Source: a virus | Lineage: Duplodnaviria; Caudoviricetes | IMG/VR virus record: IMGVR_UViG_3300048834_000930 | Coordinates: 1-56,648 of that record | Reading direction: 5' to 3' (one strand) | Length of the DNA stretch: 56,648 nucleotides | Shown: positions 1 to 56,648 of the stretch, piece after piece | How positions within the stretch are numbered: the first letter of the stretch is position 1 | How the letters are laid out: every line of letters starts with the position of its first letter | Made by a program: the position numbers and the translations under genes | The notes under the pieces: generated by a model | Databases searched by the model: none | Seen by the model: only the letters and a program-made list of their open reading frames with translations | What the model was told of the DNA's origin: nothing

Positions 1-1
1 A

Positions 2-61
2 CTGTCGATGTCCGAACGCGAGGCTGCGGCGGTGCGTCGAGTTGCAGCCGAGTGCCGGTGA
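2..61 (+). CDS. 3' end of a gene truncated by the window start
   Basis: Open frame LSMSEREAAAVRRVAAECR ends in TGA at 59-61, just before a promoter. Confidence 0.3.
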   Translation: MSMSEREAAAVRRVAAECR

Positions 62-62
62 G

Positions 63-91
63 TTGCGGCGCAATATGCGGTGCGCTACTAT
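63..91 (+). promoter_or_regulatory. sigma70-like promoter of the XRE gene, with operator-like box
   Basis: TTGCGG(63-68)-N17-TACTAT(86-91); spacer contains ATATGCGGTGCGC (73-85); in-frame GTG 6 nt downstream at 98. Confidence 0.6.
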
Positions 92-97
92 CGGCAG

Positions 98-388
98 GTG
101 CCACCGCGCAAAATCACCACGAGCCCGATGCCAGCACTGATCGGCCCGCTCGTCGCCGCAGCACGGCAGGCCGCTGGAATGACCCAGACCGGTCTAGGCG
201 AGGCCGCAGGCGTCCCGCAGAGCCACGTCGCGGCCATCGAGGGCGGGCGCGCTAACCCGTCCACTGAGATGCTGGCGAGGCTAGGACACGCTCTCGGCGT
301 CGACCCAGGAGCGCTTTTGCCCGACCTTGAGCGGATTCGATCCGAGTTTGGCGCGGATCTCGCTGGTCTGCAGAAAAGTGGAGGCTGA
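98..388 (+). CDS. XRE/Cro-C1 family HTH transcriptional regulator (possibly Aca-like)
   Basis: ARQAAGMTQTGLGEAAGVPQSHVAAIEGGRANPSTEMLARLGHALGV is a canonical HTH_3 pattern; start 98 (leaderless GTG) or 128. Confidence 0.9.
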   Translation: MPPRKITTSPMPALIGPLVAAARQAAGMTQTGLGEAAGVPQSHVAAIEGGRANPSTEMLARLGHALGVDPGALLPDLERIRSEFGADLAGLQKSGG

Positions 389-392
389 CTAC

Positions 393-421
393 TTGCGAAT
401 GATATGCGGCGCGCATATATT
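393..421 (+). promoter_or_regulatory. sigma70-like promoter with palindromic operator
   Basis: TTGCGA(393-398)-N17-TATATT(416-421); palindrome ATATGCG-N3-CGCATAT (402-418) overlaps the spacer and -10. Confidence 0.65.
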
Positions 422-460
422 CTCATCACCGGGCGACGAGATGGCGCCCGCGAATCCAAG

Positions 461-841
461 ATGACCACCCTGACTCTTTACCGCGCAGCCGATGCCGACA
501 CTTGGAGCGACTGCGCCAGCTTTGCGGAGAGTCGCGAGGCGGCGGAGTGCTACCTCGATAACCCAGGGTTCGGCGGATCGCGACTGTGGGTCACTACGGT
601 CGAGATCGACGAGTCGGCAGTGCTCGATCTGACCGATTGCGATGACGCCGTGGCCGTCATTGCCGACCGCATCGGCAGTGAGCACCCAGGCGCCATCGGG
701 GCCGACGAGTATGCTCCTCGCGTCTCATATGAGCTCCGCGATGCTGGTGTCGAGTGGGTCCGAGTGCGGGAGTCATACCCGGCGGACACGATCACTTGGA
801 TTTTTGTCGGGTCGGATGACCCTGAGTTGGAGGGGATATGA
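461..841 (+). CDS. small acidic hypothetical protein, possible ADP-ribosyltransferase-like fold
   Basis: Pattern LYRA...SFAESREAAECY...VLDLT...LRDAGVEWV...WIFV resembles phage ART-like domains; ATGA overlap with next gene. Confidence 0.6.
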   Translation: MTTLTLYRAADADTWSDCASFAESREAAECYLDNPGFGGSRLWVTTVEIDESAVLDLTDCDDAVAVIADRIGSEHPGAIGADEYAPRVSYELRDAGVEWVRVRESYPADTITWIFVGSDDPELEGI

Positions 842-1140
842 ACATTTCAATCGATTACATTTCCACGCATTCATCAACCCATTGCAACGCCTATTGTCAG
901 TTCGTCGCCACCATAGGCGACGAGAAATATGAACTGGCAGCGTCAGTCGGAGCTCGTGACTCCTACGCTGGCACCATCGCAGCCAGCGGCGCTGGTGTGA
1001 CCAAGGCGATGGTCTCGGCCTGGTGCGAAGATCCATCCGACTTCGCCACGGTGCCGCAGGAGCACCGCGAAGCTGTCGAGGAAGCGCTTCTGCGCTCCGC
1101 ATGGCGCCTCTGGCAAGAGGCCGAGTTAGTTCACGATTAG
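838..1140 (+). CDS. small acidic hypothetical protein
   Basis: GGAGG RBS, translationally coupled ORF, 100 aa. Confidence 0.7.
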   Translation: MNISIDYISTHSSTHCNAYCQFVATIGDEKYELAASVGARDSYAGTIAASGAGVTKAMVSAWCEDPSDFATVPQEHREAVEEALLRSAWRLWQEAELVHD

Positions 1141-1151
1141 GCCGCGCCCAC

Positions 1152-1206
1152 CCCTAAGCTCGCCCGCAACGCATCCGAAAGGACGAGCGTGCGGGCTTAG
1201 GGCGTT
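1152..1206 (+). repeat. intergenic hairpin motif, copy 1
   Basis: CCCTAAGCTCGCCCGCA...GCGGGCTTAGGGCGTT; related copies at 1932 and 24487. Confidence 0.75.
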
Positions 1207-1914
1207 ATGGAGTACAGAGTATGGAACCCTTCAGAGTGCACGGAGGAGGACGCCCGCGTCATCGAGGCTGAGGATGCCTCACAAGCGGAGCTTACAGCTA
1301 TGACCACCATGAGCGAAACCATGAGCGCATCACACTCCGAGGACGGAGGGTCCGGGTCCTGGTCCGGGTCCGAAGTCCAAGCCGCGTTGAGCGGCGTGAA
1401 ATCGTGCTATCACAAGGATGATTGCACGCCATACGCAGAATACAGTGCGCGACTCACCGACGCCATTGAGAGGGCTAGGGCCCTCCTAAAAAAATGGGGG
1501 CCAGGAGAGGTAATTTCCGAGCCATTCGTGTTCATGAATTTGCTACGACGATACGCTCCTAGTGAGCTAGTCGCGGTGGCGGAGCAGAGGTACACGGACC
1601 ACCTGTCTGTTTGCTCCCAGTGTTATGGGCACGGGAGCCAAACAAGTTACGGCCAGTGCCCGTGGTGCCGCAATGGGATTGTCGGCCCGTTGGGGGCCGA
1701 TGATCGAGTTTGGGCCGAGTACTTCCACGGCGATCTCATGATATTGTGGGGCTCCATACGGGAGTATCAGGCCGCCGGATTCGACCCATCGCACGCTCAC
1801 GCCGCCTGGTTGTTCGGGTGGCCTGCGGCGTCCGGCATCGTTGACATAGAGACCATGCGCGCACACGCGTTGCGCATGGTCAAAGTCGAACTGGTATCAA
1901 GACGATCTGCGTAG
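1207..1914 (+). CDS. hypothetical protein with CxxCxGxG zinc finger
   Basis: CSQCYGHG...CPWCRNG; 235 aa ORF. Confidence 0.65.
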   Translation: MEYRVWNPSECTEEDARVIEAEDASQAELTAMTTMSETMSASHSEDGGSGSWSGSEVQAALSGVKSCYHKDDCTPYAEYSARLTDAIERARALLKKWGPGEVISEPFVFMNLLRRYAPSELVAVAEQRYTDHLSVCSQCYGHGSQTSYGQCPWCRNGIVGPLGADDRVWAEYFHGDLMILWGSIREYQAAGFDPSHAHAAWLFGWPAASGIVDIETMRAHALRMVKVELVSRRSA

Positions 1915-1931
1915 CCTGCCGCAATATTTCA

Positions 1932-1982
1932 TCGCCCGCACCGGCCCGTCAGGGTGTTCGGGCGGGCTTAGGGCGTTGGAGG
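1932..1982 (+). repeat. intergenic hairpin motif, copy 2
   Basis: TCGCCCGCAC...CGGGCGGGCTTAGGGCGTTGGAGG. Confidence 0.75.
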
Positions 1983-2009
1983 CCGTCCAGTTTCGTGGAC
2001 GGATACATC

Positions 2010-2306
2010 ATGGAAGACATCAAAGCCAAGCGAGATCATGCACTATTTACACGGGGGTCTTTTGCGTCGCTGAGTCACGCCAGTGACTACCGTCACGCCT
2101 TTCATGCGGCGTGGCAGGCGTACTACCGCCGCGCGAAGCTATTGCGGAGATCGATCACCGCAAACCAAGCGGCTATCCGAGCGGGCCACGGTCTCTTGCT
2201 GGACCTGCCTGGAGGCATGCGGGAGGCACGCGCACTTCTCCGCCACGCCGCGGCGCAGCGAGAGCAATACATCTCCACCTACGGCTCGCCGATGGCTGAT
2301 GATTGA
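2010..2306 (+). CDS. hypothetical protein
   Basis: ORF downstream of hairpin motif copy 2. Confidence 0.6.
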   Translation: MEDIKAKRDHALFTRGSFASLSHASDYRHAFHAAWQAYYRRAKLLRRSITANQAAIRAGHGLLLDLPGGMREARALLRHAAAQREQYISTYGSPMADD

Positions 2307-2337
2307 CGCTGGCGCCGACGCGTGGGATCTGTGACCC

Positions 2338-2808
2338 ATGCCCACGCCAGCCCAACTTCGAAGATTCGCCAGGGTCGCGATCTCTGCCGCTCAGGACCCC
2401 TCATTTCAGCGAGATCTCGCGTCGGTCGACGATCATGAAGCAGACCAGCGCATCATGAGATTTTGGGAGCAGGCTCGCGGCTCACTAATTTCAGTGATTC
2501 GCGAAGAGCTTGGAGCTCGGCACGAGTGGGAAAGCCCCGCTCAATTCGAGATCGAGGTCAACAAATGGAGCCAAGCAGGATTTGGGTCTGAAGACGCTGT
2601 TGCGTGGATAAAAGAAACCTCGAATCCACTAGCCGCGCAAATGCTTGCCGAGCGCGGGTGGACGCCGAGAATGCACAAAGAGTGCCGCGTCGGTGGTCGC
2701 ACGGTCTGCGAACTCCTGTCGAGATCTCGCATGGACCCATCCGTGATTCCGCCGATCGAGGTCGCAAAAGCGGCTAGGTCGGCACAGAAGCGTCGTAGGC
2801 ACTCTTGA
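2338..2808 (+). CDS. hypothetical protein
   Basis: 156 aa ORF; WSQAGFGSEDAVAW motif similar to YQAAGFDPSHAHAAW in 1207..1914. Confidence 0.65.
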   Translation: MPTPAQLRRFARVAISAAQDPSFQRDLASVDDHEADQRIMRFWEQARGSLISVIREELGARHEWESPAQFEIEVNKWSQAGFGSEDAVAWIKETSNPLAAQMLAERGWTPRMHKECRVGGRTVCELLSRSRMDPSVIPPIEVAKAARSAQKRRRHS

Positions 2809-2833
2809 CAGCGCGCTACTAGCCTGGCATCCT
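2805..2833 (+). promoter_or_regulatory. promoter of the CRISPR-like mini-array
   Basis: Perfect TTGACA (2805-2810)-N17-CATCCT (2828-2833) with upstream TG; no credible gene follows. Confidence 0.6.
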
Positions 2834-2845
2834 GCACTCACCGCG

Positions 2846-2949
2846 GTTTTCCGGGTTTGCATCCGGCCCCATTGAAGATTGTTGTTCCGCGGTGTCGATC
2901 TTTCAGATCGATATTTTCCCGCCCAGAAATGGACGGGCCCCATTGAAGC
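2846..2949 (+). CRISPR. cas-less CRISPR mini-array (degenerate repeat, 34-nt spacer, repeat), type I-G(I-U)-like repeats
   Basis: R1 GTTTTCCGGGTTTGCATCCGGCCCCATTGAAGA (2846-2878); spacer 2879-2912; R2 ATTTTCCCGCCCAGAAATGGACGGGCCCCATTGAAGC (2913-2949, 37 nt); both have an internal hairpin and a GGCCCCATTGAAG 3' end. Confidence 0.75.
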
Positions 2950-2990
2950 CCACGCAGTCAATATCGCTCGGCGCGTGGGCTTTCGCTTTG
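2946..2990 (+). terminator. intrinsic terminator closing the mini-array transcript
   Basis: AAGCCCACGC (2946-2955) pairs with GCGTGGGCTT (2973-2982), followed by T-rich TCGCTTTGATTTT. Confidence 0.6.
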
Positions 2991-3128
2991 ATTTTCACGG
3001 CGTAGAGTGCCGCTGAATTGCGCCGAGCAGAGCGATGCGCTACATGAGAGTAGCCCCCGACCTTAGCGAGAAATCGCCGAAGTCACCTTTGCTCCACGTT
3101 GCCGCGAGGCACGTGGATTTTTTTTTCG

Positions 3129-3533
3129 TTACCCAAGCCGCCGAATCGCTACAATCTTACCCGCATCAAATTGCTTCGCGCGCACGCGCTTCCCCTGATT
3201 CCCACCAAGAATCCAGACCGATTCACCATCGAGACGCACGAAAAGCCCGACGTGATAGCCGCCCGGCCGTTGTAAAACAACGACGTCGCCGGGCAGGGCG
3301 AATCGAGCGTTTGCAATAGCTTCGCCCACGTGTCGCCACGACGCCGCGCGCAAGGCCTTCGGCGGTACCGGAGCGCCGCAGGCGGTGGCGATCACCTGCA
3401 TGAAGATGCCGCACCACGCGAGCCGCTGGCCTTTTGCCCACGGAACAATCTGCGCAATCCAACCTGCGACGATCGGGTCCGATTCTTTGATGCCGTAGTA
3501 ACGATGCGCCTCGTAAAGCAGCGCCTTGTTCAT
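3129..3533 (-). CDS. TIGR02594-type NlpC/P60/CHAP-like peptidoglycan hydrolase (endolysin candidate)
   Basis: YYGIKE...AWCGIF...LRAASW...PGDVVVLQR..GYHVGLF...ILGGNQ signature. Confidence 0.85.
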   Translation of the reverse strand: MNKALLYEAHRYYGIKESDPIVAGWIAQIVPWAKGQRLAWCGIFMQVIATACGAPVPPKALRAASWRHVGEAIANARFALPGDVVVLQRPGGYHVGLFVRLDGESVWILGGNQGKRVRAKQFDAGKIVAIRRLG

Positions 3534-3661
3534 ACGAGCTTCTCCGCCTTCGCCTTGCGCCAGAGCTTGAAGATCTTGAATGCCGCCAGAACGACGACGG
3601 TCACGATGGGGATGATGAATTCGTCGAGGATGACTTGCACGGCTTCGGCGTCAATGTCCAT
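3530..3661 (-). CDS. 43-aa single-TM protein, holin-like
   Basis: Translated by hand: MDIDAEAVQVILDEFIIPIVTVVVLAAFKIFKLWRKAKAEKLV; ATGA overlap with the hydrolase; below the ORF-track cutoff. Confidence 0.65.
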   Translation of the reverse strand: MDIDAEAVQVILDEFIIPIVTVVVLAAFKIFKLWRKAKAEKLV

Positions 3662-3744
3662 GCAACCATCGTGATGCAATAGCTCAATCGCGCCGAATCA
3701 AGGCCTTCATTTTGCGAATCCCATCGCATTGGCATGATCGCCCC

Positions 3745-5094
3745 GTGCCAACCGCAGACCGCAAGCACCAGTGCTCAATCGGGGGCATCAAAGTCGTTCA
3801 CAAGTCGAGCTCGCTCAACACGGGTCGCCCGCACAAGACCCACACTTCGGCAACGCGCGACTATTCAGAGGTTGAAGCGCTCCCGTTTCCATCGGAAATG
3901 TTCAGCGAAGAGGTCGACGTCGTCGGCGATAACTTCGATTTGATCGTGCTTCAAATCCTCGAATTGCTCGCGGGCAAGGGGCCGGTCGAGTATGTGCATC
4001 CGACACGCGGGCCACTTTATGTCGTGTTGCAATCGCCGGCGGTGGTGACGGAGCGCCCCGATCGGGTGGTCAACAAGACCCGTCTCCGATTCGATTTCAA
4101 GGTCGCGGCTGTCGAGCCCCCCGTCGGGCCGAAGAAGTTGCCCGCGACGGCGAAGGCCAAAATCGCCATTGCCCAAGAGGGCCTCGACGCTGACTTCGAT
4201 GCCGCGGTCGACACAAACAAACTTGGATTTGCGGACCTCATCAAAAACGTCGTCGGCAAGATTCTCGACGCAGCAGATTTCATCGGGGGCATCAATGGCA
4301 CAGTCGCCGGCAAACTTGCGATCGTGAGCTCGTTGACCTCGGCAATCAAAGAGCTTGAGCGCTCGGTCAATACTTTGGTGCACACGCCGGACCTCGTTCG
4401 CGCGTCGCTCATGTCGCTCGTGATTGCGACGGGAAACCTGGTCAAAACAGCGACCGAACGCTACACCAGCCTTGCACCATTTCGTGCGGCAAACGAGGCA
4501 GCCTCGCAGGGATACGGCCAAGCACTCGGGGCCGTCGGCGGTGCCGATGGGCAAATCAACATCACGCGCCCGGTGGATGCGTCGATCACCATGCTGTCGG
4601 CAATGAAGAAGAGCAACGAGCTTGAGCTCGACGTCTCCGAAATTCCCACGGGTGACGACCAGACGCCGGAGCGCGCGGCCGAGCTCGAAGCGACTCAAGC
4701 GATTCAACGTTGGACTCGAGCGACGCTGGTCATGCAACTCGCGGGTTCGCTCACCAATGTCGAGTGGGAGAGCGAGTCGCAGGTTCGGCATGCGATGGCT
4801 GTCCTGCAGGCTGAAATTGCGAAAGTTCGCGCCGACACTGGTCATTCGCCCGAAACGATTCGATCCCTTCGCGCGGTGACACTTGCCCTCGTTGCCTATC
4901 TCGATTCGCAGCGCTCGCGCTTGCCCGAGCTGCGCATTGTGTCGACGAAGCGGGCGCGCAGCATTGTCTTGCTGGCCTACGATCTCTTCGGTGACGCCTA
5001 CGCCTATCCGCGCCTTCTCTCACGCAACGTCGACTCGATAACCGACCCTGGCCGTCTGCCAAGCGACATCGATCTGGAGGTGCTCGGTGATTAG
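3745..5094 (+). CDS. Mu gp43-like DNA circulation / tail-baseplate protein
   Basis: N-terminus DRKHQCSIGG...GKGPVEYVHPTRG; C-terminus LLAYDLFGD...LLSRN; precedes baseplate hub; start refined to GTG 3745. Confidence 0.8.
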   Translation: MPTADRKHQCSIGGIKVVHKSSSLNTGRPHKTHTSATRDYSEVEALPFPSEMFSEEVDVVGDNFDLIVLQILELLAGKGPVEYVHPTRGPLYVVLQSPAVVTERPDRVVNKTRLRFDFKVAAVEPPVGPKKLPATAKAKIAIAQEGLDADFDAAVDTNKLGFADLIKNVVGKILDAADFIGGINGTVAGKLAIVSSLTSAIKELERSVNTLVHTPDLVRASLMSLVIATGNLVKTATERYTSLAPFRAANEAASQGYGQALGAVGGADGQINITRPVDASITMLSAMKKSNELELDVSEIPTGDDQTPERAAELEATQAIQRWTRATLVMQLAGSLTNVEWESESQVRHAMAVLQAEIAKVRADTGHSPETIRSLRAVTLALVAYLDSQRSRLPELRIVSTKRARSIVLLAYDLFGDAYAYPRLLSRNVDSITDPGRLPSDIDLEVLGD

Positions 5095-6124
5095 GTCGCC
5101 AAAACCTCGCTTGCTGGTCGATGGGGAGGAGTACGCGGGCACGATCAAGTCGGTGCAAGTCACCGCGTCGATCGAGCAGGTCGCCCACTTTTTCACGGTT
5201 GAAACCTTCGTCGCTCGCGGTGCTCCGTTTCCCTTCTACGCCTTTGCGAAGGCCCAGCTCTACGACGGCGACAGATTGCTGGTCGACGGCTACCTTGAGC
5301 AACCCGACGACTCACGCTCTTCGGACGGCAGCACGGTGACGCTCACGGGCAAGTCGCGAACGAACCACTTGCAAGAGGCATCGGCTGCACTCGACACGCT
5401 TCAACTCCGCAACGTGACGCTTGAGAAAATCGTCCGCAAGCTCGTGGAGCCGTGGAAGATTCCCGTCAAAGTCACCGCCGGCGTTGATCAAGGTAAACCG
5501 TTCAAGAAGTTTCGGCTCAACGATGGCGAGACGCCGTTTGAGGCGATGGCAAGGGCGGTTCACGAGCGCGGCTTGTTGATTTACACCGAGACCGGCGCCG
5601 AGGTGATCATCGGCGAGCCCACGCGCGGCCCGGCGCTTTTCGTGTTTCCAGACTTCACCGACGTCGACACGATGATTCGCACCGGCGGCGACATCTCCGG
5701 CCTTGGCTCGCAATATAGCGTGACCGGGCACGGTACGCACATGCTTCTTGGCAAAGACCCGGGCAAGGCAATCGCAACCGTGCTCAATCCGGAGATCACC
5801 GAGCATCGGCCGATCATCATTCAAGCGCAGACGGGCACTCAGTTCAAAGAGCTCGTGAAGCAAGCCGAACGCATCCGCCAGTCGAGAATGGGCAAGGCGC
5901 TGACCTGCAACGTTGAGACCGCGGCATGGTACGGACGCACGGGCCAAATCTGGTGGCCGAACCAGCTCATTCACCTGAGGGCCGATGTGCATGTTGGCAA
6001 GAATAAGACGCTTGACGAAGAGATGGTGCTCTCGACGGTTTACTTGCGGTTTTCGAGCGACGAAGGGTCGTCGTCGCAACTCGAGTTCAAACGCCGCGAC
6101 GCATTCTTGACGGAGGGAAAATGA
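5087..6124 (+). CDS. Mu gp44/P-like baseplate hub protein
   Basis: LLVDGEEY...SIEQVA..F...LLVDGY...GKSRT...GETPFE...WWPNQLI. Confidence 0.85.
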   Translation: MIRSPKPRLLVDGEEYAGTIKSVQVTASIEQVAHFFTVETFVARGAPFPFYAFAKAQLYDGDRLLVDGYLEQPDDSRSSDGSTVTLTGKSRTNHLQEASAALDTLQLRNVTLEKIVRKLVEPWKIPVKVTAGVDQGKPFKKFRLNDGETPFEAMARAVHERGLLIYTETGAEVIIGEPTRGPALFVFPDFTDVDTMIRTGGDISGLGSQYSVTGHGTHMLLGKDPGKAIATVLNPEITEHRPIIIQAQTGTQFKELVKQAERIRQSRMGKALTCNVETAAWYGRTGQIWWPNQLIHLRADVHVGKNKTLDEEMVLSTVYLRFSSDEGSSSQLEFKRRDAFLTEGK

Positions 6125-6837
6125 TGGGACCTCGTGAACTAAGAACATTCATCGACAAGGCAACCGCCACGATCCGCGGGCAAATCCGCGACATGGTGCG
6201 AATCGGAAAAGTTGGGCGACTCAAGGATGACGACGATGTGCAGACGATGCAGGCCGTTGACATGCAAGACCGCACCGAAGACGATGTGATGAACCTGAAT
6301 CACTACGGTCTCTCGACGAATCCACCGGCGGAGAGCAAAGGCCTTCTCGTGTCGATCAACGGCTCAACCGAGCAGTCAGCGATGATCTTCGCGTCGCCAA
6401 GTGGACGCCCAACGGTCGAAGCGGGCGAAGTGATCGTCTGGTCAGTTCATGGGCAGTCGATGAAATTCGCCAAAACCGGTGACGTTTCGATCAGCTGCGC
6501 GGACGATGGCGTCAAGATCGACATGAAGGTGAGCGGCGAAGCGTCGATGGTGGCCAAGACTGGCGCCAAGATCGAGATGAGCACCGCCGGTCAGATCACG
6601 GTGACGTCGCCATCAGCGGCGCTCATCAAGCTCGGCAGTGCGGCCGCCGTGCTCGGCGTTGCTCGATTCACCGATTCGGTAGGTCCTTCGCCCGAGCTCA
6701 TCGCTTACCAGACGTTTTGCGAAGGCCTCTTCAACAGCCTGTTGCCGGGTTCCTTCACGGCGTTCAACAACTTTGCGGCGGTAGTGCTGCGATCTGGAAT
6801 CATCACAGGCGCGAGTGCAAAGACGCTTTCTGCGTAG
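6121..6837 (+). CDS. Mu gp45-like baseplate spike
   Basis: VQTMQ...HYGLSTNPP...RPTVEAGEVIVW followed by beta-helix-like repeats. Confidence 0.85.
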   Translation: MMGPRELRTFIDKATATIRGQIRDMVRIGKVGRLKDDDDVQTMQAVDMQDRTEDDVMNLNHYGLSTNPPAESKGLLVSINGSTEQSAMIFASPSGRPTVEAGEVIVWSVHGQSMKFAKTGDVSISCADDGVKIDMKVSGEASMVAKTGAKIEMSTAGQITVTSPSAALIKLGSAAAVLGVARFTDSVGPSPELIAYQTFCEGLFNSLLPGSFTAFNNFAAVVLRSGIITGASAKTLSA

Positions 6838-7368
6838 TCACGGCTCAAGACCGACATGCGAGAGCAAAGTCGCTACCGTTTGTTGATCGAAGCTCTTCTT
6901 GCGAATCAGCTTCGCGGGCAGGTAGTGATCCCAAATCGACTCTGCGTTGCGTTCTGCTTCGGCGCGAATCTCAAGCTCGCTGTATCCCATTTGCTTCATC
7001 GCGCGAAGGCCGGAGCCATACGCCTGGACTTCGTAAATCCACAACTTGCGCGGCCGAGGGTAGATCAGGATTTCGAAGAGGAATCGCTTGGACTCTTGGA
7101 TCGCGTGAGTTGTCTCGTGCACCGCCACTTTGGCTTGCTGATGCTTTGACTTCTTCTCCCAGTTGCTACCCCACCAGACATGGCCGAAGGCGGTCGTCGA
7201 AAATCTGGACTTTCGGCGCTTCACGCTTGTCTCAAAATCCAAACCATCGAGGAGACTGGCGCACTGCCGTAAGATTGCCTCTGGGTCGCGTAACATAGCG
7301 ACGCCCGGTGGAAAGTTGGCTTTTGAAGACGCGAGAGCGATGTGCTTGGGCTTCAGTGTGAGCAACAT
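6838..7368 (-). CDS. HExxH zincin-like metallopeptidase
   Basis: TTAFGHVW...VAVHETTHAIQ...YEVQAY; antisense insertion in the baseplate operon. Confidence 0.65.
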   Translation of the reverse strand: MLLTLKPKHIALASSKANFPPGVAMLRDPEAILRQCASLLDGLDFETSVKRRKSRFSTTAFGHVWWGSNWEKKSKHQQAKVAVHETTHAIQESKRFLFEILIYPRPRKLWIYEVQAYGSGLRAMKQMGYSELEIRAEAERNAESIWDHYLPAKLIRKKSFDQQTVATLLSHVGLEP

Positions 7369-7416
7369 GGGCAAGAACTTGCCCGCGTCGCCGCAACTCA
7401 CGAATTCAAGGCGTGA

Positions 7417-7929
7417 TCACGCGGCCCAAACCGAATTCGCGGCCTCAAGCATTTCGTCCGCAAATTCGGCGCAAACCACGTTGTCGCCGGCGCAAACCAC
7501 GATGCGTTCGACGGCGCCAAAGTAGCCGCGCGCGATGTAGGTGAGTGCCGTGGCGAACTCTTCGATTTCTTCGATCGAGAGGTAGCTGATATCGACTTTG
7601 AGAGACGAAATACCGCGATGCTCCGCGGCGACAAGCGATGCGCTCAGGAAGTACGACCATCCGCACGTTTCTTGGTCCATGTGCGGCTCGGTGCTCGGAG
7701 CAAGAATGAATCGCTCACCGCCGAGAGTGCAAGGGAATGCAGCCCCAAGGGCAATGGGGAGCTTTCGCAGAAGTGTCGCGTTGAGCTCAGGATGCTTTGA
7801 ACACACGCGGCGCAGCGCTTCGGATGCAACCTCTTCGAAGGAGAGGCCAACGCCAATCGGCACAATCGCACACGCGCCGTCGATGTCCGCACACGCCTTC
7901 TCGCTGACCTCAATCTTGAACGGCTTCAT
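7417..7929 (-). CDS. degenerate macrodomain-like protein
   Basis: IEV...DID..AIVP...VASEAL...PIALGAA...FILAPS...LVAAEHRGISSL...VERIVVC follows the macrodomain pattern; own TTGAAA-N18-TACAAT promoter 6 nt before ATG. Confidence 0.55.
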   Translation of the reverse strand: MKPFKIEVSEKACADIDGACAIVPIGVGLSFEEVASEALRRVCSKHPELNATLLRKLPIALGAAFPCTLGGERFILAPSTEPHMDQETCGWSYFLSASLVAAEHRGISSLKVDISYLSIEEIEEFATALTYIARGYFGAVERIVVCAGDNVVCAEFADEMLEAANSVWAA

Positions 7930-8008
7930 AATGAAATTGTAGACGCATCGGCTGAAAACTTTCAAGCCATGATTTTCGCGCGCGACAAAATTAGAGTATT
8001 GGAGCGAC

Positions 8009-8434
8009 ATGCCTCAACTTGCAGTGCGCTACAACCCAGCGGTGGGCGGCCTTGATTTGGTCAAGAGAGGATCGTCGCACGTCCTCGATGAAGGATATCT
8101 GACCGCGGAAATCTTGTCGGTGAAGATCGAAGCTCGCGCGAGTGTGCGCGGAGGTCCGCCGCGCGGTGGATGGTGGGCAAATCCAATCCTCGGCTCAAAG
8201 CTCTGGGCGCTGCTCGGCGACAAAATCGACGATACGTTCGCGGCACGAGTTCGAACCGAGCTGATTGCCACGTTTCAATGGATGGTGGACGCCAAGATTT
8301 GTCGCAAGATCGAGGCGACGGCGGTCGCAAAGTCCAATACCGTGACAGGCACGGTCACGCTTCATCGACGCGCGGAGAGTTTGACGGAAGTTCGTCGTTG
8401 GGAGTTGAGCGCCGGGGAGTTCACCTATGCTTGA
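8009..8434 (+). CDS. Mu gp46-like baseplate protein
   Basis: RGGWWA...LGSKLWAL...FQWMVDA motif. Confidence 0.85.
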   Translation: MPQLAVRYNPAVGGLDLVKRGSSHVLDEGYLTAEILSVKIEARASVRGGPPRGGWWANPILGSKLWALLGDKIDDTFAARVRTELIATFQWMVDAKICRKIEATAVAKSNTVTGTVTLHRRAESLTEVRRWELSAGEFTYA

Positions 8435-9473
8435 AGTGCCAACGCTTGCCACATTGGTCGCCGAGGGCGAGGCTGCGGTCATCGCCGAGACTGACGTCAA
8501 CGAAGTCACGCGCGATCGGTCTGCCGAGAGCATGATCGTTAAGGCCGTCGCCGAAGCGGCGTTTGGTCTGCATTCCGTCGCTGCGCTTGAGACGAGCCGA
8601 TTCCTGTCGCAGCACAATGCACGCCCATGGGCCAGCTTCTACGGCGTGACGCCGAAGGTCGGCGGAAAAGCGCAAGGCTCCATCACGATCACCGGCACGG
8701 ATGGTGCCGTGTTGGCAATCGGGAAAACGTTCTCGTACGCCGTGACGGGGCTCATCTACGAGGTGATGGCGTCGGCGACGATCGTTTCCGGTACCGCGAC
8801 AACAACGGTGCAAGCGCTTGAGAGCGGCAGCGCGGGGAATATCGTTGCCGGTCAAGAGCTCGACTTGCAGGAGTCGACGGCGGGAATCGATCCGACGGCG
8901 ATAATCGATGTCGGTGGCCTGATCGATGGCTCCGAGCCAGAGACGAATGAAGAGCTTTGGGAGCGAATCTTGCTGAAAGTGCAGAGCCCCGGCGAAGCAT
9001 CGACGCCCAAGAACCTCGAACGATGGGCGCGTGAGATCGAAGGCGTGACGCGTGCGAAGTGCATCTCTGGATACTATGGCCCCGGCCACACCTTACTCTT
9101 ACTCGTCAACGACGGCATCACCGGCCTCGTTCCGTCGCCGACGGTGGTGGCCGATGTCTACGATGCAATTTGGCCAAAACTCGATGAGCCGCGCGGTGTG
9201 CTCGTCGTGTCAGCGTCCAACGTCCAGACGGTCAACGTGACCTATGCGAATCTTGGTAGCGTCAACGACGACGAGAAGGCGGCGATCCTCAAACAGCTCA
9301 AGGATTTGTTTCGCCGGCGAGCGGGGTGGGGCGAGTCTTTGTCGCCCGTCGACATCGATGATGCTGCCGCGGCCGTTGTTTCGCGCCTTCGTTTTTCACT
9401 CACGTCGCCGCTCACAGTGCAAACGGCGAACTCAACCGAGGTCCTTGAACTTGGAACGGTGACTTGGACATGA
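8427..9473 (+). CDS. baseplate J / Mu gp47 wedge protein
   Basis: ALESGSAGN...GSEPETNEEL.ERIL...WAREIEGVTRA...GPGH. Confidence 0.9.
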   Translation: MLEVPTLATLVAEGEAAVIAETDVNEVTRDRSAESMIVKAVAEAAFGLHSVAALETSRFLSQHNARPWASFYGVTPKVGGKAQGSITITGTDGAVLAIGKTFSYAVTGLIYEVMASATIVSGTATTTVQALESGSAGNIVAGQELDLQESTAGIDPTAIIDVGGLIDGSEPETNEELWERILLKVQSPGEASTPKNLERWAREIEGVTRAKCISGYYGPGHTLLLLVNDGITGLVPSPTVVADVYDAIWPKLDEPRGVLVVSASNVQTVNVTYANLGSVNDDEKAAILKQLKDLFRRRAGWGESLSPVDIDDAAAAVVSRLRFSLTSPLTVQTANSTEVLELGTVTWT

Positions 9474-10000
9474 GCGCTCACGACGACATTCTCGAACGCA
9501 TTCAAGATGCGATGCCGGCTGCGTTCTCACGACATCCCGACGCGAACATCACGAAGTTTCTCAAGGGTGCGAGCCATGCTCTGGGTTCGTATCACGAGCA
9601 GTCGCAAGTCGCCTTTGCGCGCGAATTCATTCCGAACAAATCGGTCGACATGATCGAAGAGTGGGAGGTGATTGCCGCTCCGTACGAAGTTGCGAATCGG
9701 CCAGACACGCTCTCCGAACGTCAAGACGCATTGCACGCCAAATTCAACGACGCGGGCGACGTCAAGAATGAAGGGTATCGGCTCTTCGCCGTCGACTTCG
9801 GCTATACGGACGCAGCAATCACGAACTACCACGTCGCACTTTGCACCGACGAATGCACGGTCGAGCTCTACGGGCCCAAATGGCTCTTTGCGATAAGGTT
9901 CGATGCGGCCTCGATTAGCACCGAGCGCGACGCCGTCATGTGCTCTTTGCTCGAAGGTCGGACGCGGCACGGGTGCTACGTGCATTGCAACTTTGCCTGA
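9470..10000 (+). CDS. Mu gp48/YmfQ-like baseplate wedge protein
   Basis: EFIPNKS.DMIEEWE...LSERQDALHAKF...FGY; follows baseplate J. Confidence 0.8.
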   Translation: MSAHDDILERIQDAMPAAFSRHPDANITKFLKGASHALGSYHEQSQVAFAREFIPNKSVDMIEEWEVIAAPYEVANRPDTLSERQDALHAKFNDAGDVKNEGYRLFAVDFGYTDAAITNYHVALCTDECTVELYGPKWLFAIRFDAASISTERDAVMCSLLEGRTRHGCYVHCNFA

Positions 10001-10042
10001 CCTTGATTTCGAGAGCGCGAGCAACTGGCGCAAGCTGTCATC

Positions 10043-10360
10043 ATGCAGCGAATCGTTCGTTCACTGGCGCTCTACAACTTCCTTTTCATTGGCGCGATCC
10101 TTCTGAGTTCGGCGGCCGCGGGATGCTCTTCACTGAATGTTCGTAGAGTCCTCAAAGATGTCGACTCTGGACTCGATGTTGCCGACAAAATCGTCGAAGT
10201 GACGAAGGAGCAAGTCGAGGACTTCTGCTCGATCAACCCGAGTTCGAAGCTTTGCGCTCCTACCGTCCAAGCCGAGCTCGCGCCGAAGCTTGAGGCAGGC
10301 CCCGTCGCCGCCGGCGAAATCGAAGCGATCATCAATCAGGAGTCCGCAGTCGCGGAATGA
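10043..10360 (+). CDS. lipoprotein
   Basis: Hydrophobic signal and lipobox AAAG-C. Confidence 0.7.
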   Translation: MQRIVRSLALYNFLFIGAILLSSAAAGCSSLNVRRVLKDVDSGLDVADKIVEVTKEQVEDFCSINPSSKLCAPTVQAELAPKLEAGPVAAGEIEAIINQESAVAE

Positions 10361-10363
10361 ACT

Positions 10364-11560
10364 ATGGCCGGCGTACTTTCAAACGACGACGTCGCAGCCT
10401 ATCGGTGGGTCCTGAACAAATACGGGTCGGGCCGACACGGGATGACTGAGGGTGACCCCGTGGCGATCCCACCCGTCTTGCCTTCGTTCTTTCATCCCGA
10501 TTTGCAGGATGAAGACTACCAGGAGATGTTGAATCTCATCGTCGCCCTTGGTGGTACGCCAAGTCGAGAAACGCTGAATCAGGCGGCGACACTTTTGATG
10601 GCGCAATTCGACGATGTTCGCAAGCGAGCGAGATTCGCCGATTGGAATTACGCCTACGTCAGCCCGCTCGCGGGTGGTGCACCTGTCGATCTTTGTGCGA
10701 CGCGTGGGCAAGCATTTGCGCTGATGACAACGAAGTTGATTCGCGTCAACCGTGGGGGCACGATCACCGACACTGGCTACACGGCTGCGTCTCCGCAGTG
10801 GGGTGGCGCGGCGCGAGATGGCTGCATGTATCAAATCTATGCCACGGCTTCCAACGATAGCGTCGCCGGCACAGACAAATTTGATACGATTTCACCGGGA
10901 TCCTCGTTTCATACTACCTCAAATTTCGCGACCAATGACGATTTGACGCGGGTTTACTACGTCCAGACGCCACTCGGCGGAATTGGGACGATGAAGTATC
11001 ATTCGGGCGACCTTGCCGACATTGATACAGGCGAATTAACGCTTGGCGCAAGCGGAGACATCGGGAGCAGCATCCCGGTCAAGGCTTTTGCGACGAACGG
11101 CCGCGTCGTTGCAAGCAAGGATACCGCGACGATGTGGCGAGCAGACGACGGCTCGGGTTCGTGGACGACAAACGCACATTCAACGATCGCCGCCTACTCT
11201 GACTATTGCGCATCGATCAAAACGGCATCTGGCGCCGTGCTTTGCCGGGCAAGTGCGAGTGGATTCGCATATTCGTCCGATTGGGGCGCCACCTGGTCAA
11301 CGGTCTCGTTGCCCGCTGGATTCACCATTTCGGACCTCAAGAGCGATGGCATTGACTTCTATGCCGCGGGTACCGACTCGGGAAAATCGATCGTCTACGT
11401 GAGCCGAGATGGCGCAACGTGGTCATCGAGACCATTGCCAGTTTGGATCGGCACATCACCCAAGATTGCATGCGAAATCTTCGATCCGACCGGCATTCGA
11501 GCGGTTCGGCTTTGGGCAATCGGTTCGGCCAATCTCGTTGCGGTAGGGCGATCATCCTAG
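10364..11560 (+). CDS. tail fibre / receptor-binding protein with BNR-like propeller repeats
   Basis: N-terminal QEMLNLIVALGGTP....NQ baseplate-anchor pattern; YSSDWGATW and VSRDGATW Asp-box repeats. Confidence 0.75.
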   Translation: MAGVLSNDDVAAYRWVLNKYGSGRHGMTEGDPVAIPPVLPSFFHPDLQDEDYQEMLNLIVALGGTPSRETLNQAATLLMAQFDDVRKRARFADWNYAYVSPLAGGAPVDLCATRGQAFALMTTKLIRVNRGGTITDTGYTAASPQWGGAARDGCMYQIYATASNDSVAGTDKFDTISPGSSFHTTSNFATNDDLTRVYYVQTPLGGIGTMKYHSGDLADIDTGELTLGASGDIGSSIPVKAFATNGRVVASKDTATMWRADDGSGSWTTNAHSTIAAYSDYCASIKTASGAVLCRASASGFAYSSDWGATWSTVSLPAGFTISDLKSDGIDFYAAGTDSGKSIVYVSRDGATWSSRPLPVWIGTSPKIACEIFDPTGIRAVRLWAIGSANLVAVGRSS

Positions 11561-11574
11561 GGGGGAAAATCAGA

Positions 11575-11913
11575 ATGAACGACACGTTGACGACAATCTT
11601 CGAACTCTCGTCTTCCGCCATCGGTTCCGAATGGTCGAGCGCTGGAGCAATCATCGCTTTCATGATTTGGCTCGTGAAGCGAGTCATGCGGCAAGCGCAA
11701 AAAGACGTGGGCCAGCTCCATCAGCGATTCAACAACCTCGATGCCCGAAATAACACGATCGAATCACAGCTCTCGGAGTTGCGTTCGCTGCGAGAGCGCG
11801 ACATTGGACGAATGCGGGACGTCGAGAAAATGCAGATCGAGACGATGGATCGCGTGACTGAAATCTGCGAACGCGTGGAGAGCTGTCCAAATCTCGCAAA
11901 CGGCCGGGCCTAG
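11575..11913 (+). CDS. single-TM plus coiled-coil protein (holin/spanin-like)
   Basis: AGAIIAFMIWLV TM segment followed by heptad-rich helix. Confidence 0.6.
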   Translation: MNDTLTTIFELSSSAIGSEWSSAGAIIAFMIWLVKRVMRQAQKDVGQLHQRFNNLDARNNTIESQLSELRSLRERDIGRMRDVEKMQIETMDRVTEICERVESCPNLANGRA

Positions 11914-14900
11914 GCCACGATCGAAAAGCTCTCGCTGTTCGTCGTTCCTGGCTTTCCTGACGTCGTTCGATAGTCCCAACGCACGGAGACGGTGCCGGCC
12001 TTCGTGCCCGGCGGAAAGTCTTCAGTCTCCCATTCGTACGTCGCAACTCCGGTCGCGACGTCGAAGGTTGTTGCGTTGCGAATCTGCTCGACGCCGCTCT
12101 TCGGCAGTTTGAAAAGCAGTCGAACCGTCGTGTTGTCAATGTCGGCCGGAAGGTCGGACAACGTGCAGATAAGCGGCTTTGCAGTGTCTCCGATGCGTGG
12201 CTGATACGCGGGTGGGATGGTCATTGTTGCGGTCCTCGAATCGATCGAGAAGGTCGATGTTCGCGATGTGATTTCAAACTTCGCACTCGTTGACGTGATT
12301 GCAAAACTCGGGAACGAGCCGGGTGCGGGTGTGTTGGGATTGGCCGCCGGGCTTATCGCTGTCGCCGTGAATGCGCGGGCACGCGGTGAATTGCTTTCAG
12401 GGTAAACCTGCGCGCCGCTGTCGATCGATGCTTCGTTCGCTATGCTCGCGGGAAGTGTTGGCTCAGGCGTGATGTCGACGGTGCCGGTTCCCGTGGCACT
12501 CGCTGCATTCGCCACCGTGGCGGGGGCTGAGCTCGCCGGCGTGATATCTGCCGTGCCAGTCGCGTTGGCCGTCGATGCATTGGCTAGGGCCGCAGGTGCG
12601 GAGCTTGAGGGGGTAAGCTCGCTGCTTCCCGTTGACGTTGCTGTGGTCGCGCTTGCAATCGCACCGGCCGTGTTCGCAGAGGGGCTTGCCGATGCATTGC
12701 CGGACGCAGCGGCCGTCGTCGTGTGAGCGAGCGATGACGCCTCTGTGCCCGATGGGGTTACACTCGAGTTTCCCGTAGCGATGAGTGTGGCGGGGTTTGC
12801 AATTGCGCCGGCCGGCGGACTCTCGGGCGTGACTTCATTACCCTCCCCGGTTGCTGTTGCAGAGTTTGCCGAGGCCGCAGGAGCGCAACCCTCCGGCGTG
12901 ACGGCTGCGTCTCCGTAGGCCGTTGCCGTTGAGGTGTTGGCGATTGCCGCTGAATTGCAGCTCTCGGGCGTGGCAGCCGCATTGCCGGTCGCGTTCGCGG
13001 TGCTGGCGTTGCTGGTCGCGGCAGGATCGGGGCTCGACGGTGTCGCGCTAGCGTCTCCCGTAGCCGTCGAGGTTGATGAATTGGCGATCGACGCAGGACT
13101 GTTGCTCGCGGGTGTGGCGTTTGCGTCTCCGGTAGCCGTCGCGGTCGATGAGTTGGCGATCGATGAGGCCGCAGGACTCTGCGGCTCAGCGGTCGCAGTT
13201 CCGCTTGCCGTCGCCGTCGAAGCAATAGCAATGCTCGCCGCTTCGTTGCTCGCGGGTTCGATTGTTGCCGATCCTGTCGCGCTGGCGGTCGCATCGTTGG
13301 CGATTGCACTGGCCGGAGTGCTCGAGGGCGAGGCGTCGGCGCTGCCGGTACCGACCGCCGTCGCTGAATTGGCAATGGATTGCGGAGAGGTTGCCGCCGG
13401 CGAGGCCGATGCGTCGCCGCTCGCACTTGCCGTCGTGGAGTTGGCGACACTGGCCGCGACGGTTGAGTCGGGCGTGACCGTTTGGTCGGACGCGGCTGCG
13501 GGCAACTTGAGCGCAAGGTAGGCAATCTCAGCAGTGCCCGCGCGCGGCGTGTCCCAAGTGATCGTCGGTGTTCCCGTGAGGCTGAGCGATCCGACATCGA
13601 TGACGCTCCCGCTCGAATCGTAATGGCCGATTGCTCGCGACGTGTCGCTTGCTTGCGTGCCTTCGGTCAGCGACCCGATGAGGTCCGCCCACGTGCGAGC
13701 GTGCGACTGACCGCTTGCATCGGCAACGCCGACGGCCATATTTACGTGGCCAACGATGACGTCTTTAACATCGCCACCGGTGACGACGATCATGAGATCT
13801 GGATCGTCAATCGACCCGATAGACGTCGTCGATGCGCTCGCCGCCTTTGTGACCGTCCCGATGTCAATCTCTGCGCCGTCAAGAAAGAGTGCGAAGTGAG
13901 TAAACGAGTCGCTATCACTACCACTCCATGAGATATCCGAGTATCCTAGCGACGTTGCGCTTGCTGACCAGGTTTCAGCATTGTTATAAATCTGCTCAGA
14001 AAACGCATCGGTTGCGAGTTTTGAGTGAACGTGCGAGCTGCTGCCATCTGGAGAAAATGCTGACCACCCGACGCACCACTGCTTGAGATCGTCGGATATG
14101 TCTTTAGCGATTGCCCCAAACGCGAACATGGGGCCGTCTGTCGACAGAGTAAACGTGTTCGCCGTTGTTGAAACAAGGACGAGGTCTGGAGTAAATTTAG
14201 CTGCGCCAAACGGAAGCGACCCCGAACTTACAGCCGTGGCGTAGTTCCACCATAACATCGTTCGGCCGCCAAAGGCGATCCAGTGGATGATCCTCGACTC
14301 CGTGTCGGTCGTGGTGAAATTTATCGAGAATCCGTCGGATGTTGCAGTTACGGTGCCTAACCGAGATGTGTTGTTGTAGATGTACCCGTAGTTGGATCCG
14401 GCAGCGCGCCGCCCCTTTGTTGCATACGATGCGGCGTCCGCCCGGCCAGCTCCATGATAGCGCCCTGAAGTGGATGCCGAGAAACCGACCCCTTGGCCTG
14501 AAACCTGCGAAGTTCCAGTTCCTGCGGATGTCCACAAGTAGATCGCTTTAGGGGTGAATGACAGCCCGGTGACTACCGATGTGGATCCGGTTGTAGTTGG
14601 CGCGTTAAATGTTCCAGACGCGCAATGGATATCCGGCTGCGAAACCGCGAGCTTACGACTCGGTAAAAATGCATCGCCATTAGCCACGCAGAGATAAAGC
14701 GAGTCCGATTCGTCAAGCGAACCAAACTCAATATCGAACGTGATCGATGTGTCGCTCCACGATGTAACGGTCTGAACAACGGATGTGCCTACGCCGTTTT
14801 GATACGAAGTGCTAAGGATCAGATCATAGGCTTGCGTTGCACCAAATCCAGCGCCAGTAGCAACGACGCTCACCGAGTCTGGACGGGCGAGGTCATTGCA

Positions 14901-14936
14901 GTTGATTGCCGGATCTTTAATGTTGGTGAAGTACAT
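11910..14936 (-). CDS. 1008-aa fibre/appendage-like protein with Ala/Ser/Thr repeats and C-terminal BppU-N-like domain
   Basis: Beta-rich N-terminal half, about 15 imperfect 24-aa repeats, C-terminus IGDTAKPL...GVATYEWETED...G. Confidence 0.75.
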   Translation of the reverse strand: MYFTNIKDPAINCNDLARPDSVSVVATGAGFGATQAYDLILSTSYQNGVGTSVVQTVTSWSDTSITFDIEFGSLDESDSLYLCVANGDAFLPSRKLAVSQPDIHCASGTFNAPTTTGSTSVVTGLSFTPKAIYLWTSAGTGTSQVSGQGVGFSASTSGRYHGAGRADAASYATKGRRAAGSNYGYIYNNTSRLGTVTATSDGFSINFTTTDTESRIIHWIAFGGRTMLWWNYATAVSSGSLPFGAAKFTPDLVLVSTTANTFTLSTDGPMFAFGAIAKDISDDLKQWCVGWSAFSPDGSSSHVHSKLATDAFSEQIYNNAETWSASATSLGYSDISWSGSDSDSFTHFALFLDGAEIDIGTVTKAASASTTSIGSIDDPDLMIVVTGGDVKDVIVGHVNMAVGVADASGQSHARTWADLIGSLTEGTQASDTSRAIGHYDSSGSVIDVGSLSLTGTPTITWDTPRAGTAEIAYLALKLPAAASDQTVTPDSTVAASVANSTTASASGDASASPAATSPQSIANSATAVGTGSADASPSSTPASAIANDATASATGSATIEPASNEAASIAIASTATASGTATAEPQSPAASSIANSSTATATGDANATPASNSPASIANSSTSTATGDASATPSSPDPAATSNASTANATGNAAATPESCNSAAIANTSTATAYGDAAVTPEGCAPAASANSATATGEGNEVTPESPPAGAIANPATLIATGNSSVTPSGTEASSLAHTTTAAASGNASASPSANTAGAIASATTATSTGSSELTPSSSAPAALANASTANATGTADITPASSAPATVANAASATGTGTVDITPEPTLPASIANEASIDSGAQVYPESNSPRARAFTATAISPAANPNTPAPGSFPSFAITSTSAKFEITSRTSTFSIDSRTATMTIPPAYQPRIGDTAKPLICTLSDLPADIDNTTVRLLFKLPKSGVEQIRNATTFDVATGVATYEWETEDFPPGTKAGTVSVRWDYRTTSGKPGTTNSESFSIVA
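12350..13480 (-). repeat. about 15-16 imperfect 72-bp (24-aa) coding repeats
   Basis: Units such as TPDSTVAASVANSTTASASGDASA and SPAATSPQSIANSATAVGTGSADA; boundaries approximate. Confidence 0.85.
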
Positions 14937-15374
14937 CTAGACCCCAAGCGGCGGAAGTCGTTTGAGTCGCTCAATCTGGGTTGCGAGGGCCGTCTCCCAT
15001 GAAACTGTGCCATCGATTGCCGCCTGCGCAGCATCGCAAAGCTCGTTGGCCAAGTTTTCGAGGAGTCCCAGACCGAAAAGCACGGGGTCGCCGGCGCGCT
15101 GAGCCAATACTTCAGCATGGAGCTCGTCGTAAGCTGCAATGACGCCAGACGTGGACTCCCGCAGCTCAACTTCACCCATCGCTGAGTAATGAGCGATCAG
15201 TGCGCTGAATCTCTGGGGCCGATCTTCGGATATGCCGCCTGCCTGAATCTCCGACATGACGAAGTAAACGGTTACCAATCCAAGAACCCGCACCCGGAGC
15301 TCTGAAACATCCATCGTTGACCAGGTATCGCGGAGCAACGCGAGATGCTCCTCACGTTGGCTTGCGGTGCTCAT
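14937..15374 (-). CDS. hypothetical helical protein
   Basis: Coupled to both neighbours (ATGA overlap upstream; stop abuts next ATG). Confidence 0.65.
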   Translation of the reverse strand: MSTASQREEHLALLRDTWSTMDVSELRVRVLGLVTVYFVMSEIQAGGISEDRPQRFSALIAHYSAMGEVELRESTSGVIAAYDELHAEVLAQRAGDPVLFGLGLLENLANELCDAAQAAIDGTVSWETALATQIERLKRLPPLGV

Positions 15375-15766
15375 GGTTGATTGAGGATGAACCATCCCGC
15401 GGCAGGACAGTTGACGTTTACGCCGCTGCCGTTCGGTGTGAACGCGCAGACGTTGCGTGAGAGCAGGACCGAGGTCGAAGGCGTGCCAGTGTCATGGTAG
15501 ATGTAGACCACCTCAACGGTTGCACCGGTCACGCCGGCGATGTTGGTCGTCGAGCACTTGAACGCGCCATCCGTGACCGTCTTGCCGGCGAGATTGCCCG
15601 ACGTCGCAATGATCGCGCCGCCGGTAATGTCCGAGAGGTAGACGTCGCCATTGTCTTCCGGATGCACGGCTTCATCCACGAGAATCATCTTGATGTCGGC
15701 AGTGAGCAGGTTGAGCGCGCCAGCGACCGCCTCCATCCCTTTCGGGAATACGTAGTTCGTTGCCAT
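15371..15766 (-). CDS. phage virion-associated protein (minor fibre/whisker-like)
   Basis: IKMILVD...YLSDI...LAGKTV.DG.F...YHDTGTPSTS.L...TPNG pattern typical of phage structural accessory proteins. Confidence 0.7.
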   Translation of the reverse strand: MATNYVFPKGMEAVAGALNLLTADIKMILVDEAVHPEDNGDVYLSDITGGAIIATSGNLAGKTVTDGAFKCSTTNIAGVTGATVEVVYIYHDTGTPSTSVLLSRNVCAFTPNGSGVNVNCPAAGWFILNQP

Positions 15767-16402
15767 TGCGTCGAATCTAGAGCGATTGCGAGGACTCGCT
15801 AAATCAAGGCTCGGCAAATCACCTACAGTTCAAACGCGGGATCACGCCGACTAGGACGCGTCAAGACATCCAGCATAACAGCGCATAACAAGCTGCCCCA
15901 AATAGACTAATAAACGTAGGTCTGCGCAGTTTTTCTGGTGCAAATCCTTCTATTCCCGGGCGAAATCGTGCGTCGCAATTTCCGTGCGGACCGGAGAACC
16001 AAACTGAAAGCTTCGATTGCCGAGGGAAATCGCCCTGAATTCCGTTAGTTCAGGTTTTTGTCGAATCGATCGGTGGCCGCGAATTTCGTGGCGCGTCCTA
16101 AGCTGGTTGCCAGTCGCGGCGCTGGGGGTTGATCGCAACGAGAGCGACCCCGTTGCCGACTGGCCTTCTGCGGATATGCTCGGAAATATGTGTGATTCAC
16201 CATCAGATATTTGCAAATGCGCGGAGCGCCTGCTCCAAGTGCTCGATCTTGAGAAACTGATGCTGCTGACTGGCTCCGATGGCGTGGGTCGCGCATCAAA
16301 CGGGCAATGGATCGCCAGAGTTGGGGAACGAGTCACGCGCGCGGACAGCCTCGAGCTCGCCCTCGTCCAGCATTTGCTCGCAGAAAATCCGAAGGTCACT
16401 TC

Positions 16403-16423
16403 TACCGTCAACCTCCCGTCAAC
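16403..16423. repeat. integrase arm-type sites, left arm
   Basis: TACCGTCAAC (16403-16412) and TCCCGTCAAC (16414-16423). Confidence 0.7.
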
Positions 16424-16491
16424 AAAAAAGCGTGTTCTAGAATTTGGCCGATTAGTCCGCAAGAAGTCTCGAGGATTGATCATGTAGATTA

Positions 16492-16538
16492 GCCTCCGAA
16501 GCCGAAGGTCACAAGTTCGAACCTTGTCGCGCGCACCA
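16492..16538 (+). mobile_element. attP common core, 3' part of tRNA-Arg(CCG)
   Basis: GCCTCCGAAGCCGAAGGTCACAAGTTCGAACCTTGTCGCGCGCACCA: anticodon loop CTCCGAA, T-arm, acceptor 3' strand, CCA; 5' half absent; 150 bp from the integrase. Confidence 0.9.
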
Positions 16539-16592
16539 CTGAAAACACTGTTCTGCCGAAGAATGGACCCTAAAACGACCAAAAGAAGTTCT

Positions 16593-16679
16593 GGCGAATA
16601 GAAGGCGAATAGCAGGCATTTACACCCAAATCGCACTAGGTTACCGTCAACTTACCGTCAACTTCCAGGATGACGGTGA
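16593..16679. repeat. right att arm: accessory-factor repeats and arm-type sites
   Basis: GGCGAATAG x2 (16593, 16604); TTACCGTCAAC x2 (16641, 16652); inverted ATGACGGTGA (16670-16679). Confidence 0.7.
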
Positions 16680-16688
16680 GGTTTCACG

Positions 16689-17909
16689 GTGCCGAAACTT
16701 GTCAAAAAAGTCATCGAGCAGGCCGAGCCTCGAGCCCGGCCGTACGAGATCATGGATGACGAATTGCGGGGCTTCGGGGTCCGCATTCAGCCGTCATGCG
16801 CTCGCACGCCGAAGGGCACGCGTGTGTTTTTCGTGCGCGTGTACCCGCGAGGAACCGATCGAGAGAAGAAGGTTACGCTCGGCGTCTATGGCGTGATCAC
16901 TATCGACGCCGCCCGCGACAAGGCAATTCAGATCCTTGCTACTGCGCACGAGGGTGGTGACGTTCGACCGGCGCCGTTACCAAGCGTGATGACGGTGGCG
17001 GAATTGGCGAGAATCTATCTCGATCAGCACCTTGCAGTGCACGGAACGAGATCGACGCAGGTGGCGGCCAAGTCACTTTTCAATCGACACCTCATTCCGC
17101 GCTATGGCGAGTATGACGTCGAGAAAATCGATTTCGCGGCGGTGGCCAAACACCATTCGGAGCTTGGCGCGACGAATCCAGAGGTGGCCAATCGGATGGT
17201 CACGATGCTCGCCGCGGTTCTTGCGTGGGGCACCTCGCACGGTCATCGGCGGTCGGCGACGACGCCATGCAAGTGGGACAAGCGCGGGCGAGTCGGAGTC
17301 CGCAAATTTCAGGAGAAGCCACGCGAACGATTCCTGACCGAGGAGCAGGTGCAAAAGCTTGAGATGGCCTTGCGAAACGCGGAGAGCATCGACGGCAAGC
17401 GCAAGGGAGCGGTAAAGATCGATACCTGTGAACTGATCCGCCTCTTTCTCTATACCGGCGCGAGGTTCGGCGAGCTCCACAAGATCACTTGGTCGTTCGT
17501 GGACTTGGAGAATCGAAGGTTGCGTCTCTATCAAACGAAAGAAAAGAAACCAAAGTTCATTCCGCTCAGTGATGGCGCATTCGAGATTTTGGAACGACAC
17601 AAGAATCGAAGGAAGAACGAGCCAAGCGATCGCGTGTTCGACTGCTACAACCCACAACGATCGTGGTCAAAAATCATTCGACCCGCCGCCGGTCTTGATG
17701 CGACCGAGGACGAGCAGGCTTTCACCATTCACGGCTTTCGACACAATCTCGCGTCAATGGGCTTGAACGACGGGCTCTCGCTCCGGACGATCGGTCAATT
17801 GTTGGGTCATTCAAGCGAGAAGACAACCGCTCGCTATGCCCACTTTGCGGACCAGACTTTGACCGACGCCATGCAGCGCATCGGCGACAAGATTAAGCGA
17901 AAGAGCTAG
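16689..17909 (+). CDS. int: tyrosine integrase with arm-binding domain
   Basis: N-terminal DDELRGFGVRI...VTLGVYG; catalytic TGARFGE, HGFRHNLAS, LLGHSS..TT.RY. Confidence 0.95.
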   Translation: MPKLVKKVIEQAEPRARPYEIMDDELRGFGVRIQPSCARTPKGTRVFFVRVYPRGTDREKKVTLGVYGVITIDAARDKAIQILATAHEGGDVRPAPLPSVMTVAELARIYLDQHLAVHGTRSTQVAAKSLFNRHLIPRYGEYDVEKIDFAAVAKHHSELGATNPEVANRMVTMLAAVLAWGTSHGHRRSATTPCKWDKRGRVGVRKFQEKPRERFLTEEQVQKLEMALRNAESIDGKRKGAVKIDTCELIRLFLYTGARFGELHKITWSFVDLENRRLRLYQTKEKKPKFIPLSDGAFEILERHKNRRKNEPSDRVFDCYNPQRSWSKIIRPAAGLDATEDEQAFTIHGFRHNLASMGLNDGLSLRTIGQLLGHSSEKTTARYAHFADQTLTDAMQRIGDKIKRKS

Positions 17910-18136
17910 GCCGCGTCACTGAGCTCGTCCGGCTCGATGCTGGCGACCGTGAGAAGCTCTGCGATCGCGGCCATCACTTCGTTTGTGCAGTGCACGATCA
18001 TCGATCGCGCGATGGCGCCGTCGTGATTGGCGAGTGTCTCCGCGTGCAGGTTGGCCGCCCATTGGACGACGCGCATGGAGAGGCAGGGGAGGACTGGGTT
18101 GAGGACCATAGGCCGTGCTCGACCAGCGGCCGACAT
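17906..18136 (-). CDS. small hypothetical protein
   Basis: Convergent ORF overlapping the integrase stop. Confidence 0.35.
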   Translation of the reverse strand: MSAAGRARPMVLNPVLPCLSMRVVQWAANLHAETLANHDGAIARSMIVHCTNEVMAAIAELLTVASIEPDELSDAA

Positions 18137-18192
18137 GTGTTGCGTAAGCTAGGCGAAGGCAGCGAGATTTTATTTGCGTTCAATTGTTACGG

Positions 18193-18339
18193 TTACTTCT
18201 TTTGCTGATCAGTTGGCGGCCGCGGATTTGAATCGACGCCACTCCGCCTGGTATCGAGATTCTTCGGATCGGCAGGCGGAATCGGGTTTGGCTTGCGCGT
18301 GATAGTAAGAGGCTCACCCTTAGTCTGATCCTGTGACAT
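18193..18339 (-). CDS. 48-aa Pro-rich peptide
   Basis: MSQDQTKGEPLTITRKPNPIPPADPKNLDTRRSGVDSNPRPPTDQQKK, overlaps 3' end of the 2TM gene. Confidence 0.55.
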   Translation of the reverse strand: MSQDQTKGEPLTITRKPNPIPPADPKNLDTRRSGVDSNPRPPTDQQKK

Positions 18340-18847
18340 TATGCGACTTTTGCACACCTGCGGCAGAAATTCCAAGTGCATCATGGGCTTCGCGCTGAAA
18401 TTTGAGAATGCGCCGCTTGGAGTCGCTAACACTGTTCTGCAGCTTACCTATGGCCATAAGTTCCGATTCAAGCCTTTGAATTTCTTCGTCAGAGATCTCG
18501 TGGCCAAGCTCGCATTTTCGCCAAAGCTCCTTCGTTTTTTGCACCAAATCGGTCCAGCGAGGAATGGATAGCGAGAGGCAGACGATCTTTTCTCGCAAGC
18601 ATAGCCATCGCTCAAGACTAACAAGTGCAGCTGGCAATGCGGCCAAAATTGAAGTTGCAAGCGGCTCCTTGCCAGCATAGGACAGCAAACTTGTCAGACC
18701 CGTGGAGATTACCCCGCCTGCGTAAGCAATGCCGAGCAGCCTTCGGCTCCAGTCGTACATCGACTTTGCTTGCAACAGATTGGCCAGCGAGTCACATCTG
18801 AGATCGTTAATGGCAATTCGAACTGGCTCTGGATTGATGCTCACCAT
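18320..18847 (-). CDS. 2TM membrane protein, SLATT-like
   Basis: Two hydrophobic segments (LLGIAYAGGVISTGLTSLL; ILAALPAALVSL) then helical tail; paralog of 19041..19607. Confidence 0.7.
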   Translation of the reverse strand: MVSINPEPVRIAINDLRCDSLANLLQAKSMYDWSRRLLGIAYAGGVISTGLTSLLSYAGKEPLATSILAALPAALVSLERWLCLREKIVCLSLSIPRWTDLVQKTKELWRKCELGHEISDEEIQRLESELMAIGKLQNSVSDSKRRILKFQREAHDALGISAAGVQKSHNVTGSD

Positions 18848-18931
18848 GCGTCTGATGATCGCAGAGTGAGGCCAAAAAAACAAAACCAAGGCTCACTCCC
18901 CATCCAATTTCGACGGCGGGCGCATCACGAC

Positions 18932-19108
18932 TTACTCGGCCGGCTTAGGCGGATTGCTTCCGGATGGGTCGCTTGGCAATGAAGGCGAGGGAGTTGGCTG
19001 CGGGCGAGGCAGTGTTGCCGGTCGCTGCAACTTTGTATCCTCACGTCGTTCGGGTGTTGTTGCTGGGCGAAGTGGCTTCGTAAAGGGCTCTCTCTCGTTT
19101 CCGGACAT
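18932..19108 (-). CDS. 58-aa Pro-rich peptide
   Basis: MSGNEREPFTKPLRPATTPERR...PSGSNPPKPAE, overlaps 3' end of the 2TM gene. Confidence 0.55.
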   Translation of the reverse strand: MSGNEREPFTKPLRPATTPERREDTKLQRPATLPRPQPTPSPSLPSDPSGSNPPKPAE

Positions 19109-19607
19109 GAGGCAGCATTTTAGCGTCTGGAGGCAGCAGGCCAAGTGCAATTTCGGCCTTTATTAGAAACTCAGCCGACGCCTTCTCGTCATCTGGAAGT
19201 GACGCCTGGGCACTCTCAATCGCGTCACGCTTAGATTCGAGGCGCCTGATGTCATCTTTTAAAACCAGCTCGCCGGAGATCACCTCTCGGTAGAGATCGC
19301 ACGCCTCACGATCTAGTTCGAGCCACTGACTATGCGTTCTGCCAAGGATCACAATCTGCTCTCTTAGGCCAAGGCTTCGCTCAAGAGCCACCAGAACCGC
19401 TGGAATCCCGGTCAATACTGTTAGCAGCAGCTTCTCCCAGCCGACGCTTGCGCCGTATGCAGTAACAAGAGACATGACTGCTCCAGTGAACATCATGGCA
19501 TTGAGATACCTCCGCGCACGGTCAAGATTCGCCTTGCACTGCAAATAATTCATCCGAGCATAAACACGCAGTTCATTCGCTGAGATCTGAATCGGAGTCA
19601 ATTCCAT
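19041..19607 (-). CDS. 2TM membrane protein, SLATT-like
   Basis: TM1 AMMFTGAVMSLVTAYG, TM2 LLLTVLTGIPAVLVAL; shares LERxLxLRE, W..L and I.RLES with 18320..18847. Confidence 0.7.
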   Translation of the reverse strand: MELTPIQISANELRVYARMNYLQCKANLDRARRYLNAMMFTGAVMSLVTAYGASVGWEKLLLTVLTGIPAVLVALERSLGLREQIVILGRTHSQWLELDREACDLYREVISGELVLKDDIRRLESKRDAIESAQASLPDDEKASAEFLIKAEIALGLLPPDAKMLPHVRKRERALYEATSPSNNTRTT

Positions 19608-19669
19608 GTGCGAACCTTCCCGCAAATCACTCTGAAAGCAAACTCAAGGATCATCCCCGCCATCGGCGA

Positions 19670-20158
19670 TCACTCCCCATCCAATTTCGGCGGCCACTCA
19701 CCTTCCCAACCCGGAGGACGGCCGGCCTTGAGCACACCCGCCGTGAGCATCCATCGGCCCACGGTTGCGGTTCCCATCGCATTGCATGCTTTCGACCACT
19801 TTTCGATGGCCAGTCGCAAGGCTGGATCTATTTCGATGCTGATTTTCGGGCTCTTGGTTCTTGGGGTCTTGGTGGCAGACGAGTCAATCTCAAGATTGCC
19901 AAAAAGAACCTCTCGTTGCGCCTCTTCCTCTAGCGTTATGGCCTTGTCGCGACGGCGGCCACCCTCAGATGTCTTTTCTCGAGAGAGAGCATCAAGCGTC
20001 GCTGCGTCGAGCTCTGCCTCTGCCACCCTCATCTCCTGTGTCATGGCGGCAATAGCCTCCTGATCGCCGGAGGATAGGATTTCAACGAGGGAATCCGTCG
20101 CTTCCTGCAGTCGCCGAGTTGCGGCCATGAGTCGCCGCGTTCGAGGGACAAGGGTCAA
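19670..20158 (-). CDS. putative regulator with C-terminal ribbon-helix-helix
   Basis: KISIEIDPALRLAIEKW...TATVGRWML fits RHH; divergent from the HTH gene across an AT-rich gap; start may be 20128. Confidence 0.55.
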   Translation of the reverse strand: MTLVPRTRRLMAATRRLQEATDSLVEILSSGDQEAIAAMTQEMRVAEAELDAATLDALSREKTSEGGRRRDKAITLEEEAQREVLFGNLEIDSSATKTPRTKSPKISIEIDPALRLAIEKWSKACNAMGTATVGRWMLTAGVLKAGRPPGWEGEWPPKLDGE

Positions 20159-20349
20159 GGCGCGGAGTATGCCAAAGTCGAACGCTTGTGCACCTGAACG
20201 GATTATCAGTGCTTTAGATCCTAGAATTCACGCTTTCTGGGCCGCACGTTCATTTCCGCTCGAAATGCGCGCTATGTCCGCATTTAATACCACGAAATTA
20301 CTCCCACGTAATTGCATGGCAATACAAAAGAGCGTATACCCAATAGCAG

Positions 20350-20709
20350 ATGCCTGAATCCAAACGACAGCCGGACTACGGCTTTCTGGCCGAACTCGAA
20401 AATGCCGGCCAACAGCTACTCACCCCGGCCGAGGCGAGTCGCGTCCTCGGAATTACCGAGTCAGCGCTCTACCAACGCCGACGCCAAGGCGTCGCGCCGA
20501 ACTACAACAAGCGCGAGGACGGTCGCGTGGTCTATCTGCTCGAAGTTATCAGTGTGTACCTGCGAGGCGCGAGCACGGCTTCCACAACTGAATCGCGTGC
20601 GCGGAGACTCGGCCTTCTGCCCGCCAAAACCATCACGAAGTCGCGGGGCTCCAAATCTCAGCCAGTAATCAGCCGCAAGCCAGGCGAGGGGGTCTCCCGT
20701 GACCGGTGA
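20350..20709 (+). CDS. excisionase/AlpA-like HTH DNA-binding protein
   Basis: LLTPAEASRVLGITESALYQRRRQGVAPNY.K...RVVY. Confidence 0.8.
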   Translation: MPESKRQPDYGFLAELENAGQQLLTPAEASRVLGITESALYQRRRQGVAPNYNKREDGRVVYLLEVISVYLRGASTASTTESRARRLGLLPAKTITKSRGSKSQPVISRKPGEGVSRDR

Positions 20710-20929
20710 GCCGACGCCTGAGCCAGTGCCCGATCTCGCGGCTTACAACGCGTTTCGGGAATTCGTCACTGAACGCACCAATGTGGCCAACGCCGCAAAC
20801 GCCAAACTGGAAACCGTGAAGACTCATGTCGAAGCAATCCGAACCCTCCACACCGCCGGAAACACCCCATCGACCACCGAGGCCATTGAGGCTCTCGCAA
20901 CATTTCTCGGCATGCCCCCGGGAGTTTAG
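20699..20929 (+). CDS. hypothetical protein
   Basis: Overlapping ORF in the early operon. Confidence 0.5.
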   Translation: MTGEPTPEPVPDLAAYNAFREFVTERTNVANAANAKLETVKTHVEAIRTLHTAGNTPSTTEAIEALATFLGMPPGV

Positions 20930-21054
20930 GCCGATGTTCCCGCATTGCGCCAAGCAAGTGCTCACCGTCGGCAAGATGACCGGCGCTCTCGTTAGTCACT
21001 AAACAACTTTCATAGACTGTTTTTGCATGCGTGAAATATCGCCACGGGATTCTT

Positions 21055-21219
21055 ATGTCTTGGAATCAGCCACTTTACGACGATGACAGCGATTTTGATC
21101 AGCGCGAATGGCTGGACCCTAGCGAGCTTCCGCGCCCGAAATGCCGGTTTTGCGGCGGCCAAGGCTGGACTTGGGAAGGCGGCCCATGCGGCTGCGACGA
21201 GCGAGAGAAGGCCGAATAG
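21055..21219 (+). CDS. small zinc-finger protein
   Basis: CRFCGGQG...CGC. Confidence 0.5.
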   Translation: MSWNQPLYDDDSDFDQREWLDPSELPRPKCRFCGGQGWTWEGGPCGCDEREKAE

Positions 21220-21296
21220 GCCAATCGAGGTTTGCCCCTCGAATCCAGCGTTCACGTCGTGAACATTGGCTTCGGTGCGCAAAAAGGAGTTCGAAT

Positions 21297-21809
21297 ATGG
21301 AAATTGTTTCAAGAATAGAAGTTAGAGGTCGCGCAGCGTCGCGGGAAGTGGCAAATCGCTACCGCGTGCTCGCGGATGAATGCGAGGAAAAGGCGACGCA
21401 CATCGAGCGCGCGTCCGCCTACAACCCCAATGCAACCATCGAGTTCGCCGGCGGCCAATGGGTTGCTGGAATGACGATCGAAGGCTGTGGCATCCATTGG
21501 GAAGTCGAAGCTGCGGCCGACGATCCGCTTTCGGCTTCCATCGCGCTGTCGGATCGTGTCCTCGCTCGCGCAACCTTTCTTGATGTTGCGATATTGCCAA
21601 GCTTCGAGGTTCGGGCGGTCACGAATCTTGGTTGCTTTCGCGGCAAACTCATCCATTGGACGTCTCAACTGACGTTCGCCGCAAAGCTTGATGAGGATGA
21701 CCTTGCCGCGCTTGAGGATCTCGGCATCGAGGTTGATGCCGCAAATGGTGGATTTTTGATCGTCAAGGATCGCTATTCGAGCGATGGGAAGTCGAGGCCC
21801 AAGGTATGA
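21297..21809 (+). CDS. hypothetical protein
   Basis: AAGGAG RBS; ATGA coupling to the methyltransferase. Confidence 0.65.
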   Translation: MEIVSRIEVRGRAASREVANRYRVLADECEEKATHIERASAYNPNATIEFAGGQWVAGMTIEGCGIHWEVEAAADDPLSASIALSDRVLARATFLDVAILPSFEVRAVTNLGCFRGKLIHWTSQLTFAAKLDEDDLAALEDLGIEVDAANGGFLIVKDRYSSDGKSRPKV

Positions 21810-22438
21810 GCGACACACTTTTTGCCGAGGTTCCGAGCGAGAAGCGACTAGCCAAGTTCGAGGTCAACTACACGCCGATCAGTGTCGTGCGCCAATGTCT
21901 AACCAAATTGAAGCAGCGCCACGACCTGAAAGTGAAGTCGTTTCTCGACCCGTCGGCTGGGTCTGGCGTGTATTGCAAAGTGGTCCGCGAACTTTGGCCG
22001 AGCGCCTACATTTGCGCGGTTGAACCACGCGAGGAAGAGCGGGAGGGGCTGCTCAAGCTGGCTGACGATGTGACGATCGATACATTCGACCACGCGAGCT
22101 GGTCTCCCAACTCGTTTGATCTCATCGCAACAAATCCACCTTTCACTTTCACTCACGCCTTGGTGCGATCAATCATCGAGAACGGCCTCTGCGATATGCT
22201 CTTTCTTCTCGACAAAACGCAGGCGTTTCAACGCAGCAAAGCCGGCGTCAAATTGCTTGAGGACTGCCCGCCGGCCGAGGAGTATCGCATCGCCCAATCG
22301 ATACGGTTTCGCGCTAAAGGATCGGGCGACAGCATCTGTTATTCTCATTGGCTTTGGAACTTAAACACCGCGTCGCTTGGCCATTGGAACGCGATTCAAC
22401 TGCCCCTCTTGGACGCGGCGGAAAGGCGTCACCGATGA
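21806..22438 (+). CDS. DNA amino-methyltransferase (N6-adenine type)
   Basis: YTP, motif I FLDPSAGSG, motif IV ATNPPF. Confidence 0.85.
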   Translation: MSDTLFAEVPSEKRLAKFEVNYTPISVVRQCLTKLKQRHDLKVKSFLDPSAGSGVYCKVVRELWPSAYICAVEPREEEREGLLKLADDVTIDTFDHASWSPNSFDLIATNPPFTFTHALVRSIIENGLCDMLFLLDKTQAFQRSKAGVKLLEDCPPAEEYRIAQSIRFRAKGSGDSICYSHWLWNLNTASLGHWNAIQLPLLDAAERRHR

Positions 22439-22662
22439 GTAAGCCGCGAACAAAGCCGATTCCGCCCTTCATCGCCATGTATCGCACGCCTCGCGTCTCC
22501 GATACCGACACTTTCGGGCGCGTGCTCGTTTGGGATGGCGTTGGGTATCAACCGCGAGCCGTCGAATTGATGGACGACCGCGACATTTGGGTCCCGATGC
22601 CGCGCCGACCCACAAAGGCGTTACTCGCCCGCGCTGCGAAAGTTGAAAAGGTTGCATCATGA
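22435..22662 (+). CDS. hypothetical protein
   Basis: ATGA-coupled on both sides. Confidence 0.55.
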   Translation: MSKPRTKPIPPFIAMYRTPRVSDTDTFGRVLVWDGVGYQPRAVELMDDRDIWVPMPRRPTKALLARAAKVEKVAS

Positions 22663-23291
22663 ATCTCACCGACATCGACGGCCTTGTGCTCTTCTTCGAC
22701 ACCGAGACCACTGGTCTGCCCGACGATCGTTTGCCTTACGAGCACCCCTCGCAGCCGCACATTGTTCAGCTGGCGTGGTGCCTTGCGCGACCTGGCGGCG
22801 GCATTTCGAGTGAGGGCGGTTTCATTATCGACGCGGGCGTGCCGGTGCCAAATGCCGCAGCGAAAGTGCACGGCATCACGACGGAACGCGCCAAAGCAGA
22901 GGGAATCGCAGCCCGCAGTGCCCTGCATATCTTCTGCGCGCTGGCGAAGAAGGCTGTCGCCGTGTGCTGCCACAATGTCGAGTTCGACTTGCTCATGATC
23001 GACATCGCGCTCCACCGTTGCGAGCAGGGCAGGGCGCGAGACGCCATTCGGGCAATGCCCAAGATTTGCACAATGGAGCTCTCACGCGACATCTGCAAGA
23101 TTCCACCAACCGAGCGAATGATCGCGGCTGGCAGGACTGGATTCAAATCGCCTTCGCTCATGGAGGCGCACAAAATCGTCGTGGGCTACGAATTCGATGG
23201 TGCACATGATGCGCGGTACGATGTTCGCGCGTGTCGAAACATTTTTGAACAATTGCGAATTATTGAGCACGGTGCTATTTTGGCGAGATAG
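22659..23291 (+). CDS. DEDDh 3'-5' exonuclease (DnaQ-like)
   Basis: FFDTETTGL, VHGIT, HNVEFD, AHDARYDV. Confidence 0.92.
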   Translation: MNLTDIDGLVLFFDTETTGLPDDRLPYEHPSQPHIVQLAWCLARPGGGISSEGGFIIDAGVPVPNAAAKVHGITTERAKAEGIAARSALHIFCALAKKAVAVCCHNVEFDLLMIDIALHRCEQGRARDAIRAMPKICTMELSRDICKIPPTERMIAAGRTGFKSPSLMEAHKIVVGYEFDGAHDARYDVRACRNIFEQLRIIEHGAILAR

Positions 23292-23298
23292 GATTGGT

Positions 23299-23523
23299 AT
23301 GAACTATCGGCAGGTAAACAATGATATCGGCAAAGAGGCTCGCATTTTTGTCCCGGATGGGATGCCGCCGCTGAGCGTCGACTTTGCTCCGTCTAGCGAT
23401 GGGGTTGGCTACTCGGCGGACGGGTGGCACTGCAAGTGTTACGATAGAGGTGATATTGCCCTGGGTCCGCGATGGGAATATCACAAGTCGCCCAAGCAGC
23501 GGCGCGGTCACCCGATCAAGTAG
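23299..23523 (+). CDS. hypothetical protein
   Basis: Short ORF after the exonuclease. Confidence 0.45.
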   Translation: MNYRQVNNDIGKEARIFVPDGMPPLSVDFAPSSDGVGYSADGWHCKCYDRGDIALGPRWEYHKSPKQRRGHPIK

Positions 23524-23595
23524 GCCAAGCAAATAGACCGTAGATCGACCGGATTCCTACGCTTGCGCGTGAAAGGGCCGGCTAAGGCATTGGTT

Positions 23596-24474
23596 ATGAG
23601 CGCTATCGCAACTACATCCACACCGCCATCGATCCTCAGCCTCTCCGCCGACACGCTCGGCGAGATTGCAAAGCTCAATACGTCGCTTGCCGAGTTCGCC
23701 ACGACGGAGATCACGGACTCGAACTTCGCCGCCGCAAATGCGGCCGTCGCAAAGTCTGCCAAAATCAAAAAGGCGATCGAGGCTGAAGCGAAGGAGCGCA
23801 AGCGCAAGATCGATGCACAAAAAAAGCTCGTTGATGCCGCTGTCGAGTCGGCGCTCGGCGAGCTCACGGCCGCCCTGAAGCCCATCAACCAAAGCCTCGC
23901 GGCCTACGCCGCCCGCAAGGAAGAGGAACGCCAGGCCGCCATCGCGGAAGCTCGCCGCATCGAAGCCGAGGAACGAGCCCGCAAAGCCGAGGAAGCTCGC
24001 ATCGCCGCCGAGGCCCGTGCCGCCCAAGCTCGACGAGAGGCCGAGGCTCGCGCGGAGGCAGTGCGCCAGGCCGAGGAGTTGCGACGCATTGAGTTGGCTC
24101 GCCAAGCCGCGCTCAAGGCCGGTGAGCCGCTGCCGCCCAAGCCGATTGAGGTCGTCACTGCTGCGGCCGCGGAGCCCGATCCATGGGATGTGCCGGAACC
24201 CACGCCGGCAATCGTCCCCGAAGTCGTGTGCGCCGATCTTGGCCGCGTCACGCCGGTCGCGAGGCCGGTCATCCCTGCGGCCGTGAAGACGGCTGTCCGC
24301 ACTCGAACGGTTCAAAAACTCGAAATCTTTGATGAGTCCGCCATCCCGGCAATCGCCTTGAACGGCGCGGTGCTACGCAAGGTCGATAATGCAGCGGTAA
24401 CCGCTGCGCTCAAGGCCGGCATCAATGTGCCAGGTGCGAGACTTGTATCGGAGGAGTTGACCTACAACGCATAG
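23596..24474 (+). CDS. coiled-coil protein with Gp157-like C-terminus
   Basis: Long EAR-rich coil; EIFDESAIP...VDNAAV.AALKAG..VPGARL. Confidence 0.7.
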   Translation: MSAIATTSTPPSILSLSADTLGEIAKLNTSLAEFATTEITDSNFAAANAAVAKSAKIKKAIEAEAKERKRKIDAQKKLVDAAVESALGELTAALKPINQSLAAYAARKEEERQAAIAEARRIEAEERARKAEEARIAAEARAAQARREAEARAEAVRQAEELRRIELARQAALKAGEPLPPKPIEVVTAAAAEPDPWDVPEPTPAIVPEVVCADLGRVTPVARPVIPAAVKTAVRTRTVQKLEIFDESAIPAIALNGAVLRKVDNAAVTAALKAGINVPGARLVSEELTYNA

Positions 24475-24486
24475 CACCGCTCGCCC

Positions 24487-24543
24487 GAGCTCGCCCGCAC
24501 CGTGTCGCATTTGCGATGATCGGGCGGGCTCAAGGCGTTGAGG
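24487..24543 (+). repeat. intergenic hairpin motif, copy 3
   Basis: GAGCTCGCCCGCAC...CGGGCGGGCTCAAGGCGTTGAGG. Confidence 0.75.
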
Positions 24544-24555
24544 AAAAGGAAAAGA

Positions 24556-25500
24556 ATGCTAACTGAAGCGCAAAAAATTGTCCGTCTCGGACGCATGACT
24601 TCATCAGTTGTCTCGGGTGCGCTCGGCGTAAACCCTCACATGACACCGATCGCAGCATGGGAATCGATCCGCGGCGAGTCACTTTTTGAGGGCAACAAGG
24701 CCACTGAGCGGGGCAATCTGCTCGAAGAGCCGATCTTGCAATACCCGTGCGAGGCAATGGGCCTTGTTCGCGGCCCGGTCAACTTCGTTTCGATCGAAGA
24801 TTGGGCCGGCGATTCAACCGATGCCACCTATTACCAAGATGGCAAACTCATCGCCATTGGCGAAGGCAAGTCCGTCGCGCAGGGAGCTGAGAAAGGCTGG
24901 GGCGAACCCGGCACCGATCAGGTTCCGCCGCACGTTGCCATTCAATGCCACTGGCACTTGATCCACTGGCCCGAGGCTGAGCGGTGTTTGGTCCCTGTGC
25001 TATTCGGCGGCTACGATTTTCGATTCGAAATCTACATCGTCGAGCGTGACTCGGAGATCGAAGAGCATCTTTGGGCGCAAGCGAAGGCGTGGCACGAAGA
25101 ATACGTGATCGGCAACGTGCGACCTCCAGTCAATGGCGGCGACATGGCATGGCTCAAGGCGCGGCATCCATGCAACTTCCGCGACGAGCTTGAGTTTAGC
25201 CCCACGCTGGATGAGCTATGCTTTCAAGCCTTGGAGGCGACCGAGAATCGCAAGGCGTATGAGCTGATTGAAGAGTCGGCCAAAGCTCGGGTCATGGACT
25301 GGCTCGGAGACTACGGCACGCATCGCGGCGCACTGACGCAAGTAACGTGGCGCAACAACAAAGACTCGCTCAAGACAGACTGGGAGGCTGTTGCAATGGC
25401 CTTGGGGGCAACGCCCGAGCTGATTGCCGCCCACTCGGAAATGAAGCAAGGCACTCGCGTCTTGAAAATTTCGCAAGCAAAATTGAAAGGTAAAAAATGA
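24556..25500 (+). CDS. YqaJ/lambda-exonuclease-like recombination nuclease
   Basis: SS.VSGALGVNPHMTP, RGNLLEE, STD..EGK, QCHW. Confidence 0.88.
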   Translation: MLTEAQKIVRLGRMTSSVVSGALGVNPHMTPIAAWESIRGESLFEGNKATERGNLLEEPILQYPCEAMGLVRGPVNFVSIEDWAGDSTDATYYQDGKLIAIGEGKSVAQGAEKGWGEPGTDQVPPHVAIQCHWHLIHWPEAERCLVPVLFGGYDFRFEIYIVERDSEIEEHLWAQAKAWHEEYVIGNVRPPVNGGDMAWLKARHPCNFRDELEFSPTLDELCFQALEATENRKAYELIEESAKARVMDWLGDYGTHRGALTQVTWRNNKDSLKTDWEAVAMALGATPELIAAHSEMKQGTRVLKISQAKLKGKK

Positions 25501-26843
25501 TTAAAGGGTTCACACCGCAACTTGCCGAGGGTGGCAAGATCAAAATCGGCGGGCTCGGAGAGGCTCGCAAAAGCAAGAATGGCAACGAATTTCGAATGCC
25601 GGTAAAGCACGACCATTTTCTCGTGACCGAGACCGAGCGCGATCCGGCGACGAGCAACTTTCGCGTGCGCGAGAGCGTGATGGAGCAACTGAAAAAAGAC
25701 GATGATGGGCAGGTTCGCGAGATTCCAATTTTCGTTCACTCGGATGAAATCGAAGAGGTGTTTCCGACTGCATACGCGCTTTACTCCGGTCGGAGAATGC
25801 AGTGCCGTGGCGATGGAGAAGAGGCGATGCGCAAGAATGATGCCGGCGTGGCGGTGAAGGTCGCTTGCCCATGCGATCGCCTTGTGAAGCGGGAATGTAA
25901 GCCGCACGGCACGTTGCATTGCTCGATACGCGTGCCTGGCCAGGGACTTGCCGGCGCGGTCTACAAAGTGCGCACGACGTCCGAGATTACGATTCGTCGC
26001 ATCATCGGTTCGCTGATTCAGATTCGGCAGACGGTTGGAGTTTTGCGCGGGCTGCCGCTCGTGCTTTGTCTGAAGCCTGTCGACGTCAATCCTGGCGGCG
26101 TCGCGTCGAAGGTCTACGTGCTTCATATCGAGCTCCGCGAAGAGAATCTGATTGAAGTTCAGCGCCAAGCGATCGAGTCGGCGAAGATGCGCGCGAGCGT
26201 GATGCGAGCGTACGACATTGACTACAAGCAGCTGATTCAGGGGCCTGGACTTGATGAGGATGACGATGAACAGGACCACCTCAACCAAGAGTATTCCCCG
26301 GAAACGGTGAATCCGGGCGAGGTGTCCGTTGTCACTGTCGAGTCGCTCACGCAAAAGGTGCGAGAGGCTGGCAGTGCTGGCGCGCAGAGCGTTCGAGAAA
26401 AGCTTGGCATGGGCAATGCTGCGCCGCCGAAGCAGCTTGAGCAGCCGAAGCCGGTCGCATCGAACCAGGTCGCCGCGTTGCCTGTCAGTGATCGCGTCAA
26501 ATCAGCATTCGCATGGCTCGGCGCGAAGGGGCTGAAAGAGAAAGTCGTGCTCGGCAACATTGGGCGCGAATCTCTTGCCGATGTCACCGACGACGATTTT
26601 GCAATCCTTCGCATCGCCGTCAAGGCGATCCAAGGTGGGGGCAAGCCGGAGCTCGCGCTCATCTCGGCATGTTGGGCGTCGAGGGGTGTGCGAGACGATG
26701 AGCTTGCGCAGATCCTCGGCCGAATAACGATCGACGAGATCGACGATCACGATCGAGAGGCTCTCATTCGGGCGGCGAAGTACGATGACCCGAAGAGATT
26801 TCTGCTTGGTGTTGTTGGAGCTGAAGAGAAAGAGGCAGGATAA
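25497..26843 (+). CDS. recombination-associated protein (Gp3-like / RDF-like family), in the annealase position
   Basis: GKIKIG...P.K.DHF.VT...CRGDGE...CPC...CKPHG.L...G.VYK.RTTS...I...L; between YqaJ and SSB. Confidence 0.7.
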   Translation: MIKGFTPQLAEGGKIKIGGLGEARKSKNGNEFRMPVKHDHFLVTETERDPATSNFRVRESVMEQLKKDDDGQVREIPIFVHSDEIEEVFPTAYALYSGRRMQCRGDGEEAMRKNDAGVAVKVACPCDRLVKRECKPHGTLHCSIRVPGQGLAGAVYKVRTTSEITIRRIIGSLIQIRQTVGVLRGLPLVLCLKPVDVNPGGVASKVYVLHIELREENLIEVQRQAIESAKMRASVMRAYDIDYKQLIQGPGLDEDDDEQDHLNQEYSPETVNPGEVSVVTVESLTQKVREAGSAGAQSVREKLGMGNAAPPKQLEQPKPVASNQVAALPVSDRVKSAFAWLGAKGLKEKVVLGNIGRESLADVTDDDFAILRIAVKAIQGGGKPELALISACWASRGVRDDELAQILGRITIDEIDDHDREALIRAAKYDDPKRFLLGVVGAEEKEAG

Positions 26844-27271
26844 TGGCCGGAATCAATAAAGTCATCATCATCGGGCGATTGGGGCGAGACCCAGAAATTC
26901 GCTACACCCAAGGCGGGCAACCTGTCTGCAATCTCAACGTCGCAACCTCGCGGCAGTGGCTCAACAAGCAGACCAATCAAAAAGAGGAAGAGACCGAATG
27001 GCACCGTGTGGTGGTGTGGGGCAAGACGGCCGAGCACTGCAATAACTACTTAGCCAAAGGTCGCGAGGTCTACGTGGAAGGCCGCCTTAAAACATCGTCG
27101 TACGACAAGGATGGGCAGAAGCACTATTCAACCGACATCGTTGCTGAAGTCGTGCAATTCCTCGGTGGCGTCGGTGATGGAAAGGGAGCAAAGCGCGACG
27201 ACGAAACGCGTGACAGTCGCGACCCGCAGGAGAATTATTCGGCGCGGGATGACGATGACATTCCTTTTTGA
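26843..27271 (+). CDS. ssb: single-stranded DNA-binding protein
   Basis: NKVIIIGRLGRDPE...TEWHRVV.WGK...VEGRL...DDDIPF. Confidence 0.97.
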   Translation: MAGINKVIIIGRLGRDPEIRYTQGGQPVCNLNVATSRQWLNKQTNQKEEETEWHRVVVWGKTAEHCNNYLAKGREVYVEGRLKTSSYDKDGQKHYSTDIVAEVVQFLGGVGDGKGAKRDDETRDSRDPQENYSARDDDDIPF

Positions 27272-27301
27272 TGTATACTGAGCCCGCCACGCGGGCCCAA
27301 C

Positions 27302-27392
27302 GCAAAGGATGCACGGTAGGCGGTAGCCGGTGAGTTGTTGATTTATGCGTTTCAGTCAACTCAGATCGTTGGTTCGACTCCAACCCTTTGCA
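27302..27392 (+). ncRNA. aberrant tRNA-like RNA with extended anticodon arm
   Basis: Acceptor GCAAAGG/CCTTTGC+A, T-arm GTTGG-TTCGACT-CCAAC, D-like arm CGGT..GCCG, 33-nt hairpin TGAGTTG...CAACTCA in place of the anticodon arm. Confidence 0.65.
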
Positions 27393-27622
27393 CTTTCACA
27401 ATTCGAAACCCTGTTTGTGGGCAGGCGCGGGCGGACGTGGCGAACGATGTCCGGGTTCGAGAGGACTACGAGCGGGGCGAAACGAGCGTCCGTGCATTTT
27501 TTCGGGAGCAGAATAACCGGGTGGGGCATCCCATTGGCGAAAGTGGCCCCTGCGAACTGAGTCGAAATGGAGGATTTATGTAACCGCTAAATACGTGACG
27601 CCTTGCCCCCGATACGGGCACC

Positions 27623-27666
27623 TGCGACGAAAGGTTCATCCGGGTTCGATTCCCGGCGTCGCACCA
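27623..27666 (+). ncRNA. armless mini-tRNA-like RNA
   Basis: TGCGACG, 10-nt linker, CCGGG-TTCGATT-CCCGG, CGTCGCA, CCA. Confidence 0.6.
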
Positions 27667-27809
27667 TCGGCCGTAAACGAAAAGGGACGGTCAATGCAGG
27701 AGGAACGCCGCGAGTTCCTGGGCCTAGGCGAGGCCAAAAGCAGATAGCGGATGTGAAGCGCAAACAGCCCCGTCGGTCGGATAGCCGGCGGGGCACCTAG
27801 AGGAGAATT

Positions 27810-28112
27810 ATGAAAAACGATGAACTGCTCTCTGAGCTTATTGCGTTGCAAAAAACCATGCGCATGGAACAGTCGCCAGTTGTATCTGTCATTCTTAATC
27901 ATGATACGACGATGCAGATTGAGGGTCGCAAATATGTTTACTTACACCGGCAAGGCGAACATTTTTGCATTGGCACTATCATATCACCGGTGATTGGCGA
28001 GCTAAAAGCCTTTATTGGAAAGGCGATCGAAGATGAGATCGCTAAACTCCGAAAGCAAGCCGGAGATGACATCAGGACATTCGCCCTCATTTCCTCGGGG
28101 GTGACGCCATGA
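27810..28112 (+). CDS. hypothetical protein
   Basis: AGAGGAG RBS. Confidence 0.7.
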   Translation: MKNDELLSELIALQKTMRMEQSPVVSVILNHDTTMQIEGRKYVYLHRQGEHFCIGTIISPVIGELKAFIGKAIEDEIAKLRKQAGDDIRTFALISSGVTP

Positions 28113-28459
28113 AACTTGAATGGAAATCATCAACGACGGCCGTCGACGGCGTCAGTATGCCTTACCACTACCTCAATACGCCGACCGGTGTCGTGCTTGC
28201 GGGTGTCAAGCATGCCAGCCACGTCAAGATCGACGGATGCAACCTCACCGACGAAGGCGAGTTTGTGCCGGCCCAGGGGTTTGGGAGCTATGTCACCATC
28301 GGCCGCGAAACCGCGATAATCATTCTCAACAACATGATGTGCGTAAGAGGCAACGATCTATTGTCCGAGGATTTTGAGGCCGCGCTAGCTGATCTTGGCT
28401 GGCAGCTAGGGGAAGAGGTGACAGCACCCAATGGCCAGCAAGGTGACGTACAAGGGTGA
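28109..28459 (+). CDS. hypothetical protein
   Basis: ATGA-coupled ORF. Confidence 0.6.
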   Translation: MKLEWKSSTTAVDGVSMPYHYLNTPTGVVLAGVKHASHVKIDGCNLTDEGEFVPAQGFGSYVTIGRETAIIILNNMMCVRGNDLLSEDFEAALADLGWQLGEEVTAPNGQQGDVQG

Positions 28460-28928
28460 ACAATGGCTCGTGATTGAGCACCTGCACGAGTATCAGTGCA
28501 TGGCGCTCAAACACAACGAGCGCGACGAATTTCTTTTGGGAATCAAGGAAAGTGAAGTTGAAATGACCCACGAACTAACCTATGAGCAAGCCGAGTTCCT
28601 CCGCGCGGTTGCTAAGTTTCACATTGAGGCGACGTGTCTAGATGCGTCTGATTGGCGACCGCTGCTTGACGCTGGCCTAATCTGCGACCCAAGCGATTGG
28701 CCGGACTTGCACTTCGCTTTGACCGACGCCGGCCGCGAAGCCCTCATCGAGTGCAATCGCAAGTTCGTCACGGCCCCACGCGACGACATCGACTACGTGA
28801 TGAGATGCCTGAAAACCCGCATCGATATATTGGAGAAGCGATTAGTGGAACACCCTATTGAGCTGGCCGTTGTCGATGACATTCGCGATACGCTCAATGC
28901 TCTCATGAGAGTATTGGAGGCTAAATGA
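28431..28928 (+). CDS. hypothetical protein with winged-helix-like segment
   Basis: ELTYEQAEFLRA...LTDAGREAL, similar to 32559..32948. Confidence 0.6.
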   Translation: MASKVTYKGEQWLVIEHLHEYQCMALKHNERDEFLLGIKESEVEMTHELTYEQAEFLRAVAKFHIEATCLDASDWRPLLDAGLICDPSDWPDLHFALTDAGREALIECNRKFVTAPRDDIDYVMRCLKTRIDILEKRLVEHPIELAVVDDIRDTLNALMRVLEAK

Positions 28929-29107
28929 CCAAAGAAGAATACATCAAGCGATTCGTCGCTCGCATGTGCGAGGCCGCTGCACTCTATCCCGACGATGAGA
29001 CCGCACTTGCCGAAGCGGAAACGTTTTGGGATGAGTACGCATGCAAAGATGACAATCCAGACCCAGAGAGCGACGCCGATGAGGCGATGTTGTTTTGGAG
29101 TGAGTGA
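28925..29107 (+). CDS. small acidic hypothetical protein
   Basis: GGAGG RBS, coupled. Confidence 0.6.
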   Translation: MTKEEYIKRFVARMCEAAALYPDDETALAEAETFWDEYACKDDNPDPESDADEAMLFWSE

Positions 29108-29607
29108 AAATGGACAACAAACAAACCGTACTCGTCAGCGCCGTAGTCCACGCAAAGGCTGAATACAATTTTCACTTCGAGTTTGACGGCGACACGTCAG
29201 ATGAGGATGCGATGAAAGATGCGGCATGGTCTGCGCTCAACTCGGAGGCGATGATTGGACCTTTGGAGTGCTTGAGTCATGAGTTCGTAGATGAGGAGCA
29301 GTACAACACGGCGATGACTCTCGAAGTTGTCGACGGCTCGCCCGACGATTATCGGCCAGCGCCTAAAACACCATCCAAAGCCAAGCTCTGGCGGCGCGTG
29401 GCGAGGTTGGCTGGCGAGGTCATCATGAGAAATGATCCGGCCCTTTGCACGTACGGCCCGTCAATGAATGTGCTAAGTGGAGCCAGCGCTGTTAGAGAGT
29501 TGATTCGAGTTGTCCATGAATTTGAAGCGCAGGGGCTCGCCACGACCAGAAAAAAGCTTCTGAGCAGACTTGAAGCAGCACTCAAGGAATGGGAGGCAGC
29601 GCAATGA
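29104..29607 (+). CDS. hypothetical protein
   Basis: Coupled ORF, 167 aa. Confidence 0.6.
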   Translation: MKMDNKQTVLVSAVVHAKAEYNFHFEFDGDTSDEDAMKDAAWSALNSEAMIGPLECLSHEFVDEEQYNTAMTLEVVDGSPDDYRPAPKTPSKAKLWRRVARLAGEVIMRNDPALCTYGPSMNVLSGASAVRELIRVVHEFEAQGLATTRKKLLSRLEAALKEWEAAQ

Positions 29608-29655
29608 CCCCCAAAATCAACCTCACACTCCAAGTCGACGCCCCGGCGCCGGCGG

Positions 29656-29996
29656 TTGAGGAGATTTGCAGATGAACATTGGACCGACAGTTTGGCTATA
29701 CTACCCGTACGCGAATCACCACAAAGATGGCATAAGCGAGGCAAGGGTCGTAAAAGTCGGTAACAAACTCGCGCATCTTTTCGACGGACGAAAGATCGAT
29801 ATCGAAACGCTTGCCATGCGCGACCATTCGTCGATTCAGGTATTCCTCACGCGTGCGGATCTTGATGCGTACCTGCAACACATTGCAGATTTTTCGCGGA
29901 TGCAAAACCGAGTTACAAGGCTTCGCTCTCACGATGTGACGCGTGAGCAAGTTATGAGAATTCTTGAGATTCTGAATTGAGGAGATTTGCAGATGA
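29656..29996 (+). repeat. 20-bp direct repeat bracketing one gene
   Basis: TTGAGGAGATTTGCAGATGA at 29656-29675 and 29977-29996. Confidence 0.85.
29672..29980 (+). CDS. hypothetical protein
   Basis: GAGGAG RBS within the direct repeat. Confidence 0.65.
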   Translation: MNIGPTVWLYYPYANHHKDGISEARVVKVGNKLAHLFDGRKIDIETLAMRDHSSIQVFLTRADLDAYLQHIADFSRMQNRVTRLRSHDVTREQVMRILEILN

Positions 29997-30193
29997 TTTG
30001 CGCGGTATGCAACAACGATGTCGACACGAAAAAAGTGTGTACTTGCAAGGCGCTCGGACCAGGAAGCGAGTGCGTCGCGTGTGAGGTTTGGAAGTGTCGA
30101 AAGTGCCTAAAGGTTTACGGGTGGCTTGAGAGCGGCAAGGAAGACGGCGATGGTGTTTGCGATGCCTGCTGGGCGAAAGATGAGGAGGTTTGA
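29993..30193 (+). CDS. Cys-rich zinc-binding protein
   Basis: Multiple CxxC pairs. Confidence 0.6.
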   Translation: MICAVCNNDVDTKKVCTCKALGPGSECVACEVWKCRKCLKVYGWLESGKEDGDGVCDACWAKDEEV

Positions 30194-30195
30194 AA

Positions 30196-30795
30196 ATGAC
30201 CAATCCAACCTACGAAACATTCCAGCGCGACGTCGCTGAGCACGAGCTTCGAATCTTGCACGACGACGGCATTTATCGCCACGTTCAGGGACGGCGCAAA
30301 TCTGGGAGCAGCGCCATGCATTTCAATGTCGTCACCTTCCCAGGCTACCTCGCGTACACCGGAGACTGCGGCGCGTTCACATTTTGGCGGACGACTGACA
30401 TGTTCACCTTTTTTCGCACGAAGGATCCATCGCAAATTAATCCACACTATTGGGCGCAGAAACTAGAGGCCACGCGCCGCACTGATGGCTTCAAAGAGTT
30501 CAGCCATGAGTCTCTAACGAGCCACTGTTGGGACTATATGCGGCAGTTTCAAGGGGATTTCGACGCAAAGAAGCGCGGTGAGATTGGCCAGGCGATCATC
30601 GACGAAGTGCTTTGTGCGGATAGTCTTGAGGATGCGCATGAAAGGCTTCGAGATTTTGAGGTCGACGGGGAGCAATTCTTCAGCGACTCATGGGAATGGG
30701 ATTTGACAGATTACACCGCGCGATTCATCTGGTGCTGCTACGCCATTGTTTGGGCGATTGCGCGGTACGATGAGCAGAAAGGACAATCAACATGA
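30196..30795 (+). CDS. conserved phage hypothetical protein
   Basis: LHDDGIYRH...PGYLAYTGDCG...DMFTFFR...INPHYW...FIWCCYAI pattern; GAGGAGG RBS. Confidence 0.75.
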   Translation: MTNPTYETFQRDVAEHELRILHDDGIYRHVQGRRKSGSSAMHFNVVTFPGYLAYTGDCGAFTFWRTTDMFTFFRTKDPSQINPHYWAQKLEATRRTDGFKEFSHESLTSHCWDYMRQFQGDFDAKKRGEIGQAIIDEVLCADSLEDAHERLRDFEVDGEQFFSDSWEWDLTDYTARFIWCCYAIVWAIARYDEQKGQST

Positions 30796-31160
30796 CCATA
30801 TTCAACCTTTCACAATCCGCTATAAACTGGCTCGCAGATGGCGAACGCGGACTGAGCAGCGAGCAGATGTTTGAGACATTCACCGGTCTCCCATGTGTAT
30901 CGAGGGATTTTCGAAATCCCCCGTGTCATCCGCATGACCCAGACGACCTGCGCCGCTGCATGGCGTTGCTGAAAGATGTTCCCGAGTTTCGTGGGATAAT
31001 GCATGAGATGCGCAAGGTTTCGCCGGCGTGGTCTCGTCTAGTCGATCGATGGGATGAATTGGCTGCGTTGCTGGAGCAAGAGATGGCTGACAGGAGCAAC
31101 AAAGGCAGGGCTACCAAGACCTACGACTTGATGAAAGAGATTTTGAGAGGAGCACAATGA
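30792..31160 (+). CDS. conserved phage hypothetical protein
   Basis: W..GERGLSS...PHDPDDLRRC..LL..VPE. Confidence 0.75.
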   Translation: MTIFNLSQSAINWLADGERGLSSEQMFETFTGLPCVSRDFRNPPCHPHDPDDLRRCMALLKDVPEFRGIMHEMRKVSPAWSRLVDRWDELAALLEQEMADRSNKGRATKTYDLMKEILRGAQ

Positions 31161-31414
31161 TCACCATCGACCAACTAAACGCAATCTCTGGGCGGCCAAG
31201 CGAGCTGCAGTGGCATCCGATCGCCGAAGGAACTGCCTTCGAGTTGGACCGGCCAGACACCGGACACTGGTTCATCCGTGTCAAGGCGGACGCATCGGCG
31301 CTGAAGTTCTATCTTAGCACGTATCCGGCGACGCCGACCGAGCTACTCGCATTCGCAACCTACATCCGCCGCGTCGAGATCGAGATTGAGCGGATGAAGG
31401 AGGCGGTCGAATGA
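31157..31414 (+). CDS. hypothetical protein
   Basis: GAGGAG RBS, coupled. Confidence 0.6.
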   Translation: MITIDQLNAISGRPSELQWHPIAEGTAFELDRPDTGHWFIRVKADASALKFYLSTYPATPTELLAFATYIRRVEIEIERMKEAVE

Positions 31415-31659
31415 CCTACCGCCAAAAACAATCACTCCGCAAAGCAAGACGCGTCATGCGTCGACCTCGGCGAAAGCGATGGTGCAGACTTTGCTCTGAT
31501 GGGATGGGCAGCTGCTGCTATCAGTTGTATAACACATTTGCACTTCATGCCTTCGGCATTCGATATGGCAAGATGCTATCTATGATAGAAGAATCACCAG
31601 GCAACGGAACATTCACCCACTGCCTGCATTGCGGGAATCCACCGAGGAGCATGAGATGA
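31411..31659 (+). CDS. basic Cys-containing hypothetical protein
   Basis: GGAGG RBS; CRLC...CLHCG. Confidence 0.55.
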   Translation: MTYRQKQSLRKARRVMRRPRRKRWCRLCSDGMGSCCYQLYNTFALHAFGIRYGKMLSMIEESPGNGTFTHCLHCGNPPRSMR

Positions 31660-31841
31660 CCAACCTCGATCGCCAGCGCCTAGCCCTTGAAGAGTACCTC
31701 AAGTCGCCGCAGGTGCAGCAAGTTATCGCTGATTCGAATGCTAGGATTCGCGAGTTTATCCTTTTGCTGCAACGCGCCGAAACGATTGATCCGGAAATCG
31801 TGAGACGCAAGCTCATTTCGAGCGAAGGAGAACCATCATGA
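31656..31841 (+). CDS. hypothetical protein
   Basis: Coupled ORF. Confidence 0.55.
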   Translation: MTNLDRQRLALEEYLKSPQVQQVIADSNARIREFILLLQRAETIDPEIVRRKLISSEGEPS

Positions 31842-32287
31842 CCCGCCTAGAACTAACTCCAGAAGAACGCGCCGTCATGTGTCATGCCATTGGCCTGAAA
31901 AGCCCGCACACGGGGTGCGAAACCCAAAATATCGGCTGGCGAAATCGCTACGTCTGCGATCCGAGCGAAGTCTGGTCCGGCCTAGTTGATCGCGGCCTGG
32001 CGAGACAGCATCGATCTTCGCTGTTGCCAGCAAGTGAGGTGTGGTATTCAGTGACCGAGCTTGGTTGGTCCAAATTGATCCCTGGTGTGCCGTATCAGGA
32101 TTTTGAATCGTCTGGCATCAAGATCTCAGGCGATCAGGCCAGCGATGCGCTCGGCGAGCCTCGGAGGAAAAGGCTAACCCGTAGTCAAATGCGCTATCAG
32201 AGGTATCGTAAGTTTGGCGACGGGTTCGATAGCTTCATTGAATTTTGCCGGTGGGATTCGGAGAAAGGACGTCCATGGAACGCCTAG
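31838..32287 (+). CDS. hypothetical protein
   Basis: HAIG...RNRY...W..LV..GLA...YSVTELG phage pattern. Confidence 0.65.
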   Translation: MTRLELTPEERAVMCHAIGLKSPHTGCETQNIGWRNRYVCDPSEVWSGLVDRGLARQHRSSLLPASEVWYSVTELGWSKLIPGVPYQDFESSGIKISGDQASDALGEPRRKRLTRSQMRYQRYRKFGDGFDSFIEFCRWDSEKGRPWNA

Positions 32288-32550
32288 AACGCTTCCGCCT
32301 AGCCATCGTCAACCAAGGATTCACCGGTGTCGTTTGCACCGCGACGCCTTGCGGGTGCGACCCCGTTGAAGACTTCGCGCCGTGCTACGGCAGCGACTGG
32401 ACGTCGAACAATACGGCCGCGATCCTAGAGCACTGCCGCGGCGGGTACAAACACCAAGACCCGAGTGGTCGACATCCGCATCCGGTGTTTTCGACCGGAA
32501 AAGAACCGATCGAACAGGAAGAGTACGACAGGATTTCAAACCTGGCATAG
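32275..32550 (+). CDS. Cys-rich hypothetical protein
   Basis: GFTGVVC...CGC...DFAPC. Confidence 0.55.
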   Translation: MERLERFRLAIVNQGFTGVVCTATPCGCDPVEDFAPCYGSDWTSNNTAAILEHCRGGYKHQDPSGRHPHPVFSTGKEPIEQEEYDRISNLA

Positions 32551-32558
32551 GAGTTCAA

Positions 32559-32948
32559 ATGACAATCGAATTGACACACACGCAAGCAGCTATCCTTCGC
32601 GCTATCAACTCCGACGCTTGGGAAGCTCGTTATATCGGCAGCCCCCTAATCGGCAGCGACGATTTCTCGTGGGCCATCGAGAGGCTTGAGGTGGGGGCTG
32701 GCTACTTATGGACGCTTACCAATGCTGGTCAGGAAGCCCTCGCAGCCTACGACGCCAAATGGGTCCCCGTCGAGAAATGGCGCCTGGAAGAAGTGGCCAA
32801 CTACGTTTCCGAGTGCACGCCACTCACCAGCGTGAGCGATGAGGAGATTGTTGCCGACGTTGTCGCCCGTGCACATTGCGAGATCATGCTCACTGGAATC
32901 GGCATGTGGGGTGAACCGACGGATGGTTCGAAGGAGGTGAAATCATGA
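32559..32948 (+). CDS. hypothetical protein, paralog of the 28431 C-terminal part
   Basis: AGGAG RBS; ELTHTQAAILRA...LTNAGQEAL. Confidence 0.6.
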   Translation: MTIELTHTQAAILRAINSDAWEARYIGSPLIGSDDFSWAIERLEVGAGYLWTLTNAGQEALAAYDAKWVPVEKWRLEEVANYVSECTPLTSVSDEEIVADVVARAHCEIMLTGIGMWGEPTDGSKEVKS

Positions 32949-33182
32949 GCCAAAGTCGTCGAATGTCCGCAAATGGAAACGTGCCTTTCAACGGCGATCG
33001 GATACGCCGTGGCGATGGCGACGCAGGCGGTCGTATTCCCGCTTTTCGGAATCCACGCCTCAGCTTCGGCACAATTTGAAATCGCCCTAATCTTCACCGT
33101 CGTGTCCATTCTGCGGGGGTATGCAGTGCGACGGTTCTTTGTCTTTTTGCATGGAAGGACAGGTCGGTGCTCCCCACCCTAA
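32945..33182 (+). pseudogene. small 2TM phage membrane protein with an apparent +1 frameshift
   Basis: AAGGAGG RBS plus MSQSRRMSA, extra A at about 32972, then METCLSTAIGY...VFPLFG...FTVVSILRGYAVRRFF in another frame. Confidence 0.55.
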
Positions 33183-34035
33183 TCCTCGCCGCCATCCTGC
33201 AAGTCCAAGTGGAGTCAACGTGTGGATAGTCAGCAAAGCCCTTTGCGAGAGCTCGCCCTGTTCGCCGGCGCCGGCGGAAGCATCCTCGCCGGACGCAATC
33301 TTGGTTGGCGAACTGTCTGCGCAGTGGAGTTCGATCGGTACCGGCAAGCGGTCTTGGTCGCGCGACAAAACGACGGGAGCTTGGATCCATTCCCCATCTG
33401 GGATGACGTTCGAACTTTCGACGGAAGACCTTGGCACGGCCTTGTTGACATCATTTCGGGCGGGTTTCCGTGCCAAGATATCTCAGCAGCTGGCGGTGGC
33501 GCCGGCATCGATGGTGCTCGCTCCGGCCTTTGGTCGGAGATGGCACGCATTGTCGATGAAGTTCGACCTGGATTCGTCTTCGTGGAGAACTCACCAATGC
33601 TTGTTTCCCGAGGTCTTACCCGAGTCCTCAGTGATCTTGCCTCGCTCGGGTATGATGCAACGTGGGGAGTGTTGGGAGCTTCCGACGTTGGGGCGTGGCA
33701 CCGACGCGAGCGCATCTGGATCCTTGCTGCCAACGCTTACGCGCTGCGGGAACTACAATCGCAAGGGTCTGAGCGAACAAAGCGGGGACGGATTGCACAC
33801 TGTGCTGCGCACTTTTCCGACGCTCACGAAATCCGACGCGAGGCGAGGTGGCGGACGAAAACCTCGAGGGCGCAGCGAGGGGCAAAATCTATCCGAGGTC
33901 ATCGAGGGCAGTCCTGGGCCGCTGAACCCAACGTGGTGCGAATGGTTCATGGGCTGGCCAATGGGCTGGACCGAGTTGAGGCGCTGGGAGACGGGTGGGT
34001 GCCACAGTGTGGCGCGGAGGCATTTCTTCGTTTGA
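33121..34035 (+). CDS. alternative-frame methyltransferase beta subunit (TRD plus motif IX)
   Basis: Overlapping ORF with LLPTLT/FPTLT TRD-like repeats and LNPTWCEWFMGWPMGWT; true start uncertain. Confidence 0.65.
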   Translation: MQCDGSLSFCMEGQVGAPHPNPRRHPASPSGVNVWIVSKALCESSPCSPAPAEASSPDAILVGELSAQWSSIGTGKRSWSRDKTTGAWIHSPSGMTFELSTEDLGTALLTSFRAGFRAKISQQLAVAPASMVLAPAFGRRWHALSMKFDLDSSSWRTHQCLFPEVLPESSVILPRSGMMQRGECWELPTLGRGTDASASGSLLPTLTRCGNYNRKGLSEQSGDGLHTVLRTFPTLTKSDARRGGGRKPRGRSEGQNLSEVIEGSPGPLNPTWCEWFMGWPMGWTELRRWETGGCHSVARRHFFV

Positions 34036-34055
34036 GTGAAAGGTTTGCTCAATGA
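33222..34055 (+). CDS. DNA cytosine-C5 methyltransferase (alpha subunit)
   Basis: Motif I LFAGAGG, IV GGFPCQDIS, VI VENSP, VIII HRRERIW, X-like ALGDGWVPQ; motif IX missing from this frame. Confidence 0.92.
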   Translation: MDSQQSPLRELALFAGAGGSILAGRNLGWRTVCAVEFDRYRQAVLVARQNDGSLDPFPIWDDVRTFDGRPWHGLVDIISGGFPCQDISAAGGGAGIDGARSGLWSEMARIVDEVRPGFVFVENSPMLVSRGLTRVLSDLASLGYDATWGVLGASDVGAWHRRERIWILAANAYALRELQSQGSERTKRGRIAHCAAHFSDAHEIRREARWRTKTSRAQRGAKSIRGHRGQSWAAEPNVVRMVHGLANGLDRVEALGDGWVPQCGAEAFLRLSERFAQ

Positions 34056-34104
34056 GCCGCTACGCACGCTCTTTATTGCTGGAACAGAATGAGATTAGTG
34101 AGAT

Positions 34105-34416
34105 ATGAAAACCGACGGCACCTTTGAGTTACTTGTGAATGAGGTCGATGCCTCGAAAACCCTTCTCGATCACACGAATGTGGGAAATAAAGATTCATAC
34201 ATCACTGCCGCATTGGCGCTGATCGATCACTTCAAGAGTGATGATTTTGCATTTGCGGTTTTTAGCGCGGGGTTTCGCGCTGGAGTTGCCTCAGTCCTTT
34301 TCGATGAGAATAAAGTAATTCGAAAGCACATCTATGAAGCGGCAAAAGAGCTCAACGACAGGAGAGTCAAGGGAAGTGAACGCACTGATAGCGGAAAGAA
34401 CGAGGCCACAACATGA
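34105..34416 (+). CDS. hypothetical protein
   Basis: 103 aa ORF, coupled to next. Confidence 0.6.
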   Translation: MKTDGTFELLVNEVDASKTLLDHTNVGNKDSYITAALALIDHFKSDDFAFAVFSAGFRAGVASVLFDENKVIRKHIYEAAKELNDRRVKGSERTDSGKNEATT

Positions 34417-34691
34417 ACACTTTCAAAAAGCACACCGTCGTGATCGACAACATCGCCTACGAATTCGAGGCGGCCAACTTCCCGACCTATTGCCTCGTGC
34501 GCGGAGGAGGCGAGCCGTCGCTTCATCCGGGGTGGAATGTGGATGAGAATGGGGAGTTTGTGCGAGTCGACGACGCAGTGGTCAGGGAGATCGAGATCTA
34601 TTGCAAGGACACCCTTGACTGTGCAATCACTGAAAAAGGGCAGCAATTTTGCGCGGCAAAGATTCTTGAAATCATCAAGGAGAAAAGATGA
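34413..34691 (+). CDS. hypothetical protein
   Basis: ATGA-coupled. Confidence 0.6.
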   Translation: MNTFKKHTVVIDNIAYEFEAANFPTYCLVRGGGEPSLHPGWNVDENGEFVRVDDAVVREIEIYCKDTLDCAITEKGQQFCAAKILEIIKEKR

Positions 34692-35200
34692 AGGATTTTA
34701 TCACATGGGACGATAGTGTTATTGATACGGCGGCGACTTGCGCCAGGAATGATCTTACCCAATGGAGCTGGTCTATCCCTCATTTGGAGCAACCCATCGA
34801 CACTGGGATTGAAATGCTATCTGCCGTGCTTCAACACGCAAAGAGACCGCGAAGCAGCATGTTAGTCTTCGAGTGCTTTCTGCTCGTCGCGCTACCTTCG
34901 CTTGTTTTGAGCCGGCTCGGTCTGAAGCAGAAAAAACAATGGCGATTCCTCGTTGCGCCAGCAGAGCTCAAATACCGATCGCTCGAAGACATGGGTCTGG
35001 ACTGGTACAGTATGATTCGCGCAGCCAAGAGCCAGAATGTGATCGTGGAAAATGCATGCGGCGAATGGTCGGCGGGCAAATCTGCGAGCGAACCGATATT
35101 CACCGCATTGGAGGCTCGTACCATGGTTGCGTGGTCTTGCGTCGCTGAGTTTGGCGCACAGGCTGAAAAACGACCCGGAGGATTGCCATGCGAATCCTAG
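34688..35200 (+). CDS. hypothetical protein
   Basis: AAGGAG RBS, coupled. Confidence 0.6.
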   Translation: MKDFITWDDSVIDTAATCARNDLTQWSWSIPHLEQPIDTGIEMLSAVLQHAKRPRSSMLVFECFLLVALPSLVLSRLGLKQKKQWRFLVAPAELKYRSLEDMGLDWYSMIRAAKSQNVIVENACGEWSAGKSASEPIFTALEARTMVAWSCVAEFGAQAEKRPGGLPCES

Positions 35201-35598
35201 TCACCGGCGATCGCGAATACCCAAGTAAGGCCCGCGTTTGGGCTGTCCTCGATGACCTTCATACAAAATACGGCATCACATTTCTCGCGCACGGATGCTG
35301 CCCGACCGGCGTCGACTTTTTCGCCGATCAATGGGCAGGTGACCGCGGCGTTCCAACTCGCGGCTGGGCGGCAAATTGGTACCCGAACGCAGGCTTGCAT
35401 GGACGTGGCCGACTCGACCCGACGGCTGGTCCACGTCGCAACCTGAAAATGATTGCTGAGGCCGACGCAACGATACTTGTCGCTTTCAGTGGGCAGGATG
35501 GCACTCGTGATTGCATCGCTCAGGCCCGGCGTCGCGGCCTTCCTGTGATCGAAGTGGACAACCAGCAGCAGGAGCTTTGGTCGCACACGTTCGCGTAA
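35188..35598 (+). CDS. SLOG family (DUF2493/YspA-like) protein
   Basis: MRILVTGDREY...AHGCCPTGVD..ADQWA...AGPRRNLKM...VAFSG..GT.DC. Confidence 0.85.
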   Translation: MRILVTGDREYPSKARVWAVLDDLHTKYGITFLAHGCCPTGVDFFADQWAGDRGVPTRGWAANWYPNAGLHGRGRLDPTAGPRRNLKMIAEADATILVAFSGQDGTRDCIAQARRRGLPVIEVDNQQQELWSHTFA

Positions 35599-35661
35599 AT
35601 TCCCAACCTTGCTTGGCCAACAAATTTGGCAATCGCTAAAAAACTTGGAGCTGAGAAAATC

Positions 35662-36174
35662 ATGAGTACCAGAAAGACTCGCCACGCAACTTTGCCATAC
35701 AACATTGCCTCAAAGGCCCGCCGAAGCGAAGAGGCAGCGCAGATCAAAAGGCTGCGGATTGACGGGCCGCACAATCCAACACGCGGCTTCGTCGTGGCGA
35801 CACTTGCAGAAATCCTGGACAAAATTCAGCGCACGTTTCCACTTTTCGGAGCGTTCGCATTTCGTGAGGTTGACCTCAAGGTCTGGTGTTGCGGCCCACG
35901 AGAATGCACGGATCATATTCATCGGCAGGGAGCATCGATCATGGCCCGAGAAGTTGGGACGCGAACGACCGCCTGGGATTTCATTGTTACGGGTAGGTAC
36001 GTGCAGATAAACTACATCCGCACCGAATTTGGCTTCGTCGCACTCTGCTTCGCCACCGCTCGCACCTGCATTACTTCGACCGACAGCATGGTGGGCCAGT
36101 TGCTAACTTCGCTGAAAAACGCTGTCGCACGGGACGCCGCGCACTCCGAACAAAGAGAGTTGATCGCCAAGTAG
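35662..36174 (+). CDS. hypothetical protein
   Basis: ORF with GGAG upstream. Confidence 0.55.
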   Translation: MSTRKTRHATLPYNIASKARRSEEAAQIKRLRIDGPHNPTRGFVVATLAEILDKIQRTFPLFGAFAFREVDLKVWCCGPRECTDHIHRQGASIMAREVGTRTTAWDFIVTGRYVQINYIRTEFGFVALCFATARTCITSTDSMVGQLLTSLKNAVARDAAHSEQRELIAK

Positions 36175-36183
36175 GAAACCAAT

Positions 36184-36615
36184 ATGCACTTCACACCTCA
36201 AAGCCACGTCAATCATTTTCTGAACTCAACGCGAAGGTTCGAGCAGATTGAGCGCTTGCCAACCTACTCGCCGGAATGGTTTCAGATCAAGCACCCAAAC
36301 GTTTGCCTCTATGCCCCATCGTTTCCGCGGCCGCACGCTGGGCCTGCTGAGTTTTCGCTTGCGACGGCGATGTATCACCGGTTTTGCATGGAGCTTGGGC
36401 AGACTGAAGCGATGACGAAGCTGCGGATTGACGGCATCGGCTGGGTTTACATCCAATTTTGCCGCTCACCTGATCACGGTGCGACAGCGATTGCATATCG
36501 CGAAAACGATCCGGTCGCCAAATCGGCGAAACGAATGTGCCGCTTTGCCGCGAAGTATCAGGCGGACTGGGTTATCTGCGGTCGAATTCGCTATGCCTCC
36601 GAGGATGAACGATGA
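36184..36615 (+). CDS. hypothetical protein
   Basis: AGGA RBS, coupled to next. Confidence 0.55.
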   Translation: MHFTPQSHVNHFLNSTRRFEQIERLPTYSPEWFQIKHPNVCLYAPSFPRPHAGPAEFSLATAMYHRFCMELGQTEAMTKLRIDGIGWVYIQFCRSPDHGATAIAYRENDPVAKSAKRMCRFAAKYQADWVICGRIRYASEDER

Positions 36616-36932
36616 TGACTCCACGCCTCACCGCAATTCACGACTGCCGTCGCGCGGTCGAAAAGGCGTGGTCTGAATACCTCAACGGGCACCGGGCCAA
36701 ATTCGGCAACTCCCGTGGTGCAAAAGCGGCGCGAACCCTCGCGCGTCGTGCCTTGAACATGACCGTCGACGCCATCGCAGGTCTCGCCGTCGACGAGCTT
36801 CGCGAAATCGAACGAAGCGGTGGCGAAATTGACTGGCAGGGCTTACGTCCGCGACATTCGCCGCCCACTGCGGCTGCGACTATCTGGCCGATCGAGAAAG
36901 TGCCAAGCTCGGAGTCCTCATGCGACTCGTAA
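36612..36932 (+). CDS. hypothetical protein
   Basis: Coupled ORF. Confidence 0.5.
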   Translation: MMTPRLTAIHDCRRAVEKAWSEYLNGHRAKFGNSRGAKAARTLARRALNMTVDAIAGLAVDELREIERSGGEIDWQGLRPRHSPPTAAATIWPIEKVPSSESSCDS

Positions 36933-37393
36933 ATGCAACCCAAAGCGATCGTCAACGCATTCGCGATGCGGAGGTCATTGACGGGCCCAATCCGCACGAC
37001 GCCGAGGCGCAAGCGCAGCGACTCGCCGAACTCGAGGAGATTGTCGAGCGACTGCGCCACGATCGCGATGTCGACGGTTTTCGCCGCGAGACCGAACTGC
37101 TGAGGGAAATTGCAACGCTCCGGCGTGAGGCCATCCAAGATCGGGCGCTTTACGGTGAAAATCGGACATCGATCATGAATCAGCCGGATTGGGGCAATTT
37201 CTGGCTTTCGGCGCTCCAGATGTGGCCGTGCGGCGTCTTGCTCTGCGGCTTCACGTACCTGATTTTCTTGCTCGCCAGTGTGTTCGCGGGAAGCTGGCTC
37301 GCGTGGCTGATCGGTCTGTTTGCGTTTGGCGCGGGATGCCAAGCGTTGACCTGCTTTGCGATTCCGTTCGCACACCTCCGGAGGCTGACTTGA
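36920..37393 (+). CDS. membrane protein (coiled coil plus C-terminal TM helices)
   Basis: Hydrophobic C-terminal third. Confidence 0.6.
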   Translation: MRLVNATQSDRQRIRDAEVIDGPNPHDAEAQAQRLAELEEIVERLRHDRDVDGFRRETELLREIATLRREAIQDRALYGENRTSIMNQPDWGNFWLSALQMWPCGVLLCGFTYLIFLLASVFAGSWLAWLIGLFAFGAGCQALTCFAIPFAHLRRLT

Positions 37394-37429
37394 TTTCGTC
37401 CATTTCGCGTGTCGTGATCCATTGCGAGC

Positions 37430-38023
37430 GTGGAGGTCTGTCTCACCGTTCCAATGGTCGCGCGCGCAAACACGCGATATCTCACCCGCAAATTCGTCCT
37501 CTCGCCGGAGCACAGATGCTTCAAAGCGGCCACGGTCGCCGAATTGGCGAAAATGGGATTTCCGCGCCTCTCCGGCCCACTGGTGGTCGAATTGCACACA
37601 TACTGGCCGCGGCTCCGATGGCTCGACGATGGCGGCTATCCACTTGGCGACATCGACGCGACGATCAAAAGCACGCTCGATGCGATCAGCGATGGGGCGC
37701 CCAAGCGCCCACTAAATATCGACCGCACAATTCGCGGTTTATTCGACGACGACATTCGCGTCGTTGAACTTCATGCGTTCAAACACTATGATGCAACGGG
37801 TCACCGCATTGAGGTGATTGTTAGACCATGCGCAAGTTTCGTGCCGGTACCAGCTCAAAAAAAGAGGCAGACGAGTTCGAGCTCGCCTGCCTTCGAGAGT
37901 TTGGCCGCCGCAGATGGAAGCTGTCCAAAAGCCTCCATCAAAGCCGGAAAACAAAGCTCCGGCGGTCCTGCAGTGAAAACTACCAGGACTCGAAAACATT
38001 CCAACTTGCGGTGTGGTCGCTGA
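37430..38023 (+). CDS. rusA: RusA-like Holliday junction resolvase
   Basis: GDIDATIKSTLDAI...DDD..VVEL.A.K.Y. Confidence 0.85.
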   Translation: MEVCLTVPMVARANTRYLTRKFVLSPEHRCFKAATVAELAKMGFPRLSGPLVVELHTYWPRLRWLDDGGYPLGDIDATIKSTLDAISDGAPKRPLNIDRTIRGLFDDDIRVVELHAFKHYDATGHRIEVIVRPCASFVPVPAQKKRQTSSSSPAFESLAAADGSCPKASIKAGKQSSGGPAVKTTRTRKHSNLRCGR

Positions 38024-38048
38024 ATTTTTGCGAAGGAAAACGGCGCAG

Positions 38049-39734
38049 ATGTCGCGACAAAGAAATGAAGTTGGGATTTATCGGAGCACCCCTCTTGCAA
38101 TCCAGGCTGACCCGCGCTTTCGGGCGTTGAGTGTCACCGGCAAGTTGATACTCCACACGCTTTTCGCGGGGATGCCGACATCGCAGATTCCGGGTGTGAT
38201 TGCAGCGGCCCCCGGGACAGTGGCGCACCACCTTGGCATTTCAATCGAGCAGTTCATGGATTGCTGGCGGTCTGAGATCGAAGAGATGGATTGGGCCCGA
38301 GCCGATTGGGCCGCCGGCTTCATCTATGTGCCGTCGGCGATCGAACTTGCGCTGCCAGCGAGGGTGAACATCGTTCGCACTTGGCGACGAACTTGGGAGC
38401 TTCTCCCGGGGTGTGCGCTGAAGGATGAGGCCGCGGACGCAATTCTGCGGTCGCTCGACTGTGCGTCGATTCCAGCCGGAAATGCATTTCGAAAAATCCT
38501 CGGGTCGGCACCGATCGAGAAAAAAGAGAAAATCGAACCGAAAATCGAAAATAATTCGAGTGAAAATCATTTGAAAATTCGGACCGAATTATTTTCTGAA
38601 AATAAAAAAAAGCGGGGTCGTCCGAGAAAAAATCCCGAATTAAAAAAGGATTTTTTCCCGACCCCATTTTTCGACCCGACTTTTCCTGGAAACCGGATAA
38701 TCGCCAGCGAGGATAAAACGGCGTTCAGCGGCGAGAATCTTGCACCTATCTATAGTTTCGCGAGTGGCGCCGCTGAGGTTGAAAAAATCGAAGAAAAAAA
38801 AGAACCATGCCGCGGCCAGGATCAGGATCAGGATCAGGAACAGAAGCAGGAACAGGATCAGGAATATATTCTTAAGAGAGAAGAGCAGATCGGTGATTCT
38901 TACGAATCACCTCAGTGTCGTGTTGGCGGAAAAAGCGCGAAAACAGTCGAGTCGGAGGGGAATTCCGACCATGGGCAAGTTCCGTCGGTCGACGAGGTCA
39001 CCGAGCCAAGCTCAGAGTCGATGTCGTCGATCGAGACGCCGACGCAGCGTCGCTCGGGACCCTCGACACCACCCCCAATCCAACGGGCGCTCTTCGGGCC
39101 GGCAGTGGCTTCGCGAGTCGAGCAGCGGGAGCCAGCACCCAAGCCGAAAAAAGCGAAGAGTGCGCTCAAGTTTCCTGACCTTTGCCGGAGGGTTGTCGAC
39201 GAACTCAACCGAGCACGGTCCGCGGTGGCGCCGCAGAAGAATCTGCGCGGGCTCGAGTCGGCATCGGACTCAGGACTGCAATTGCTCGACGGCCGAATCG
39301 CCGAGCTGATGGGCAAATTTGGCGAGGCGGACGAGGTGGTCGGAATCTTGTCGGACGTGGTGTGGGCCCGAGCCTGGGAGCTTGGAATTGCGCCGCGTGG
39401 CGGCAACGAGCTCGAAGACTGGCACGGAAAATTCAAGTGGCTGAACCTGAGCGCGCCGTTCACCGGTCCGCACGGTGGCAAGCAAGGCGGGTGGATCATG
39501 AGTGAGGCGATTCGCGCCGAATGGATCGAGGCAGGGCGGCCTGAGCCCTACCAGAAGCGTGCGCGTGTTCGAGATATTCGCCAGGGTTCGATCGTCGCTG
39601 CGTACGACCCTGAGGACTTTGCAAATGTGGAGGCGATTCACAACCATCGCCAGGCGGAGATGCGACGAGAGTACATCGAGAAATTGACACGCGAGGGGAA
39701 AGAAATCCCGGAGTACATTTTGAATGAATATTGA
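38049..39734 (+). CDS. phage replication initiator protein
   Basis: N-terminal D.RFRALS..GKL...IPG...A..LG wHTH pattern, QDQDQDQEQ linker, directly upstream of a DnaC-like gene. Confidence 0.75.
   Translation: MSRQRNEVGIYRSTPLAIQADPRFRALSVTGKLILHTLFAGMPTSQIPGVIAAAPGTVAHHLGISIEQFMDCWRSEIEEMDWARADWAAGFIYVPSAIELALPARVNIVRTWRRTWELLPGCALKDEAADAILRSLDCASIPAGNAFRKILGSAPIEKKEKIEPKIENNSSENHLKIRTELFSENKKKRGRPRKNPELKKDFFPTPFFDPTFPGNRIIASEDKTAFSGENLAPIYSFASGAAEVEKIEEKKEPCRGQDQDQDQEQKQEQDQEYILKREEQIGDSYESPQCRVGGKSAKTVESEGNSDHGQVPSVDEVTEPSSESMSSIETPTQRRSGPSTPPPIQRALFGPAVASRVEQREPAPKPKKAKSALKFPDLCRRVVDELNRARSAVAPQKNLRGLESASDSGLQLLDGRIAELMGKFGEADEVVGILSDVVWARAWELGIAPRGGNELEDWHGKFKWLNLSAPFTGPHGGKQGGWIMSEAIRAEWIEAGRPEPYQKRARVRDIRQGSIVAAYDPEDFANVEAIHNHRQAEMRREYIEKLTREGKEIPEYILNEY
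38515..38700. promoter_or_regulatory. putative replication origin inside the initiator gene
   Basis: AT-rich island; GAAAAT repeats at 38528, 38540, 38547, 38562, 38573, 38598; inverted pair AAAATAATTCG/CGAATTATTTT. Confidence 0.55.
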
Positions 39735-40560
39735 AGATCAAATCAATAATGTGTCTGACTCGGAATTGGGACGCGTGATGAAGGCAGCATTGCACGAAAT
39801 GCTGCGGCGCGGCTTTTCTGAACCGACACCCGAGGAAGATGGCGAATCGGCGCGGATACGCGATTGCAAGTTCCTGCGGGAGCGGTCTGTGCCGGAGAAT
39901 ATTGCCGTAGATGCGACGGATCCGGATCGTCGAAGTACACCGGTTCTCGCTGCGGTGATGATGTGGAAGGACGTGGTCTATCCAAAAGTGTTACAGGCAT
40001 TGAAAGATAAGACCCGAATGCCGTCGAACGCATGGCCAATTCTGTTTGGACCGCCGGGGCGCGGAAAGTCAGTAGCGGCGGCGTGGCTCTTGCTGAACGT
40101 GAAGTCGGACGGGTACAACGAATACTTTCCGACATGGGCTCAAGCCTCGGAATATGTCCGAATTCGCCCGAGCAACAGGGATGAAGACGCCGCTCGGGTG
40201 CGCAAGATTGAGCGCTCGCCATTCCTTGTCCTTGACGACATTGGCCGTGAGCATGTTGGCGGTACCGCGTACGCTTCGGGTGCCATTGGCGAACTCCTGA
40301 GTCTGAGGCATAGCGAACGACGCATCACTGTTCTTACCGCCAACCTTCCCGAAGAAATGATGCGTCAGGGGCTGTCTGGGAAAACTGCCCTGATCGAAGG
40401 TGTTCTATCGCGGTACGACTCAGTTTTGGCGTCACGCGTCAATGAGTTTGGATCGTTGTTTGAGGCAACCGGGCCTGATCTTCGCGCCATGCAGGATGGA
40501 GTGACGAATACCGCTCGCCACTCGCCGCCGATGAGACCGGGAACTCGTGCAAGACGATGA
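39724..40560 (+). CDS. DnaC/IstB-like ATPase (helicase loader)
   Basis: Walker A GPPGRGKS, Walker B LVLDDIG, R...T.LTANL, SR. Confidence 0.88.
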   Translation: MNIEDQINNVSDSELGRVMKAALHEMLRRGFSEPTPEEDGESARIRDCKFLRERSVPENIAVDATDPDRRSTPVLAAVMMWKDVVYPKVLQALKDKTRMPSNAWPILFGPPGRGKSVAAAWLLLNVKSDGYNEYFPTWAQASEYVRIRPSNRDEDAARVRKIERSPFLVLDDIGREHVGGTAYASGAIGELLSLRHSERRITVLTANLPEEMMRQGLSGKTALIEGVLSRYDSVLASRVNEFGSLFEATGPDLRAMQDGVTNTARHSPPMRPGTRARR

Positions 40561-40639
40561 CCTTGATTTGACGGCGGAACTCTCGCAGTAAATACGATGG
40601 TCGATTGAATGAATTTCGTTTGGGTGGTAGATTTAGTGA

Positions 40640-41641
40640 ATGGATCTGAAACAGTATCACCGCGAGGTTGCGCGGACGTTTCCGAGCGATGAGCAGCATG
40701 GCGCCACTTCGGCGTGCGAGATTCACTACCTCTGCTCGTGCATCGCTGATGCCATGCGGGATAGTTGCTGTGTCGAGCGGCGCAAGAAGACAGCTTTTTA
40801 CGCCGGCTCAATGACGGATGAGAAGCGGAATCGACTGATTGAGAAGCAGGTGTCGATGCTCAATCGGCTAGATCCGGCAATGAAGACTTTGGAGCAAAGA
40901 TGCAGTGTTGATCGCGAATGTAGCGCGCAGGCCCGCAACACGCTCCATGCTCTGGCGGGCGTATGCGGTGAGATCCATGAAATCGCCATTGTACTCGCCG
41001 AGGACAAGGGGGGCCTGATGCTTGCCGATGAGGTTGGCGATATCCTGTTCTACCTCACGGCACTTTGCAACGCGAATGGCATTACCCTCGAAGATGCGAT
41101 GCGCGCAAACGTGGCCAAGCTTCGCGCTCGGTACCCTGATGGATTCTCGGCTGATAAGGCGGTGAACAAAGACGAGGCTGCGGAAGAATTGGCGATGGGG
41201 GCAGAGGTGCGCGCAAACACCAATACTGAATCGACGATCAATGAAAAGCAACTTCTTGACGCCGCTCGTGTCATCTCTAAGGCGCGCGGGTGCACGCTTG
41301 GTCAGGGTGTCGATGCCATATTTCGTGCGGCTGAGCTGCTAGATAAGCCTGAGAAGGTGCTTGAGATGTCACGCGATAGGTCATCGCCTAGCGAGGTGGG
41401 GATTGAGGTTGGGTATGTGTACGCACACAAGAAGAGTGGGTCCACTTACAGTGTGCTTCACATTGCCACTGATGCTACAAACTCGCGCGATGGCAACTTG
41501 GTTGTCGTTTACAGGCGATATGACCCAAAGACGCGCGAGTGTGGCGTTCAGGTGTTCGTGCGTGACATCAATGAGTTTCGAGAGAAGTTCGATTGTGGAG
41601 GGGTAAGCGACTGTCCGGAGAAGGTGAGCAGTGGACGTTGA
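40640..41641 (+). CDS. MazG-like pyrophosphohydrolase fused to a DUF1653-like domain
   Basis: GVCGEIHE...DEVGDILFYL...N..KL.ARYPDGFS; C-terminal YAHKKSG..Y.V...A....VVVYR...VFVRD..EF. Confidence 0.8.
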   Translation: MDLKQYHREVARTFPSDEQHGATSACEIHYLCSCIADAMRDSCCVERRKKTAFYAGSMTDEKRNRLIEKQVSMLNRLDPAMKTLEQRCSVDRECSAQARNTLHALAGVCGEIHEIAIVLAEDKGGLMLADEVGDILFYLTALCNANGITLEDAMRANVAKLRARYPDGFSADKAVNKDEAAEELAMGAEVRANTNTESTINEKQLLDAARVISKARGCTLGQGVDAIFRAAELLDKPEKVLEMSRDRSSPSEVGIEVGYVYAHKKSGSTYSVLHIATDATNSRDGNLVVVYRRYDPKTRECGVQVFVRDINEFREKFDCGGVSDCPEKVSSGR

Positions 41642-41984
41642 AATCGAAACCCGCGTGATCAGCATTTCGACGGGGAAACCGGTTGAAGTGAGTGATTTGC
41701 CAGTCGATCCGGATAGTGATGCGCCGTTCTTTGCAGCGCCTGGTCCGGGTGGGTGCAAGCATCTCTGTGTCCCGTACAACGTCGATCTTGCTCGTGGTAT
41801 TTGCACTTGCTCAAAATGCAAAGCGACGCTGTCACCATTTTTTGTGCTGCAGAAGCTGATGAGTCAAGAAAGCCTCTGGAGAAATAGCGAGAAGCGGGCA
41901 AAAGAAGCGGCGGAGGTTGTTATTAATAAGCGGTCCTGCAAGTGCATTCACTGCGGTAAAATGACGACGATTCCGGTGAGGTGA
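41631..41984 (+). CDS. zinc-binding phage protein
   Basis: CKH...CSKC...CKCIHCGKMT. Confidence 0.7.
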   Translation: MDVEIETRVISISTGKPVEVSDLPVDPDSDAPFFAAPGPGGCKHLCVPYNVDLARGICTCSKCKATLSPFFVLQKLMSQESLWRNSEKRAKEAAEVVINKRSCKCIHCGKMTTIPVR

Positions 41985-42509
41985 GTGATGGAGAAAGAAA
42001 GTCAAAAACACGATGAACGATTGCCTGCATCGCCGCAGCATTGCCCGATGCCATGTCCGCATTGCGTTGGATCCGGCGTGCCAATCGGTGACTGGGGTTC
42101 GCCGATGAAATGTGAAGGCTGCGGCAAGCTCTTCAACTGCGATGAAGTTGGTGCAACATGGCCGATTTGCGAAAGGTGCAATGGGACGTTGATGGTTGAC
42201 GGCGAGGCGTGTGGCCAGTGCAATGGAAATGGCTTTATCGATAAGGATGACGGGGTGAGTTTCCGCCTCAGATTTTTAGCGCAGGATACTTTGATTTTGA
42301 TACTTCGCGACGAGGCTGGAAAATGGCGACGGCTCCACACCGAATGCCAAATCGAGAACAATCGGCTGCTTGAGGAGAATCGGCGGTTGAAAGCAGATCG
42401 CCAGCAGGCGGAAGATGTGCAGAGAAATATCGAGGCGTTTAAAGCATCGGTGCGGGCAATGAATGATTTGAAGCCTGGGTTTGGCGCGACGACTGGAGAG
42501 CCAACATGA
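41985..42509 (+). CDS. CxxCxGxG zinc-finger plus coiled-coil protein
   Basis: CPHCVGSG, CERCNG, CGQCNGNG. Confidence 0.65.
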   Translation: MMEKESQKHDERLPASPQHCPMPCPHCVGSGVPIGDWGSPMKCEGCGKLFNCDEVGATWPICERCNGTLMVDGEACGQCNGNGFIDKDDGVSFRLRFLAQDTLILILRDEAGKWRRLHTECQIENNRLLEENRRLKADRQQAEDVQRNIEAFKASVRAMNDLKPGFGATTGEPT

Positions 42510-42706
42510 GAAAAGAAAAAGAAATGAAGGCGCTCGCACAAAAGCGCCTCCTGCAAAGCCTCACGCTGCGCAAGGTGAAGAGCGCCTTGCTTGGCGACGA
42601 AGGGCTTGAGGAGCGAATTCGGCTGGCTGTTGTAGCGATTGCTGAGCTTGAGCTCAAACTTTCAATCATTTCGACGCCGGAGGAATTTATCGATGCTCCT
42701 AGGTGA
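42506..42706 (+). CDS. hypothetical protein
   Basis: GGAG RBS, coupled. Confidence 0.55.
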   Translation: MRKEKEMKALAQKRLLQSLTLRKVKSALLGDEGLEERIRLAVVAIAELELKLSIISTPEEFIDAPR

Positions 42707-42707
42707 A

Positions 42708-43241
42708 ATGACATCCTTCATCGACGACCCGCGCGCGCCATCCGGGGCCGGCACGAAGAAGCCGATGCAGCTCGTTGACGCGGTCTGCGTCCGGGCGGAA
42801 CCTAGCGAGAACTCGCTGCAGGTTGCTGGGTGGGAGCCGTCGCTTGACCGGGGAAACATCCGCTGGCTGACGCGGCAGGTTGGGCGAGGTGACGTGGTGC
42901 AATTTTCAAAGGTGTTGTTGCCTTCGATTGAACAGGCGCCGATCAACGAGGGGTCGAGCGACGACGAGAAATTGGACGCGGACTATGTTGATGATGTCGA
43001 CGATGGGATTGCGAACGAAAACCGACACTCAATACCGACGGGGTTTCAGCGCTTGACCACGCGGGCGGTCGAGATCGACCTGGGTTGTTCGTATTGCGTG
43101 GAGATTGCGACGAGGAAGTCGCGGCACACATTGCCGCCGAGGGTTTCGCGGTCGAAAGCGGCGGTGATGAAACGGGCGAAGGTAGTTGAGGATGATGGGG
43201 CGCAGACGGGGCTGTTTGGGGGGAACGATGGGGCACCTTGA
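42708..43241 (+). CDS. hypothetical protein
   Basis: AGGTG RBS; CSYC. Confidence 0.55.
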   Translation: MTSFIDDPRAPSGAGTKKPMQLVDAVCVRAEPSENSLQVAGWEPSLDRGNIRWLTRQVGRGDVVQFSKVLLPSIEQAPINEGSSDDEKLDADYVDDVDDGIANENRHSIPTGFQRLTTRAVEIDLGCSYCVEIATRKSRHTLPPRVSRSKAAVMKRAKVVEDDGAQTGLFGGNDGAP

Positions 43242-43503
43242 CCTAAGCGAAATCGTCACGCCGCCGCGGTACGATGCATCGGAACGAGAGCGGGAGCTTT
43301 ACACGAGGCTTTGCCGTGAGCAGGGGCGATCGGATCGATTGAGAATTGAGCGCGACAAAATTCGGCGCTCGTGCAAGATCTCGAATGTCCTCCTGATTTT
43401 CAATACCACCCTCTTAATCTTGGAAGCTGCGAATGCGTGGCCAGTTCTCCGAACGGTCAGCATCTCGGCGTTGGATGCGATTTTGAATTGGGTCGGGTTG
43501 TGA
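43228..43503 (+). CDS. coiled-coil plus TM hypothetical protein
   Basis: Overlapping ORF with hydrophobic C-terminus. Confidence 0.5.
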   Translation: MGHLDLSEIVTPPRYDASERERELYTRLCREQGRSDRLRIERDKIRRSCKISNVLLIFNTTLLILEAANAWPVLRTVSISALDAILNWVGL

Positions 43504-43518
43504 TTGTGATTTTCGAAA

Positions 43519-43995
43519 ATGGAGACGTTCAACATGGCTGAAACGGATCAAGATAAACTAAACGCGATGCATGATGAGCTTGAGCGGGTCAAGAGCTCGC
43601 TAAATGCCGCATTTCTTGTTGCCGGCCAGATTGCCGTGCAGATGTACTCAGACACTTGTAAGCGTGTGGATTGCGAAAATAACCTGCGATCCGAGCTTGA
43701 GAGTTTGATTCGGCGACATGATCATCTTGTAGGCGAGCTTGAGCTCAGTCGCGCAAAGGAAAAGGAGCGTGAGGGTCTTCTTGATCTGAACTACAAGAGG
43801 CAAGAGGAGCTTGAGGGTCTTCTTGATCTGAACTACAAGAGGCAAGAAGAGCTTGAGCGTGAGAACGCAGAGTTGCGAATCAGCATGCAGAATGAAATCA
43901 ACCTCGCAAATTCTGAGGCTTGCGAATTGCGCATAGAGCTTGATGGCGTCAAGGATGCGAATCTCATGCGGGACCCGCATGTGCGGCTGTCGTGA
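43519..43995 (+). CDS. coiled-coil protein
   Basis: Heptad-rich with internal duplication. Confidence 0.65.
   Translation: METFNMAETDQDKLNAMHDELERVKSSLNAAFLVAGQIAVQMYSDTCKRVDCENNLRSELESLIRRHDHLVGELELSRAKEKEREGLLDLNYKRQEELEGLLDLNYKRQEELERENAELRISMQNEINLANSEACELRIELDGVKDANLMRDPHVRLS
43771..43854 (+). repeat. 42-bp tandem duplication (EGLLDLNYKRQEEL x2)
   Basis: Two units, one mismatch. Confidence 0.9.
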
Positions 43996-44096
43996 CCTGT
44001 CTAGTCGACAATCACGCCAAATTCGGTCAACAATTCAGGAATTTTGGCCAGCCTAAACTTTGAGCGAAATGCCATTCGGATTATGGTAAACGCAGG

Positions 44097-44876
44097 ATGG
44101 GTCGTAGTTCGCAAACTGAAGAATCAAAGTGGCGCAAGAGGGCTATTGCGCTTGAAAACCGACTGAGTGACCAGGAGCGGCGCTATGCCATCGCTCGTGC
44201 TGCAGGGCTGCCGAAGGGTGAGTCGGCGATAGCGGCCGGTTATTCAAAGAAATCGGCTCCGTCGATTGCTTCGAGGTGCGAGTCGAGGGGGCGGGTGCAG
44301 GAATATATTTCGCTACTTCGACGAGGTGTGGTCACGAAGACAGCGCTGTCGACGAAGAATATTGATGCACTCATCCGTCGCAATGAGGAAAACGATGAGT
44401 TCGAGCAGTCGTTAGATCGGTTGCGCATGAAGGTCCTCCAGCCCGACATCGATCTCATTTCGGCCGATCCAAGCGACATCTTCACCGTCGAGAACGGGCG
44501 AGTCATTTGCAAGGACTTTAAGGACCTCACGCCATCGCAGCGCAAGCGAATCTCGGGCTTCAAATATCAATTCGAGCCTGGTGAGAATGGGAAGTCGTTT
44601 CTCATCGTCGAGCTCTACAGCCGCGACAAGGCGCTCGATCGACTGCACTCGTACCTCGGCTTGAAGGGTAAGGGGGCGATCCTCGGTGAGCTGATTTCGC
44701 CGCCGAAGAAGCCGGAACAGGAAGCGGATGCGCCGGCAAAGGGTATTGAGCGCGGCATCTCGAAGGCCGCCGCCGACATGGTCAAGGCCAGCATCCTCGG
44801 GGTTGACGCACTGCCCAGTGACGAGGAGGCGAAAGATCTGCTCGGGGACCAAGACGAACCGAAGGACGACGCATGA
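44097..44876 (+). CDS. terS: terminase small subunit
   Basis: LSDQERRY...SAIAAGYSKKSA...V..YI; ADPSDIF; LYSRDKALDRL..YLG. Confidence 0.85.
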   Translation: MGRSSQTEESKWRKRAIALENRLSDQERRYAIARAAGLPKGESAIAAGYSKKSAPSIASRCESRGRVQEYISLLRRGVVTKTALSTKNIDALIRRNEENDEFEQSLDRLRMKVLQPDIDLISADPSDIFTVENGRVICKDFKDLTPSQRKRISGFKYQFEPGENGKSFLIVELYSRDKALDRLHSYLGLKGKGAILGELISPPKKPEQEADAPAKGIERGISKAAADMVKASILGVDALPSDEEAKDLLGDQDEPKDDA

Positions 44877-46384
44877 GCGTGCCAGTTCTCTTGCCCTACC
44901 AGCAGCGGTGGATTGCCGATCGCTCGCAAGTGAAGATTGCGGAGAAAAGTCGGCGAATCGGGCTAACCTGGGCTGAGGCGGCGGATTGTGTGTTGCGAGC
45001 AGCAACTCGAAAGCGCGACGGTGGCGAGGATTGCTACTACGTCGGATACAACAAAGAGCTCGCGCTTGAATTCATCATGACGTGCGCCGAGTGGGCGCGG
45101 TCGTTCTCACTGGTCTTCAGGCAATCGGTTGCGGTTCTCGATGAGGATGGTGCTGAACGGATCATCACGGCGGGGCAGGAGATGGTCTTGCGCGACGATC
45201 GGTCGATTCTCGTGTTCCGGATTCACTTCGATTCGGGATTTCGCATTGTCGCATTGAGCTCGAAGCCCTCGAACTTGCGCGGCAAGCAAGGGCATGTCGT
45301 GGTCGACGAGGCGGCGTTTCACTCGAACGTGCCCGAGCTGCTCAAGGCCGCGATGGCACTGACGATTTGGGGTGGATCGCTGGCCATCATCTCAACACAC
45401 AACGGAGTCGACAACGACTTCAACAAGCTCTGCGAGGATGCGAAACTTGGGGTCAAGCCGTTCTCGGTGCATCGCATCACGTTCGACGACGCGGTGAGTG
45501 ATGGGCTGTTCAAGCGGATTTGCCTGGTCCAGCGCAAGAGGTGGACTCAGGCCGGGCAAGACGAGTTTGCCGCGGGCATCCGCGCCCTCTATGGCGAGGG
45601 GGCGGAAGAGGAGCTCGACGTTGTACCAGCTCGATCCGGGGGGCAATTCATCTCCCGGCCATTGGTCGAGAGCTGCATGACCCTGGCTACTCACGAGGGT
45701 GTTGTCCTCCGATTCACCCTCGAGGATGGGAGCGGCGATGCGTGGATCGATCAGTGCAAGGCGAAGGCGCAGCACTGGCTAGACCACGATGTGATTCCGC
45801 GCGTGAAGAAGCTGCGAGTGCATCAAGATCACTTCTTCGGTGTCGACTTCGGGCGCGTGGCCAACTTGACCGTGCTGGCGATCGGCGAGCTCGAGCAAAG
45901 CCTCAAGCGGCTCGTGCCGATCATCATCGAGCTGGAGAACTGCCCATTTGCCGTTCAAGAGCTCGTGCTCATGACGACCATCGACGCGCTTAGCAGGTTG
46001 TGCGGAGGCAAGCTAGACAACGGCGGACTTGGCCGCGAGATGAGCGAGAAGATCTGCAACAGGTTCGGCCAGACTATCGAGGCCGTGAACTTCACCGAGG
46101 CGTGGTACCTGGAGAATATGCCGCCGATGAAGGCGCTTTTTGAAGACGGGGCGGTGGCGATGCCAAAAGACGCAGACGTGCTCAACGACCTCACGGCGAT
46201 CCAACGCATCAAGGGCGTGCCGAAGTTGCCGAAGCAAACGACGAAGTCGACGCAAAGGCAGAAGCGGCATGGTGACGCTGCGATTGCATTGGCCTTGCTC
46301 TTCGCAGCCTTCGGACCGCGTCGACCGAAACGTGCGCTTGGCAGCGTGCCTTCACTTGGTGGTAAGCGAGGCGGATTCTTGTGA
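44873..46384 (+). CDS. terL: terminase large subunit, Mu gp28-like
   Basis: LLPYQQRW...EKSRRIGLTW, LRGKQG..VVDEAAF, ISTHNG, GVDFGR, HGDAAIA. Confidence 0.95.
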   Translation: MSVPVLLPYQQRWIADRSQVKIAEKSRRIGLTWAEAADCVLRAATRKRDGGEDCYYVGYNKELALEFIMTCAEWARSFSLVFRQSVAVLDEDGAERIITAGQEMVLRDDRSILVFRIHFDSGFRIVALSSKPSNLRGKQGHVVVDEAAFHSNVPELLKAAMALTIWGGSLAIISTHNGVDNDFNKLCEDAKLGVKPFSVHRITFDDAVSDGLFKRICLVQRKRWTQAGQDEFAAGIRALYGEGAEEELDVVPARSGGQFISRPLVESCMTLATHEGVVLRFTLEDGSGDAWIDQCKAKAQHWLDHDVIPRVKKLRVHQDHFFGVDFGRVANLTVLAIGELEQSLKRLVPIIIELENCPFAVQELVLMTTIDALSRLCGGKLDNGGLGREMSEKICNRFGQTIEAVNFTEAWYLENMPPMKALFEDGAVAMPKDADVLNDLTAIQRIKGVPKLPKQTTKSTQRQKRHGDAAIALALLFAAFGPRRPKRALGSVPSLGGKRGGFL

Positions 46385-46431
46385 GCTCGCCTTGACTTCG
46401 TCGAATCAATATTCGCCGCTATGCAAGACGG

Positions 46432-47727
46432 GTGCCCCAAGATCCGATTATTTACGGCCCAAACGGCAAGCCGGTTGATCGTGCCAGAGTTGAGAAAACC
46501 TTGGTTCGGCCGCAATCGTTCCCCGGAAAGAACGAATGGCAGGAGCAAATTGCTGGTGGGCTGTCGCCAGCGGACCTTGCATCGATTTACCAAGATGCTG
46601 CGAATATTGACGGCGACCCATCGAGATTTTTGAACTTTGCTGAGGAGCTTGAGGAGCGCGACGGCCACTATGCCGGCATCCTCTCCACGCGTAAGCACGC
46701 GGTTGCCGGCGTCGAATATTCGTTCGTTGGCCCCGATAAGGCGTTGGCTGAGGAAATTGCGTCGATGCTCAAACTTGTCTTGGTCGACGCGATTGATGCT
46801 TTGCTTGACGGCATTGGCAAGGGATATTCGGTCGTCAAAATCCTTTGGGGCCTCAACGAAAAGCGGTGGGCGATTGCCGGGTTTGAGTGGGTCGATCCGC
46901 ATTGGCTGCGATGGAAGGGCAATATTCCGATGCTGCTCAGCGCGGATGGTAAGAAGACGACGGATCTGCCGCCATTTACCTTTGCGGTGCACTTGCCTCG
47001 ATTGAAGTGCGGTGCGCCTATTCGCGGCGGCCTTGCGCGCCGGTGTGGCTTCTTGCACCTCGCCAAGTCCTACTCGCTAAAAGACTGGCTCGGCCTTGCG
47101 CGTGTGTATGGGATGCCAGTTCCGACGGGCCAGTATCCGCGAAGTTCAACAAAGGAAGAAATTGACGACCTGCTTAGAGTTGTCAAAAATCTTAGATCCT
47201 ACGGCGGCGGCGTTTATCCGGACAATGCGAAGGTGGCATTTGAGCACTCGTCGGCCGCGGCAAACGGCAAGTCGATGTTTGGCGATCTCTTCGAGATGAT
47301 GAACGCTGAGATGTCAAAGGCGGTGCTTGGCCAGGTCGGGACATCCGATGGCGGTCAAGGCAACTCGCGCCAAACCGAGATGGGCAAGGTGCGACGCGAC
47401 ATTTTGGAGCATGACGCGAAGTCGCTGGCGATCACGCTCACGAGGTGGATCGTGCAGCCGTATTGCTGGCTCAACTATGGGACTGTCGAGAACGCGCCGG
47501 TTGTCGTGCCGGGCATTTCTTCGATCGAAGACATCTTGGCGTTCTCGCGTTCCGTTGGCGAGCTTGTCGATGTCGGTCTCCCGATTGGTGTCGACGCGGT
47601 CTACGAGCACTTGCCGATCCGGCCGGCCGCCGAGGGCGAAGCTTTGTTGACGCCTCGAGTTGCGGTTGGCCCCGCGCCGAGTCCTGACGATTCAAATGAC
47701 AACGAGGGTGATGATGGCAAAAAGTAA
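46432..47727 (+). CDS. portal protein, Mu gp29/DUF935
   Basis: EELEERDGH...TRK.AV, DGIGKGYSV..I.W, W...A..YGMP, MSKAVLGQ. Confidence 0.92.
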   Translation: MPQDPIIYGPNGKPVDRARVEKTLVRPQSFPGKNEWQEQIAGGLSPADLASIYQDAANIDGDPSRFLNFAEELEERDGHYAGILSTRKHAVAGVEYSFVGPDKALAEEIASMLKLVLVDAIDALLDGIGKGYSVVKILWGLNEKRWAIAGFEWVDPHWLRWKGNIPMLLSADGKKTTDLPPFTFAVHLPRLKCGAPIRGGLARRCGFLHLAKSYSLKDWLGLARVYGMPVPTGQYPRSSTKEEIDDLLRVVKNLRSYGGGVYPDNAKVAFEHSSAAANGKSMFGDLFEMMNAEMSKAVLGQVGTSDGGQGNSRQTEMGKVRRDILEHDAKSLAITLTRWIVQPYCWLNYGTVENAPVVVPGISSIEDILAFSRSVGELVDVGLPIGVDAVYEHLPIRPAAEGEALLTPRVAVGPAPSPDDSNDNEGDDGKK

Positions 47728-48790
47728 AGACGAACAAGTCACGAGTTTTGATCTCGGCATCGAGTTTTCCGTTGCGAATAACGCTGCTCAGGTTGCCGGT
47801 GAGGGGACGACGAGCGAACCTCCGAGTGAGTTTCTCCTGATCCCTGACGAGCCGACGATTTACGCGCGGGATGGTCGGGTGTTCCGCGTCTATGACCGTA
47901 CCGCGTTGCTCGAAGCGTTCGCGGCGAATCAGGCTGAGTTGCCGATCGACGTCAATCACAACGAGTTTTCGTGGTCCTCGAATGTAGACCGACGAGCCTA
48001 CGGTTGGATCGGCGGCCTCGAAGCGGTCGGGAATTTCGGAATCAAAGCGACGAAGGTCGTGTGGACCGAGCTCGGCATTGAAGCGCTCACGAAGAAATTC
48101 TACCGCTACATCTCCGGCGCCTTCGCTGTGTCGTGGCTCGACGAAGCCGACGGAACTGAAGTCGCCTTGATTACGCGGGTTCTCAACGCCGGGTTAGTCA
48201 ATAGGGGAGCAATGGTCCTGCCCGCGCTAGCAAGTGAACGGCGGGACAACTCAACCGGAGAGAGCACAGGTGAAACGATGACTCCCAAGATTCTGCAAGT
48301 ACTCGGTCTCTTAGCGACCGCAACCGAAACTCAAGTGTGCGAGGCAATCGCCACACTGCAACAAAAAGCGACGGCGACCACTGGCGTTGACCCGCTGAAG
48401 TTCGCGCCAATCGAAGACTATCGTGTCGCGCTGGCTCGCGCTGAGCGTGCCGAGTCAGAGCTGCGAACCTCGCAAGCGACGGCTCTTGCCAGCGAGGCAA
48501 AGTCGCAGATCGACCTCGCAATCTCGCAGGGTAAGGCTCCGCCCTCGATGCGGCCCATGTTCGAGCAGCTCTGCTCAAGCCGTGAAGGGCTTGAGGCGTT
48601 CAAGGTCAACATGGCTGGCGTGCAGCCCATTGTTGGACTCGTGTCGCATGTGTCCGGCGGGGTGAAGCCGCCTGGCGCATCGGATGATTCTGGCGGCGCG
48701 GCCCTAACCTCCGATGAGCGAGCAATCGCCAAGCAGCTCGGCATCTCCGATGACGAATACCTTGCAAGTAAGAAAGGTGCGAAGCAATGA
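47711..48790 (+). CDS. Mu I-like prohead protease with internal scaffold
   Basis: ARDGR...LPIDVNH...AYGWI...WT..G...YRYIS...GLVN; in-frame ATG 48278 after AGGTG. Confidence 0.9.
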   Translation: MMAKSKDEQVTSFDLGIEFSVANNAAQVAGEGTTSEPPSEFLLIPDEPTIYARDGRVFRVYDRTALLEAFAANQAELPIDVNHNEFSWSSNVDRRAYGWIGGLEAVGNFGIKATKVVWTELGIEALTKKFYRYISGAFAVSWLDEADGTEVALITRVLNAGLVNRGAMVLPALASERRDNSTGESTGETMTPKILQVLGLLATATETQVCEAIATLQQKATATTGVDPLKFAPIEDYRVALARAERAESELRTSQATALASEAKSQIDLAISQGKAPPSMRPMFEQLCSSREGLEAFKVNMAGVQPIVGLVSHVSGGVKPPGASDDSGGAALTSDERAIAKQLGISDDEYLASKKGAKQ

Positions 48791-49203
48791 CCGCAGCAAC
48801 ACAAGACCTCGGCTCCAAGCAGCGGATTGGCACGTTCTATGAACTTCCGCCAAAGGCTGCAACCACGCACTACATCGGAACGCTCGCCGGCGACAAAGCC
48901 GGAGAAGCATTGCCCGTCGTCGCTGACGTGCTGATCAAGCGCATCGGCGTCGTCGAAGCGATTGGCGGGCCGCAAGGCGCTCCAACTCGCATCAAGGTAT
49001 GCGTCGATCCGACGAAGATCTTTGGCCCATTCGCAAACTCGACGGCCGGTGACGCGCTCGCCGAAGCGGATGTGGGCGCCGTCGTCTATGGCGTCGACAA
49101 TCAAACTCTCGCCAAAACGGACGGATCCGCGACGCGGCCGGCTGTTGGCTACCTCCACAGCGTCACCGCTGAAGGCGTCTTTTTCACGAAGGTGAAGTAC
49201 TAA
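48787..49203 (+). CDS. head decoration/cement-like protein
   Basis: FANSTAGDA...DVG..VY.VDNQT.AKT.G..TR..VG; between protease and capsid. Confidence 0.8.
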   Translation: MTAATQDLGSKQRIGTFYELPPKAATTHYIGTLAGDKAGEALPVVADVLIKRIGVVEAIGGPQGAPTRIKVCVDPTKIFGPFANSTAGDALAEADVGAVVYGVDNQTLAKTDGSATRPAVGYLHSVTAEGVFFTKVKY

Positions 49204-49204
49204 C

Positions 49205-50089
49205 ATGCTCAACTCAGAAAACCTCACCGCCGTTCGAACGGCGCTCAACGTTCACTATCAAAAGGGCATTTCTCGATTCCACGCGAACCTTTTGAATCAG
49301 CCAGCTATCCCAGACTGGAAGCTCATCGCTGAGGAAGTGCGATCGCAGACGGACACTGAGGAATATGCTTGGGTCCGCGACGTTCCAACGATTCGGGAAT
49401 GGCTCGGCCCCCGCGAAGTTCAGATGATCTCCGCGGCCAAGTACATCCTCACGAACCGGGACTTCGAGGGAACCATGGGCGTCGATCGAAATGCGTTCGA
49501 CGACAACAAGCTCTATCAGTACGCGAAGCCGGCAGAATTGCTTGGCGTCGCCGCGGCCGAGCATCCTTACAAGAAGATTTGGAACCTCCTTCCTGGCGGA
49601 TTGGCGACTTTGTGCCATGATGGAGTTCCGTTCTTCTCGGCGTCGCATCCGCTGAAGACGGGAACTTTCTCGAACCTCGATTCCTCGGGCAGCACTGAAT
49701 ACTGGTTCCTCGCCGATTTCAGCAAGCCGATGCTTCCGCTCGTGCATCAGATTCGTAAGGATCCCGAGTTCACGAATGAAGATCGCGTCTTCGAGGAGAA
49801 GAAATACCTTTTCGGCGTCGATGACCGCCGGGCGTTTGGCTACACACTGCCGCAACTCATGTTTGCGTCGAACAAGACGCTGGATGTGACCAACTTCGAG
49901 GCCGCCTTCAATGCGATGGCCGACTTTACGAGTTGGGAGGGTCGCAAGCTTGGCATTCGCGCCACGCACCTCATTTTCCCGACGAAGCTTCGCGGCAAGG
50001 CGATGGCGATCGTCAAGGAGAAGCTCGCCGGCGGCGAAGACAACACTTGGCACAACGGCATCAACCTCGTGGAGTGCGCTTACCTATGA
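49205..50089 (+). CDS. major capsid protein, Mu gpT-like
   Basis: EEYAW...REWLGPR...N.DFE.T..V.RN..DD...CHDGVPFFS.SHP...PL..Q.RK...FGVD.R. Confidence 0.95.
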   Translation: MLNSENLTAVRTALNVHYQKGISRFHANLLNQPAIPDWKLIAEEVRSQTDTEEYAWVRDVPTIREWLGPREVQMISAAKYILTNRDFEGTMGVDRNAFDDNKLYQYAKPAELLGVAAAEHPYKKIWNLLPGGLATLCHDGVPFFSASHPLKTGTFSNLDSSGSTEYWFLADFSKPMLPLVHQIRKDPEFTNEDRVFEEKKYLFGVDDRRAFGYTLPQLMFASNKTLDVTNFEAAFNAMADFTSWEGRKLGIRATHLIFPTKLRGKAMAIVKEKLAGGEDNTWHNGINLVECAYL

Positions 50090-50406
50090 GCGACCTGCCA
50101 TTGGCGATCATTACCCCTTCGCCGGGTAAGGTTTCGCCAAAGAAGCCCGGATCCAATGAGCAACTTTCTCGTGATGGCGAAGTGCTGCGCGTGGATAGCT
50201 TTTGGCGGTGGGCTGCCGATGAGCGGCTGGTCAGCATCAACTTTGACCAGTCCGCTATCGAGGCTCGGTTGTCGAATTCCGTCGTCGAGAAAACCTCGAC
50301 AGACGAAGTCGAACAGGTCGACGATGTCGAAATGCAAGCCACTGAAGACGCGTCGGACGAAGACGGCGATTCGGCCAAGGCAAAGGCTAAGAAGGGCAAG
50401 AAATGA
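50086..50406 (+). CDS. small virion-associated protein
   Basis: ATGA-coupled after the capsid; acidic then basic tail. Confidence 0.65.
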   Translation: MSDLPLAIITPSPGKVSPKKPGSNEQLSRDGEVLRVDSFWRWAADERLVSINFDQSAIEARLSNSVVEKTSTDEVEQVDDVEMQATEDASDEDGDSAKAKAKKGKK

Positions 50407-50822
50407 CCATCGGACCATTCGTAACTAACGAGGAGCTTGTCGAGTACTTCGGCGAAAACGAAGTTCGGCTCGCGGTTACGGGTGGTGCTATTGGTTCGCC
50501 CGTCGACCTTTCAGAGCCGGAGTGGCAGACGAGGATCACCGCCGCTCTCGAAGATGCGAGCGGGCTGATCTCCACTTACATCGACGTGACAAAGGTTGAT
50601 TCATCCGTGTTGAGCAACTGGTGCCGCGACATCGCGTTTTACAAGCTTGGCCGAAAGCCCAAGAATGTGACGGAGGAAACGCGAAAGCGGTACGAGGATG
50701 CAATGGAGCAGATTAAACTCGCGGGGCAAGTGCAGCGCGCGGATGCACGCGAAGATCGAGCCATCTCGGCAAGCGGGAAGTCTTACACGCTGACGTCCGG
50801 CGAAAATGAGTGGAGCGTATGA
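50403..50822 (+). CDS. Mu gp36-like head-tail adaptor (DUF1320)
   Basis: ALEDASGLI..Y...CRDIAFYKL...RKRYEDAM. Confidence 0.88.
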   Translation: MTIGPFVTNEELVEYFGENEVRLAVTGGAIGSPVDLSEPEWQTRITAALEDASGLISTYIDVTKVDSSVLSNWCRDIAFYKLGRKPKNVTEETRKRYEDAMEQIKLAGQVQRADAREDRAISASGKSYTLTSGENEWSV

Positions 50823-51280
50823 GCGGCCTTCGTCTGCGCGCCAAAACCCGCCAAAAGCGGATGCTGATGACGCTGCGAAGGCTGGCAAATTGGCGGCCGA
50901 ATGATCTGCTTGCGTCGCTGGCATCCATTGCGTTGGAGCGGGCGCGCGCGCGGATTTTGTCGACAAAGGTGGCGCCGAGTGGCGAGTCTTGGCCACGTTG
51001 GTCGCCGCGTTACGACGCTTGGCGGGCTAAACATGCGCCGACCGGCGGCATTTTGTTCTTGTCCGGCGAGCTCGAGAAGTCGCTGGAGATTTTTGAAACG
51101 AAGTCGGCAGGGGGTCGCTACTCGGCTTTGATGGGCAGCGCGCTCGTCTATGCCGCGGCGCACAACAGCCCAAGCCCAAAAAGCAAGTTGCCGAAGCGCG
51201 AGTTTCTTGGCCTGAGCTCGCTCGACCGCGAGGAAGTTCGCCAAAAGATCCTCGATGCAATGAAAAGAGAGGCCCGATGA
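50819..51280 (+). CDS. virion morphogenesis protein (Mu G / P2 S-like)
   Basis: APSGESWP...IL..SGEL..S...GS..VYAAAHN...LPKREFLG. Confidence 0.9.
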   Translation: MSGLRLRAKTRQKRMLMTLRRLANWRPNDLLASLASIALERARARILSTKVAPSGESWPRWSPRYDAWRAKHAPTGGILFLSGELEKSLEIFETKSAGGRYSALMGSALVYAAAHNSPSPKSKLPKREFLGLSSLDREEVRQKILDAMKREAR

Positions 51281-51882
51281 TCACCGAAGCGCAGCTTGTT
51301 TCCCATTTCGTCGACGGCTTGACCGGTCTTTGCGCCGAATTTGGCATCCCGGTGCATCTGGTCAGCGAGGCGGTGAACGGCGAATTGCTCGGTCGACTTG
51401 CCATGCAGGACGTGACGATCTTGTTTGGCGTCGAGCGCTTGCGGTCGATGAATGACACGCTCATGGATTCAGCCATGTACGAGGCCAGCTTTGCGGTTGG
51501 AATCGTCGTCGATGATGCAATGCTCGCGCGCGACAAATCGATCGGCCTTCGTTTGGCGGGTGCGGTGCGCAGTGCCGTGCTTTATCTAGCGGGCAATTGC
51601 GCCGAGGGAAGCGTCACCGGTATCGCGCTCGCACCGGATGGTCGGCTGATCGAGGGGTCCGGTTGCACGATGTGGATCCTTGCGTTCGACATGGAAGACA
51701 TCGAGCTCGCCACGGAGACGAGCCTTGATTTCGTCAAACATCTCTTCAGTTCGACACTCGCCGTTGCAGGAGGAACGACCGTCCCGGATGCTCCCGAGTA
51801 TCCTGAGTTGTCGAGTTTCGAGGTTGACGTGTTCAACGATGATGACGACGAAGAACCAGCGGTCGAAGTGCTGATCGAGTGA
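51277..51882 (+). CDS. Mu gp37-like tail terminator/completion protein
   Basis: Position and size in the neck operon. Confidence 0.6.
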   Translation: MITEAQLVSHFVDGLTGLCAEFGIPVHLVSEAVNGELLGRLAMQDVTILFGVERLRSMNDTLMDSAMYEASFAVGIVVDDAMLARDKSIGLRLAGAVRSAVLYLAGNCAEGSVTGIALAPDGRLIEGSGCTMWILAFDMEDIELATETSLDFVKHLFSSTLAVAGGTTVPDAPEYPELSSFEVDVFNDDDDEEPAVEVLIE

Positions 51883-52139
51883 AAGTAAAGATTACCCCGA
51901 AGCCGGGTCACAAGTGTCACCGATGGGACGGGAAAGTGATTCCGCCCGAAGGTGAAATCGTTGATTTGAACACCACCGAGAAATCGATTTGGGCATCTCG
52001 CCTTGTCGATTGCCACGGTGATGCAACGCGCGAAGAGGTCAAGGATGCGCCCGCAAAAGCAGCGCCTCCCATGGCTGAACTCGGCAACGACCAGACTCGC
52101 GCTCGCGCGAAGGGAAAGGAGGTGAGCGATGATCGTTGA
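51879..52139 (+). CDS. Mu gp38/DUF2635-like protein
   Basis: KPGHK.....G..IPPEGE.V....W..RL...GD. Confidence 0.75.
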   Translation: MKVKITPKPGHKCHRWDGKVIPPEGEIVDLNTTEKSIWASRLVDCHGDATREEVKDAPAKAAPPMAELGNDQTRARAKGKEVSDDR

Positions 52140-53556
52140 ATTCGACCCAACCAGTCAGCTTGTTCCCGGAATTCTCACGCAATTCACCACGGGCTCGTCG
52201 CTGGGACCGGTGAGCCCAGATCGCAAGGTGCTCATCATCTCGACGATGCTCACCGGTGCGGGCGGCACCACGGGCGAGGTTGTGCGCACGTATTCGCCGG
52301 CCGACGGTGAAGCGTGGGGTAAAGGCGGGCCGATCGACGCGATGGTGCGGGCGGTCTACCGCATGGCAGCCTCAGCGAAGGTCTACGTTCTCGCACTTGC
52401 AGAAGATGCCGCTGGCACAAAGGCCAAGGTCGACGTTACATTTGCCGGCACCGCGACCGAAGCGGGTACCGCCGAATTACTCATCGCCGGCCAGCTCGTG
52501 CGATTTGCGGTGGCGAGCGGCGACGCTGCGGCAGCGGTAGCGAGCGCGGCAAGTGCAGCGATCAACAAGGTCGCGTCATTGCCAGTCGTTGGCTCGGTGG
52601 CGAGCGCAGTGGCAACGGCCACGGCGAAGTGGAAGGGATTGAGCGGCTCGTACATCGGTGTCGAAGTGCTCAACCTCCCCGCTGGCCTCACTGCGACTCC
52701 GGCCGCTACGGCTGGTACAGCGGACCCGGACGCAACGGGTGCGGTGGCGGTGCTGCAGGGCGTCCCCACCCATTTCACGCAGCTGGTCACCGACTGGACT
52801 GCGGACGCGAACATGGACTTGCTCGAAACGGAGATTGCTCGGCGCGACACGGCGCCGGTCGGGCTCGGAGGCATTCTCTACGTGGGCGTGTCGGGCACAA
52901 AAGGCACGATGCTCACGTGGGCGGATGATCGCAATGCGCGGCTCGTCTGCGCTGTCGGTGTTGGCAAAATGCCCAACGCGCCTTGGGAGGCCGCGGCGAT
53001 GGTTGCCGGTGCTCGAGCAGGTGTCGCCGATGTGGATGTGTCTTCGCTCGGCACGCCGATGCCCGGTATTCGTCCGCCGACACTGACGAGTCAATGGCTC
53101 GACGCGATCGATCGCAACGAGTTGCTCGGTGCTGGCATCTCGACGCTTCGAGTGGGCGCCGATGGCAACGTCTACATCGAGCGCCTTGTCACGACCAAGA
53201 CACTCGACGGTGCCGGCAATCCATTCGCCGAAGATCGCAACGTGATGGATCAGGAGGTGAACGCGGTGATCCGGCTGACGATCGCCGCCAAAGGCTACAA
53301 CGCCATTCTTGGCAAGAAGTTCGTGGCCGACGATGCGCCTGAAACCGACGGTCGCGTCTCGGCGCTGACGCTGCGGGCATTCATTCAAGGCGTCATTACG
53401 GGCGATCTTGGGAAATATGCCTTCGATCCCAAAGCGAGCGCCGCGACTGTGGTCGTTGAAACGGTGCCCGGCAATATCAACGCGCGCAAGGTGAAATTCA
53501 GTTTTGCGCGTATTAAAGAGGCCTTTGGTCTCTTCAATGATGTGGAGGTGAACTAA
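52129..53556 (+). CDS. tail sheath protein (Mu L-like)
   Basis: LVPG...ATAKWKGLSG...DRNELL.AGISTL...G.V.IERLVTT. Confidence 0.92.
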   Translation: MIVEFDPTSQLVPGILTQFTTGSSLGPVSPDRKVLIISTMLTGAGGTTGEVVRTYSPADGEAWGKGGPIDAMVRAVYRMAASAKVYVLALAEDAAGTKAKVDVTFAGTATEAGTAELLIAGQLVRFAVASGDAAAAVASAASAAINKVASLPVVGSVASAVATATAKWKGLSGSYIGVEVLNLPAGLTATPAATAGTADPDATGAVAVLQGVPTHFTQLVTDWTADANMDLLETEIARRDTAPVGLGGILYVGVSGTKGTMLTWADDRNARLVCAVGVGKMPNAPWEAAAMVAGARAGVADVDVSSLGTPMPGIRPPTLTSQWLDAIDRNELLGAGISTLRVGADGNVYIERLVTTKTLDGAGNPFAEDRNVMDQEVNAVIRLTIAAKGYNAILGKKFVADDAPETDGRVSALTLRAFIQGVITGDLGKYAFDPKASAATVVVETVPGNINARKVKFSFARIKEAFGLFNDVEVN

Positions 53557-53933
53557 TGGCTCAGAGAACACCATTTTCGATCACGATTAGCGGTACAACC
53601 TACCCGCTGAAGGCAAAGCCTGGGTACGGCGTCGGCGGAACTTCGTACAAGCCGGCAGTCGCCTCGGACGGCAGTGAGGTGGCGGATGCATCGGAAGCGA
53701 TGATCTACCTGCCACGCATTTCCGGAGCTGAACTTATGATGGGCGGCAAGTCGCTGGCGACACTGACCAACGACCTGAGCGCCGGGAAGCTGCTCGTCAT
53801 TCTGAAGATTCGCGCCGGCGGTGCGATTTCTACGTTCACCCTCTCGGACACGAATTGCACGACTGAAAACGTCGAAGAGAAAGAAGGCGTCGTTTCGCTG
53901 GACTTCGAAGGTGGAACGGCAACTGCAACCTGA
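53556..53933 (+). CDS. tail tube protein
   Basis: Follows the sheath; EGVVSLDFEG C-terminus of the Mu M type. Confidence 0.75.
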   Translation: MAQRTPFSITISGTTYPLKAKPGYGVGGTSYKPAVASDGSEVADASEAMIYLPRISGAELMMGGKSLATLTNDLSAGKLLVILKIRAGGAISTFTLSDTNCTTENVEEKEGVVSLDFEGGTATAT

Positions 53934-54099
53934 TGAAAAGCAAGCGTTGCACGAGATTGAAGAAATCTTTGCAGCGCTTTCGCTGACGCTCGACATGATT
54001 CACGCGCCGCAGCTCACCGTTGACGGGCTGCGGAACATGCGACGCGTTGTCGAGAAGGGCCACGCGCGGGCTGTAATGCTCAAGGAACGACTCCAATGA
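53911..54099 (+). CDS. small helical hypothetical protein
   Basis: Fills the tube-chaperone gap; ATGA coupling to the chaperone. Confidence 0.45.
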   Translation: MERQLQPDEKQALHEIEEIFAALSLTLDMIHAPQLTVDGLRNMRRVVEKGHARAVMLKERLQ

Positions 54100-54782
54100 C
54101 CGAAATTCAAGAAGATAACGAGTGGGTAAATCGCGTTCGAGTCGAAGACGATCGGCTCATCTTGCAAGTTGGCGGCAAAGAGATCGTGTTTCGCACGCGG
54201 CTTTACACCGATGATTGGGTATACCGCGACGAATTTGAGAGCGACGACGGCGACGGTATCAACGTCACGATGTACCAGTTCGAGCTGGCGCAGCGGATGA
54301 CCGGCGAATTGCCCGACGCGTTCTATCTCCTCGATGAGTTCGATTCGGCACTGGTGCAAACGGCGGTGAGCGGACTTATCGATGCTGCTTTTGACGACGC
54401 AGAGGCCGGCGTCGACCATCGCGACGGCGAAGTTTGGGCGTCGATTCGCTATCCGTTGCGGCCGCAAACTACCTCCGAGATTGAGCTGCACGGCCGCGAC
54501 GTGAAGGGACTAGAGCCTCGCAACGTCAAGTTCCGGCCAGTTCTTGCACGCGATTTGGTTCGCGCGGATGGTGCAGGTTCGCCGACGGCTCGAATCGTCA
54601 AACTGATCTCCTGCGTGACCGAGATTCCGGAGCATCAGGTGATGCGCATGGATATGCGGGACTTCGCAGCGCTGGAATCCGCGTATCGGCTGGTAAAAAA
54701 AAATCCGAGCGAAGCCGCAAGGATGACGATGAGGATGTGGATTCAGGCGCGGGCGCGAGCGCTTGCAGCTGGTGCGAATTAG
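54096..54782 (+). CDS. tail assembly chaperone (Mu gp41-like)
   Basis: LRYPL...FRPVLARDL...LIS.VT.IP...MD.RDF.AL; upstream of the tape measure gene. Confidence 0.8.
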   Translation: MTEIQEDNEWVNRVRVEDDRLILQVGGKEIVFRTRLYTDDWVYRDEFESDDGDGINVTMYQFELAQRMTGELPDAFYLLDEFDSALVQTAVSGLIDAAFDDAEAGVDHRDGEVWASIRYPLRPQTTSEIELHGRDVKGLEPRNVKFRPVLARDLVRADGAGSPTARIVKLISCVTEIPEHQVMRMDMRDFAALESAYRLVKKNPSEAARMTMRMWIQARARALAAGAN

Positions 54783-54916
54783 TCGTCGAGCTGGCAACGG
54801 AGGGTCTCGGGTCGGTCGCTGAATTGGAAGCGATGGAGCCTGAGGCTCTCAATTTTTATGGGCGGGCACTGGGGCGCGTGTATGGGCGTCGAGCAAAGCG
54901 AGGGAATCAATCATGA
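54693..54916 (+). other. -1 programmed frameshift site and extension of the tail chaperone
   Basis: GTA AAA AAA AAT slippery run; -1 frame open to TGA at 54914-54916 (...WCELVVELATEGLGSVAELEAMEPEALNFY...). Confidence 0.8.
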
Positions 54917-56648
54917 GCGAAAACAGCAAACGAGCAGAGTTTGAACTTGCGTTTCTTTACGACCCCGAAAGCGCCAAAAGGGCTGCTGCCGACGTCGAGG
55001 CACTCAAGAAGGCGATGGACGAGCTTGGCAGGAAGAACGCCAAGGCAGCAAGTTCGGCCAATGCCACAGGGGCGCGCGGCGGTGCCCAGCGGGTCAAGAC
55101 CGCGGAGCAAGAGCTTGCCATTCAGGCCAAGGCGCAAAAGCGCGATCAGAAACGGCGTGACGACTATGTGAACTCGCTTGAAAAGGAGTTCAAGGCCAGG
55201 GACCGCGAGGGCGAGAAGCGGGTGCGGGAGGTCAACAAACTGCGCGAGGCAGAGGAGAAGATCGCCGAAAGGCAATCGAAAGAGACGGAGCGCGAGGCGA
55301 AGGCCGTCGAGCAACGGGCAAAGCGGACTCAAAAAGAAATCGAAGCAATCGAGAAGCGGGCGACAAAGGAACAGGAACGCGCCGACAAAGCCCGCCATCG
55401 CGAAGAATTGCAGGCAACGAAACGAGTGACCGCCGAGCAGCTTCGCGAGAATCGACGGATCGACCAGGAGCGCCGTGCAAGTGAACGCCGGGCGCTGGCC
55501 CACGAGCGGCAAATTGCTCGGATTAAAGAACGAACGGAGAAGGCCGAGTGGCGGCACAACCTTCGAATGCAGGCGAAGCGCGACGGAATGGTTCGCGAAG
55601 GCATCTCGCGGGCTGGATCTGGCATTCGGACCGGGCTGATGCGTGCGGGTGCGGGGACCTTGGCTGCGGGGGCGCTGGGGGTGCAGGCGCACTTGGAGAT
55701 GTCGAAGTCGACGGCGGAGATTCAGACGCTCAAGCCTGGGTTTACTGAGGAAGAATCCAAGAAGATGATCAAGGATGGCATGGCGACGTACGGTGGCGAC
55801 ACTGGCACGACTGGCAAGGCGATTTACGATATAGTTTCGGCAGGTTACGGGAACTCGCTTCAACAAACGCAAGATGTTTTCGATGCAGCATCGGCCCTCG
55901 CTGTCGGTGGCGTCACTGATGTTTCGACGGCGGCCGACGGCTTGACGAGTGCGCTCAATGCTTGGAAGGATAAAGGTTATTCGGCAACGGACGTGACCGA
56001 TCAGTTCTTTCAGGCGGTCAAGTTGGGCAAAACCACAGTTAGCGAGCTATCTGGTGCAATCGGGACGTTTGCTCCGATGGCACAGTCTGCGGGCGTGGAC
56101 CTCTCTGAGAGTATGGCGGTGATCGTAGAGGTGACGAAACAGGGCGTGAAGTCGGCATCGGCCGCGAGTGGCCTTCGCCAGATGATCAAGTCGATCACAA
56201 GCCCGACGAAACAGGCGGAGGATGCTGCGAAATCGATGGGGATTAAAGTTGGCGCATCGGCCATTCGAGACGCTGGCGGGCTCGATTCTTGGCTGTCCGC
56301 GATGATGAACTCGAAGAAGTTCAGCGAGGACAAGATGAGCGACATATTCTCCGATGTGGACGGCCGTGTCATCGTCGATGCCCTTCGATCGCTGGGAAAA
56401 GGCGGATTTGCGACAGCCGTGGCGAATCAGCGGGGGGCAGGTGGGGCGACGAAGGCCGCGGTCGACACGATGATGAATTCGGATTACATGCGGGCGCAAA
56501 AGATTATGGGAGAGGTCAAGGTCGCGCTCGTCGAATTTGGCGAGGCGCTGATGCCTTTGGTGAGGGATGTCATGCCGGGTGTGACCAAGGGGATCCAGGA
56601 TTTTAGATCGTGGCTTGAGAGTCCGGAAAATCGTGAGTTTCTCGCAAG
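54913..56648 (+). CDS. tape measure protein (TP901-type core), truncated at window end
   Basis: Translated by hand from ATG 54913: MSENSKRAEFEL...; AIYDIVSAG...ALAVGGVTDVSTAAD...AVKLGKTT...GL; open to the end. Confidence 0.92.
   Translation, partial: MSENSKRAEFELAFLYDPESAKRAAADVEALKKAMDELGRKNAKAASSANATGARGGAQRVKTAEQELAIQAKAQKRDQKRRDDYVNSLEKEFKARDREGEKRVREVNKLREAEEKIAERQSKETEREAKAVEQRAKRTQKEIEAIEKRATKEQERADKARHREELQATKRVTAEQLRENRRIDQERRASERRALAHERQIARIKERTEKAEWRHNLRMQAKRDGMVREGISRAGSGIRTGLMRAGAGTLAAGALGVQAHLEMSKSTAEIQTLKPGFTEEESKKMIKDGMATYGGDTGTTGKAIYDIVSAGYGNSLQQTQDVFDAASALAVGGVTDVSTAADGLTSALNAWKDKGYSATDVTDQFFQAVKLGKTTVSELSGAIGTFAPMAQSAGVDLSESMAVIVEVTKQGVKSASAASGLRQMIKSITSPTKQAEDAAKSMGIKVGASAIRDAGGLDSWLSAMMNSKKFSEDKMSDIFSDVDGRVIVDALRSLGKGGFATAVANQRGAGGATKAAVDTMMNSDYMRAQKIMGEVKVALVEFGEALMPLVRDVMPGVTKGIQDFRSWLESPENREFLA

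Follow-up and report, generated by a model that had tools for sequence, protein, structure and literature searches.

What is the role of a block of small genes that sits behind an XRE-type regulator in the tail-gene region of a phage genome? We addressed this question for the viral record IMGVR_UViG_3300048834_000930, a linear sequence of 56,648 nt (CheckV completeness 82) that was analysed over its full length and is referred to here as the window. The phage is temperate, as indicated by an integrase gene (16689–17909), and contractile-tailed, and the block lies among its tail genes. Judged from the sequence, the block is best read as an accessory operon under the control of a repressor, which would serve host modification or counter-defence and work like an acr-aca locus; both the operon structure and any anti-defence effect are predictions. 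A more specific account, whose chances we consider evenly balanced, is that of a self-repressed XRE accessory island whose ORF461 product, a mini ADP-ribosyltransferase (ART), modifies a host protein, most plausibly a component of a defence system.

A block of accessory genes behind an XRE-type regulator

The island covers approximately 62–3043, about 2.95 kb of accessory DNA that follows directly on the stop codon of the upstream gene and is bracketed by an imperfect direct repeat (Table 1). The left repeat copy contains the last codons of the upstream ORF (E-C-R-stop, with the stop at 59–61) together with most of the promoter-like site P1; the right copy likewise reads E-C-R-stop, followed by a TTGCGC-17 nt-TACATG site (3018–3046), and an ORF at 2879–3016 terminates within it in ...GVECR. 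None of 3000 real 111-nt genome windows equalled the P1-region match of this repeat. The block of genes thereby has the look of discrete, inserted and dispensable accessory DNA, and none of the other five island proteins and two flanking proteins tested had a relative in 65 loci of the ORF461 family. The tape-measure gene is truncated at the contig end; if the contig were joined head to tail, the tape-measure frame would end at the stop at 59–61, just 5′ of P1. The gene upstream of the island is probably the tape-measure gene, and a location between the tape-measure and gp43 genes, as the earlier note had supposed, is plausible.

As that note also held, an XRE-family HTH gene is present at the head of the island, 5′ of the ORF run and with a promoter-like site of its own. 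An alternative GTG start at 80 would fall 5′ of a transcript start from P1. The HTH domain occupies roughly residues 6–65 of 86 and is followed by a short tail, in which Pfam finds no second domain. PHROGs class the protein among the transcription regulators, and its PDB relatives include ClgR, C.AhdI and SinR; among its 19 PDB matches at E ≤ 0.01, no molecule is named Aca. NCBIfam yields only generic XRE or antitoxin matches, all under their cut-offs, the best being the Y4mF/HipB antitoxin subfamily (E 9.8e-11; 41.4 bits, cut-off 71.65 bits).

The five ORFs that follow had been described as small orphans and likened to anti-CRISPR operons, whose genes are often acidic. Three are indeed acidic, the pI values of ORF2010 and ORF2338 being far higher, and orphan status stands for two: ORF1207, whose search returned itself alone among 856 candidates, and ORF2010, with no family hit, no relative in viral contigs and no PDB match. 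It does not stand for ORF461, with at least 110 relatives, for ORF838, with 38 cluster representatives at E ≤ 1e-3, or for ORF2338, with a single one. The start of ORF838 overlaps the stop of ORF461 (ATGA) and is preceded by a GGAGGGG ribosome site; its model matches no solved fold (best PDB fold E-value 0.44). ORF1207 bears a CXXCXGXG-type zinc-finger motif, with weak RING-like matches in Pfam and only low scores in Atlas, while ORF2338 has no family hit and Atlas leads that are all below 0.9. Apart from ORF461, none of the run proteins gives a functional clue. Two intergenic hairpins flank ORF1207 and share the 16-mer GCGGGCTTAGGGCGTT, which closes the first of them; no U-run follows that first hairpin.

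The ORF run ends, as previously claimed, at CRISPR-like RNA: two CRISPR-repeat-like units (2846–2878 and 2913–2949) that are separated by a 34-nt spacer and share the 13-mer GGCCCCATTGAAG. Their full-length alignments to CRISPR-DR16 score 21.5 and 20.9 bits, under the gathering score of 35 (E 0.014 and 0.021 in a 361-nt search). The first unit begins 38 nt past ORF2338, the last gene; no dedicated promoter was identified for the pair, which apparently comes last in the P2 unit, and the terminator-like hairpin behind it is the likely end of the island transcripts. At 20 other ORF461 loci, Rfam gave no match at gathering level.

Table 1 Features of the island and their positions in the window
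Feature	Position	Strand	Basis
Left copy of 39-nt imperfect direct repeat	50..88	+	74% identity to 3005-3043 (repeat family D1)
P1, promoter-like: TTGCGG 63-68, 17-nt spacer, TACTAT 86-91	63..91	+	Direct reading; weak sigma-70 consensus match
O1, operator-like box in P1 spacer	73..89	+	Exact box match; left arm and core intact, right arm degenerate
XRE-family HTH gene, 86 aa from ATG 128	128..388	+	Pfam HTH_31 2.1e-13, HTH_3 2.7e-12
P2, promoter-like: TTGCGA 393-398, 17-nt spacer, TATATT 416-421	393..421	+	Direct reading; consensus scan 9/12
O2, perfect 7-3-7 palindrome, P2 spacer into -10 hexamer	402..418	+	0 mismatches to ATATGCGNNNCGCATAT
ORF461, 126 aa, pI 4.05, predicted mini ART-fold protein	461..841	+	AlphaFold2 pLDDT 96.3; Foldseek
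ORF838, 100 aa, pI 4.64	838..1140	+	Undescribed family; model pLDDT 96.6
Intergenic hairpin, arms 1152-1167 and 1187-1202	1152..1206	+	Inverted repeat I5; fold -32.2 kcal/mol, z -2.63
ORF1207, 235 aa, pI 5.07	1207..1914	+	No relative in search
Second intergenic hairpin, with 16-mer	1934..1977	+	Direct repeat D2; fold z only -0.56
ORF2010, 98 aa (103 aa from GTG 1995), pI 10.2	2010..2306	+	No family
ORF2338, 156 aa, pI 9.2	2338..2808	+	One relative, 53% identity
Two CRISPR-repeat-like units and spacer	2846..2949	+	Rfam CRISPR-DR16
Right copy of bracketing repeat	3005..3043	+	Repeat search and alignment
Intrinsic-terminator-like hairpin with T-run	3102..3126	+	Terminator scan; fold of 3047-3130 z -2.45

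ORF461, a predicted mini ADP-ribosyltransferase

Structure prediction, which the earlier note had proposed for the ORFs of the run, gave ORF461 an ADP-ribosyltransferase fold and, through its best solved match, added support to the anti-defence idea. When the model was compared with the PDB by Foldseek, the top match, and the only one at E ≤ 0.001, was 6kyf (E 1.5e-4, TM 0.55), which is AcrIF11, an ADP-ribosyltransferase anti-CRISPR (bioRxiv 10.1101/2024.08.26.609590). ParT came next (6d0h, E 2.4e-3, TM 0.60), followed by RES, MbcT and diphtheria toxin, and RES-Xre (6gw6, 9r35) and NatT were also among the top matches. These similarities are moderate, and the toxins ParT and RES score nearly as well as AcrIF11. 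Against viral models (BFVD), nine matches at E ≤ 0.001 include one named 'PolyVal ADP-Ribosyltransferase'. In 35 sequences of the family, Arg8 is kept in at least 90%; read from the alignment blocks, Ser20 is frequent but not universal, and residue 104 is acidic (Glu or Asp) throughout. In the model, strands 1 and 2 carry Arg8 and Ser20, respectively, and residue 104 sits where the fifth strand ends. The alignment hence points to an Arg/Ser/acid pattern, and ORF461 is predicted to be an NAD-using enzyme, with a presumed activity and target.

The likeness to AcrIF11 is one of fold. Both proteins have an ART core with a helical insert and an acidic residue soon after it, they are of similar size (137 residues in 6kyf, 126 in ORF461), and both are encoded on mobile elements. 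A profile of the ORF461 family, however, retrieved no AcrIF11 from the PDB sequences at E ≤ 10, only two unrelated weak matches, and the key residues reported for AcrIF11, H-F-H-D (10.1101/2024.08.26.609590), differ from Arg8/Ser20/acid 104 when compared as listed residues rather than as 3D positions. AcrIF11 itself is described in that source as having been recognised as an enzyme only once its structure was solved. Because ORF461 is encoded in what appears to be a self-switched island and has the fold of a known anti-CRISPR ADP-ribosyltransferase, it is a candidate for counter-defence; we regard it as a good, albeit unproven, candidate weapon against bacterial immunity.

The family is widespread. 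It comprises at least 110 protein clusters, every one of them from uncultured sources. The collections of phage and plasmid records contain no match to it, and it matches no Pfam, PHROG, NCBIfam or PADLOC model; none of 35 relatives has a Pfam match, RES (PF08808) being sought at E ≤ 1 and ART-PolyVal (PF18760) included. Over 42 distinct full-length loci, the domain stands alone in 27, lies inside proteins of at least 400 aa in eight and is intermediate in seven. Its fusion partners include a Mu-type portal (Portal_Mu), MuF (Phage_Mu_F), a DNA methylase that also carries a topoisomerase I domain, and a separate Pfam ART-PolyVal domain. In this the family resembles the ART-PolyVal effectors (PF18760), which are likewise found as modules of giant portal/MuF or methylase phage proteins, and polyvalent or MuF-type fusions have been proposed to be injected effectors (PMC5512222). 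Assignment to ART-PolyVal itself was considered and rejected: none of 35 members matches PF18760, and hhalign against the ART-PolyVal domain of locus L011 gave a probability of 0.14, while some relatives adjoin a true ART-PolyVal domain in the same protein. Polyvalent-protein ARTs are described as H-Y-D and the Alt/Mod clade as carrying an Arg/Ser/Glu-type pattern (PMC5512222). The ORF461 family differs from the former in its Arg/Ser/acid residues, and ORF461 is a free-standing gene with a promoter-like site.

Its agreement with the Alt/Mod pattern leads to a first alternative, namely that ORF461 is a host take-over enzyme which ADP-ribosylates RNA polymerase, translation factors or other housekeeping proteins in favour of phage expression, the HTH control and the layout of the island being unchanged. 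The T4 enzymes Alt, ModA and ModB ADP-ribosylate host proteins and so favour phage gene expression, and the occurrence of the ORF461 domain in virion-associated fusions is reminiscent of packaged Alt. Nevertheless, Alt/Mod-type families are unmatched in Pfam and PHROGs, the top solved match is an anti-CRISPR, ORF461 seems to share one unit with the CRISPR-repeat-like RNAs, and the island looks like dispensable accessory DNA. We consider this alternative unlikely.

In Xre-RES systems, the XRE gene lies directly upstream of the toxin gene, as the HTH gene does here with respect to ORF461. A second alternative is a toxin-antitoxin or abortive-infection module, in which ORF461 would be a RES/ParT-like NAD-dependent toxin that serves in prophage stabilisation or phage exclusion and is restrained either by the XRE protein or by ORF838, with which it is translationally coupled. 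ParT, MbcT, RES-Xre and NatT all rank among the structural matches, the ART-like folds of RES/ParT-Xre systems (PDB 6D0H, 6GW6, 6FKG) scoring similarly; the conserved Arg, Ser and acid bring to mind the triad of RES; the Y4mF/HipB subfamily is the best, if sub-threshold, NCBIfam match of the HTH protein; and the ORF461 stop overlaps the ORF838 start. In contrast, the RES Pfam is absent from ORF461 and its 35 relatives, and the antitoxins of these systems combine an HTH with a toxin-binding C-terminal domain, whereas the island protein is a DNA-binding domain with a short tail and has no such domain in Pfam. Moreover, ORF461 and the XRE gene each have a promoter-like site, where such a pair would share a single operon, the XRE pairing is rarely kept (HTH_3 in 3 of 76 ORFs adjoining ORF461 relatives, from 26 loci), and the ORF838 family is missing from all 65 other ORF461 loci. 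Finally, the frequent presence of the domain within portal/MuF polyvalent proteins is more in keeping with an injected effector than with a resident toxin. Taken together, a toxin-antitoxin module appears quite unlikely to us.

A putative two-operator switch

What, then, would control the preferred candidate, a host-modifying and most plausibly counter-defence enzyme? The two promoter-like sites described earlier are both present (P1, TTGCGG-N17-TACTAT; P2, TTGCGA-N17-TATATT), and so is the box common to their spacers, ATATGCGGYGCGC, at 73–85 and 402–414. The second copy extends, without mismatch, into the palindrome at 402–418 (arms ATATGCG and CGCATAT around GCG) that had been noted. Relative to this full palindrome, O1 has three mismatches, its right arm keeping only 4 of 7 positions, and the two boxes are out of strict register since the box lies one base closer to the first hexamer in P2. 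The window contains just these two exact copies, one in each of the gaps that separate the HTH gene from its neighbours. When the two intergenic stretches were compared without gaps, their best match, the 13-nt box, was identical at 12 of 13 positions, which was equalled by 62 of 5000 shuffles and 52 of 5000 real genome windows, i.e. p of about 0.01, a figure that leaves out the position of the box inside both spacers. Taken alone, a shared box would thus seem only moderately unlikely. Relaxed versions of the box were not enriched (4 matches vs 5.84 expected; 3 vs 2.18 expected). A consensus promoter scan of 1–3800 listed three promoter-like sites (1.2 ± 1.2 in shuffles), among them P2 and not P1. 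Promoter activity at P1 and P2 and repressor binding at the boxes are predicted from these features.

Part of the promoter likeness of P1 may be inherited, since P1 lies mostly inside the 39-nt repeat, and late read-through into the HTH gene is possible, since the terminator scan finds none between that gene and the upstream ORF; despite these points and the chance frequency of the box match, we deem it very unlikely that the box is a coincidence or a relic of the bracketing-repeat duplication, the HTH protein some other phage regulator and the ORFs behind it ordinary accessory genes of mixed function, transcribed constitutively or late, given that the right repeat copy lacks the box and has another spacer, that the perfect palindrome sits exactly over the P2 core and that both exact copies flank the HTH gene.

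How far does the likeness to acr-aca loci go? The earlier note had seen an Aca/Acr-like island here, and that comparison stands in several respects. Aca-repressed promoters are described as carrying inverted repeats inside the core promoter (PMC9410906); the island likewise has a small HTH repressor gene in the locus and an inverted repeat between and over the P2 hexamers, as well as small accessory genes on a mobile element, a predicted self-limiting burst of expression, the appearance of a discrete insert, the adjoining CRISPR-repeat-like units and the ORF461 fold. In other respects it does not hold. Instead of coming last in the operon, the regulator comes first and has its own promoter-like site, and two promoter-like sites bear one operator type; no island gene is homologous in sequence to a validated acr, no sequence link to Aca1–10 is shown, and the genes are not all orphans. 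The likeness to anti-CRISPR activity exists at the level of fold only, between ORF461 and AcrIF11, without sequence homology.

Under the self-repressed island reading, we envisage the following course. A dimer of the small XRE-type repressor encoded at the head of the island would bind the palindrome over the P2 spacer and -10 hexamer and, more weakly, the copy in its own promoter, P1. Upon phage entry, both promoters would fire until repressor build-up shut them, resulting in a short early pulse. P2 would drive the five genes and the two CRISPR-repeat-like units up to the terminator at 3102–3126. The 126-residue ORF461 product would then modify a host protein as an NAD-using ART-fold enzyme; its most plausible target is a component of a defence system, by analogy with AcrIF11, which ADP-ribosylates Cas8f (Csy1). 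The remaining island products would serve as further host-directed factors.

A bolder version of this reading assigns a part to the RNA units as well. RNA anti-CRISPRs (Racr) and phage CRISPR-like regulatory RNAs, as described in PMC10651486 and bioRxiv 10.1101/2024.10.29.618823, are likewise repeat-like units without cas genes beside candidate protein inhibitors; a Racr, however, is one solitary repeat, whereas the island has two divergent units around a spacer, with sub-threshold Rfam scores. In such a dual protein-and-RNA anti-CRISPR island, a new Arg/Ser/Glu-type mini-ART would ADP-ribosylate a Cas protein of the very CRISPR type that the two RNA units mimic, pulsed by a regulator-first, two-operator feedback switch. 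In this full form, we think it improbable.

Implications for phage effectors

With its regulator, two putative operators, predicted enzyme and RNA units, the island makes a compact cassette that lends itself to testing. Its regulator-first, two-promoter layout departs from the usual aca arrangement, and guilt-by-association searches that expect the regulator downstream of acr genes may overlook it. To our knowledge, few enzymatic anti-CRISPRs have been described. The ORF461 family is widespread, shares the fold of AcrIF11 while conserving other residues, and is matched by no model of the four family libraries. Its members are encoded by solo genes with a promoter-like site as well as within larger proteins for which injection by phages has been suggested. 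If the dual-island reading is true, the free-standing and virion-fused relatives of ORF461 would amount to a large and so far overlooked source of anti-defence enzymes. Even with a target other than CRISPR-Cas, the family would add small NAD-using effectors of a new class to those of phages.

An ADP-ribosyltransferase fold among hypothetical proteins

What might the island offer this phage? The clearest structural lead comes from ORF461, one of its five small ORFs, each named by its start coordinate. When the AlphaFold2 model of the protein, built with its family alignment (pLDDT 96.3), was compared with the PDB by Foldseek, a single match was found at E ≤ 0.001, namely 6kyf (E 1.5e-4, TM 0.55). 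This entry is AcrIF11; according to the preprint describing it (10.1101/2024.08.26.609590), this anti-CRISPR ADP-ribosylates Csy1. ParT, MbcT, RES toxins, NatT, diphtheria toxin, cholix toxin and exotoxin A followed, and nine predicted viral structures, ART-PolyVal-type proteins included, matched at E ≤ 0.001. The earlier note had taken the locus for an Aca/Acr-like island and looked to structure prediction of its small ORFs: this returned an ADP-ribosyltransferase (ART) fold with AcrIF11 as the top match for ORF461, but no significant match among solved structures for ORF838 (best E 0.44), which is translationally coupled to ORF461 and modelled with a pLDDT of 96.6.

Among 125 candidates, 110 relatives of ORF461 were retained at E ≤ 0.01, with identities from 93% to 40%, and every one of them is unnamed or 'hypothetical'. 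Pfam, queried with 35 aligned members at E ≤ 1, returned neither an ADP-ribosyltransferase nor another credible family (best chance-level E 0.01); ORF461 had no match in PHROG or PADLOC, and NCBIfam gave a chance-level RecX match (E 0.083) for ORF461 and nothing else for the five ORFs. A keyword-level literature search found no description of the family, although keywords do not search by sequence and cannot show that it is unpublished; the supplementary phylogeny and genus table of the AcrIF11 preprint might include distant relatives.

Conservation in the family centers on two positions, Arg8 (strand 1) and residue 104, which is acidic (end of the strand after the helical insert), and most members have Ser20 (strand 2); in the model, these three may be residues of the NAD pocket. 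The Arg/Ser/Glu-like pattern is neither the H-F-H-D reported for AcrIF11 (10.1101/2024.08.26.609590) nor the H-Y-D of polyvalent-protein ARTs (PMC5512222); it is that of the T4 Alt/Mod clade (PMC5512222). A take-over role like that of T4 Alt fits these residues and is equally compatible with them.

Pattern scans yielded 65 loci of the family, 56 distinct and 42 with full-length matches. By ORF size, the 42 comprise 27 of ≤200 aa, 8 of ≥400 aa and 7 in between, where L005, counted as intermediate, has a longer duplicate, L024, in which the protein reaches 443 aa. Three long proteins (L007, L034 and L064) bear Mu-type portal and/or MuF domains, a gene for a portal-MuF fusion protein lies directly upstream of the L005/L024 homologue, and the L008 protein contains a cytosine methylase combined with a topoisomerase I core. 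L064 and L011, the latter locus itself a partial match, have in addition a true ART-PolyVal domain of their own, separate from the ORF461-like one; hhalign found no profile-level likeness between the ORF461 family and that domain (probability 0.14). Such fusions have been read as virion-delivered early effectors (PMC5512222). In Pfam, MuF-containing proteins of L007 (4999-7212) and L005 (2222-5638) also match the anthrax lethal factor N/C domain family below threshold (E 0.003-0.006), presumably through a metalloprotease-like module. The ORF461-like module is part of the same protein in L007 and belongs to a neighboring gene in L005.

Regulator, operator-like boxes and the remaining island elements

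Two promoter-like sites (P1, 63-91; P2, 393-421) and their boxes were found exactly where the earlier note had put them. The 13-nt box has two copies in the genome and no more, at 73-85 and 402-414, the second being part of a perfect 7-3-7 palindrome (402-418). P1 is a poor consensus match, absent from the consensus-scan list, and the register of the box differs by one base between the sites. A match as good as the best one between these intergenic stretches arose in 62 of 5000 shuffles and in 52 of 5000 real windows. Position adds weight, though not of a quantifiable kind: each box lies between the hexamers of its site, and the gaps concerned are the only two that flank the HTH gene. Relaxed forms of the motif were not enriched elsewhere in the genome, hence nothing points to a wider regulon. 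Counted from GTG 80, a codon 5′ of any P1 transcript, the HTH protein would have 102 aa. Among solved structures it is closest to small repressors and controller proteins that bind operators, ClgR, C.AhdI and SinR among them; the best NCBIfam match, a HipB-like antitoxin subfamily, remained below cut-off, and PADLOC returned generic HTH matches only.

The pairing of a repressor with a palindrome that covers the core promoter of small accessory genes is reminiscent of acr-aca operons, as outlined in PMC9410906. Unlike in those operons, the regulator gene comes first and has its own promoter-like site, so that the acr-aca layout is not reproduced. The island may be said to work like such an operon by its architecture, rather than by any demonstrated membership in an Aca or Acr family.

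How often does the enzyme travel with a repressor? Of 76 ORFs that flank 26 loci of the stand-alone or intermediate class, 3 matched HTH_3, which makes the repressor partner occasional, not obligatory. Translated sequences suggest divergent XRE-like genes upstream in L026 and L062 and HTH-like genes nearby in L003, and in all three the region upstream of the enzyme gene contains inverted repeats as well. In L003 (5846-5928), the palindrome GACATATGTC stands twice, ~68 nt apart, upstream of the ORF461 homologue: a different operator from the box of the window, in a similar setting. In L026 (1598-2703) and L062 (4578-5675), where the XRE-type gene lies 5′ of the homologue, the latter is followed by a similar small acidic ORF with the motif ...ICERA..GD..A..ECARVI....

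Third-position GC exceeds second-position GC in all five island frames (5/5). The family of ORF838 comprises 38 cluster representatives; as a conserved enzyme partner ORF838 was rejected, its profile finding it in 0 of the other 65 ORF461 loci. ORF1207, with a CXXCXGXG-type zinc motif, retrieved only itself, ORF2338 a single relative (53% identity), and ORF2010 none in viral contigs, the sole collection searched. PDB sequences gave nothing below E 0.3 for these three, and Atlas look-ups for ORF1207 and ORF2338 all scored <0.9. Two intergenic gaps of the island (1191-1206 and 1962-1977) hold the 16-mer GCGGGCTTAGGGCGTT after a GC-rich hairpin, and a third copy (24524-24539), with 2 mismatches and a comparable hairpin, precedes the RecE-like gene at 24538. 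The arrangement resembles an intergenic element in use across the phage, for RNA processing, attenuation or as ribosome-site context, and suggests that the island follows the regulatory grammar of the phage itself.

At the end of the island, two CRISPR-repeat-like units differ through paired changes in the stem and have the 3′ end CCCCATTGAAG in common; the 34-nt spacer between them (2879-2912) contains the palindrome TCGATCTTTCAGATCGA. The same repeat end was not found in other ORF461 loci, and Rfam gave no gathering-level match in 20 of them, both results being uninformative because the hosts differ.

Features of the island and of the surrounding phage genome
Feature	Position	Strand	Remark
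XRE-family HTH gene	128-388		86 aa
CRISPR-repeat-like unit 1	2846-2878		Rfam CRISPR-DR16, end-to-end alignment, 21.5 bits (under gathering threshold 35)
CRISPR-repeat-like unit 2	2913-2949		Rfam CRISPR-DR16, end-to-end alignment, 20.9 bits (under gathering threshold 35)
TIGR02594/CHAP-like cell-wall hydrolase	3129-3533	-	72.1 bits, above cut-off; between island and hub
49-aa hydrophobic ORF	within 3129-3679	-	between island and hub
Baseplate-hub gene	3712-5094		
Integrase	16689-17909		
Large terminase	44873-46384		
Portal	46432-47727		
Tail sheath	52129-53556		
Tape-measure gene	from 54913		runs off record end

A bracketing repeat in the tail region

The island is bracketed by a 39-nt imperfect direct repeat (29/39 identical; 50-88 and 3005-3043) that the earlier note did not include; 0 of 3000 real windows matched the P1 region as well. 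Both copies open with an identical run of three codons plus stop (E-C-R-stop), which on the left end the upstream ORF and on the right a short open frame with no other coding sign, and both run on into a TTGCG-type hexamer, ending GCGCTAC. The operator box is in the left copy, not in the right. Beyond the right copy lie a structured stretch and then a hairpin with a T-run (3102-3126). The simplest reading of this arrangement would be an insertion with junction duplication, whereby ~2.95 kb entered between the stop codon of a tail gene and its terminator. Within 3018-3126, the right copy supplies another promoter-like site, the third (TTGCGC, 17 nt, TACATG); ~55 nt of structured sequence and the terminator come after it. 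This may represent a small RNA, or no more than the 3′ untranslated end that originally closed the tail operon.

The phage is temperate with a contractile tail. Its IMG/VR record (56,648 nt; CheckV completeness 82), the whole of which was examined, is classed linear, and its ends do not overlap. Across a simple end-start join, the tape-measure frame continues for 20 codons to a stop at 59-61, one base 5′ of P1. This fits the earlier placement between the tape measure and gp43 genes on a circular genome, but proves nothing, since an open run of such length is expected by chance in ~50% of cases by our estimate. On a circular map, the island falls between late tail genes. Two reverse-strand genes (3129-3679) have an odd orientation inside this tail module. 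Elsewhere, a 1008-aa ORF (11910-14936, - strand) without a PHROG match lies where AT skew is unusual (-0.26 to -0.16) and GC exceeds that of the surroundings, and 40640-41641 encodes a MazG-like pyrophosphatase (PHROG 229, 7.5e-26), whose family often figures in discussions of conflicts over nucleotides between phage and host.

Phage records held no DNA match to 1-3100 and, by tblastn, none to the hub protein or ORF461; plasmids had none to ORF461. Viral contigs yielded zero relatives for single ORF461, ORF1207, P0113, the hub, ORF2010 and the ORF838 alignment, and no 'empty site' relative emerged from the phage-record and viral-contig searches. Among the sequencing runs listed as matching there was none of RNA; one DNA run, with a small share, gave at 80% likeness two 151-nt contigs covering 1965-2227 only.

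Possible readings: toxin-antitoxin pair or host-directed operon

Our main rival explanation is an Xre-plus-ART toxin-antitoxin pair. The ParT/RES structural matches and the gene order speak for it, whereas the RES signature is missing, the HTH protein is minimal, the enzyme gene has a separate promoter and the pairing is not conserved. We favor an early host-directed or counter-defence role, given the enzyme fold, its fused and probably injected use in other phages, and the adjoining CRISPR-like RNAs. That CRISPR-Cas is the target of the enzyme seems unlikely. To the broader proposition, an accessory operon pulsed by its repressor and encoding an enzyme that modifies a host protein, we would give an even chance.

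Follow-up and report, generated by a model that had tools for sequence, protein, structure and literature searches.

A cas-less type I-G CRISPR mini-array on a Mu-like phage that most likely yields one guide-like RNA

What could two unlike CRISPR repeats around a single spacer be doing in a phage record in which no cas gene is found? Cas-less repeats and mini-arrays carried by phages are an established way to exploit or disarm host CRISPR, and in the main texts of the papers cited below these elements belong to subtypes I-B, I-C, I-E, I-F, V-A and others, not to I-G. The locus that we analyzed lies in IMGVR_UViG_3300048834_000930, the 56.6-kb record of a temperate Mu-like myovirus (estimated completeness 82%; G+C 53-63% in 2-kb windows), and all 56,648 nucleotides of this record are referred to here as the window. 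A first-pass annotation had described a stand-alone type I-G-like mini-array with its own promoter and terminator, and we recovered every sequence feature that it listed, at the same positions (Table 1). Since the locus combines two type I-G repeats, one spacer and no cas genes, it is most likely a cas-less type I-G mini-array that yields one guide-like RNA and borrows the Cas proteins of the host.

Table 1. Features of the mini-array and its surroundings, with positions in the 56,648-nt window
Feature	Position	Strand	Basis or remark
ORF, 156 aa	2338..2808	+	ORF list; upstream of R1
Possible promoter (TTGACA 2806-2811, 17 nt, CATCCT 2829-2834)	2806..2834	+	inference from sequence
R1, shortened type I-G repeat, 33 nt	2846..2878	+	covariance-model match, Rfam CRISPR-DR16, fold
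Predicted mature 71-nt crRNA-like RNA	2871..2941	+	inferred from the published Csb2 cut (PMC9638904)
Spacer, 34 nt, 47% G+C	2879..2912	+	3' half forms a hairpin
R2, full-length type I-G repeat, 37 nt	2913..2949	+	covariance-model match, Rfam CRISPR-DR16, fold
Terminator-like hairpin, T-rich tail	2945..2996	+	5' arm overlaps the last R2 bases
Second terminator, specific to the + strand	3095..3126	+	stem 3102-3116, then nine T
CHAP/tail-lysozyme-like ORF, convergent to the mini-array	3129..3533	-	phrog_1259, E 2.9e-15
Mu-like baseplate genes	from 3712		baseplate families

The two repeats are built alike but differ in their stems. In R1, six base pairs (2851-2856 with 2861-2866) close a tetraloop and are followed by CCCC (2867-2870) and the handle ATTGAAGA (2871-2878), while in R2 the stem pairs 2918-2925 with 2930-2937, with one C/A mismatch, ahead of CCCC (2938-2941) and the trailing handle ATTGAAGC (2942-2949). 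R2 folds at -10 kcal/mol; the R1 hairpin does not exceed shuffled sequence in stability (z = -0.14). Common to both is GGCCCCATTGAAG, found in two copies 71 nt apart and nowhere else in the record (a reversed control pattern gave 0 matches). TTTTCC is likewise shared, and 19 flank positions agree between R1 and R2. The stems are unrelated in sequence and in length, and both still pair, which confirms the earlier statement that hairpin structure is kept while its sequence differs. Identical flanks around unrelated yet paired stems argue for selection rather than decay. We also considered whether the repeat could be coding, on the minus strand, and rejected this because a spacing of 71 nt is not divisible by 3.

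We assigned the repeats to a family by layout, by profile search and by the genes beside related arrays. R2 has the complete type I-G layout (36-37 nt, a 7-8 bp hairpin, 4 nt and an 8-nt ATTGAAGC-type handle), and R1 follows it except for its 6-bp stem and the final A of its handle. When the window was scanned on both strands with filters off, a covariance model of 91 repeats placed R2 (38.8 bits, E 2e-9) and R1 (22.1 bits, E 2e-4) at the top of the 56.6 kb, with the next match at 10.2 bits; these scores are partly circular, since an 11-nt motif from the window served to gather the family, and the pattern used for this fixes 11 of the 37 model columns as invariant. Comparison with a repeat database succeeded in part: Rfam CRISPR-DR16 matched the same two intervals (R1 21.5 bits, R2 20.9 bits), but both stayed below its gathering score of 35 bits. 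Canonical copies from 12 viral loci score 42-54 bits under our model, above both repeats. Across the family the hairpin covaries: 90.8% of cells are paired and 161 cells change on both sides, compared with 69.0% and 45.6 in shuffles. Family arrays adjoin Cas4g/Cas1g, Cas7g and Csb2 in three of the four host loci tested (L021, L039 and L086), and at the fourth (L051) neither of two ORFs tested had a cas match; L136 carries Cas3g and Cas8g, and L116 carries Cas7g. The published Csb2 cleavage site lies 4 nt past the base of the hairpin, on its 3' side, and leaves an 8-nt handle on a 72-nt crRNA (PMC9638904). The covariance-model matches, the cas genes beside family arrays and the hairpin, 4-nt and 8-nt-handle layout, which agrees with that report, thus support membership of R1 and R2 in the type I-G repeat family, as the first-pass annotation had proposed.

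The locus is nonetheless no canonical array. It shares with canonical I-G arrays (Thioalkalivibrio, PMC9638904; CRISPR-DR16) the repeat length, the hairpin, 4-nt and 8-nt-handle order and a unit length near 72 nt. In place of near-identical repeats, however, it has only two, with unrelated stems and with scores below those of canonical copies under the model and below the Rfam gathering threshold, and it shows no cas genes or sign of spacer acquisition. We sought five I-G cas families (Csb2, Cas7g, Cas4g/Cas1g, Cas8g and the Cas3 core) in the record, estimated as 82% complete, and found none, in agreement with the earlier description; as a control, the Csb2 search recovered three of three known genomes.

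The elements for transcription are of unequal quality. Of the promoter proposed earlier, the -35 hexamer is perfect and in place, but the -10 fits three of six positions and the pair went uncalled in a consensus promoter scan. The upstream ORF runs into the TTGACA hexamer with its stop codon, and one transcript could therefore cover both this ORF and the mini-array. The terminator proposed after R2 is supported: a 10-bp inverted repeat (2946-2955 with 2973-2982) leads into the T-rich tail, the hairpin folded alone reaches -22 kcal/mol (z = -3.06; one of 200 shuffles as stable), and its inner stem was called terminator-like by the scan. The second terminator folds at -11.9 kcal/mol (z = -2.54). 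The scan did not call the spacer hairpin between R1 and R2 a terminator.

Cleavage at the published Csb2 position would leave an RNA made up of an 8-nt handle, the 34-nt spacer and a 29-nt 3' hairpin part. This exact one-crRNA geometry favours a crRNA-like RNA loaded into Cascade over a decoy made of bare repeat. The spacer is within the natural range of lengths (309 of 2018 natural I-G spacers have 34 nt), and 948 of the 2018 fold as stably as it does (-8.0 kcal/mol) or more so, as do 15% of those matched for G+C. Its perfect 7-bp stem is uncommon, with stems of at least 7 bp in 33 of 2018. Overall stability is therefore ordinary, and the earlier suggestion that a structured spacer hints at a decoy loses its ground. 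The pairing of leader and spacer that had also been noted (CACCGCGG with CCGCGGTG) is present in the minimum-free-energy fold, where it depends on a palindromic CCGCGG core. Natural I-G spacers average 60% G+C; the lower value of this spacer, below theirs and below that of the phage record, would fit a target in a promoter.

For the function of such an RNA, we tentatively favour a fixed, long-retained regulatory or anti-defence role over that of an anti-phage guide. The alternative is a weapon between mobile elements, in which the same 71-nt crRNA, again loaded into host I-G Cascade, fully matches a competing phage, prophage or plasmid and host Cas3g destroys the competitor, giving superinfection exclusion. 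Conflict between viruses by way of viral CRISPR mini-arrays has reportedly been modelled in an earlier study. Canonical unit geometry and a normal spacer length are what this alternative would expect, and surveys place most viral mini-array spacers on related viruses (PMC11656645; PMC10120712). Other cas-less viral I-G mini-arrays are also found in our collection, among them one of two repeats and one spacer in a complete genome (L006), and spacer 1 of L003 matches its own upstream region at 23 of 25 bases, as expected of a guide against close relatives.

The first-pass annotation had envisaged a competing element or a host cas promoter as the target, and neither came to light. The spacer had no blastn match in isolate phages, five plasmid matches that all stand at E = 3 and hence at chance level, and 0 exact matches in either viral or metagenome contigs; the searches of phages, plasmids and contigs tolerated few mismatches. 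Within the window its best alignment (21/34) equals that of shuffled spacers, and its seeds (11/14 bases) occur three times, again the chance level. Against 120 host I-G loci (763 kb) the best alignment was 22/34, compared with 21-24 for shuffled spacers, and these loci contained no TTN-flanked seed match of at least 9 nt. The locus resembles inter-viral mini-arrays in that these have one or two spacers, carry no cas genes and need host Cas proteins. Their repeats, however, are described as identical to those of the host and their spacers as matching related viruses (PMC11656645), whereas R1 and R2 are unlike and sub-canonical and the spacer matched no related virus or mobile element in the searches run. 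A missing match is not unusual for this phage, since two of its proteins had no relative in the viral collection beyond a 24-residue stretch. On balance we consider the weapon reading somewhat unlikely.

The portal protein of the phage reaches at most 36% identity in isolate phages, at most 37% in Acidobacteriota (3 of 301 genomes sampled) and 28% in Planctomycetota (1 of 301 genomes sampled), and the array region had no blastn match in isolate phages. Pattern searches of viral contigs gave no match for the baseplate-hub protein and 24-residue matches only for the upstream ORF, which has no Pfam or PHROG family, atlas matches all below 0.9 and a single homologue (P0002, 53% identity) that we did not locate in metagenome or viral contigs. 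The ORFs adjoining the mini-array gave no informative family or atlas match and no recognized anti-defence family. Most of the other viral contigs that carry I-G arrays show no relationship to the window: of eight loci whose ORFs were compared with it by tblastn, six had no match, and L004 (35% identity over 166 aa) and L005 (25% over 122 aa) had one weak match each. None of 2067 I-G spacers matched the window (best, 20 nt with one mismatch), and no repeat of the collected I-G loci is close to R1 or R2. Among the sequencing runs searched for the locus no RNA run came up, and one DNA run coded as soil metagenome contains a small share of the locus words. A 243-nt contig from this soil run covers 2887-3123 with eight differences, four of which we placed at 2947, 2960, 2962 and 2980; the first of these lies inside the R2 trailing handle.

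A second phage carries a comparable element. L010 is a complete phage with terminal repeats, unrelated to this one, and has three unlike repeats (33.8, 39.9 and 24.3 bits), the last of them without the unused handle; its two spacers had no more than chance-level matches in isolate phages. A scan for viral repeats ending in GAAGA returned ten stretches, among which the only convincing repeat was that of L010: eight score at most 18 bits, and L152 (26.6 bits) lies in a GC-rich stretch. Locus L013, a coding false positive, was dropped from all repeat counts.

These data bear on the view that the locus is a remnant: a piece of a host I-G array that the phage acquired and that now decays by drift, without function. 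Such a fragment could account for a short, low-scoring R1 whose hairpin does not exceed shuffles, for the failure to find a target and for a change within R2 in the soil contig. Drift, however, should strike flanks as often as stem, whereas here the flanks are identical and the stems wholly different yet paired; the change at 2947 falls in the sole part of R2 that no crRNA would use; and L010 repeats the same streamlined pattern. We judge a remnant improbable. Less probable still is a Racr-like decoy, in which one or both repeats would soak up Csb2 and Cas7g in dead-end complexes around a sequence that is no guide (or, if the spacer hairpin and UAUUUU acted as a weak terminator, as two tandem single-repeat RNAs), for although the repeats mimic features that Csb2 would be expected to recognize, a perfect -35 hexamer lies just upstream, a hairpin follows each repeat, the spacer stem is rare and Racrs are established in other subtypes (PMC10651486), one repeat would suffice for a decoy, the spacing is exactly one crRNA unit, the parts kept (the R1 handle and the full R2 hairpin) are those that a guide RNA needs, the spacer is of ordinary overall stability, and the intervening hairpin was not called a terminator. 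Like this locus, Racrs mimic repeats on a phage and stand between a promoter-like site and a terminator; the locus differs from their single, partnerless repeat in having two, 71 nt apart, and the Racr pipeline leaves out of account repeats that form pairs within 100 bp (PMC10651486). The main text of that paper contains "I-G" 0 times, and its supplementary lists may differ.

We observed that host I-G loci contain degenerate mini-arrays of their own, with spacers in partial agreement with TTN-flanked sites close by. The L021 spacer matches 19 of 20 PAM-proximal bases next to a TTC PAM between cas4g/cas1g and cas7g, that of L136 matches 16 of 18 bases at a promoter-like site ahead of cas3g, again with a TTC PAM, and that of L057 matches 15 of 17 (mismatches at positions 6 and 12) with a TTT PAM. 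These host mini-arrays near cas3g and cas7g suggest, from their sequences, that I-G systems too may be self-regulated by crRNA-like RNAs.

We favour the regulatory or anti-defence reading of the phage element because its unlike, sub-canonical repeats and the final A of the R1 handle recur in these self-targeting mini-arrays. A handle-final A occurs in 4 of 2230 repeat copies, including the L021 psi-repeat and the second repeat of L010, and the L136 psi-repeat has it too; the link is thus drawn from very few cases, and the first repeat of L057 ends in C. L010 counts in favour, as the same degenerate-repeat pattern in another phage, and the lack of a target, the neighbours without a recognized anti-defence family and the surveys of viral spacers count against. 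On this reading the phage element would be the viral counterpart of host I-G mini-arrays aimed at their own cas promoters.

The course of events that we infer runs from transcription through processing and loading to a regulatory role at a target, the last two being the most conjectural. The RNA would be transcribed either from the weak-looking candidate promoter of the mini-array or by read-through from the upstream ORF. Host Csb2, a Cas5-Cas6 fusion, would cleave on the 3' side of both hairpins, each time at a distance of 4 nt (after 2870 and 2941), and so free one 71-nt crRNA-like RNA in which a 34-nt guide stands between handle ATTGAAGA and the R2 hairpin. Host Cas7g, Cas8g and Csb2 would then assemble on this RNA, which would occupy Cascade and, by partial matching, could steer it to a site in the host, for instance the promoter of cas3g or of cas7g.

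Among the closest known systems are Cracr, the regulatory crRNA-like RNAs of viruses, and the degenerate CreR/CreA mini-CRISPRs of hosts. Like these, the locus is a cas-less phage element with degenerate, non-identical repeats (unlike stems, sub-canonical scores) around one spacer-length segment, predicted to be loaded into host Cascade. To count as a Cracr candidate, an element had to agree with a host CreA/CreR spacer at 9 or more PAM-proximal positions (bioRxiv 10.1101/2024.10.29.618823, Liu et al.); no such match turned up for the phage mini-array in the 120 host I-G loci. They are described for V-A, I-F, I-E, I-C and I-B, with no I-G in the main text, supplements aside (10.1101/2024.10.29.618823). 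A rather unlikely proposal is that subtype I-G here has its first regulatory crRNA-like RNA from a virus, one that guides Cascade to a host cas3g or cas7g promoter. It would picture one fixed guide between deliberately unlike repeats, resistant to recombination and conserved in shape only, with the rare handle-final A as a mark common to it and the host mini-arrays L021 and L136.

The mini-array, with its predicted RNA at 2871-2941, and L010 offer concrete I-G cases for tests on a reconstituted I-G effector. The unlike hairpins of the mini-array between identical flanks provide a natural read-out of what Csb2 needs for recognition. The degenerate mini-arrays of host I-G loci, a side observation here, may come to outweigh the phage element itself.

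The 13-mer GGCCCCATTGAAG occurs twice in the record, 71 nt apart and with no third copy, and the other sequence features listed in the first-pass annotation were likewise all found in the window. We scanned viral and genome collections with an 11-nt core of this motif, requiring two copies at array spacing. The viral collection gave 15 matching loci, of which 14 are arrays (L013 was rejected as a coding repeat and left out), and the genome collection gave at least 120, with arrays in many bacterial and some archaeal phyla. Repeats of this family are 36-37 nt long, with a T-rich/CC 5' flank, a stem of ~8 bp whose sequence varies between arrays, and an invariant 3' end, GG-CCCC-ATTGAAGC. Stem covariation across 91 distinct repeats is strong: 90.8% of cells are paired versus 69.0% in shuffles, both sides have changed in 161 cells versus 45.6, and slid controls are 32-43% paired. 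ORFs adjoining the arrays at L021, L039 and L086 encode Cas4g/Cas1g, Csb1/Cas7g and Csb2; genes for Cas3g, Cas8g, Cas1 and Cas2 lie near the L136 array and one for Cas7g near that of L116, while neither of two ORFs tested beside the L051 array gave a match. Because I-G cas genes adjoin its arrays, the family is confirmed as type I-G at the level of sequence.

We built a covariance model from the 91 repeats and ran it unfiltered on both window strands. It scored the 37-nt second repeat (R2) at 38.8 bits (E 2e-9) and the 33-nt first repeat (R1) at 22.1 bits (E 2e-4), with all other sites at or below 10.2 bits; these scores are partly circular since the collecting pattern fixed 11 invariant columns, leaving as pattern-independent parts the 5' flank, stem and GG before CCCC. 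The curated Rfam model CRISPR-DR16 marked exactly the same two intervals, with scores (21.5 and 20.9 bits) that fall short of its 35-bit gathering threshold. These model matches, together with the cas genes beside family arrays, bear out the earlier claim of type I-G repeats. Separately, a minus-strand inter-ORF hairpin at 1981-2002 reaches 10 bits against the repeat model and has TGGACGG in common with the R2 stem; a terminator or a chance match is the probable explanation.

By gene content, the 56,648-bp viral record (estimated completeness 82%) is a temperate myovirus whose morphogenesis genes are Mu-like. The record opens with an HTH regulator (80-388), matched by several PHROG families of regulators, and continues with five same-strand ORFs of no family; the mini-array ends this block (80-2808), which could be an accessory or anti-defense island, and the baseplate module comes next. 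Elsewhere, a 1008-aa minus-strand ORF (11910-14936) with no Pfam or PHROG family lies in the record's most compositionally skewed stretch (AT skew -0.21, G+C 0.625).

Coordinates of the mini-array, its phage neighbors and comparable elements
Record	Feature	Position	Strand	Remarks
Window	R1	2846-2878		first repeat
Window	R2	2913-2949		second repeat
Window	156-aa ORF	2338-2808	+	function not assigned; one flank of mini-array
Window	CHAP/tail-lysozyme-like ORF	3129-3533	-	convergent; other flank of mini-array
Window	Baseplate genes	3712-9473		
Window	Integrase	16689-17909		
Window	Recombination directionality factor			
Window	Large terminase	44873-46384		
Window	Mu-type portal, Mu-type protease, sheath			
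Window	Tape-measure protein			reaches past 3' end of record
L010 (viral)	Array	2114-2286		antisense between two minus-strand ORFs; three unlike I-G repeats, two spacers
L021 (host)	Psi-repeat element	3425-3560		solitary, degenerate, ends ATTGAAGA; between cas4g/cas1g and cas7g
L136 (host)	Psi-repeat element	ends at + 3541	-	degenerate; preceded by TTGACA-N17-TATCAT
L057 (host)	Mini-array	590-700		two repeats, unlike stems; Planctomycetaceae MAG
L116 (host)	Repeat pair	1214-1297		degenerate + canonical; ~470 nt from start of divergent cas7g (5-748, -)

Model searches of the record for five I-G families (Csb2, Cas7g, Cas4g/Cas1g, Cas8g/Csx17 and the Cas3 core) found none, in line with the reported lack of cas genes, in a record from which about one-fifth of the phage genome may be absent; the Csb2 search recovered the gene in all three genomes known to have it. 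Other phages with I-G mini-arrays are similar: Csb2 was not found in any of five such viral records, including L006 and L010, both rated complete.

In the only biochemically characterized I-G system, as PMC9638904 describes it, Csb2 cleaves 4 nt downstream (3') of the base of the hairpin to leave an 8-nt 5' handle and remains bound to the 3' hairpin after cleavage; the system has mature crRNAs of ~72 nt and a TTN PAM. R1 has the family architecture minus two base pairs (6-bp stem, tetraloop), R2 is full length with a single C/A mismatch in its stem, and the 34-nt spacer is of normal length (309 of 2018 natural I-G spacers are equal). Csb2-type cuts would fall after 2870 and after 2941, releasing a predicted 71-nt RNA in which ATTGAAGA is followed by the spacer and then by the R2 hairpin plus CCCC. 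Overall, a crRNA-like RNA is likely formed with host Cas proteins.

The two repeats are identical in TTTTCC and GGCCCCATTGAAG, and their stems, each of which still pairs, are unrelated in sequence and length. Across 12 viral loci, canonical copies score 42-54 bits and degenerate terminal copies 24-36 bits with the covariance model; both window repeats fall under the canonical range. The array most like this one is that of L010, a complete phage (36 kb, terminal repeats) whose 12-kb locus gave no tblastn match to the window. Its repeats score 33.8, 39.9 and 24.3 bits. Like R1, the first measures 33 nt and the second ends in GAAGA; the last keeps its hairpin and CCCC and has lost the handle, which is useless to any crRNA. 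A related contig of 243 nt, from a run labelled as soil, resembles L010 in that its sole located difference within R2 (2947) is in the unused trailing handle; this is a single contig of low depth, with four of eight differences not located. On a 46.7-kb viral contig, a solitary repeat-like match ending GAAGA (L152:13283-13323, 26.6 bits) sits where the sequence is GC-rich and possibly coding.

Host I-G loci carry degenerate mini-arrays with spacers that partly match nearby TTN-flanked sites. At L021, the 34 nt after the psi-repeat match a TTC-flanked site 72 nt downstream at 26 of 34 positions (19 of the first 20), and the element looks like a CreR-type autoregulator of subtype I-G. The spacer-like segment of L136 matches (16/18) a TTC-flanked site at + 4310 that overlaps a promoter-like TTGACT-N17-TATACT upstream of cas3g (4717-7353), with cas8g next; the 3' stem arm of its repeat pairs with an 11-nt segment beyond the spacer. 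The L057 spacer matches (15/17, mismatched precisely at positions 6 and 12) a TTT-flanked site at 302, ~310 nt upstream, and neighboring ORFs had no family match; at L116, a search for a nearby partial target found none. All four look, from their sequences, like I-G versions of CreR-type autoregulators, so unlike, degenerate repeats would accompany regulatory use in I-G. A preprint tabulates mini-arrays in 4% of 235 I-G loci without main-text discussion (PMC10120712).

Among 2230 repeat copies carrying the exact core motif in listed arrays L003-L137, most handles end in C (2010) and the others in G (168), T (48) or A (4). The L021 psi-repeat and the second L010 repeat are two of these four, the L136 psi-repeat and R1 also end in A, and the first L057 repeat ends in C, a comparison that rests on small numbers. 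Because of this shared rare base and the partial matches at host loci, we tentatively favor a regulatory or anti-defense crRNA-like RNA. The low spacer G+C (47%, versus a mean of 60% in natural I-G spacers and 53-63% across the record in 2-kb windows) would suit a promoter target.

Somewhat less probably, the RNA guides Cas proteins against a competing element. According to PMC11656645 and PMC10120712, the spacers of viral mini-arrays are for the most part directed at related viruses, and in the four-repeat viral mini-array L003, spacer 1 (477-511) matches its own 353-377, ~100 nt upstream, at 23 of 25 positions, the same signature and that expected of a guide hitting close relatives while sparing self. 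For either use, searches of the window, isolate phages, plasmids and 120 of the host I-G loci, and exact-match searches of viral and metagenome contigs, found no target of the window spacer.

Decay of a former array is unlikely. If decay were random, it would not have left untouched precisely the positions that the family holds constant, so the R1/R2 pattern points instead to selection on features recognized by the processing enzyme, or to assembly from different sources, and a drifting remnant is therefore disfavored. The poorest candidate is a decoy, for which the first-pass annotation had cited the structured spacer: its stability (-8.0 kcal/mol) is ordinary, being equalled or exceeded by 948 of 2018 natural I-G spacers, or 15% when GC is matched, which weakens that argument, although its perfect 7-bp stem is indeed uncommon (33/2018).

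Type I-G is absent from the main text of the paper on phage-borne solitary repeats (Racr; PMC10651486), and the survey section on viral regulatory crRNA-like RNAs (Cracr; preprint 10.1101/2024.10.29.618823) gives V-A, I-F, I-E, I-C and I-B, whereas the window mini-array is I-G; going by main texts, it is possibly the first I-G example among viral cas-less elements. Since both these classes and inter-viral mini-arrays (review PMC11656645) are already established in those sources, the mini-array extends a known kind of phage element and adds no new principle.
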